Origin: Candidatus Nanosyncoccus sp. | GTDB lineage: Bacteria > Patescibacteriota > Saccharimonadia > Saccharimonadales > Saccharimonadaceae | Direction of reading: 5' to 3' | Length of the DNA: 24,000 nt | NCBI GenBank assembly: GCA_045651545.1 | Contig: JAZRSM010000015.1 | Coordinates: forward strand, 26,640 to 50,639 | Shown: positions 1 to 24,000 of the stretch, piece by piece | How positions within the stretch are numbered: position 1 is the first letter of the stretch | Layout: the number at the start of each line of letters is the position of its first letter | The notes under the pieces: model-generated | Told to the model about the DNA's origin: nothing | The model's input: the letters and a program-made list of their open reading frames with translations, nothing else | The model's database searches: none | Program-made: the position numbers and the translations under genes

Positions 1-2433
1 ATTGGGATTGGCGGACTATTCCTTTATTATAAGAAAGATTTGGACGCTATCCAACTTGATGAACTTAAAGTGTCAGAAACTGTAAACGTCTATCTAGACC
101 GCAGAGGCGAAGTGCTCTGGGAAGACAAGGGTGATGGTGATTATCGCTTGGTAGTGGACGGAGACCAGATTGCGACTTACATGCGCCAAGCAACGGTGGC
201 AATTGAGGATAGAAACTTCTACAACCACAATGGTATTGATTTCTGGTCACTGATTCGTGCAGCGTTTTCTACCTTGACCGGTAAGAGCGTTCAGGGTGGT
301 TCTACCTTAACGCAGCAGTTAATTAAGCAGGTGTATTTCTCCGATGAGGCAAAAGACCGTGGTCTTACTGGTATTCCTCGTAAGATTAAGGAAGCGATTC
401 TCGCAATGGAAATCGAGAAGATGTATTCTAAGGAACAGATTATTACGATGTATCTGAATGAGTCACCTTATGGTGGACGTCGTAATGGCGTGGAATCTGG
501 TGCGCAAGCTTACTTTGGGAAGAGTGCAAAAGATTTGACCTTGGCAGAGTCGGCACTACTTGCGGCGATCCCAAACAATCCAGCCGTGCTTAACCCATAC
601 AATGAATACGGACATGAAGCTTTGCTTTGGCGTCAGCAATATACACTAGATGTGATGGCGGAGCTCGGATATATTACTAAGGAAGAAGCTGAAGAAGCTA
701 AGAAGGTGCCAATTCTAGATCAGATTAAGCCTGATACTAATCAGTATGATAATATCAAGGCGCCACACTTCGTGCTAACCGTTAAGAATATGCTTGAGGA
801 AAAATATGGCGTAAAGACGATGCGTGCAGGTGGTTTCGTAATCAAAACCACACTTGATTATCGTGCACAGCAGTTAGCTGAACAAGCGGTGGCGAATGGC
901 GCGGCTTTGATGGCAAGAAATGGTAGCGATAATATCGCACTAGCGTCGGTTGATGTAAGCACGGCACAAGTGATTGCGATGGTGGGCTCGGCAGACTGGA
1001 ATGCGCCTGGGTATGGCGAGCTAAACGCGGCAACATCACAACTAGAACCTGGTTCTTCGATTAAGCCAATCGTGGATTATGGTCCACTATTTGTGCAACG
1101 TGAAGGACAAAACTATGGTCCTGGCTCGGTTTTGAAAGACGAAAATATCGACTCAATTTATTGTGGTGGATATACGGGTGGTTCTTGTGCGCTTAGAAAC
1201 TATACTGGTTCTTGGTATGGCAACGTGACGATTAGAAGAGCACTAGCTGGTTCCCTTAATATTCCAGCAGTTAAGGCAATGTATATTAACGGCATTGAAA
1301 ATAGCCTAGATATCGCAAGGCAACTTGGTGACGTTTCTTACTGTGCGGGCGAGGGGGTAACTGGTGGTCTTTCTACGGCGATTGGTTCTGGTTGTACTGT
1401 GACACCGATTGAACATGCTAATACTTATGCCTCGATTGCACGTGGCGGCGTCTATAAGGAACTAGCTTATGTGCTAGAGGTAAAGAACTCAGCTGGAGAT
1501 GTGATTGAGAGCTGGCAAGATACAGAGGGTAAGCGTGTCTATGACGAACAAGTAGCTTACATGCTTTCTTCTATTCTGTCTGATGCTAGTGCTCGTTCTA
1601 TCACCTTTGGTGCACAAGGCTCAAGCTTTGGATTTGTCGTACCTGGCGTCTGGACAGCGACTAAGACTGGTACTTCTACGACAGCTATCGCCTCGGTAGC
1701 AAAGGACTCTTGGATTGCGAGCTATTCGCCAGTAGTAGCCACAACAGTCTGGAACGGTAACCATGATGGTTCTGGTCTAGCATCATCTGATAACACCTTA
1801 GTGCGTCGCGTAGTGAATGATTATATGCAAACAGTGCATCCTGATATTTATGGGGCTGAAGGAAAGTGGACGCCAAATCAGGCAATTCCACAGCCAGCTG
1901 GTATCCAGAGGCTGACCGTAAATGGACAGACCGATATCTGGCCAAGCTGGTATAACTCTAAGACGAGCGGCGTGACAAAGGAAACTTTGACGTTTAATAA
2001 ATATACGAAGAAGTTGGCTTCGGCTTGTACTCCAGAGAATCAGAAGATTCAGGTAGAAGCAACCAAGACAATTGATCCGATTACGAAGCGTGAGATTTGG
2101 AGCGTGCCGGATGGATACGATAGAGAGTCGGAAGATGATTGTAGCTATGCAACGCCAACAGTGAGCTTGCTCCCATCGGGAGACACGATGAAGGCTGTGG
2201 TGACATATGGTTCTGCCAAGACAATTTCTTGGTCACTCTACGAAGATGGCGCTGCGATTAAGAGTGGAACAGCAACTTCACCAAATACAACTATCGACCT
2301 TGGTTATGATTTAAGTGGTAGTATTGCTGGAAGAACACTCAAAGTTGTAGTAAAAGATAGCAACGGAGCTGAAGCAAGCAAGTCTTGTAAGGTGACCGTA
2401 AGCTCTGACGGAAAGACCAAGAAGTGTAGCTAA
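1..2433 (+). CDS. Class A penicillin-binding protein (bifunctional transglycosylase/transpeptidase, PBP1A type); 5' end cut by the window edge
   Basis: Frame 1 is open from base 1 (IGIGGLFLYYKK hydrophobic anchor), so the tracked TTG start at 40 is internal. GT51 motifs are present (AIEDRNFYNHNGID, GGSTLTQQ, RKIKE). Transpeptidase motifs are present: SxxK (SSIK), SxN (SLN) and KTG (KTGTS). A C-terminal extension of roughly 170-190 aa follows. Confidence 0.9.
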   Translation: MGIGGLFLYYKKDLDAIQLDELKVSETVNVYLDRRGEVLWEDKGDGDYRLVVDGDQIATYMRQATVAIEDRNFYNHNGIDFWSLIRAAFSTLTGKSVQGGSTLTQQLIKQVYFSDEAKDRGLTGIPRKIKEAILAMEIEKMYSKEQIITMYLNESPYGGRRNGVESGAQAYFGKSAKDLTLAESALLAAIPNNPAVLNPYNEYGHEALLWRQQYTLDVMAELGYITKEEAEEAKKVPILDQIKPDTNQYDNIKAPHFVLTVKNMLEEKYGVKTMRAGGFVIKTTLDYRAQQLAEQAVANGAALMARNGSDNIALASVDVSTAQVIAMVGSADWNAPGYGELNAATSQLEPGSSIKPIVDYGPLFVQREGQNYGPGSVLKDENIDSIYCGGYTGGSCALRNYTGSWYGNVTIRRALAGSLNIPAVKAMYINGIENSLDIARQLGDVSYCAGEGVTGGLSTAIGSGCTVTPIEHANTYASIARGGVYKELAYVLEVKNSAGDVIESWQDTEGKRVYDEQVAYMLSSILSDASARSITFGAQGSSFGFVVPGVWTATKTGTSTTAIASVAKDSWIASYSPVVATTVWNGNHDGSGLASSDNTLVRRVVNDYMQTVHPDIYGAEGKWTPNQAIPQPAGIQRLTVNGQTDIWPSWYNSKTSGVTKETLTFNKYTKKLASACTPENQKIQVEATKTIDPITKREIWSVPDGYDRESEDDCSYATPTVSLLPSGDTMKAVVTYGSAKTISWSLYEDGAAIKSGTATSPNTTIDLGYDLSGSIAGRTLKVVVKDSNGAEASKSCKVTVSSDGKTKKCS

Positions 2434-2444
2434 CGGCTAGCTTG

Positions 2445-2472
2445 AAAAACCGCTCGGTGACGAGCGGTTTTT
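2445..2472. terminator. Bidirectional rho-independent terminator between the convergent PBP and yacL-like genes
   Basis: AAAAACCGCTCG-GTGA-CGAGCGGTTTTT is a perfect GC-rich stem flanked by an A-run and a T-run. It lies between stop codons of convergent genes. Confidence 0.8.
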
Positions 2473-2474
2473 TG

Positions 2475-3158
2475 TTAAATCTTCTTGGCGAAGATGATGC
2501 GACCGGCGGAAGTTTGGTGAGCTTTAATGACCTCGGCGGTGATTTCTTTGCCGATTAGTTTAGAAGCATGATCAATAACAACCATAGTGCCGTCAGATAA
2601 ATGACCGACACCTTGGCCACGGTTGCTACCCTTTTCGGTGATTTTGAGGCGGAATTTGGTGCCTGGAGCAGTATTGCCAAGCAGTGAGACGGCGAGTTCG
2701 TTGACGTTTAAGACGTCGATATGTTCGGTAGCGGCGACTTTGTTAAGATTATAGTCGTTAGTGCAGATGAGGCCGTGATATTCCTTAGCAAGAGAGATAA
2801 GACGTTCGTCAACTGGGGTGCGGTCAAGCTCGTCCTCGTAGATTTCGGCATTACAAAAGACGACGCGCTCTAGTTCCCTAGCATTGTCCATACCGCGACG
2901 AGCGGCGGCACGCTTAATAGTGTCTTTACCGTCGGCGAGGAGTTGGAGCTCGCGAATGACCGATTTAGGAATCAAGAGGTCGTCACCAATGAAGCCGGTC
3001 TGGGCAACAGCGAGAAGACGACCATCAATTAGGGCAGAAGTATCAACAAAAACCTTGCGACGGCCAGATTTTTTGGTATCTTTTTTGAAGTTTTTGACCA
3101 AAATAACCGTGGTCTCCGCGAGAAGGACGAGGACGATAACGAGGATTAAAATTTCCAT
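2475..3158 (-). CDS. yacL: PIN/TRAM-domain membrane-anchored protein (YacL-like)
   Basis: N-terminal TM helix, then a PIN-like block (VDTSALIDGRL..QTGF, IPKSVIRELQLLADGKD, RRGMD) and a C-terminal TRAM-like block (GTMVVI..TSAGRIIFAK). This matches my recollection of B. subtilis YacL. Confidence 0.8.
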   Translation of the reverse strand: MEILILVIVLVLLAETTVILVKNFKKDTKKSGRRKVFVDTSALIDGRLLAVAQTGFIGDDLLIPKSVIRELQLLADGKDTIKRAAARRGMDNARELERVVFCNAEIYEDELDRTPVDERLISLAKEYHGLICTNDYNLNKVAATEHIDVLNVNELAVSLLGNTAPGTKFRLKITEKGSNRGQGVGHLSDGTMVVIDHASKLIGKEITAEVIKAHQTSAGRIIFAKKI

Positions 3159-3164
3159 TTTTAT

Positions 3165-3173
3165 ATTATACCA
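3165..3173 (-). promoter_or_regulatory. Extended -10 promoter (TGGTATAAT) 6 nt upstream of the yacL-like ATG; predicted leaderless mRNA
   Basis: The minus strand reads TGGTATAAT-ATAAAA-ATG. There is no Shine-Dalgarno sequence. The box overlaps the stop codon of the upstream phosphoketolase ORF. Confidence 0.5.
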
Positions 3174-4404
3174 TATTTATCAAATCTTCGCCAGTGGCGC
3201 GAGCGTGGTCAGCGTTCTGATTTAAGATGTTTTGATACTTTTCGATTAGGTCTGAGCGATTTTCGCGACGAGCGACGTCTAGGGCGAGGTCATAGCGAGA
3301 AGCGCCATTTAGGCGGAGCATCTCAAAAGGAGTGGTGGTGGAGCCGCGTTCATTGAAGCCATGAATAGAGAGGCGCTGGTTGTCGGCGTAGTTTATAAGG
3401 ATGGCACGGAGGGCATCTGGATAGCCGTGGAAGTTGGCGATAATTGGCTTGTCGGTAGTGAAATATTCATCAAAGATGTTTTGCGGCATTTTGTGGTCGG
3501 TGGTGCCGATGGCGCTGTAACTTAGAGCGTTGATACCAATGAAGCGGAAACGACGGTCTTTGATATCTTCTCTTAAGATATTGAGCGCGTAGATAGCTTC
3601 GCGCGTCATAATATCGCCAGCGGCAGTGAAGATATAATCAGGGTTATCATCATCATCGGAGGCAAAGCCAAAGATGCTGGCGCCATGTTCGTATTGGAAC
3701 TTAGCGTGATTTCTATCAATCCAGCGAGGTTCGTTGGTTTTGTTAAATGTTGTAAGATTTACAACATTTCTAGAGGAGTACATGAAATTGAAACAGGCGG
3801 CGGTAGCAACATCATCTACTGGGAAGAGGACATTGGAAAGGTTGCTAGGCTGGGAAAGTAGAGCAGAGATAAGAGCTGTGGACTGATGAGAAAAACCGTT
3901 GTGGTCTTGGCGCCAACAAGTGCTAGTGGAGAGGAGACTTAACGCAGGGACAGGGTCGCGCCAAGAAACGGTTTTTGATTGGTCAAGGAATTTGAGATAT
4001 TGGAAGAGCTGGGATGTAACGATACTGAAAAATGATTCGTAGCTCGTCATCATACCTTGGCCGCCCGAGAGGACATGGCCGATCATAGTGGCGAGGAGAA
4101 CGTTTTCCGAGAGAAGTTCGACAATGCGGCCAGAAGCAGATTCGGGGAGGTCCCATGATTCTTTTGGCAAGTTCCAAGCACGAGCGGTAGCATCGTAGGC
4201 GGTGGTGAGCTTGTTTGAAGTGGTTTCGTCAGGTGAGAAAAGGTAGAAAGTAGAGTCATTTTTAATGGCGTGTTTGATTAGCTCGCCGAATTTTTCAGCG
4301 GAAGAGTGGAATTCTTCACCTGGGGAGGTGATTTGGTCTGGGCCAAGGAGATGGTTAGGAATCATAGCGTTCATAGTTTTCGTGGTGTTCATAGTGATGC
4401 TCAT
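3166..4404 (-). CDS. xfp: Phosphoketolase (XFP family), middle + C-terminal portion encoded as a separate ORF
   Basis: FSPDETTSNKL, SYESF, WRQDHNGFSHQ and HGFNERGSTTTPFEM are collinear with the C-terminal two-thirds of known xylulose-5-P/fructose-6-P phosphoketolases. The ORF has its own AGGAGG about 10 nt upstream of the ATG, and the ATG overlaps the upstream stop (ATGA). Confidence 0.85.
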   Translation of the reverse strand: MSITMNTTKTMNAMIPNHLLGPDQITSPGEEFHSSAEKFGELIKHAIKNDSTFYLFSPDETTSNKLTTAYDATARAWNLPKESWDLPESASGRIVELLSENVLLATMIGHVLSGGQGMMTSYESFFSIVTSQLFQYLKFLDQSKTVSWRDPVPALSLLSTSTCWRQDHNGFSHQSTALISALLSQPSNLSNVLFPVDDVATAACFNFMYSSRNVVNLTTFNKTNEPRWIDRNHAKFQYEHGASIFGFASDDDDNPDYIFTAAGDIMTREAIYALNILREDIKDRRFRFIGINALSYSAIGTTDHKMPQNIFDEYFTTDKPIIANFHGYPDALRAILINYADNQRLSIHGFNERGSTTTPFEMLRLNGASRYDLALDVARRENRSDLIEKYQNILNQNADHARATGEDLINMV

Positions 4405-5354
4405 AGCGTGAAGCCCTCCTTTTTGTTGAAGAGTTCTTCAAAATGGTAGCTTTTTAGCCAGTCTGATAGCGTACTTAACTCGGCTTCGTCGGTTTTAGGA
4501 TGCTTTAATGGGATTTGATGAGAGAGGTAGTTGCCGGCGATTTTCTCATTGCGATAGAAAGTCGGTCCGGTTTTTCCCTTTTCTGATTTCATAATAAGGA
4601 AAGGATTAGCTTGGCTATTAGCAGATTCTATGGCGTCTTGGAAGGCATTGGCGTTTTCGCCGTTAAAGATACTAGGGGCATAGCCGAAACCGCGAAGCTG
4701 TTCTAGAAGTTCGCGCTCGGATTTCCTAGCGGCTACGGTTGGACCAGAAATTTTGTAGCCGTTAAGGTGGAGGATAGGCAGAACTTTGCCGTTAGCGTCT
4801 GTGCCGAGAAGCTTGGCAAGGTTAAGCGAAGCAAGTGCGGTGGCGGTTTCGAATTCGCCGTCACCGATGAGGACGGCTACGGTTTTTTCGGGGTGGCCTA
4901 GGGCGGCGCCATAAGCAGTAGCAAGCGCGTAGCCTAATTCCCCGCCTTCGCAGATGACCCCTGGGGTAACTGGGCTAGCATGAGACGGAAAACCACCTGG
5001 CCAAGAGAAATTTTTGCAGATGTAGGCGATACCTTCTGTGTCAGGTTTGGCACGGTCGTCAACTTGCGCTAGGTCGCCATCGAGGAAGAGGTTAGCTTGT
5101 AAGGCTGGGAAACCGTGCCCTGGGCCTAGGATAAAAGTGAAGCTATTACCATAGGCGTATTTAAGATTAGCATAAGTGAGATTGATACCGTGGCAAGTAC
5201 CCCAGTGACCAAGGAGGCGAGGTTTAATATCGTCTGCGGATAGTGGCTTTTCTAGGAGAAAGTTTGACTTTAGATAAAGCTGCGCAACAGAAAGATAGTC
5301 GCAAGCGCGGACGCGGCGCCCTATATATTCTGGATTGATGCCCAGCCCATACAT
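4401..5354 (-). CDS. xfp: Phosphoketolase (XFP family), N-terminal thiamine-diphosphate-binding portion encoded as a separate ORF
   Basis: LLGHWGTCHGIN, GPGHG, EGGELGYAL, GDGEFETA, LHLNGYKI and SHQIPL are collinear with the XFP N-terminal domain. The ORF stops in the interdomain linker. Confidence 0.85.
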   Translation of the reverse strand: MYGLGINPEYIGRRVRACDYLSVAQLYLKSNFLLEKPLSADDIKPRLLGHWGTCHGINLTYANLKYAYGNSFTFILGPGHGFPALQANLFLDGDLAQVDDRAKPDTEGIAYICKNFSWPGGFPSHASPVTPGVICEGGELGYALATAYGAALGHPEKTVAVLIGDGEFETATALASLNLAKLLGTDANGKVLPILHLNGYKISGPTVAARKSERELLEQLRGFGYAPSIFNGENANAFQDAIESANSQANPFLIMKSEKGKTGPTFYRNEKIAGNYLSHQIPLKHPKTDEAELSTLSDWLKSYHFEELFNKKEGFTL

Positions 5355-5360
5355 GACTTA

Positions 5361-5369
5361 ATTATACCA
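5361..5369 (-). promoter_or_regulatory. Extended -10 promoter (TGGTATAAT) 6 nt upstream of the phosphoketolase ATG; predicted leaderless mRNA
   Basis: The minus strand reads TGGTATAAT-TAAGTC-ATG, with no SD. Confidence 0.5.
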
Positions 5370-5440
5370 TAAGCGGAGTGGTTTTAAGCATAAGCATTGC
5401 AATTTTAAGCGTAGGCGGTATCGATTTAATCAGGTTTGAT

Positions 5441-6079
5441 TTAGCGATTGTGTTTGGCAAAGTCGTAAAGACGATCAACGAGCTCGGCGAAGACTTCTTC
5501 GCGAGTCATGTCGGCGCGAACTTGGACAAGGAGACCGAGAGCCTGATAGTGCTGAATGACTGGCATAGTTTTCTCGATGAATTCTTTAATACGGATACCA
5601 AAGATACCGCGGCTTTTGTCATCTTCACGTTTGGTGACTTCTTGACCAGTTTCGCGGACACCGTTGTCACGGACGGTTTCCCAACGACTTTCGACATCGG
5701 CTTCGGAAATATTAAGCAAAATAGCAGCCTTTATCGGATGGTCAGCCTCGGCGGCAGCGTTCATGACTTCATTTTCTTCGCCACTCCAACGGCCGACGGA
5801 AGACAAGACAAGTGCAGATTCCTTCAAATCGGGGCGCGCAAAATATGGCAAAACCCAATCGTAGAAAACATCAGTTGGAGCAAGGGCGCCACCTTCGGTG
5901 TAATGTTCACCTTTTTCTTGTTCCATAGCCCGGATAATCATGCCGGAAGACAAAAATCTGGCGCCAAGACTTTCGGCAAGTTTGATGCCGACGGTATCTT
6001 TGCCACTCATTGGTAAGCCAAAAATGTTGATAGAACCCGTGCCGAGCCATTCTTTGATGTATGCTAGTTTTTCTTCCAT
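5441..6079 (-). CDS. Adenylate kinase-family / P-loop nucleoside monophosphate kinase-like protein
   Basis: The P-loop-like motif GLPMSGKDT near the N-terminus, the size (212 aa) and the overall layout resemble NMP kinases. An AGGAG SD lies 6 nt upstream. Substrate specificity cannot be assigned. Confidence 0.55.
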   Translation of the reverse strand: MEEKLAYIKEWLGTGSINIFGLPMSGKDTVGIKLAESLGARFLSSGMIIRAMEQEKGEHYTEGGALAPTDVFYDWVLPYFARPDLKESALVLSSVGRWSGEENEVMNAAAEADHPIKAAILLNISEADVESRWETVRDNGVRETGQEVTKREDDKSRGIFGIRIKEFIEKTMPVIQHYQALGLLVQVRADMTREEVFAELVDRLYDFAKHNR

Positions 6080-6123
6080 TTGATTCTCCTTTACATTTTT
6101 GAATTATTTTTGCGCGTTAATTT

Positions 6124-6609
6124 TTAGACATTTTTGACTTTGACCATAGCGGGGCGAATAACGTTACCCTCGTAAATATAGCCAGCGCGCAAAGTTTCTG
6201 ACACGACTTCTTTTTCTCCTTCGGATTCTTCCATCATGATAGCGTCATGTAAATCTGGATTAAAGTCGGTGCCTGTAGCCGAGTCGATTTTTTGGAGCTT
6301 CAATTCGGTGAGAGTTTTTTCTAGATTTTTCTCAAGCGGCTTTAGCTCTGGAGTGGCGGCAATTGCGCGATCAATGTCGTCTAGGAGTGGTAAGATTTTG
6401 CGGACAGTTTCGTATTTAGCAAAAGAAGCGGCCTGAGCTTTTTGGGCGTCCATTTGTTTGCGATAGTTCTCGAAATCAGCGCGAGTACGCTGAAGATCGG
6501 CGGTTAGCTCGGCGATTTTCTGAGCGTATTGAGCGCTTTGTGAGCTGTTAGTTTGTGGGGCGTCAGCTTGTGGATTGTTAGTTTTTTGATTGTCGGATTT
6601 TTTAAGCAT
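6124..6609 (-). CDS. grpE: GrpE nucleotide exchange factor
   Basis: A coiled-coil region (LQRTRADFENYRKQ) followed by a C-terminal beta domain (HDAIMMEES..GYIYEGNVIRPAMVKV). A GAGGAGG SD is present. The gene overlaps the hrcA stop by 8 nt. Confidence 0.9.
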   Translation of the reverse strand: MLKKSDNQKTNNPQADAPQTNSSQSAQYAQKIAELTADLQRTRADFENYRKQMDAQKAQAASFAKYETVRKILPLLDDIDRAIAATPELKPLEKNLEKTLTELKLQKIDSATGTDFNPDLHDAIMMEESEGEKEVVSETLRAGYIYEGNVIRPAMVKVKNV

Positions 6610-7429
6610 TACATACCTCCTCTAACATATTTCCTGCGCGACGAACGAGCGACATGACGCGACCGTAATTCTGACGAGTCGGGCCAAGAACGCCAATATA
6701 ACTATTATCTGAATACGGCGAGCGGAATTTGCTGATAATTAGTGAAACTTCGGAAGTTTTGCCGATAGGATTTTCTTCGCCGATGAAAATATTGAGTGGC
6801 TCGCCTGGAGCGGCTTCACGGAGCCAAGGCTCGAGGTTATCTAGAAGTTTTGCGACGCTTTGGACGCGAGCGGTATCCATAAATTCTGGCTGAGTGAAGA
6901 GGCGTGACATACCGGCAAGGTAAAGCTGGTCGCCGATAGTAGCAAGACCGAGGTTACCAGTAAGCTCAACGAGAGAGTCGACGGCGCCACGAATTGCGAA
7001 ATCAGCGCGCTTTTGGGACTCGATGCGAAGCTTAATGGCGTGAGACTCACGTTCGGCGCGACCGTCGGAAAGAAGGCGCGAAAAACTAGTGAGTGAGCTT
7101 TCTGGAAGGGAGTTAGCCTGGTTGAGAGTGCCTGGATTAAGCGTGCTTTGGCTGGCGCCTTGGTTGGCGCTTGGATTGGCGCTGTTCATGTTTTCGGTAA
7201 GAGAATTAACATAGAGACGGTAGCCAGAGTCGGTCGGGACACGGCCGGCAGAAGTATGTGGCTGAACTAGCAAGCCAACTTCTTCTAGCTTGGCCATTTC
7301 GGAACGGATAGTAGCACTAGAAACACCAAAAAGTTTAGCCAAAGTAACCGAGCCAACAGGAGCGGCGGTTTCGGCGTATTCTTCGATAATTGCAAAGAGA
7401 ACTTCTTTTTGGCGCTTGGTAATTGTCAT
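6602..7429 (-). CDS. hrcA: HrcA heat-inducible transcription repressor
   Basis: N-terminal wHTH (RQKEVLFAIIEEY..PVGSVTLAK..VSSATIRSEMAKLEE.GLL.QPHTSAGRVPTDSGYRLYV). I place the start at ATG 7429 (MTITKRQ), not the tracked 7453, because a TATAAT box sits 6 nt upstream of 7429 and the CIRCE element lies beyond it. Confidence 0.9.
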   Translation of the reverse strand: MTITKRQKEVLFAIIEEYAETAAPVGSVTLAKLFGVSSATIRSEMAKLEEVGLLVQPHTSAGRVPTDSGYRLYVNSLTENMNSANPSANQGASQSTLNPGTLNQANSLPESSLTSFSRLLSDGRAERESHAIKLRIESQKRADFAIRGAVDSLVELTGNLGLATIGDQLYLAGMSRLFTQPEFMDTARVQSVAKLLDNLEPWLREAAPGEPLNIFIGEENPIGKTSEVSLIISKFRSPYSDNSYIGVLGPTRQNYGRVMSLVRRAGNMLEEVCNA

Positions 7430-7435
7430 AACTAT

Positions 7436-7441
7436 ATTATA
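7436..7441 (-). promoter_or_regulatory. -10 box (TATAAT) of the hrcA-grpE operon, 6 nt from the ATG
   Basis: The minus strand reads TATAAT-ATAGTT-ATG. CIRCE begins 6 nt further upstream and covers the -35 region. Confidence 0.5.
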
Positions 7442-7446
7442 GTAAA

Positions 7447-7473
7447 TTAGCACTTAAAATGCAAGAGTGCTAA
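7447..7473. promoter_or_regulatory. CIRCE operator (HrcA binding site)
   Basis: TTAGCACTT-N9-GAGTGCTAA has one mismatch to the canonical TTAGCACTC-N9-GAGTGCTAA consensus. It lies directly upstream of hrcA. Confidence 0.9.
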
Positions 7474-7534
7474 TTTTATTTAGCGCGGTGGGAATTTTTT
7501 GGAATTTTTGAGGTTTACATGCAAGTTGTGATGG

Positions 7535-9322
7535 CTAGTTGTCGCGTTTTAGCATGACGGTAAAGGCTTCTGAAGGGATGTCGATTTTGCCAAAGCGTTT
7601 CATGCGGGCTTTGCCGCGTTTTTGCTTTTCTAGCAATTTGGCTTTTCTATCGCGGTCGCCAGTATGAATTTTGACGGTGACATCTTTGCGGTATGCGCCG
7701 ATGGTTTCGCGGGCGATGATCCTGGCGCCGATGGCGGCCTGGAGTGCCACCTCAAAATTCTGACGAGGGATGACTTCTTTTAGCTTTTTCGTGATTTCGC
7801 GCCCGAGCGCGTCGGCCTCCGTGCGGTGGCACATACAGGCCAGTGCGTCGATTTTCTGGCCACCGACCAGAAAATCGACTCGCACCAAATCTTCTGGCCG
7901 ATAGTCGGCAAGCTCATAGTTAAACGAAGCATAGCCGGATGTAGACGACTTTAACTGGTCATAAAAGTCGGTCAGAAGATTTGCCATCGGCGCCTCAAAG
8001 TCTATAACGGCGCGATCTTCAATATAACTCAAATTAGTTTGGTGCCCGCGTTTTTCTACAATTAAATTTAGGACATTGCCAATCATAGTCTTAGGCACAA
8101 TAATTTCGCCCTTGACCCATGGCTCGCGGATTTCTAAAATCTCGTTCATGTCAGGAAGGTCGGCAGCGGATTTGATTTCCATTTCTTCACCAGAATTTAG
8201 TGTTACCTGATAATTAGTAGAAGGATTCGTAACGACTAAATCCAAATCGAATTCACGCTCCAAACGCTCACGAATGATGTCCATGTGGAGTAGCCCCAAG
8301 AAACCGATGCGAAGGCCAAAGCCCAACACTGGTGAATTTTCTGGCTCAAATTGAAGCGCAGAATCAGAAAGTGCTAATTTTTCGATAGCTTCTTTTAGGG
8401 TCTTGTAGTCCTCGTTAGAAACTGGGAAGAAACCAGCATAGACAAAAGGTTGGACATTTTTATACCCTGGAAGAGGCTCCGTGGCAGGCGACTTTACAAG
8501 TGTCACAGTATCGCCAACTTTAGCCTCGCGCGTAGTCTTTAAGTTCGTCACAATATAGCCGATTTCACCTTCCTCTAGCTCAGGCTTAGGACTCATCTCA
8601 GGCTTTAATATGCCAACTTCTAGAGCTAGGCCGTGACTGCCAGCGGCCATCATTTTAATTTCACTATTCTTTGGAAGTTTGCCGTCAAAAATTCTGACAT
8701 ATAAAACTACGCCACGGTAGTCGTCAAAATAGCTATCGAAAATTAAAGCACGCAGAGGCACCGAGTGCGATAGTGCCTTGCTCGGCGCTGGTGCTTTTTC
8801 GATGATTCTGTCTAGTACTTGCTCGACGTTGAGGCCGGTTTTGGCGGAGACGCCAATGATTTCTTCGCGGTCGCAGCCAAGAAGATTTACAATTTGGTCT
8901 TTAACTTTTTCGACGTCGGCAGCAGGAAGATCAATTTTGTTAATGACTGGAATGATGTATAAATCTTGTTCCAAAGCTAAATAGACATTGGCCAGAGTCT
9001 GCGCCTGAATGCCCTGCGTCGCATCAACTACCAGAATCGCGCTTTCTACGGCCTGAAGCGAGCGGCTAACTTCATAAGAAAAATCAACATGACCTGGGGT
9101 ATCAATTAGATTTAGCTCGTAGCCTTTGTAATGCATCTGCACAGGCGTGAGTTTAATCGTAATTCCCTTTTCGCGTTCAAGTTCCATGGAATCCAAAAGC
9201 TGCGCTTTCATTTCACGCTTTGCCACGGTGCCAGTGATTTCCATCATGCGGTCTGCAAGGGTGGATTTACCATGATCGATGTGAGCAATAATACAAAAAT
9301 TTCGGATTTTGTCGGTATTCAT
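7535..9322 (-). CDS. lepA: Translation elongation factor 4 (LepA/EF4)
   Basis: GTPase motifs AHIDHGKST, DTPGH and NKID, followed by the LepA-specific C-terminal domain (GARIIARE..YRKDV..K..GGD..RK.KLLEKQK.GK). Length is 595 aa. Confidence 0.95.
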   Translation of the reverse strand: MNTDKIRNFCIIAHIDHGKSTLADRMMEITGTVAKREMKAQLLDSMELEREKGITIKLTPVQMHYKGYELNLIDTPGHVDFSYEVSRSLQAVESAILVVDATQGIQAQTLANVYLALEQDLYIIPVINKIDLPAADVEKVKDQIVNLLGCDREEIIGVSAKTGLNVEQVLDRIIEKAPAPSKALSHSVPLRALIFDSYFDDYRGVVLYVRIFDGKLPKNSEIKMMAAGSHGLALEVGILKPEMSPKPELEEGEIGYIVTNLKTTREAKVGDTVTLVKSPATEPLPGYKNVQPFVYAGFFPVSNEDYKTLKEAIEKLALSDSALQFEPENSPVLGFGLRIGFLGLLHMDIIRERLEREFDLDLVVTNPSTNYQVTLNSGEEMEIKSAADLPDMNEILEIREPWVKGEIIVPKTMIGNVLNLIVEKRGHQTNLSYIEDRAVIDFEAPMANLLTDFYDQLKSSTSGYASFNYELADYRPEDLVRVDFLVGGQKIDALACMCHRTEADALGREITKKLKEVIPRQNFEVALQAAIGARIIARETIGAYRKDVTVKIHTGDRDRKAKLLEKQKRGKARMKRFGKIDIPSEAFTVMLKRDN

Positions 9323-9333
9323 TATTACTAACT

Positions 9334-9342
9334 ATTATAACA
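9334..9342 (-). promoter_or_regulatory. Extended -10 promoter (TGTTATAAT) 11 nt upstream of the lepA ATG
   Basis: The minus strand reads TGTTATAAT-AGTTAGTAATA-ATG. The box overlaps the tilS stop codon. No SD is present. Confidence 0.4.
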
Positions 9343-10168
9343 TAAAATAGGATTTATTAAACCTGACAAGTCTGTCTCTAGGAAGGTTAAATTTTTTGCC
9401 AGAATCATATGCTCTGACTGCGTCGAGAAAATCGCGGAGCTGGGGACGCGTGACAGAAATATTATGAGACATTAAAATGCTCCGCAAAAGTTCTTCGGCA
9501 GTTTCGTTGTCTAGCTCTTTAAATAAGTTACGCGGATAAGCTTTGTTGTCTAAAAAAAGTTTCGATAGATTTTGTTCGATTTCTTTACGTAAATCACATT
9601 GACGCGAATACAGTTCATCTAGTTTTTTAGCGGCGTCTGGTTGGGTCTTAATAAACTCGGCTACGGCAGGTCGGAGACGATTTCTTAAGTAAATATCTTC
9701 ATTGTTAGTTGGATCTTGACGAAAAACAATTTGATTTTTGCTAGCATAACGATAGATTTCGGACTTAGTAAAATGAAGCATAGGATGCTCGATTTCGGCA
9801 TTGTAAAACGGCGTTAAGCCGCGCCAGCCAGTACCGCGCAAAAGATTAATCGCGATAGACTCACACAAGTCATTCAGGTGATGTGCGGTGTAAATTTTGC
9901 CGTCTAGCTCGCTTGCTAATTTGCGCAAAAAGTTATAGCGAGCCTCGCGCGCAGTGGCCTCGGAAACATTGGCGCCAAGATTTGCTTTTTCAGTATAGAA
10001 AGGCAAGCGATATTTTAAGGCAAATTCTTCAACAAAATTTTGGTCATCATCGGCGGAGGCTCTAGTGCCATGGTTAAAATGTGCAACCACGACATCCGAA
10101 TCATCCTTCATCATATGTAAAAGGCACATCGAATCAACACCGCCAGAAATTGCCAAAATCTTCTTCAT
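9335..10168 (-). CDS. tilS: tRNA(Ile)-lysidine synthetase (TilS), short form
   Basis: PP-loop ATPase motif SGGVDS at residues 8-13 and AHHLND further in. Size (277 aa) fits an N-terminal catalytic domain plus a small C-terminal region. Confidence 0.85.
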   Translation of the reverse strand: MKKILAISGGVDSMCLLHMMKDDSDVVVAHFNHGTRASADDDQNFVEEFALKYRLPFYTEKANLGANVSEATAREARYNFLRKLASELDGKIYTAHHLNDLCESIAINLLRGTGWRGLTPFYNAEIEHPMLHFTKSEIYRYASKNQIVFRQDPTNNEDIYLRNRLRPAVAEFIKTQPDAAKKLDELYSRQCDLRKEIEQNLSKLFLDNKAYPRNLFKELDNETAEELLRSILMSHNISVTRPQLRDFLDAVRAYDSGKKFNLPRDRLVRFNKSYFML

Positions 10169-10176
10169 ATTGTGTA

Positions 10177-10185
10177 ATTATAACA
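10177..10185 (-). promoter_or_regulatory. Extended -10 promoter (TGTTATAAT) 8 nt upstream of the tilS ATG
   Basis: The minus strand reads TGTTATAAT-TACACAAT-ATG, with no SD. Confidence 0.45.
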
Positions 10186-10333
10186 TTGAATGGCCTAGTA
10201 TGGAAGTTTTAGGTCGTTTTTTCTTCAATGTTTTCAGGTGCTCGATGCTTTTCTGACTTTCGCTTGCTTCGTGTTGTTATCTCTATTATACCACACTCTG
10301 CGCAATTTTACCCACCATTTTTTGCGCAAAATG

Positions 10334-11230
10334 TTATGCCGCTGCGAAACGGACTTCGCGATAATGGTTGAAGAGTTTTTCCTGCTCTCCCTCCAAACCG
10401 TGGATGTAACGCTCGGTGGTTTCGGCGCGAGCGTGGCCGAGCATCTGCTGCATCTCCAAAAGCGTTGCGCCCTGCTTCTGAATATCAGTGCCGAAAGTAT
10501 GTCGCAGCGCGTGAGGGTAGAAGTTGTCGTAGCCAGCTTTCTCGAATACTTTTCTCATTCGGATGCGAAGTTCATCGTTACAAAGGTGGCGGTGGTATTC
10601 ATTCACCCATAGCCAGTCCGTAACATCGGCGACTTCGATCCATTCTTGCAGATATTCGTAGGTTTCAGTGGCCACCCAAACTGTTCTTTGCTTGAACCCT
10701 TTACCTATGAAGTTTATCTGACGACCTTTGAAACTGTCTAGCTGAAGGTTTCTGAGCTCAGAGATGCGGAGGCCTGTGTCAAAGCATACTCTTATCAGAA
10801 GCCAGTCCATCAAGTTTTGGCGGCGCTCGAAGTCATCCTCGGCTTCGAGATCTATCACCGACAAAACCTTAGCTATATCGTCCCTTAGATAGAAGACACG
10901 GCGCACTGGCCCTTCCTTGAGTTTTTGGATGAGTGGAGTTTTAATAGGGATGGTCATCCCCATTTCTCGGTGATATTTTATGAGGCAGATGATGTGAGCG
11001 GAGCGCATATTGATCGTCCGCGGACTGATGCCTTTCTTAGCCTGGGCTTTTACCCAGCGGTTGTAGTCGGCATTGTCTAACTGTTCCAAGTCCTTACACT
11101 TAGACTGCTCGATAAACTGCTTGTAGCAACATTTTTTAGCGGTGAGAGTCATCGGACTTACCTGCTTTACAAACTCGCAGTATTCCAGATACTCATTCAC
11201 CTGAGAATATATCGGATCTCCTTTTGACAT
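10334..11230 (-). CDS. int: Tyrosine recombinase / phage integrase
   Basis: C-terminal catalytic signature: R (GLRISELRNL), HALRHTF, LGHARAETTERYIH (His-X-X-Arg ... Tyr). An N-terminal SAM-like core-binding domain is present. Confidence 0.9.
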   Translation of the reverse strand: MSKGDPIYSQVNEYLEYCEFVKQVSPMTLTAKKCCYKQFIEQSKCKDLEQLDNADYNRWVKAQAKKGISPRTINMRSAHIICLIKYHREMGMTIPIKTPLIQKLKEGPVRRVFYLRDDIAKVLSVIDLEAEDDFERRQNLMDWLLIRVCFDTGLRISELRNLQLDSFKGRQINFIGKGFKQRTVWVATETYEYLQEWIEVADVTDWLWVNEYHRHLCNDELRIRMRKVFEKAGYDNFYPHALRHTFGTDIQKQGATLLEMQQMLGHARAETTERYIHGLEGEQEKLFNHYREVRFAAA

Positions 11231-11333
11231 TGTAGTTGTGGTTTCCTAACTCCCACCCACTTAGAATTGATGAAAGAGTTTTGTTTTCCACGCAGCCTAC
11301 TATTATTTCTTTTTATATTCTTTTTCTATGGGC

Positions 11334-11388
11334 GTGCTATTTTAGCACGGCACCCTCTGTTCCGTGGTGTGCTATTTTAGCACGGCAC
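11334..11388. promoter_or_regulatory. Two copies of a 20-bp element, each containing the perfect palindrome GTGCTA-TTT-TAGCAC; putative operator pair upstream of int
   Basis: GTGCTATTTTAGCACGGCAC occurs at 11334-11353 and again, identically, at 11369-11388 (35-bp phasing). Both copies lie in the 266-bp AT-rich gap between the wHTH gene and int. Confidence 0.55.
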
Positions 11389-11496
11389 AATGTGCAGTTC
11401 CACAGGCTTTTGCACATAGTTTTCCACAACCCACAGAAAAGAATGAAAAAAAGAGGCCTCCAACAGAGATACCTCCTTCACCTAAACTGCGTTGTC

Positions 11497-11775
11497 TTAT
11501 CTGTTTATTTTGTATTTTCCAGGGGAGTTTTGGTTCTTACCTTGCACAAAGTCGATAAGTTCAAGCTCCACAAGTTTTGTCCTAGCCCTAACTATTCTGC
11601 CCTGCCACCACCCTGTCTTACTCATCAGATATTTTGTAAAGATCGCAAAGTAGCCATTCTGGTCTTTCTTCCAGACCTTCGCTGCATTCTCCAAAATAGC
11701 CAACAACACAGCCGCATCCGTCCCAATTACTGGGAGCAGCTCTGTATCTACTTTGTAGAATTGCCTCCTGGCCAC
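11497..11775 (-). CDS. Small winged-helix DNA-binding protein (putative phage regulator; repressor/excisionase-like role not resolved)
   Basis: GTG start preceded by AAGGAGG at 7-nt spacing. The 92-aa basic protein has a pattern (LLAILEN..., SKTGWWQGRIVRARTKLVELELI) resembling wHTH DNA-binding domains. Function is assigned by position only. Confidence 0.5.
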   Translation of the reverse strand: MARRQFYKVDTELLPVIGTDAAVLLAILENAAKVWKKDQNGYFAIFTKYLMSKTGWWQGRIVRARTKLVELELIDFVQGKNQNSPGKYKINR

Positions 11776-11813
11776 TCTTTTACCTCCTTACAGTTATCTG
11801 CTCAGAGGCGAAT

Positions 11814-11837
11814 ATAGTCTCGCAAAAACGAGACTAT
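11814..11837. promoter_or_regulatory. Perfect 9-bp inverted repeat (ATAGTCTCG-CAAAAA-CGAGACTAT) in the divergent control region
   Basis: Read directly from the sequence. It lies about 40 bp upstream of the wHTH start and about 80 bp upstream of the rightward promoter at 11916. No U-tract follows, so it is not a typical terminator. Confidence 0.4.
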
Positions 11838-11915
11838 TGAGAACTTTGTGGTTACATCTATAATATCACTCATCAAAGGTGGTGTCAAGTGATGCTCGAA
11901 CGAGCGTGCCTTTTA

Positions 11916-12008
11916 TGGTATAATAAAGTTAGATCGACTGCGGCTCTTGGAGACCAGTCGCTATATTCCTCGCGGTTTTAGGCAGGCGGCTCGTAAAGGG
12001 CCGCTTTT
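11916..12008 (+). promoter_or_regulatory. Phage leader module A: extended -10 promoter + conserved 5' leader + hairpin + intrinsic terminator
   Basis: TGGTATAAT (11916-11924), a 6-nt spacer, then conserved AGATCGACTGCGGCT from 11931. Hairpin arms are CGACTG (11935-40) and CAGTCG (11955-60). The terminator GCGGCTC-GTAAA-GGGCCGC-TTTT spans 11986-12008. Confidence 0.65.
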
Positions 12009-12037
12009 GGTTGAGACAAAATAATCGAGGTGAAAAA

Positions 12038-12430
12038 ATGAAAGACATTTCAACCGAACAATTTGAAGCTATCGTAACGCAGAGGGTGCTCTATCGCTGC
12101 TTGTCGGCCAGCGCCATCCGAAACGGTTTTCAGCGTAACGATCTTATCTTCAAGTCCTCTTACACTGGGAGCGAAGTGCTCCAGGACTACGGTCTCGGAG
12201 AAGTTTGTCAGTGTCAGATGCGCGGTCTGAAAGTCTATCTGTTTCACAAACAGAACAATAGGATCGTGGCAGAGCTTGCGCTTGCGGCCGATACGGACGA
12301 GAAGACAGGGCTCAAAAAGCGACCGCAGTTCTACTTAATCAACCGCAAAGGCTTTGTGAAAAGCCAGTCGCTTGCGAACTTAATCGCGGAGACTGGGAAG
12401 CTGAGCAATTACGAAAAGCATAGGAGGTAG
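12038..12430 (+). CDS. Hypothetical phage protein
   Basis: ATG at 12038 has a GAGGTG SD 6 nt upstream. The tracked TTG at 12011 lies just after the leader terminator and lacks an SD. I recognise no motif. Confidence 0.6.
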   Translation: MKDISTEQFEAIVTQRVLYRCLSASAIRNGFQRNDLIFKSSYTGSEVLQDYGLGEVCQCQMRGLKVYLFHKQNNRIVAELALAADTDEKTGLKKRPQFYLINRKGFVKSQSLANLIAETGKLSNYEKHRR

Positions 12431-12433
12431 CAT

Positions 12434-12782
12434 ATGGCTAACACTATCAAAGTAACTCCTGATGAGAAAGGCCGAGCCATCATCACGCTCTACGGCACTG
12501 ACATCGATGTTACAGACAAAGCAGACAAAAACGGCAAAGGCTTCCTGCACTTCGCAGGTGATGACTACAACTTTGAGATCATCGGAGCCGCCAAACCTAC
12601 CAAGAAAAAGACCGAGAAAAAGGTCAAAGAGGTAGAAAAAGTCGAGATCAAAGAGTTCAATAAAGACGGCTCGGTCGAAGCAGAAGTAGAAGGTGAAGAG
12701 ATGACTCTCACTCCTGGCGATGCGGAAACCGAAGAAGCCGTTGAAACTCTCAAAACTTTAGAGGAAGAGAGGAACGAAAACG

Positions 12783-12793
<11 letters not shown>
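12434..12793 (+). CDS. Hypothetical acidic/lysine-rich phage protein
   Basis: AGGAGG SD 6 nt upstream. The ORF is tightly packed, with an 11-nt overlap with the next gene. A low-complexity K/E-rich central segment is present. Confidence 0.6.
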
Positions 12794-13619
<826 letters not shown>

Positions 13620-13621
13620 AA

Positions 13622-14704
13622 ATGGCAAAAGTTCTAGTTACTGAGCAACATCTACAAGACATCGCGGACTCTATTCGTGGCAAGAACGGCTCAGCCGCTA
13701 CCTATAAGCCAGGGCAGATGAGCGCAGCCATCGATGCTATTCCTACTGGTGGATCTACTCGGCCAGAAACCTGGGCGGAGTTCGCCGCTATGTCATCAAG
13801 CACGCTTCAGAAGTGCTATGGTGTAGGCGACCGAGTTGGCATCGCTTGTCCGTGGAAATCGCCGTCAAACAACACGACCTACGACTTAATGTGGGAGATC
13901 GCCGCTTTTGGAACGACCAAGAAAGAAAACGACAACACAGACTACCCTTGCGTTACGCTCGTTGCACGGCTCGCTACTCCTGGTTCTTATCAGTTTGATG
14001 CGGCAGAGACACCAACGGCTGCAACGGAAGAAACCGCGCAAGACGGTATCTACTACTTTGGCTTTGATGGCACGAATTATACGGCACTCAACCTATCTAC
14101 TGGAGATACTATTCCTTATGGCGACTATACGGCGGTGTATAAGACAGATGTTACGAACAATGTTCAAAAGTTCAACGAGATCCGCCAATACGGCTACAAT
14201 GTTTACAAATACTCGGCTATTCGTCAATGGCTAAACTCTGATGCGGATGCCAATAGCTGGTGGCAAGCAAGCCACATCGGCGATGTTGCGCCAAACTATA
14301 CGAACCAAAAAGGCTTTATGTCAGGGTTCGAGGCGGCCTTCAAGAACATCTTGCAAAGAACAGAAGTTGCAACCGCTGGCAACAACTACACCGATGACGG
14401 CTCTATCTACAAGACTTATGACTACTTCTTCTTGCCCTCAAGATATGAGCTCTACGCGACAAGCTCACCAGTTGAAGGCGACAGAATGCCATACTTTGGA
14501 GTGAATAACGCGAATGTTAGAGGTCTCACGGCTAGAGGCCCTGCCTCTGGCGGCAGCACCAACAGCTGGTGGGAGCGGTCTGCTTGTCACGGCAACGCTA
14601 GTGGCGCGTATAGTGTCGGCAGCAGCGGCACCCCAGGCAGCGGCAACAGCGCGAGCGGCGCTTATTGTGTGGTCGCGGCTTGTAAGATCATCTTAGCATC
14701 CTAA
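13622..14704 (+). CDS. DGR target (variable) protein; putative receptor-binding tail fibre tip with a C-terminal C-type-lectin-like variable domain
   Basis: GAGGAG SD. The C-terminal 48 codons (PASGGSTNSWWERSACHGNASGAYSVGSSGTPGSGNSASGAYCVVAAC) are the VR copy of the template repeat. The WW.RS-type scaffold is typical of DGR variable proteins. Confidence 0.9.
   Translation: MAKVLVTEQHLQDIADSIRGKNGSAATYKPGQMSAAIDAIPTGGSTRPETWAEFAAMSSSTLQKCYGVGDRVGIACPWKSPSNNTTYDLMWEIAAFGTTKKENDNTDYPCVTLVARLATPGSYQFDAAETPTAATEETAQDGIYYFGFDGTNYTALNLSTGDTIPYGDYTAVYKTDVTNNVQKFNEIRQYGYNVYKYSAIRQWLNSDADANSWWQASHIGDVAPNYTNQKGFMSGFEAAFKNILQRTEVATAGNNYTDDGSIYKTYDYFFLPSRYELYATSSPVEGDRMPYFGVNNANVRGLTARGPASGGSTNSWWERSACHGNASGAYSVGSSGTPGSGNSASGAYCVVAACKIILAS
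14542..14684 (+). repeat. DGR variable region (VR)
   Basis: Gap-free 143-bp alignment to 15213-15355 with 23 mismatches by manual count. Of these, 22 lie at positions that are A in the other copy. Confidence 0.9.
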
Positions 14705-14709
14705 GCATC

Positions 14710-14735
14710 GGCGGCGGACACTTCCGCCGCCTTTG
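14710..14735 (+). terminator. GC-rich hairpin plus a short T-run after the target gene; terminator and/or DGR target-recognition hairpin
   Basis: GGCGGCGGA-CACT-TCCGCCGCC (14710-14731) followed by TTTG. It begins 26 nt after the end of VR homology. Confidence 0.7.
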
Positions 14736-14744
14736 TCTCCTCTG

Positions 14745-14753
14745 TGATATAAT
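14745..14753 (+). promoter_or_regulatory. Extended -10 promoter (TGATATAAT) 6 nt upstream of the avd ATG; predicted leaderless avd-TR-RT transcript
   Basis: TGATATAAT-ATAAGT-ATG has the same geometry as the host leaderless promoters. It lies just downstream of the 14710 hairpin. Confidence 0.55.
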
Positions 14754-14759
14754 ATAAGT

Positions 14760-15182
14760 ATGAGCGTTGTGGAAGAAAAGCGCAAGAAAGGTAAACTTGA
14801 AGTCTGCATCAAGGCGCTGGAGCTTGCGACTTATACCATTCAAATCACGGCGAATGAAAAGGTTTTCGAGCCGAAATATCGTGCCGCGGTTACGAATGAC
14901 TTGATCTCCCACGCAAAAGACATCTATCTCATCTGCTGGACGGCCAACAATATCCGAGTCGCTAGCGAAGAGGCTTACAGGGAGCGGCGAAGACTTCAGG
15001 ACAAAGCCATCATTGAATGCACGACTTTTCTAGGCCTTCTTGATATTGCCAAGAAGGTCTTTCATCTTGAAACAAAAAGAGTAACTTACTGGGCGAAGAA
15101 GACGGTGGAATGCCGCTCGCTCATCCGAGCTTGGCGCAACTCGGACAAAGAAAGATACAAAGCGCGCTACGATACTTCGTAG
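14760..15182 (+). CDS. avd: DGR accessory variability determinant (Avd-like four-helix-bundle protein)
   Basis: 140 aa, basic, predicted all-helical. It sits between the target gene and TR, as in the Bordetella phage BPP-1 mtd-avd-TR-brt layout. Confidence 0.75.
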   Translation: MSVVEEKRKKGKLEVCIKALELATYTIQITANEKVFEPKYRAAVTNDLISHAKDIYLICWTANNIRVASEEAYRERRRLQDKAIIECTTFLGLLDIAKKVFHLETKRVTYWAKKTVECRSLIRAWRNSDKERYKARYDTS

Positions 15183-15212
15183 CGTAGGTTGTAGGCTAAA
15201 ATTGTTCTTGTG

Positions 15213-15355
15213 TGCCTCTGGCGGCAACACCAACAACTGGTGGGAGCGGTCTGCTAATCAGGGCAACGCTAATAACGCGTATAATGTCAACAACAACGGC
15301 AACCCAGGCAACAACAACAACGCGAGCAACGCTAATTATGTGGTCGCGGATTGTA
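15213..15355 (+). repeat. DGR template repeat (TR)
   Basis: Noncoding A-rich copy of the VR. In the VR frame it reads as 18 Asn codons (14 AAC + 4 AAT). The ORF-track peptides at 15202-15387 and 15212-15439 are artefacts of this repeat. Confidence 0.9.
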
Positions 15356-15537
15356 TCGACAACTTTCTATCGTGTGCCTGCGCGTAACGCAGGAGTGAAA
15401 GAGCATCTGATACGATACAAGGAGCCGAATACCTGCTAATTCCGTGGAATTGTGCGGAATTGCGAACAACTGTGCGGTGATGCGAGTTTATTTCTCCGAA
15501 CTAGGCTCGCTATCACACCGCACCTCAAGAGAAACGA
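15356..15537 (+). ncRNA. DGR spacer region between TR and RT (predicted structured part of the DGR RNA)
   Basis: Hairpin CCTGCG-CGTAA-CGCAGG (15377-15393). Small hairpin AATTC-CGTG-GAATT (15438-15451). Long interrupted stem GTGCGGTGATGCGAG (15472-15486) pairing with CTCGCTATCACACCGCAC (15506-15523). Confidence 0.5.
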
Positions 15538-15543
15538 GTGGTT

Positions 15544-16563
15544 ATGGAACATATTATCGGTTTTGATGCTCTCTATGAGAGTATGAACAAGTGCAAAAAT
15601 GGTGTTATATGGAAAGACAGCGTAGCTCATTTTGTCCTGAATGCAGTCGAAGAGACGATGAAGCTTGAAGAACAGCTCAAGACTGGCAAATACCGCTCGC
15701 GCAAAGGCCGAGTTTTCACCTTAGAAAGCCCAAAGCGCCGCCAGGCGATGGGAATACCTTTCCGAGACCGTGTATATCAGCGGAGCCTCTGCGACAATGA
15801 AATCTACCCTGAACTTACCAAGCATCTCATCAAAGACAACTTCGCCTGCCAAACTGGCAAAGGCACCGACTGCGCAAGAGCCAGGATGAAGCAGTTTCTG
15901 CGCCGCATCTATCAACGAGATGGCGGCGACTTTTATGCCCTACAATGCGACATCAGAGGTTACTGCCCCAATATGAACCACAAAGTAGCTGAAGACATCC
16001 TGAAGAAATACTTGAAGCCTGAAATCGCTGCTATGGCCATTGAAATACTACACCAGCAATACCCAGGCGAAGTCGGCTATCTTCCAGGCAGTCAGCTTGT
16101 CCAACTGCTCGGCATCTCCATCCTGAACCCAATGGATCACTACATCAAGGAAAAGCTCCGCATCAAAGAATACGGTCGCTATATGGACGACTTCCTTCTC
16201 TTCCATAAAGACAAAGTCTATCTCGAATACTGCAAAGACCAAATCGAAAAGGGCTTGAACGCGCGTGGTTACGAACTACATCCTAAGAAGACACGCATCT
16301 TCCACATCAAAGAGGGCTTTCGCTTTCTCGGCTTCTACTTCTCACTGACTGACACTGGCAAGGTTGTGATGCTTATCGATCCAAAGAATGTGAAGATGGC
16401 TAGAAGGCGCTTGCGCCGTATGGCTGGGCTAGTCCGAAAAGGCAAGCTCACCAGGCACAAAGTCGATGAATGCTACAAGTGCTGGCGCAACCACGCATCA
16501 AAGGGCGACTCACTCGCTCTGTTACAGCGAATGGACACCTTCTATGAAGACCTCTGGCACTAA
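15544..16563 (+). CDS. DGR-type reverse transcriptase
   Basis: RT motifs include the catalytic YMDDFLLF, an upstream ACQTGKGT motif typical of DGR RTs, and LPGSQLVQLLGISILNPMDH (SQ-containing motif 4 region). ATG 15544 is preferred, but GTG 15538 is possible. Confidence 0.9.
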   Translation: MEHIIGFDALYESMNKCKNGVIWKDSVAHFVLNAVEETMKLEEQLKTGKYRSRKGRVFTLESPKRRQAMGIPFRDRVYQRSLCDNEIYPELTKHLIKDNFACQTGKGTDCARARMKQFLRRIYQRDGGDFYALQCDIRGYCPNMNHKVAEDILKKYLKPEIAAMAIEILHQQYPGEVGYLPGSQLVQLLGISILNPMDHYIKEKLRIKEYGRYMDDFLLFHKDKVYLEYCKDQIEKGLNARGYELHPKKTRIFHIKEGFRFLGFYFSLTDTGKVVMLIDPKNVKMARRRLRRMAGLVRKGKLTRHKVDECYKCWRNHASKGDSLALLQRMDTFYEDLWH

Positions 16564-16566
16564 TTA

Positions 16567-16621
16567 TGGTATAATATAATCAGATCGACTGCGACTACTC
16601 GTTATGAGCGGTCGCTTTTTT
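16567..16621 (+). promoter_or_regulatory. Phage leader module B: extended -10 promoter + conserved 5' leader folded directly into an intrinsic terminator
   Basis: TGGTATAAT (16567-16575), a 6-nt spacer, then AGATCGACTGCGACT from 16582. The stem GCGACTACTC-GTTAT-GAGCGGTCGC (16591-16615) is followed by T6. The module starts 4 nt after the RT stop codon. Confidence 0.65.
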
Positions 16622-16624
16622 GAT

Positions 16625-17104
16625 ATGGAAGAAAATATGGCAGAGCAGACACCGCAACCAGAAGAAATAATGGCCGCAGAAGGCTCTGCTTTTGATAGCA
16701 AACTAACCGAAAGCACTGTAAAAAATACAACAGATGACAGAGAGGAAAAGAAAAAGATGGCTCAAGAGGCAGGCAATAACAACCCTACTGGTATCAACCA
16801 ATACACCCCCTCTGAGAAATGGTATGGCGCATCTTATCACGACACCAAAGTAGCCATCAAAGCTTATCTTGACTTCAACCCAGACGAGCACATCGAGTTC
16901 ATTGAGAGCTTGGTGAAGGATGCGATCAAAGGTGATCCGACAGCCAGGAAGCTTGTCGTCCAGCTCACTGGCGGTTTCGATCCGTCAGAAACCAAAGTTA
17001 CTGGCGAAGTGATGCAGATAGCAGAAAACCCTCTCAACCAGCTTTCTATCGAAGAGCTGCGCACGCTCAAAGCACTAAAAAAGGAGTCCAGCGATGGAAA
17101 ATAA
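16625..17104 (+). CDS. Hypothetical phage protein, possibly the small terminase subunit (by position)
   Basis: It lies upstream of the large terminase in the same operon. The GNNNPTGINQY segment resembles the GN.N..G motifs I recall in some small terminases. The tracked ATG at 16604 sits in the terminator hairpin loop, so ATG 16625 or 16637 is more plausible. Confidence 0.35.
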   Translation: MEENMAEQTPQPEEIMAAEGSAFDSKLTESTVKNTTDDREEKKKMAQEAGNNNPTGINQYTPSEKWYGASYHDTKVAIKAYLDFNPDEHIEFIESLVKDAIKGDPTARKLVVQLTGGFDPSETKVTGEVMQIAENPLNQLSIEELRTLKALKKESSDGK

Positions 17105-17210
17105 GAAGAAACGAACACTCAAGCCTCAGACCTTACTGGAAACTGGCCGCTGGAAAATCTCTGCCGAAGCCAAAGCTTTACTTGAGAAAATGAAGGGGGT
17201 GAAGAAATGA
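17094..17210 (+). CDS. Small basic ORF (38 aa), coupled on both sides
   Basis: ATG 17094 overlaps the end of the previous ORF. Its TGA overlaps the next ATG (ATGA at 17207-17210). Sequence is MENKKKRTLKPQTLLETGRWKISAEAKALLEKMKGVKK. It is below the ORF-track length cutoff. Confidence 0.35.
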   Translation: MENKKKRTLKPQTLLETGRWKISAEAKALLEKMKGVKK

Positions 17211-18703
17211 TCAGTGTCATCATCCCAGTCTATAACGAGGAGCCCTTCCTCGAACGATGCCTAGATAGCCTGGCCAAGCAGACGGACAAGTCGGCGCAAG
17301 TCATTATCGTGGATGATGGCTCAACCGATGGCTCGCCTAAAATCTGCGACCGCTACGGCAAGGAATATGGCTTTGAAGTTTATCACCTGGAAAACAATGG
17401 TGTCTCGGCCGCGCGCAACTTTGGGATGGAAAAGGTCAAGGGCGAATACCTTACCTTCTTAGATGCTGATGATGCCTACTCTTTGAACGCTATCGAAGTG
17501 ATGAATGGCTTGGCGAAGCGTGGCGACAATGTGATACAGTTCGGCCAATACCGCCACACCAAAACGCAAGAAGAGCCTATTCTGCGCGCCTGGCCAAAGG
17601 GCGACTATGACCTAGACCACTTACGGCGCTACTGGCAGATGGTATGGAACAAAATCTACAAGACGGAGTTCATCAAGAAAAACGACTTCAAGTTTATTCA
17701 AGGGATGCAGTTCGGCGAAGATGAGATGTTCAATGTGAATGTCCTACTGAAAAGCGGCGGACTTTATCATACATCGGACTTGCTCATCCACCACTACTTT
17801 GACAACACTAACTCTTTATGTCGTGGTGGGTTATGCTTGGCGCGGCTCGAACGGATGGACGATGAAGAGAACAGACTACTCAGACGGCTCAAACTAGGCG
17901 ATGCGCCTATTGCTCAACGGCGCTGGCTGAAGCGTGTCATCACTCGGCATCGCCACAGTAAGGTGTTCCAGGACTACGGCTTTACGCGTGGAACTACTGC
18001 GCACAATGACATCGTTTATTTTGTGAAGAATGAGTCTGAAAACGAAGAGCTCCGTTACTCTCTGCGCTCTGTCGAAAAGTTCTTCCCCCATCGGAATGTG
18101 TGGTTCTATGGCGGCAAGCCTGATGGTCTCAACCCAGACCGCTATGTGAAAGTCGAACAAACCGAAGACACCAAGTGGGAGCGTGTCCGCTCGATGCTGC
18201 GGCAAGCCTGCCTGAACGATGAAATCTCGGAAGACTTCTGGCTATTCAACGATGACTTCTTCATTATGAAACCCTATGCGGAGAATACTCCACCGACCTA
18301 CAATGGCGACCTATACCGCCATATTGTCCGTGTGGAAGAGCGCCACAACCAGCAAGCAACGACTTGGACGGCACGGCTCCGACACCTCGTGAACACGCTT
18401 GAAACCGCTAATAAAGGCACTTTGAACTACGCAGTCCACAAACCTATACTCATCAACCGCAAAAAAGCTCTGGAAGTCCTGGACAAGTTCCCAGACGAAC
18501 CGATGTTCCGTGCGTTATACGGTAACTACTGGGAAATCGGCGGCACAAACCAGGGCGATCGCAAGTGCCAGGTGATGGACTTCCCAGTTGAGACGCTAAA
18601 GAAATGGGCGACTATTTCGTCCGATGATAAGAGCTTCGCAGGCGGCACGGTTGGCGAATACATCCGTGGTCAATTCCCACAGAGAAGCAGGTTCGAGGAG
18701 TAG
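17207..18703 (+). CDS. Two-domain glycosyltransferase: N-terminal GT2 fused to a C-terminal Stealth-like (hexose-1-phosphoryltransferase family) domain
   Basis: GT2: IIPVYNEEPFLERCLDSL..QT...VIIVDDGSTDGS and DADD. C-terminal half: DIVYFV, ELRYSLRSVEKFFP, FWLFNDDFFIMKP and HKP resemble Stealth conserved regions CR1-CR3 from memory. Confidence 0.65.
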   Translation: MISVIIPVYNEEPFLERCLDSLAKQTDKSAQVIIVDDGSTDGSPKICDRYGKEYGFEVYHLENNGVSAARNFGMEKVKGEYLTFLDADDAYSLNAIEVMNGLAKRGDNVIQFGQYRHTKTQEEPILRAWPKGDYDLDHLRRYWQMVWNKIYKTEFIKKNDFKFIQGMQFGEDEMFNVNVLLKSGGLYHTSDLLIHHYFDNTNSLCRGGLCLARLERMDDEENRLLRRLKLGDAPIAQRRWLKRVITRHRHSKVFQDYGFTRGTTAHNDIVYFVKNESENEELRYSLRSVEKFFPHRNVWFYGGKPDGLNPDRYVKVEQTEDTKWERVRSMLRQACLNDEISEDFWLFNDDFFIMKPYAENTPPTYNGDLYRHIVRVEERHNQQATTWTARLRHLVNTLETANKGTLNYAVHKPILINRKKALEVLDKFPDEPMFRALYGNYWEIGGTNQGDRKCQVMDFPVETLKKWATISSDDKSFAGGTVGEYIRGQFPQRSRFEE

Positions 18704-18705
18704 CT

Positions 18706-20166
18706 ATGGACGAGCACGATAGAAACATTATGCAGCGTTTCAATGAGCAGTTCACTAACCGCGACATTGACCTAGCGATGGCGCACAACAACCTTTGGCA
18801 CTTCTGCAACATTCTCTTCCCCAACTTCTTCAAGGATGACCGCGAGTATCTGACTGATATGTGCGACCGCATCGAAAACTTCGTGGAGAACTCCGACAAA
18901 CACTTCCTAGTCATCAACGCACCACCGCGCCACGGCAAATCACTCACGGCGCAGTGCCTTACTGCTTGGCTCTTTGGCCGCAACCCAGCCTGCCGAGTGA
19001 TGACCGCATCGTATAACGAGGATGTAGCTGGCATCTTCTCACGAAATGTGCGGAACACTATTCAGACCGAGAAGCTGGGCGATGCTATCGTCTTTTCGGA
19101 CATCTTCCCCAGGACTAAAGTGAAGCACGGCGAAGCGGCGGCGAAACGCTGGACTTTGAAAGGACAAACACAAATCTCCTACCTTGCCACATCTCCTAAT
19201 GCTACCGCCACTGGCTTTGGCTGCGACTTTATGATCTGCGATGACCTTATCAAGAACGCAGAAGAAGCCTACAACGAAACAGAGTTGGACAAGACTTGGA
19301 GTTGGTTCACTAACACAATGCTCTCTCGCTTGGAGGGTAAGCGTAAGACCATCATCATTATGACTCGCTGGGCCGAGAATGATCTTGCTGGCCACATCAT
19401 AAGAGCCTTTGGCGAAGATGTAGAAATCATCACCTACAAAGCCCAAGACGAGAACGGCAAGATGCTCTGCGATGAAATACTTGATACCAAGTCTTTCGAG
19501 ATGGTGAAGCAGGAAATGAATGTCGATATTGCCGAAGCGAACTACAACCAGCAACCGATAGATGTCAAAGGTCGGCTCTATTCAGAGTTCAAGACCTGGG
19601 AGCAGCGACCGAATATGCCGATAATCTACGACTACACCGATACCGCCGACACTGGCGAGGACTACCTCGTTTCAGTGGTATATGGGGTGTATGAAAATGA
19701 GGCTTATGTCCTTGATCTCGTCTTTACAGACGAGCCGATGGAAACCACCGAGCCAGCGGTTGCGAAACTGCTGACGGACAACGGAGTCAACAAGGCGACC
19801 ATTGAGTCAAACAATGGCGGCCGTGGCTTCGCGAGAAATGTGGCTCGCTTGCTCTCTGAGATGGGCAACCACAAGACTCAGATGGCAGACCAGGCTCAGA
19901 CGAAGAACAAGGAAAGCCGTATTCTGGCCAGCTCGGCCTGGGTGCAGAACCACATCTATATGCCACTCAACTGGCGGACTAGATACCCAGAGTTCTATAA
20001 GCAGGTTATGAGTTACCAGAAAAAGGGCAAGAATGCCCACGATGATGCCGTAGATGTTTTGGCTGCTATCTATGAGGCAGTAGCCAACGCACCTAAAGCT
20101 AAAATCTACACCGATGCTGATCTCGGCCGCGCCGCAGCACATCGGCGAGCGCCGTTTATGAGATAA
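18706..20166 (+). CDS. terL: Terminase large subunit
   Basis: Walker A-like motif PPRHGKS, Walker B/coupling motif DFMICDDLIK, and a C-terminal RNase-H-like nuclease region with acidic residues (DTADTGEDY, HDDAVD). A GAGGAG SD is present. Confidence 0.9.
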   Translation: MDEHDRNIMQRFNEQFTNRDIDLAMAHNNLWHFCNILFPNFFKDDREYLTDMCDRIENFVENSDKHFLVINAPPRHGKSLTAQCLTAWLFGRNPACRVMTASYNEDVAGIFSRNVRNTIQTEKLGDAIVFSDIFPRTKVKHGEAAAKRWTLKGQTQISYLATSPNATATGFGCDFMICDDLIKNAEEAYNETELDKTWSWFTNTMLSRLEGKRKTIIIMTRWAENDLAGHIIRAFGEDVEIITYKAQDENGKMLCDEILDTKSFEMVKQEMNVDIAEANYNQQPIDVKGRLYSEFKTWEQRPNMPIIYDYTDTADTGEDYLVSVVYGVYENEAYVLDLVFTDEPMETTEPAVAKLLTDNGVNKATIESNNGGRGFARNVARLLSEMGNHKTQMADQAQTKNKESRILASSAWVQNHIYMPLNWRTRYPEFYKQVMSYQKKGKNAHDDAVDVLAAIYEAVANAPKAKIYTDADLGRAAAHRRAPFMR

Positions 20167-20179
20167 GGAGGAAAAATAT

Positions 20180-21556
20180 ATGGCCATCAATAAACGAATG
20201 TATGTCCTGCCGAAAGGCACTGAACCGACTGGTGAGGTAGTCCAAACCCTCATCAGTAGCGTGAAGCGCGCGGATGAACTTCGCCGCTACAACGAACTTG
20301 ACCGATACTACAACGCAGAAAAGGTCGTGGGCGAGGAGGGCTCAGAGCCTCTAGTGGCCGTTACTGCCTTTGCGCGTTATATCACAGGGCTCAATACTGG
20401 CTATCTGCTAGGCAACCCAGTAACTTACACCGTGAGTAAAGGTGTGAAGTTCGAGAAGATCCAGAATGAGTTCGATGACCAAATCATCAGCAATACCGAC
20501 ATCCGCATCGCCAACGATGCTTCCAAGTTCGGACACGGCTTCGAGCGTATCTATGTCAACGAAGACTCCAAGTGCCGCTCTGCCGTAGTTGATCCACGCA
20601 ACATCATCCTAGTTCGCGACAATACCGTAGAACACAAAAAGATGTTCGCTATCATCTATGTAAACTCCGTCAACGAGAAGGGCGAAGAAATAAAAGATGA
20701 ATACGAAGTAACCATCCTCACCCCAACGATGACAATGGAGCGCCACCTGAAAGGCACGGCTATGATAGGCGATGAAGGCACCGACCAGATCCACTTCTTC
20801 AATGAAGTGCCTATCGTGGAATACCCAAACGATGACGACATTCTCGGCGACTATGAGACGGTGATATCGAATATCGATGCTTACGACAAGCTCCAGACCG
20901 CTCGCGTGAATGACCGTATGAAGAACGCGAACTCCATCCTACTCGTTTCTGGTGGTGGTCTCGAAGAAAAGCAGGTCGAAGACATTATGAATGGTCGCAT
21001 CGCTGACCTTCCAGAAGGTGCCGAGATGAAATACATCACTAAGAGCACGAACGAAGAAGAAAGCGAGAAGCTCCGCGACTCCATCAAGGATGACATCCAT
21101 ATGATCTCAATGACTCCTGATGTTTCGGACAAGAACTTTGCAGGTAGCGCCTCTGGTGTTTCGCTACAATACAAACTCTTCACCTTTGAAAAACACGCGA
21201 AAGATAAGGAGCGCTGCTTTGAAGCTTCGCTTATGGAGCGTATTCACCTCTACAATGTTTACCTGATGAAAACCGCCAATATGCCAGCCATTGAAATCGG
21301 CGACATTGATGCGGTGTTCAAGCGTGCTCTACCGCAGAACGATGTCGAAACTGCGAATATGATCAACGCTCTCGATGGTATCGTTGACCGTGAAACTCTT
21401 GTCTCCCAGCTCTCCTTCGTGGTAGATGCCAAAGAGACTGTGGAGTTGGCCAACGCAGAAAAAGACAAGAAAGCCACTGACGATAACGGCAATTTTGGCA
21501 CAGACAAACCTTCTGAGCGCGATCTCGATGAGAGTGAAAGCCTAGAAGATATGTAG
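20180..21556 (+). CDS. Portal protein (SPP1 gp6-like)
   Basis: 458 aa, immediately after terL. The N-terminal L.RY..LDRYYN motif and the acidic C-terminus are typical of the SPP1-type portal family. Confidence 0.8.
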   Translation: MAINKRMYVLPKGTEPTGEVVQTLISSVKRADELRRYNELDRYYNAEKVVGEEGSEPLVAVTAFARYITGLNTGYLLGNPVTYTVSKGVKFEKIQNEFDDQIISNTDIRIANDASKFGHGFERIYVNEDSKCRSAVVDPRNIILVRDNTVEHKKMFAIIYVNSVNEKGEEIKDEYEVTILTPTMTMERHLKGTAMIGDEGTDQIHFFNEVPIVEYPNDDDILGDYETVISNIDAYDKLQTARVNDRMKNANSILLVSGGGLEEKQVEDIMNGRIADLPEGAEMKYITKSTNEEESEKLRDSIKDDIHMISMTPDVSDKNFAGSASGVSLQYKLFTFEKHAKDKERCFEASLMERIHLYNVYLMKTANMPAIEIGDIDAVFKRALPQNDVETANMINALDGIVDRETLVSQLSFVVDAKETVELANAEKDKKATDDNGNFGTDKPSERDLDESESLEDM

Positions 21557-21564
21557 GAGGCTAG

Positions 21565-23244
21565 ATGGTAAGCTCAAAAGACTACTGGGAAAAGCGAGCG
21601 ATAGAAAAACTCACTGAAGCAGAAATCAAGTCTGAGCCGTATCTCAAGCAAATCTACGGTATCTATACCAGTGCGCAGCGCCAAACTGTCAGCGAGATAC
21701 AACACCTCTATCGCACATACTACGCAGAAAATAAGTGGGACACCACAGCCCTCAACGCTATTGCACCGAGTGGCGACCTAGTGAAGTTCTACAACCAACT
21801 GCGAGCCGCAGGGCTAGACAAGCGACTCCCTGAGCGCTTCAACGGCCGTTTGAGCCGTCTTGAGCTTCTGAACGCTCAACTATGGCTCGAAGCCAAAAGA
21901 GTCGGTCTGAAGCAGAATGAAGTGGAAACAACGGCACATTCTAACACCATTAAGGATGCCTACTACCGCTCTATCTATGACTCGGCCAAGAAGCTCGGTG
22001 CAACGGAAGCCTTCTCTACCTTAGACGACAAGACCGTCAACAAAATACTCCGCACCAAGTTCGCTGGCGCTAACTACTCCGAACGCATCTGGGGTAACAC
22101 TGACAAGCTGGCGGACAGCCTACAAGCGGTCATCGGCAAGGCGGTTGCTCTCGGCCAAAGCCCTGAAGTAACGGCTCGAATGATACGCGAACGCTATGGG
22201 GTGAGCCAGCACGCAGCGATGCGCCTAGTCAGGACGGAAACCAGCTACTTTGAAAACCTCTCCACCGTTGAGGCTTATAAAGAGATGGGTATCGAAAAGT
22301 TCCAGTTCCTCGCTACGCTAGATATGCGCACATCGGACATCTGCCGCTCAATGGACAAGCGCATCTTCTCAATGAAGAGCGCAAAGGTCGGCGAGAATGT
22401 TCCGCCGCTCCATCCGTGGTGCCGTTCAACTATCACGCCATATCTTGGCAAAGACTACAAGATAAATGAGCGCGTGGCGCGAGATCCGTCCAACGACAAG
22501 AACTACTATGTCCAGGGCGATATGAACTACGGCTCCTGGCACAAGTCGCTCGTGGATCGCTTTGCAAACAAACTCAACCATCGCGTAACTATCACTGAAG
22601 TAAGCGATGCAGGTATGGTTGCTACGGACTTCGGAGTAACCTTTGATGCTTTTTCAATGCTTGATATAGACGATGTGCTAGTAGATGAGGTCGCAAAAAA
22701 CGCAGAAGCGTTGATGACTGCTCACCCAGAGCTTCAAGCGTGGGCGAAGAGTCAAGGCAAAGATGGCTTGATCATCAGCGGCGCGAAACCAAGCAAGATG
22801 GGCTATGGCACTATCGCCAGAACTCGTCAATGGCTTTCCAACCGCAAGTCGCCAGAAATCAACCTCAATACACGCTACTACAAGAGCGCCAAGAGGCTTA
22901 GCTCGGAGGTATTCAAGGGTGTCCGTTCCAAGCACTTTATGCCAGCCACGGACTACAAGAACTACACCTTCTACCACGAGTTCGGCCACTTCATCGAAAA
23001 TTATCTTCTACGCAAAGGCAACACGGATGCTGCCGCTCGGCGCATTATGCGTGATATAATTGACATAGCGGTGCGGCAAACAAAAACTGACCGAAACACG
23101 GTGCTGGCACAGGCTTCCAAGTATGCTCGCTCAAAGGCACACGGTCGCGAGTTCTTCGCGGAAGCCTTCGCCAACCTACAAAGCGGTCGGCCGAATGCCA
23201 TAGGCAAGGCGATGAAAACTTATCTTGAAAAGGAGTTGAAATGA
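21565..23244 (+). CDS. MuF/SPP1 gp7-like head morphogenesis protein fused to a C-terminal lethal-factor-like (ATLF-type) zinc metalloprotease domain
   Basis: The MuF domain ends with PPLHPWCRSTITPY (the family PPLHPNCRC motif). The C-terminal domain has HEFGH (22975-22989) and EFFAEAF (23149-23169) 54 residues later, comparable to anthrax lethal factor HEFGH...EFFAEAF. Confidence 0.8.
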   Translation: MVSSKDYWEKRAIEKLTEAEIKSEPYLKQIYGIYTSAQRQTVSEIQHLYRTYYAENKWDTTALNAIAPSGDLVKFYNQLRAAGLDKRLPERFNGRLSRLELLNAQLWLEAKRVGLKQNEVETTAHSNTIKDAYYRSIYDSAKKLGATEAFSTLDDKTVNKILRTKFAGANYSERIWGNTDKLADSLQAVIGKAVALGQSPEVTARMIRERYGVSQHAAMRLVRTETSYFENLSTVEAYKEMGIEKFQFLATLDMRTSDICRSMDKRIFSMKSAKVGENVPPLHPWCRSTITPYLGKDYKINERVARDPSNDKNYYVQGDMNYGSWHKSLVDRFANKLNHRVTITEVSDAGMVATDFGVTFDAFSMLDIDDVLVDEVAKNAEALMTAHPELQAWAKSQGKDGLIISGAKPSKMGYGTIARTRQWLSNRKSPEINLNTRYYKSAKRLSSEVFKGVRSKHFMPATDYKNYTFYHEFGHFIENYLLRKGNTDAAARRIMRDIIDIAVRQTKTDRNTVLAQASKYARSKAHGREFFAEAFANLQSGRPNAIGKAMKTYLEKELK

Positions 23245-23411
23245 AGACTGAGCCATACTTTCTAACAAACGAAGCCTGGTATCGCCTCAAAGAAGGTGGC
23301 TTTGGCTACGAACTCACCCCAGCAGGTCGGAAGATACCTGAAGTGGTGGCGAGCTACGAAGAGTTCTACTCCACTGAACGCGATGATGGCGATGAACTGG
23401 TAGATGCTTGA
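23241..23411 (+). CDS. Small acidic ORF (56 aa) translationally coupled to the MuF-protease gene; candidate immunity/inhibitor protein
   Basis: ATGA start/stop overlap at 23241-23244. Sequence is MKTEPYFLTNEAWYRLKEGGFGYELTPAGRKIPEVVASYEEFYSTERDDGDELVDA. It is below the ORF-track cutoff. Confidence 0.45.
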   Translation: MKTEPYFLTNEAWYRLKEGGFGYELTPAGRKIPEVVASYEEFYSTERDDGDELVDA

Positions 23412-23437
23412 GATATTTTGCTTGACAAGTATTTCTG

Positions 23438-23523
23438 TGTTATAATGTAAGTAGATCGACTGCGACTCTTACGAGTTCCAGTCGTCTTCTTTTTTAGAGC
23501 GGCTCTCGAAGGGCCGCCTTTTT
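23438..23523 (+). promoter_or_regulatory. Phage leader module C: extended -10 promoter + conserved 5' leader + two tandem terminator-like hairpins
   Basis: TGTTATAAT (23438-23446), a 6-nt spacer, then AGATCGACTGCGACT from 23453. Hairpin arms CGACTG (23457-62) and CAGTCG (23479-84) are followed by TCTTCTTTTTT. Then comes GCGGCTC-TCGAA-GGGCCGC-CTTTTT (23499-23523). Confidence 0.65.
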
Positions 23524-23571
23524 GTCGAAAGTATTACCAACCTCGCTGCGAAGCGTAAAATCGGAGGAACT

Positions 23572-24000
23572 ATGGCAGAAGATGTCAAAAACCAACCATC
23601 TGATGGTGAACAGAACCCTGGCACCAACCAAGACGATGTAAAAGATAAGGGTAGCAAGACTTTCACTCAGGAAGAGCTTGGCAAAAAGCTTTCAGAAGAG
23701 CGCAAAAGGGCGCGCGAGCAATATGAAAAAGATATTGATGAGCGCATCGCCAAAGAGCGCGAACGCTGGGAGAAAGAAGCCAAGATGACCGAAGAGCAGA
23801 AGGCTGCGGAAGCTCAGAAGGAGCAGAAAGAAGCTCTGGACAAGCGTGAACGAGAAATCACTCTCCGTGAACGCAAAGCCGAAGCCCATGAAGCTTTAGC
23901 TGAGAAACACATTCCAGCCAGTTTCGCTGACTACATTATCGATGCAGATGCTGACAAAATGTCGCAGAACATCGAGAAGTTGGAGAAGACTTGGGGAGAC
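23572..24000 (+). CDS. Phage scaffolding protein (coiled-coil, K/E-rich); 3' end cut by the window edge
   Basis: GGAGG SD 5 nt upstream of ATG 23572. The frame is open to base 24000. It has a charged helical repeat composition (EERKRAREQYEKDIDERIAKERERWEKEAK...) and sits before the expected capsid gene. It is absent from the ORF track because no stop codon lies in the window. Confidence 0.6.
   Translation, partial: MAEDVKNQPSDGEQNPGTNQDDVKDKGSKTFTQEELGKKLSEERKRAREQYEKDIDERIAKERERWEKEAKMTEEQKAAEAQKEQKEALDKREREITLRERKAEAHEALAEKHIPASFADYIIDADADKMSQNIEKLEKTWGD

Follow-up and report, generated by a model that had tools for sequence, protein, structure and literature searches.

We consider it very probable that positions 13622-16563 of the window (the whole 24-kb stretch of DNA that was analysed) contain an intact phage-borne diversity-generating retroelement (DGR), carried by a Saccharibacteria prophage near tilS. 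DGRs are a well-known system in which error-prone reverse transcription rewrites the tip of one phage protein. The cassette has the BPP-1 order target-avd-TR-RT that the sequence-only reading had proposed, and it comprises a DUF6273 target gene, a hairpin, Avd, the template repeat (TR), a spacer RNA and the reverse transcriptase (RT) (Table 1). Its sole unusual feature is the host of the prophage, an ultra-small Saccharibacteria (TM7) bacterium.

Table 1. Features of the DGR cassette and of the adjoining prophage end, in window coordinates.
Feature	Position	Strand	Description and evidence
Left prophage junction (attL)	10169..10190	.	6 nt upstream of tilS start codon (10168, minus strand)
Phage tyrosine integrase	10334..11230	-	Pfam Phage_integrase, E = 7e-28
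Collagen-repeat protein	12783..13619	+	Directly upstream of target gene; Pfam Collagen, E = 4e-16
DGR target gene	13622..14704	+	360 aa; DUF6273 at residues 182-349 (Pfam DUF6273, E = 6e-18)
Variable repeat (VR)	14542..14684	+	Target residues 308-354; 143-bp gap-free TR match
GC-rich hairpin	14710..14731	+	9-bp stem, CACT loop; terminator scan
Extended -10 promoter-like element	14745..14755	+	TGATATAATAT; 5 nt before avd ATG
avd (accessory variability determinant)	14760..15182	+	140 aa, pI 9.5; PHROG 3206 'Avd protein of DGR', E = 3e-14
Near-invariant motif	15186..15198	+	AGGTTGTAGGCTA; between avd stop codon and TR
Template repeat (TR)	15213..15355	+	Non-coding; 45 A; 18 AAY codons in target frame
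Structured spacer RNA	15356..15537	+	Between TR and RT; ~180 nt; covariation-supported
DGR reverse transcriptase	15538..16563	+	341 aa from GTG; Pfam RVT_1; PHROG 1423, E = 2.7e-75

Adenine-specific differences between the two repeats

Exact comparison of the VR and TR, tabulated by TR base, reproduced the gap-free match and the manual count on which the DGR had first been proposed: 23 mismatches, of which 22 were at a TR adenine (18 A>G, 2 A>T and 2 A>C). The probability of at least 22 out of 23 mismatches falling on A is 1.8e-12 (hypergeometric; 45 A among 143 TR positions), and the homology stops abruptly at both ends. The lone non-adenine mismatch opposes TR G15261 to VR C14590 and shows that an ordinary mutation or an RT error has happened at least once since the last transfer. 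A scan of the whole window for repeat pairs whose mismatches are all confined to a single base in one of the copies recovered the VR/TR pair when that base was A and no pair when it was C, G or T.

In the target frame the TR reads ASGGNTNNWWERSANQGNANNAYNVNNNGNPGNNNNASNANYVVADC, and its AAY codons are 14 AAC and 4 AAT, the total of 18 counted earlier. No stop codon can be reached by adenine substitution in the TR. The theoretical diversity of 15^18 = 10^21.2 agrees with the earlier estimate of about 10^21 variants, and all adenine-containing codons together give an upper bound of 10^25.4. The VR had been described as the last 48 codons of the ORF, which is not strictly the case, since six further target codons follow it.

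The most 3' adenine mismatch, TR A15350 against VR C14679 (GAT vs GCT), recurs in nearly all members of the RT family and for that reason may be fixed or strongly selected, rather than a product of recent mutagenesis. The VR 3' end combines a GC-rich stretch, GGTCGCGG, with a conserved TR-A / VR-C(T) difference, which may mark IMH versus IMH* or may be a selected Ala/Val residue. The A>G share of the VR substitutions was 82% in the window vs 41% in the family (P = 1e-4), an excess that could reflect selection.

Reverse transcriptase and Avd

Non-DGR RTs carry P where the DGR signature has its final Q, and the [I/V/L] residue of that signature promotes misincorporation in bRT. The RT of the window aligned with BPP-1 Brt colinearly from end to end (hhalign probability 99.45%, E = 4.9e-22, 313/328 residues), with YMDD at residues 215-218 and R68 aligned with bRT R74. 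An alternative ATG start at 15544 would give 339 aa, the length seen in homologues. The canonical [I/V/L]GxxxSQ motif is absent from this RT, which has PGSQLVQ at residues 183-189 instead (family consensus PGSQ[LM][VI]Q): the first residue is Pro, the Ser is replaced by Val or Ile, and the final Q is kept. The assignment to the DGR type is upheld by YMDD and by the end-to-end Brt alignment, and departs from the canonical pattern at PGSQLVQ. The [I/V/L]GxxxSQ motif is diagnostic of most DGR RTs and lies outside the operational DGR definition (PMC7826257). Among neighbouring RT clades with verified VR/TR pairs, LGSDVAQ and LGSEVNQ also deviate from it and IGNQSSQ is canonical. RT relatives down to 33% identity each adjoin an adenine-biased VR/TR pair.

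The ORF that the sequence-only reading took for an Avd, on its basic and helical character, proved to be one by its PHROG 3206 match, its pI and its predicted four-helix fold. The AlphaFold2 model is a four-helix bundle (pLDDT 90.6) with 2rld and 2gsc as top Foldseek matches (TM 0.82-0.87), and it matched BPP-1 Avd (4dwl_D and 8ub7_E) at TM 0.82 and rmsd 2.3-2.4. Sequence-level searches found no match to BPP-1 Avd or Pfam.

The two repeats might also be an ordinary diverged duplication or gene-conversion tract, with a nearby RT that belongs to a group II intron, a retron or a defence system. In a single-sequence search the RT was as similar to the group II maturase 6me0 (5.8e-15) as to BPP-1 bRT (PDB 8ub7_A; 2.8e-14), and PADLOC returned moderate matches to defence-type RT models (UG4, 84.9 bits), which are partial and cover the RT core. 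Set against this are the adenine bias given above, the presence of Avd and the directional TR-to-VR transfer in relatives, and we regard an ordinary duplication as next to impossible.

The group II intron model TIGR04416 scored 79.8 bits (cut-off 300), and the RT, which ends where Brt ends, lacks any maturase or endonuclease extension; the retron St85 RT model scored 19 bits (cut-off 235) and Drt3a 34 (cut-off 200). The Rfam search detected no group II intron or other Rfam RNA at the gathering threshold or at E <= 1, and no retron RNA.

Hairpin, promoter-like element and spacer RNA

The hairpin between target gene and avd begins 25 nt past the VR and 5 nt past the target stop codon, and a hairpin after the VR is kept in all related lineages. 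Two of these (L097 and L098) show compensatory stem changes with an unchanged loop, and two others (L099 and L103) have other GC-rich hairpins with 4-5-nt loops at the equivalent place. It may double as terminator of the target gene. The promoter-like element is conserved upstream of avd in relatives, the pattern TGNTATAATAT having 3 matches in the window vs 0 expected, and it is the probable transcription start of an avd-TR-spacer RNA. Directly upstream of the TR, GNUGUAGGCU was found across loci with 51-94% RT identity; the corresponding window motif may act as RNA, by pairing with the spacer or by being recognised together with it.

The spacer structure was derived from an alignment of 35 distinct family members and comprises 29 pairs. 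For these pairs, 87% of the cells were paired vs 35-47% in slid controls, double-sided changes occurred in 26 out of 29, and the covariation values were reached by 0 out of 500 shuffles. The RNA includes a stem-loop (15377-15393), the motif ACAAGGAGCCGAATACC (15417-15433) and a long-range helix in which 15472-15479 pairs with 15516-15523, enclosing further stems. It matched no Rfam family, and we infer that it is equivalent to the BPP-1 spacer elements (10.1101/2023.10.23.563531).

Transfer from template to target in related phages

Judging from the contigs of relatives, transfer from TR to VR takes place in nature and runs one way. In a close relative of the same phage type (L095), the target gene is 98% identical upstream of the VR and the VR is different. 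The TR of this relative differs from the window TR at 9 positions, and its VR equals its own TR at every non-A position, with 16/16 mismatches at A. A sister phage, represented by six contigs (L002-L007), combines identical RT and identical TR with at least four VR haplotypes, which differ at TR-A sites only; the variable VR beside an invariant TR that the sequence-only reading had anticipated was thus seen on related contigs. The breaks in two contigs (L007 and L096) fall within the VR. In a larger set of IMG/VR loci (51-94% RT identity), 69 out of 80 had an A-only VR/TR pair in the same layout, and most of the remaining loci were truncated upstream.

The element could be a genuine DGR but a fossil copy, with no retrohoming in the present lysogen and the VR a frozen variant. 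The one non-adenine VR/TR mismatch and the single assembled sequence for the exact element are compatible with this, and the A>G-skewed VR spectrum could reflect long selection on a fixed variant. However, every component is intact (a full-length RT including its YMDD, Avd, TR, the helices of the spacer RNA, the hairpin and the promoter-like element), the TR-to-VR transfer in L095 postdates the divergence of the two TRs, and sister lineages are polymorphic in nature, so that a fossil copy seems unlikely to us.

An active element would work as follows. An RNA spanning avd, TR and structured spacer would be transcribed, probably from the extended -10 at 14745. The RT and pentameric Avd would bind this RNA, and the spacer would prime cDNA across the TR, by analogy with BPP-1 biochemistry (PMC6182149; preprint 10.1101/2023.10.23.563531). 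The RT would then misincorporate opposite template adenines only, as indicated indirectly by the location of all but one of the window differences, and all of those in relatives, at TR adenines. In the last step, the VR in the 3'-terminal part of the DUF6273 gene would be exchanged for the cDNA, with the shared GC-rich 3' end and presumably also the post-VR hairpin as guides; that such transfer occurs, and in which direction, is shown by the co-variation of TR and VR among relatives. In this way, up to 18 Asn-coded positions would be diversified on the C-terminal face of the DUF6273 protein.

Target protein and its neighbour

The DUF6273 domain has been documented as a target of DGRs (PMC10743442, PMC11792537). 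The AlphaFold2 model of the target (mean pLDDT 93.7) had as best solved match the DUF6273-containing T. ramosa IgA peptidase 9qa6 (E = 3e-7; PMC12402451). A C-type lectin fold had been suggested for the target; Foldseek on the predicted structure did not confirm it, with a weak match to one C-type-lectin-like domain, the Lcl C-terminal domain (probability 0.41), and the putative assignment to C-type lectins draws on the DUF6273 literature (PMC10743442). Many phage DUF6273 proteins matched the target in BFVD, where some of the matched entries bear the annotations tail-collar fibre and receptor-binding protein. The N-terminal 45-residue helical segment is common to other phage surface proteins. 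We found no signal peptide or membrane anchor in the target protein sequence. Most likely, the target is a virion-associated ligand-binding protein with a role in adsorption to the Saccharibacteria surface, and we infer that it acts as a receptor-binding tip.

The gene directly upstream is the only fibre-like neighbour of the cassette. The PHROG tail-fibre matches of this collagen-repeat protein span the Gly-X-Y repeats only, its length varies among relatives (278, 305, 308 and 350 aa), and it is a possible fibre stalk.

An active DGR with a target other than a tail-fibre tip, namely another surface protein of the virion (a head or tail decoration or adhesin, in the manner of the tentaclin or Hoc-like DGR targets) or a prophage protein used by the lysogen, is a possibility of some weight, although we do not favour it. 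The cassette is flanked by the lysogeny module on one side and the terminase on the other, outside the tail module (the tail-tube gene of relatives is ~10 kb downstream), and the DUF6273 part has its best PHROG match in a family annotated 'Hoc-like head decoration'. Sister-phage targets (473 aa) have a Big_2 Ig-like domain inserted, and DUF6273 is also present in a secreted bacterial IgA peptidase (PMC12402451). On the other hand, the lack of a signal peptide or membrane anchor in the target sequence, the position just behind a collagen-repeat gene of the type typical for fibres, the BFVD matches and the shared N-terminal segment all favour the tail-fibre tip, and tail proteins are the typical targets of phage DGRs (PMC12636319).

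Prophage and host

The prophage is temperate, siphovirus-like and ~35 kb long, and its insertion site in the Saccharibacteria (Nanosyncoccus-like) chromosome is immediately upstream of tilS. Cellular genes (PBP1A, GrpE, HrcA, LepA and TilS) lie left of attL; LepA shares 94% identity with Candidatus Saccharibacteria / Nanosyncoccus genomes, which identifies the host as Saccharibacteria and agrees with the reduced-genome episymbiont proposed earlier. Homology to three non-integrated phage contigs (L095, L003 and L011) starts at window position 10175, and these contigs carry a perfect palindrome, CAATGTTATAATTATAACATTG, of which the window retains the right half only. In every related phage contig, the integrase is found at the equivalent place. 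The element had been placed in a prophage fibre module: the prophage part is corroborated by integrase, terminase, portal and MuF protein genes, but the fibre module is not, as the DGR occupies the integrase-proximal prophage end, between the integrase/lysogeny region and the terminase/packaging module.

Comparison with known systems

DGRs are a well-understood class with tens of thousands of catalogued examples, so the present one adds a member and no principle. To our knowledge, very little work has been done on the phages of Saccharibacteria and other CPR bacteria. The value of the element lies in its context, a phage-type DGR in a Saccharibacteria phage, whereas CPR DGRs are described as essentially cellular and aquatic (PMC8144416); as far as contigs can tell, this phage-type DGR of an animal-gut Saccharibacteria temperate phage is visibly active in related populations. 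Moreover, the target offers a marker protein for phage recognition of an episymbiont surface, the RT variant PGxxxVQ is a natural case for studying the determinants of adenine mutagenesis, and the spacer provides a covariation-supported consensus RNA structure for a large phage clade (>550 IMG/VR loci) without Rfam family. A far-reaching reading would make this the first documented naturally active phage-type DGR in temperate Saccharibacteria phages, distinct from the aquatic cell-encoded CPR clade, with an RT clade that mutates adenines with Pro for [I/V/L] and, at its boldest, with a lysogen that exploits the diversified DUF6273 protein so as to vary how it attaches to its own host bacterium, instead of or besides phage adsorption; we hold this reading to be very doubtful.

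The BPP-1 DGR (mtd-avd-TR-brt) has the same order and spacing logic, with a VR at the target 3' end followed by avd, a non-coding TR, a spacer and the RT. The RTs are colinear, with bRT R74 kept as R68, and the predicted Avd fold is shared. Both systems have a GC-rich 4-nt-loop hairpin past the VR and structured RNA downstream of the TR, and both cassettes are near the phage attachment site. In contrast to BPP-1, the target here is a DUF6273 protein without detectable sequence similarity to Mtd, the Avd has no sequence similarity to BPP-1 Avd, and the RT signature is PGSQLVQ vs IGSLTSQ. The host is a Saccharibacteria episymbiont vs a proteobacterium, and the neighbours are a collagen-repeat gene and the packaging module vs tail-fibre and lysis genes.

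The DUF6273 DGRs of gut phages (nd4, nd12 target2; Faecalibacterium phages Lelie, CP11, Roos and Pioen) also have the VR at the DUF6273 C-terminus, and the nd4/nd12 target2 is likewise a single globular domain with short flanking helices (PMC10743442, PMC11792537). The nearest named RT relatives include nd12 (37% identity), Shimadzu (34%), and Lelie and Brigit (~31%). These gut-phage DGRs differ in RT (30-40% identity), in their Bacillota hosts and, for several of them, in having two targets, whereas we found one VR within the 24-kb window.

Cellular DGRs of CPR/Patescibacteria were reportedly described by Paul et al. 2017. Those of clade 2 (Roux et al. 2021) come from the same host superphylum and share the general idea of ultra-small episymbionts rich in DGR-diversified binding proteins; they are almost entirely cell-encoded and mostly aquatic (PMC8144416). 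By these descriptions, the element reported here contrasts with clade 2 in being phage-encoded, in belonging to Saccharibacteria of animal-gut type and in having gut-phage RTs as its nearest named relatives.

Adenine-biased differences between the two repeats

The position-by-position comparison gave a gap-free match of 143 bp between the variable repeat (VR), inside the target gene, and the non-coding template repeat (TR) of the diversity-generating retroelement (DGR). A non-coding gap of 355 bp separates the 140-aa and 341-aa ORFs (ORF map and sequence). The copies differ at 23 positions, 22 of which are A in the downstream copy (18 A>G, 2 A>T and 2 A>C); the exact count agrees with the sequence-only reading, which had counted them by eye. 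The sole non-adenine mismatch is TR G15261 vs VR C14590, and the likeness drops off abruptly beyond the borders of both copies. Adenine occupies 45 of the 143 TR positions, and by the hypergeometric distribution 22 or more of the 23 mismatches would coincide with A with a probability of 1.8e-12. A blind single-base scan of the whole window recovered the VR/TR pair for A, and it found no repeat pair with all mismatches on C, G or T of one copy.

Read in the target frame, TR comprises 14 AAC and 4 AAT codons, and no stop codon is reachable by adenine substitution. The theoretical diversity is 15^18 = 10^21.2, with a bound of 10^25.4 if all A-containing codons are counted; the 18 AAC/AAT codons and about 10^21 variants proposed earlier thus hold. 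In the window, A>G accounts for 82% (18/22) of the VR adenine substitutions vs 41% in the RT family (n = 1,117 substitutions; P = 1e-4), where the spectrum is 41% G, 33% T and 26% C. The A>G-heavy VR yields a Ser/Gly-rich surface. The last adenine difference is kept family-wide (TR GAT vs VR GCT, occasionally GTT), perhaps because it marks directionality or because the residue is under selection; we did not keep it as a firm IMH/IMH* marker, because some relatives have T at that site.

Features of the DGR cassette and neighbouring genes (window positions)
Feature	Positions	Strand	Remark
XFP + XFP_C ORF	3166-4404	-	phosphoketolase part
XFP_N ORF	4401-5354	-	phosphoketolase part
Integrase	10334-11230
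Collagen-repeat protein	12783-13619		upstream of target
Target ORF	13622-14704	+	360 aa; ORF map
VR	14542-14684		inside target
Hairpin	14710-14731		after VR; GC-rich, 9-bp stem, CACT loop
Extended -10-like element TGATATAATAT; TGNTATAATAT copy	14745-14755	+	5 nt 5' of avd ATG
TGNTATAATAT copy	16567-16577	+
TGNTATAATAT copy	3163-3173	-
avd ORF	14760-15182	+	140 aa; ORF map
GUAGGCU motif	15186-15198		near-invariant; upstream of TR
TR	15213-15355		non-coding
AAGGAGCCGAA motif	15417-15433		near-invariant; downstream of TR
RT ORF	15538-16563	+	341 aa; ORF map
Acidic ORF	16604-17104	+	166 aa; directly 3' of RT
GT2 protein	17207-18703	+	498 aa

Template-to-target transfer in related phages

The closest relative, contig L095 (SRR12711473), has a target 95% identical to that of the window, and VR accounts for 18 of the 19 amino-acid differences; 5' of VR, the target gene DNA is 98% identical. 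The TRs of the two differ at 9 positions, and the L095 VR equals its own TR at all non-adenine positions, with 16 out of 16 mismatches at TR adenines. This pattern is a sequence signature of transfer from template to target that postdates the split of the two lineages. For a sister phage whose RT is 84% identical, there are six contigs, drawn from different samples, that share one RT and one TR and carry at least 4 VR haplotypes, which differ at TR-adenine positions only. Contigs L007 (1-542) and L096/L106 (at their start) break off or turn chimeric within VR, a pattern consistent with assemblies failing where a site is hypervariable. When IMG/VR was searched with a profile of the RT family, 552 relatives matched; among the 80 loci retrieved (51–94% identity), 69 shared this layout and had a VR/TR pair differing at adenines only, and most of the remaining 11 were truncated upstream.

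Reverse transcriptase and Avd

The RT matched Pfam RVT_1 and PHROG 1423 (2.7e-75). Among PDB structures, a group II maturase (6me0, 5.8e-15) scored about as well as the RT of Bordetella phage BPP-1 (bRT; 8ub7_A, 2.8e-14), whose match covered almost the entire length. The RT family profile aligned to BPP-1 Brt with an hhalign probability of 99.45%, covering 313 of 328 residues, and the maturase or endonuclease region is absent from the protein. Group II intron, retron and defence-RT readings were rejected, since the RT scores far under the cut-offs of all those models and no Rfam RNA was matched in the window. The YMDD motif occupies residues 215-218, and R68 aligned to bRT R74, which favours mutagenesis at adenines (PMC7826257). 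The signature is PGSQLVQ here and PGSQ[LM][VI]Q in the family, a variant of the DGR signature [I/V/L]GxxxSQ; neighbouring RT clades carry LGSDVAQ, LGSEVNQ or the canonical IGNQSSQ, with a verified adenine-biased repeat pair beside each.

The basic 140-aa protein (pI 9.5) matched PHROG 3206, 'Avd protein of DGR' (3e-14). Sequence and profile searches gave no PDB or Pfam match, and hhalign detected no similarity to BPP-1 Avd. The model built from 43 homologues is a four-helix bundle (pLDDT 90.6), with 2rld and 2gsc as best Foldseek matches (TM 0.82-0.87) and BPP-1 Avd (4dwl_D, 8ub7_E) at TM 0.82 and rmsd 2.3-2.4. The identity of the protein as Avd is settled by this comparison of the predicted fold.

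Cis elements and structured RNA

The hairpin after VR is kept in all relatives, with compensatory stem changes in two lineages, while more distant relatives have other GC-rich hairpins at the same position. The pattern TGNTATAATAT occurs 3 times in the window (0 expected), and 2 of the 3 copies lie just 5 nt before a start codon, of avd (14760) and of the PIN-TRAM gene (3158). This spacing suggests leaderless transcripts in the organism and its phage.

The 182-nt spacer between TR and RT is a conserved structured RNA, according to an alignment of 35 distinct sequences: its 29 pairs are 87% paired vs 35-47% in slid controls, both sides have changed in 26 of the pairs, and 0 of 500 shuffles reached the observed values. 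The consensus has no Rfam family. GUAGGCU and AAGGAGCCGAA, on either side of TR, are near-invariant across the whole RT family and could pair through GGCU/AGCC, both being invariant and hence without covariation. With RNAduplex, the sequences on the two sides of TR showed no consistent pairing analogous to the cPRT stop duplex. In BPP-1, priming needs structured RNA on both sides of TR, a feature predicted to be widespread (preprint 10.1101/2023.10.23.563531).

Target protein and collagen-repeat neighbour

The target contains a DUF6273 Pfam domain (residues 182-349, 6e-18), and its AlphaFold2 model is confident (pLDDT 93.7). The best solved structure was the Thomasclavelia ramosa IgA peptidase (9qa6, 3e-7), whose N-terminal domain is DUF6273 (PMC12402451). 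The sole C-type-lectin-like match was weak (Lcl C-terminal domain, probability 0.41), and hhalign found no similarity to BPP-1 Mtd. In BFVD, the target matched many phage DUF6273 proteins, and its N-terminal helical segment of 45 residues also matched other phage surface proteins. The sister-phage target (L002 7772-9193; 473 aa) has a Big_2 Ig-like domain inserted before DUF6273 (contigs L002-L007), and those of other relatives reach 532-617 aa with extra Ig-like domains; the N-terminal part is therefore modular.

The collagen-repeat protein has 278, 305, 308 or 350 aa among close relatives (including L095, L002 and L011), presumably through the number of Gly-X-Y repeats. When the cassette was compared with GenBank phages by megablast, the sole match was to collagen repeats.

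Prophage and host

Positions 1-10168 are cellular (PBP1A, PIN-TRAM, phosphoketolase, GrpE, HrcA, LepA, TilS). For LepA, identity is 94% with Candidatus Saccharibacteria genomes of ruminant-gut origin and 84% with Candidatus Nanosyncoccus nanoralicus, and several homologues of the DGR proteins carry a Saccharibacteria annotation. The phosphoketolase is split over two ORFs with a 4-bp overlap, either a frameshift/pseudogene or a naturally split gene.

Phage sequence runs from 10175 on: integrase, small ORFs, collagen-repeat protein and DGR, followed by the 166-aa ORF, a GT2/Stealth-like glycosyltransferase, terminase, portal and MuF protein; related contigs go on to scaffold, capsid, head-tail and tail-tube genes. 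Given this mapped order, the cassette sits between the lysogeny and packaging modules, beside a possible fibre stalk. The 'fibre module' of the sequence-only reading is not borne out by this placement. The conserved acidic ORF matched no family in Pfam, PHROGs, NCBIfam or PADLOC, and in relatives a 38-aa ORF comes next. The GT2 protein, encoded between DGR and terminase and kept in all related phages, carries a GT2 glycosyltransferase domain at its N-terminus and matches Stealth CR2 weakly; its gene may serve lysogenic conversion by modifying surface glycans.

Contigs L003, L011, L013 and L095 have phage genes, and no host genes, on both sides of the integrase; these contigs are therefore the non-integrated form. 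Prophage homology to them begins at 10175, within half a palindrome (window 10175-10190) that is whole in the free form: perfect, 22 bp, CAATGTTATAATTATAACATTG (L095 1675-1698), probably the attP core. A different integration site, beside tyrS and tgt, is occupied by the sister phage (L002). Many contigs bearing homologues measure 34-36 kb, which suggests a phage genome of ~35 kb.

Comparison with known systems

Roux et al. 2021 (PMC8144416) describe the DGRs of Patescibacteria as a clade that is almost entirely cellular and mostly aquatic, and the DGR clades of phages as infecting Firmicutes, Bacteroidetes and Proteobacteria; the literature searched contained nothing specific on DGRs in Saccharibacteria phages. 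Three aspects are of minor specialist interest: the host, the departure from the usual RT signature, and a consensus for the spacer RNA that has no Rfam family. The same architecture and mechanism are already known from BPP-1 (mtd-avd-TR-brt) and from gut-phage DUF6273 DGRs, and the target family from the latter (PMC10743442, PMC11792537); the Saccharibacteria host is the less expected feature.

Follow-up and report, generated by a model that had tools for sequence, protein, structure and literature searches.

Why does the minor head protein of a Saccharibacteria prophage end in a predicted metallopeptidase domain resembling that of anthrax lethal factor (LF), and what does the small gene overlapping its stop codon encode? 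The locus lies in a 24,000-nucleotide stretch of Candidatus Nanosyncoccus sp. DNA, here called the window. An earlier note on this DNA had read it as a MuF head protein carrying an LF-like zinc metalloprotease as capsid-packaged toxin, followed by a candidate immunity gene. Effectors delivered by phage capsids represent a little-explored way of manipulating cells at injection. Experimentally proven precedents exist for a MuF toxin followed by a downstream immunity protein that binds it (PMC12226406, PMC5576092), one example studied by experiment being Apk2-IapK/Aph1 (PMC12226406), and a metallopeptidase domain was reported in about 20% of 191 predicted MuF toxins (Jamet et al., 2017, PMC5576092). 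As MuF-metallopeptidase toxins have already been described (PMC5576092), the architecture is less new than first supposed. Peptidase-type MuF cargo has been predicted, and the literature searched contains no experimental test of a MuF-peptidase/immunity pair. The locus offers a compact testable pair of this kind, a 225 aa protease domain and a 56 aa partner, each with a clear genetic prediction. Since Saccharibacteria are reduced-genome episymbionts whose phage biology is barely known, any protease target would be informative. On balance, we favour the reading that the locus encodes a polymorphic MuF effector carried by a temperate phage of Saccharibacteria, consisting of an LF-type zincin and a 56 aa inhibitor or immunity partner.

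The MuF gene adjoins the portal gene of an integrated prophage

The MuF-zincin fusion gene, taken from the ORF list and its translation, occupies positions 21565..23244 and encodes a protein of 559 amino acids (coordinates are those of the window and features lie on the forward strand unless noted otherwise). Residues 1-336 (21565..22572) constitute a MuF module of the SPP1 gp7 type that is retained on tail exchange, as delimited by identity to the relative P0014 described below, and the protein matches PHROG 115, minor head protein (E = 6e-92). The core domain, residues 186-290 (22120..22434), contains a PPLHPWCR motif and is recognized by Pfam Phage_Mu_F (PF04233; E = 1e-13, 52.3 bits against a cut-off of 29.6) and TIGR01641 phageSPP1_gp7 (E = 3.5e-26, 91.7 bits against a threshold of 39.65). 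The segment PPLHPWCRSTITPY corresponds to residues 280-293. PHROG 595, labelled 'head maturation protease', also matches the MuF part. The fusion protein belongs to a 90% identity cluster of 57 members, one of which is titled 'SPP1 gp7 family putative phage head morphogenesis protein'. Immediately upstream lies an SPP1-type portal gene (20180..21556; Pfam SPP1_portal, E = 1e-79). With this neighbour and the above-threshold matches, the N-terminal MuF/gp7 domain proposed in the earlier note is confirmed.

The portal gene is preceded by the large terminase gene (TerL, 18706..20166; Pfam Terminase_6N and Terminase-T7_RNaseH-like), giving the order TerL, portal and MuF, which in relatives is followed by a DUF4355 scaffold gene. 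A tyrosine integrase gene on the reverse strand (10334..11230; Pfam Phage_integrase, E = 7e-28) marks the border between prophage and host and is adjoined by host housekeeping genes spanning positions 40-10168. The element is an integrated prophage of a temperate phage in a Candidatus Saccharibacteria genome, and a copy with 93% identity is present in a Saccharibacteria MAG. Among 50,697 GenBank phage records, the gene of the window found no match by megablast or tblastn. More typical members of the family matched a single one of these records, the unannotated metagenomic fragment MT838701.1, and the query L059 gave a weak match to phiRSL1. In studied phages, the MuF module is bound to the portal, present in few copies per capsid and exits with the DNA (PMC5512222, PMC12323379). 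By analogy to SPP1 gp7 and 80alpha gp44 (PMC12323379), the MuF-zincin protein would likewise be packaged and ejected with the DNA.

The C-terminal domain is a predicted lethal factor-like zincin

The exchangeable C-terminal domain comprises approximately 225 residues (aa 337-559, 22573..23241) and is assigned as an LF-like zincin metallopeptidase from an AF2 model and profile matches. It contains three short motifs, HEFGH (aa 471-475, 22975..22989), S518-K-Y520 (23116..23124), which corresponds to the SxY(G) motif, and EFFAEAF (aa 529-535, 23149..23169). Eight residues, H471, E472, G474, H475, S518, Y520, F531 and E533, are invariant in 36 aligned relatives, while conservation of E529 is 90% or more. 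The HEFGH and EFFAEAF pair described earlier is found at the places given for it, with 54 residues between H475 and E529, and is near-invariant across these relatives. A chance HExxH was also considered and is ruled out by the invariance of the catalytic residues.

All three motifs can be aligned to LF. HEFGH is aligned to the identical LF sequence, the region of S518/Y520 and E529 to LF 'SYGRTNEAEFFAEAF', with the SxY motif opposite LF 'tSYGR', and EFFAEAF again to its identical counterpart. H471 and H475 are accordingly the predicted zinc ligands and E472 the putative catalytic base, while E529, on the EFFAEAF helix, would provide the third zinc ligand. Y520 is the likely equivalent of LF Tyr728, a catalytic tyrosine. 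In the AF2 model of residues 296-559 (pLDDT 90.8, pTM 0.89), a three-stranded sheet precedes the HExxH helix, after which comes the Glu helix; EFFAEAF is located within helix 233-244 of the model. This order of secondary structure elements fits the zincin core (topology as defined in PMC5512222).

The more specific claim of an ATLF-like identity is supported, with caveats. In favor of it, besides the motif set, a profile of the zincin family searched against the PDB returned anthrax LF chains as the top match (E = 1.6e-4), and Pfam ATLF is found in most relatives with E values of 5e-6 to 1e-2. The latter matches nevertheless reach only 15.6-26.7 bits, under the gathering score of 27.4, and the window protein itself does not match ATLF (PF07737) at E ≤ 1. 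In a Foldseek search of the PDB, LF (4xm8) took rank 1, but the match is non-significant (E = 0.24, prob 0.35, TMq 0.34). Foldseek neighbours in BFVD were titled 'Lethal factor' or 'Metalloprotease' (E = 3e-10 to 4e-4). As judged by these comparisons, LF is the best and sole consistent match of the C-terminal domain, with the Pfam ATLF threshold not reached. Sequence and model together point to the last ~225 residues being an active-looking gluzincin of the LF type with predicted proteolytic activity.

The zincin domain and the small gene behave as a unit of exchange

Comparison with close relatives indicates where the exchange takes place. In P0014, the MuF part is 78% identical over aa 2-336 and then continues into an ADP-ribosyltransferase (ART); the small gene is absent, and in DNA of this type homology to the window resumes directly after the small ORF. 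Portal, DUF4355 scaffold and capsid genes follow one another in the same order in the head module of ART-type relatives, which also share the leader of the zincin type. Other close relatives carry CdiA_C-like or glutamine-deamidase (Gln_amidase) tails in place of the zincin, the Pfam families found in tails of MuF relatives being PF03496, PF18451 and PF15644. Overall, a non-zincin tail or none is present in 60 of the 69 complete MuF relatives. The polymorphic MuF tail suggested earlier is borne out by the ART, CdiA_C-like and glutamine-deamidase domains in close relatives of the window protein.

On the right, the exchangeable cassette is bordered by the intergenic leader (23438..23525). This leader consists of an extended -10 element (TGtTATAAT), a hairpin and a terminator-like hairpin (23499-23517), and is kept in zincin-type and ART-type relatives; a search of Rfam with the leader gave no match. 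The zincin domain and the small gene behave as a single exchangeable cassette.

A small acidic gene is linked and translationally coupled to the zincin

The small gene (23241..23411) encodes an acidic protein of 56 aa (pI 4.3), a candidate inhibitor or immunity protein whose homologues lie at the zincin stop codon. Its start codon is the ATG of an ATGA overlap with the MuF stop, and an AAGGAG Shine-Dalgarno sequence is located 5 nt upstream, within the 3' end of the MuF gene (23230..23235). The ORF is real and has the acidic character and ATGA overlap noted earlier, together with a strong ribosome binding site. It had also been described as missed by ORF calling, but public gene callers do call it, and the exact protein sequence is present in NCBI/ENA as 'hypothetical protein'.

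Homologues of the small protein begin at the stop codon of an LF-like zincin in 47 of 56 viral loci, all of which were found via the zincin. Among complete MuF relatives, the partner is present in six of nine zincin loci and in none of 60 loci without a zincin (Fisher p = 7e-7, uncorrected for kinship); two of the three zincin loci scored as partner-less carry a divergent copy. Related loci provide 43 unique junctions, in 29 of which start and stop codons overlap and in 38 of which a Shine-Dalgarno-like element is present. The small gene is conserved, translationally coupled and covaries strictly with the zincin (47/56 versus 0/60 loci; 29/43 overlaps), as the earlier note would lead one to expect. 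A generic MuF-associated gene or regulator was considered as well and is ruled out by the absence of the small ORF from all 60 zincin-less MuF loci.

Divergence of the partner correlates with zincin divergence (rho 0.59, partial 0.54) and shows no such relation to the MuF module (partial 0.08), values that are uncorrected for phylogeny. Net charges are opposite, with medians of -5 for the partner and +5 for the zincin, and are anticorrelated over 48 pairs (rho -0.41, p = 0.003, uncorrected for kinship). The linkage, mirror-tree and charge statistics are all without phylogenetic correction, and adjacency by itself may inflate them. The architecture, the conservation of catalytic residues, the cassette exchange and the linkage, coupling and covariation of both genes are direct observations.

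The partner family comprises 782 clusters at 50% identity and appears to be undescribed, having no Pfam entry and no name. Its domain of 45-50 residues follows the pattern 'PYFxxNxxWY...LTxxAPxxAxxSYxxFY', and proteins with two to three tandem copies exist. In three of five sets of loci reached from the small protein, a small sample, bacterial chromosomes carry orphan copies for which the surrounding 3-4 kb contain no zincin (L162-164, L165-166 and L169), and one of these copies adjoins an LlaJI-type restriction system. Standalone zincins without MuF (L167, L026 and L039) retain the partner. The AF2 model of the small protein (pLDDT 81) has no significant PDB match in fold searches and shows no known inhibitor fold. 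The protein matches no Pfam, NCBIfam or PADLOC family and no PHROG with a function or name; PHROG 20195, for which no function is given, matches three of 32 members of the partner family. Natural fusions of zincin and small protein are absent from 173 word-indexed matches and from the best 150 of the 782 representatives. No promoter of its own was detected upstream of the small gene, which is coupled to a late gene.

Proposed function and alternative readings

Most likely, judging from its sequence and neighbourhood, the small partner gene encodes an inhibitor of the zincin or an immunity protein, a reading suggested by the linkage, the zincin-tracking divergence, the opposite charges and the orphan copies. 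Translation of the small gene would be coupled to the stop codon of MuF, and the acidic partner would bind the basic protease domain 1:1 and hold it inactive in the producer cell or lysogen. Once ejected into a fresh cell without the partner, the protease would cleave a host protein. Both the physical binding and inhibition of the zincin by its partner and the cleavage of a host protein after injection are inferred here. Classical immunity to an incoming toxin would require the small gene to be active in the lysogen, which is not obvious for a translationally coupled gene of a late operon.

The small protein might instead serve the zincin as a dedicated folding or packaging chaperone, an adaptor or a co-factor, promoting its solubility or threading competence for encapsidation or being delivered alongside it. 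This would account equally well for the adjacency, coupling, covariation and complementary charge, and it suits a model without a recognized inhibitor fold. Chromosomal orphans with no zincin nearby and tandem copies are, on the other hand, typical of immunity genes and would serve no chaperone. MuF-less zincins also retain the partner, whose occurrence is thus independent of capsid packaging. We regard a role of this kind as unlikely. A different assignment concerns the zincin itself, which could be a morphogenetic or self-processing peptidase acting in head maturation, scaffold removal or release of the tail from MuF. Self-processing has been suggested for zincin-like peptidases found in phage polyvalent proteins (PMC5512222), the MuF part carries the 'head maturation protease' label of PHROG 595, and no distinct prohead protease gene is apparent in the interval from portal to scaffold. 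The zincin is dispensable for head assembly, however, because near-identical head modules (MuF 78% identical) bear ART or other tails and 60 of the 69 complete MuF relatives are without a zincin. A dedicated, covarying partner protein would also be unexpected for a maturation protease, and we consider this assignment quite improbable.

The pair could also act between bacteria, with particles or lysates of lysogens killing non-lysogenic competitors while the small protein shields kin, in contrast to a takeover factor that would aid the infecting phage. This corresponds to model (b) put forward for MuF toxins (PMC5576092), and chromosomal orphan copies resembling immunity genes would suit protection at the population level. 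The same study, however, suggests that peptidase-type MuF cargo is of low toxicity and modulates infection (PMC5576092). Expression of the small gene in lysogens is moreover doubtful because of the coupling to a late gene and the lack of a detected promoter. We give interbacterial killing very little credence. Returning to the injected effector with its inhibitor or immunity partner, a tentative extension is that the partner domain represents a new inhibitor family specific for LF-like zincins, whose chromosomal orphan and tandem copies, also beside restriction systems, would disarm phage-injected proteases, so that immunity genes would have been recruited into phage defence against effectors; we consider this conceivable but rather doubtful. 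Should the partner prove to inhibit the zincin, LF-type metalloproteases would have a naturally occurring protein inhibitor, and the orphan copies would suggest that bacteria possess immunity to enzymes injected by phages.

Comparison with known toxins and zincins

The locus shares with described MuF polymorphic toxins (PMC5576092, PMC3482391) a MuF gene beside the portal gene, a prophage setting, an exchanged C-terminal domain and a small downstream gene. It differs from them in its LF-like zincin cargo, its Saccharibacteria host and a partner family without Pfam or PHROG function or name. Metallopeptidases of the ALF type were listed under PVC and T2SS delivery and not under MuF (Zhang et al., 2012, PMC3482391), and the known immunity family for such toxins, Imm-SuFu (PMC3482391), is a different family from the 56 aa partner found here.

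The catalytic domain of anthrax LF (MEROPS M34; PF07737; PDB 1J7N, 2L0R and 4XM8) has the HEFGH, SxYG and EFFAEAF motifs in the same order. In LF, the zinc ligands and the catalytic tyrosine come from these motifs. The spacing from His to Glu is 58 residues here compared to 49 in LF. Approximately 75 active-site residues align, and the window protein is without LF domains I-III. While LF enters animal cells via protective antigen, the MuF-zincin is predicted to reach a bacterium via the phage capsid.

Closer in setting are phage proteins of BFVD/UniProt, namely A0A8S5P4H8, A0A8S5U055 and A0A7G9V067 (Mycobacterium phage Rope), whose structural similarity to the window's domain is significant and several of which are MuF fusions. 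Their identity to the window domain is 14-22% and their names ('Lethal factor', 'Metalloprotease', 'MuF-like minor capsid protein') are automatic. The zincins of phage and plasmid polyvalent proteins enter together with the invading DNA (Iyer et al., 2017, PMC5512222), as is predicted here for the MuF-zincin, and for the zincin associated with N4-like virion RNAP a similarity to LF was reported at the level of HHpred (PMC5512222). In contrast to those giant multi-domain proteins, whose zincins were proposed to be mainly processing peptidases, the protein described here has two domains and a dedicated partner gene.

A prophage MuF protein with an exchangeable C-terminal domain

The MuF-zincin gene of the window (21565-23244, plus strand, 559 aa) joins a minor head module to a C-terminal domain that is exchanged as a cassette among relatives, and it is linked to, coupled with and co-varies with the 56 aa ORF that follows it (23241-23411, plus strand). 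The N-terminal MuF/gp7 domain proposed earlier is borne out by Pfam Phage_Mu_F at aa 186-290 (52 bits, cut-off 29.6), TIGR01641 phageSPP1_gp7 (92 bits, cut-off 39.65) and PHROG 115 'minor head protein' (E 6e-92). The gene directly follows that of an SPP1-type portal (20180-21556), the canonical place of a MuF gene, and every sequence-testable feature agrees with MuF family membership. The motifs PPLHPWCRSTITPY, HEFGH and EFFAEAF lie where the earlier note had read them (aa 280-293, 471-475 and 529-535, respectively), and the small ORF indeed overlaps the MuF stop in an ATGA junction, with 3 bases common to its ATG and the TGA of the large ORF and AAGGAG located 5 nt 5' of the ATG. Its product is acidic as claimed, with a pI of 4.3 compared to 9.7 for the last 220 aa of the large protein.

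Bacterial housekeeping genes (PBP1A, PIN-TRAM, phosphoketolase, GrpE, HrcA, LepA and PP-loop ATPase; 40-10168) are followed by a tyrosine integrase (10334-11230, minus strand) and then by phage genes, which identifies the phage region as an integrated prophage. After the integrase, the phage genes encode, in order, a collagen-like protein, a DUF6273 protein, a reverse transcriptase, a glycosyltransferase, the large terminase (18706-20166), the portal and the MuF-zincin protein. The nearest genomic copy of the C-terminal domain (93% identity) is found in a Candidatus Saccharibacteria MAG and two further, more distant relatives are likewise labelled Saccharibacteria.

A full-length homologue search returned 798 relatives. 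The zincin is common to those covering the whole query; many others match the first ~60% only and carry ADPrib_exo_Tox, CdiA_C or Gln_amidase (papain-fold toxin) tails, in line with the variability expected of a MuF cargo domain. P0014, a relative encoded at locus L003, is 78% identical over aa 2-336 and then unrelated, with an ADP-ribosyltransferase at its end. L003 has the same terminase-portal-MuF-DUF4355 scaffold order as the zincin-type module and an unrelated 30 aa ORF in place of the small gene. Nucleotide homology between L003 and the window starts again directly behind the small ORF, in a conserved leader containing TGTGnTATAAT, a hairpin, a terminator-like hairpin and the scaffold RBS. 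Because homology ends at aa 336 and resumes after the small ORF, the exchanged unit, as delimited by these alignments, comprises the zincin domain together with the small gene (~22573-23415). The zincin does not serve head assembly, given that a head module that is almost the same otherwise makes do with another tail.

The leader located after the small ORF and before the scaffold gene (23420-23560) is seen in loci L001, L003, L004, L010 and L150 and is kept even between phages with different MuF tails. It consists of an extended -10 element (TGTGnTATAAT-nTAAGTA), a hairpin (GACTGCGACTC...CAGTCGTC) with a T-run, a second terminator-like hairpin (23499-23517) and a conserved TCGnGGCGAnnCGT box preceding the RBS; the promoter-like motif is repeated at 14745-14765. 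The leader has no match in Rfam and may act on the capsid genes as a regulatory RNA or attenuator. Some MuF-zincin relatives (P0020, P0024 and P0031; 745-802 aa) have ~200 additional aa inserted close to the N-terminus, with a CdiA_C-like match below threshold (aa ~71-146), and would carry two candidate effector domains. In loci of this type, a SocA_Panacea gene separates the small partner gene from the scaffold gene (L007 5712-6188; L009 5559-6032).

The C-terminal domain reads as a divergent lethal-factor-type zincin

PDB sequence searches, Pfam ATLF (PF07737) matches and structure converge on a zincin of the anthrax lethal factor (LF) type. LF was the only match in a single-sequence PDB search (E 1.3), with HEFGH, S-x-Y and EFFAEAF aligned to it, and LF chains were all of the top six matches of a 7-member family profile (best E 1.6e-4). 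Pfam detected nothing besides MuF in the 559 aa window protein. Among family members, ATLF was the commonest and best non-MuF match (5/7, then 6/8 proteins; E 5e-6 to 1e-2, 15.6-26.7 bits), always just below the gathering score of 27.4 bits, which leaves both the window protein and these relatives outside formal ATLF membership; PF07737 is listed for some relatives in precomputed tables. A confident AlphaFold2 model of aa 296-559, for which 36 homologues were used (pLDDT 90.8, pTM 0.89), shows a three-stranded sheet, then the HExxH helix and later the EFFAEAF helix, a zincin core topology as described previously (PMC5512222). Foldseek ranked LF (4xm8) first in the PDB at a non-significant level (E 0.24, TMq 0.34). 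Significant neighbours were found among predicted viral structures, including a 'Minor capsid protein' (E 3e-10), proteins named 'Lethal factor' (E 1.6e-5 and 1.8e-5), a 'Metalloprotease' and a MuF-like minor capsid protein of Mycobacterium phage Rope (E 1.8e-4). The earlier likening to LF holds for the motifs, the family profile, the ATLF matches of relatives and the viral neighbours, but not at the Pfam threshold or as a significant PDB fold match.

H471, E472, G474, H475, S518, Y520, F531 and E533 are invariant in 36 relatives with identities down to 24%, and E529 is at least 90% conserved, so that the domain looks catalytically intact. Based on sequence and model, our reading is that of an LF-type gluzincin in mode of action and a divergent ATLF relative.

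A conserved small gene accompanies the zincin

The small ORF is a real gene, conserved in related phages as the reading of the earlier note requires. A homologue is located at the MuF stop codon in all six MuF-zincin loci fetched at 41-57% identity. Using an HMM built from these homologues, a copy starting at most ~30 nt from the zincin ORF stop was found in 47 of 56 viral contigs retrieved via the zincin domain, and most of the other nine contain a more divergent small ORF with the pattern W-Y...L...AP-x-E-(I/V)-x-x-x-(Y/F), read by eye. In a control sample of 69 complete MuF genes retrieved via the N-terminal module, the small gene accompanies 6 of 9 loci with the zincin (a divergent copy being present in two of the other three) and 0 of 60 without it (Fisher p 7e-7). 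Zincin carriers include Phage_Mu_F, Phage_min_cap2 and short standalone ORFs, with the partner downstream in each setting. Start and stop overlap in 29 of 43 unique junctions (ATGA in 19), the start codon lies 0-15 nt downstream of the stop in 10 more and an SD-like sequence precedes it in 38.

Standalone LF-like zincins without MuF (~240-250 aa; L026, L167 2252-2983 and P0003) share the start MGGRG(S/A)(F/Y)S, which may direct targeting or processing in another way. In viral contigs L052/L053 (1947-4483), a tandem two-domain partner is encoded upstream of a non-MuF zincin ORF, and the ORF after the zincin combines a similar N-terminal region with a different tail, which points to effectors arranged in an array, with another delivery domain common to them.

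An exhaustive profile search identified 782 small-protein clusters at 50% identity, all 46-175 aa long with one to three domain copies; no fusion to anything else occurs among the best 150. The family is not covered by Pfam, NCBIfam, PADLOC or functional PHROG, and its database name is 'hypothetical protein'. The AF2 model (pLDDT 81) comprises a short helix, a beta-hairpin, two helices and a disordered acidic tail and has no significant neighbour in the PDB.

The small protein is a candidate inhibitor of the zincin

Comparative evidence favours a cognate binding inhibitor, i.e. an immunity protein, because partner divergence tracks the zincin, charges are complementary and orphan and tandem copies exist. 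Uncorrected for phylogeny, pairwise partner divergence correlates with zincin divergence (Spearman 0.59, partial 0.54 when the MuF part is controlled for) and not with that of the MuF part (partial 0.08 when the zincin is controlled for). Median net charge is -5 for the partner and +5 for the zincin, charges are anticorrelated over 48 unique pairs (rho -0.41, p 0.003, likewise uncorrected) and rare acidic zincins are paired with basic partners. In a tiny sample of five look-ups from the small protein, biased to long (chromosomal) contigs, two have a zincin as neighbour (MuF-fused in a myovirus-like prophage in one case, standalone in the other) and three are orphans, with zincins absent from the 3-4 kb around them. 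One orphan is a two-domain tandem form flanked by an HTH gene and an AAA_5/RE_LlaJI restriction pair, another sits at the margin of an island located upstream of rpsF-ssb-rpsR and the third is surrounded by metabolic genes. Such orphan and tandem copies typify immunity genes, and a folding or packaging chaperone would hardly account for them.

The tandem orphan, P0127, lies between an HTH_3 'control protein'-like gene and the AAA_5 and RE_LlaJI pair (L162-L164, 3143-7198), a defence-island-like setting adjoining a phage-type amidase; it occurs on more than 140 contigs and is named from Phascolarctobacterium.

By analogy with published MuF proteins, the MuF-zincin protein would bind the portal, be packaged in few copies and be ejected with the DNA (PMC5512222, PMC12323379, PMC5576092). 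An inhibitory partner would keep the zincin inactive in the producer cell, and in a newly infected cell lacking the partner the zincin would turn active and cleave a host protein. In the view put forward by Jamet et al., MuF cargo of the peptidase type would modulate infection instead of killing (PMC5576092). Expression of this late-operon, translationally coupled gene in a lysogen is not obvious, so its primary role may lie in lytic growth, as a safeguard for the producer cell or for the virion under assembly.

Polymorphic toxins of the MuF type that are followed by immunity genes form an established class, and a metallopeptidase domain was already reported on ~20% of 191 predicted MuF toxins (PMC5576092). 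Automatic annotation also names some phage proteins 'Lethal factor'. Zhang et al. list the ALF-type metallopeptidase toxin under PVC/T2SS delivery, with Imm-SuFu as its immunity, and not under MuF (PMC3482391). We found no description of the small partner family, its near-obligate pairing with LF-like zincins or its orphan copies, nor of a Saccharibacteria example, and cultured-phage records contain essentially none of the module. We therefore place the locus in the established MuF class, with an uncharacterised candidate immunity family added to it.

Further features of the prophage and its flank

Phosphoketolase is encoded by two ORFs with a 4 nt overlap (3166-5354, minus strand), one with XFP_N (4401-5354) and one with XFP and XFP_C (3166-4404), an arrangement for which a natural split, a frameshift and an assembly error are all conceivable. 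No small terminase was recognised; its usual slot immediately upstream of the large terminase is taken by a 498 aa family-2 glycosyltransferase with a Stealth_CR2-like region (17207-18703). A diversity-generating retroelement (DGR) spans 13622-16563, with the template repeat (~15213-15350) just upstream of the RVT_1 reverse transcriptase ORF (15538-16563) and the variable repeat (~14542-14680) at the 3' end of the target DUF6273 ORF (13622-14704). Template adenines are the site of 24 of the 37 mismatches between the repeats, and relatives L003 and L004 have RVT_1 genes at the equivalent place. The collagen-like ORF adjoining the DGR target gene upstream (12783-13619) contains at least six 18-nt GXY-coding repeats (13302-13445) and may encode a tail-fibre or receptor-binding component.
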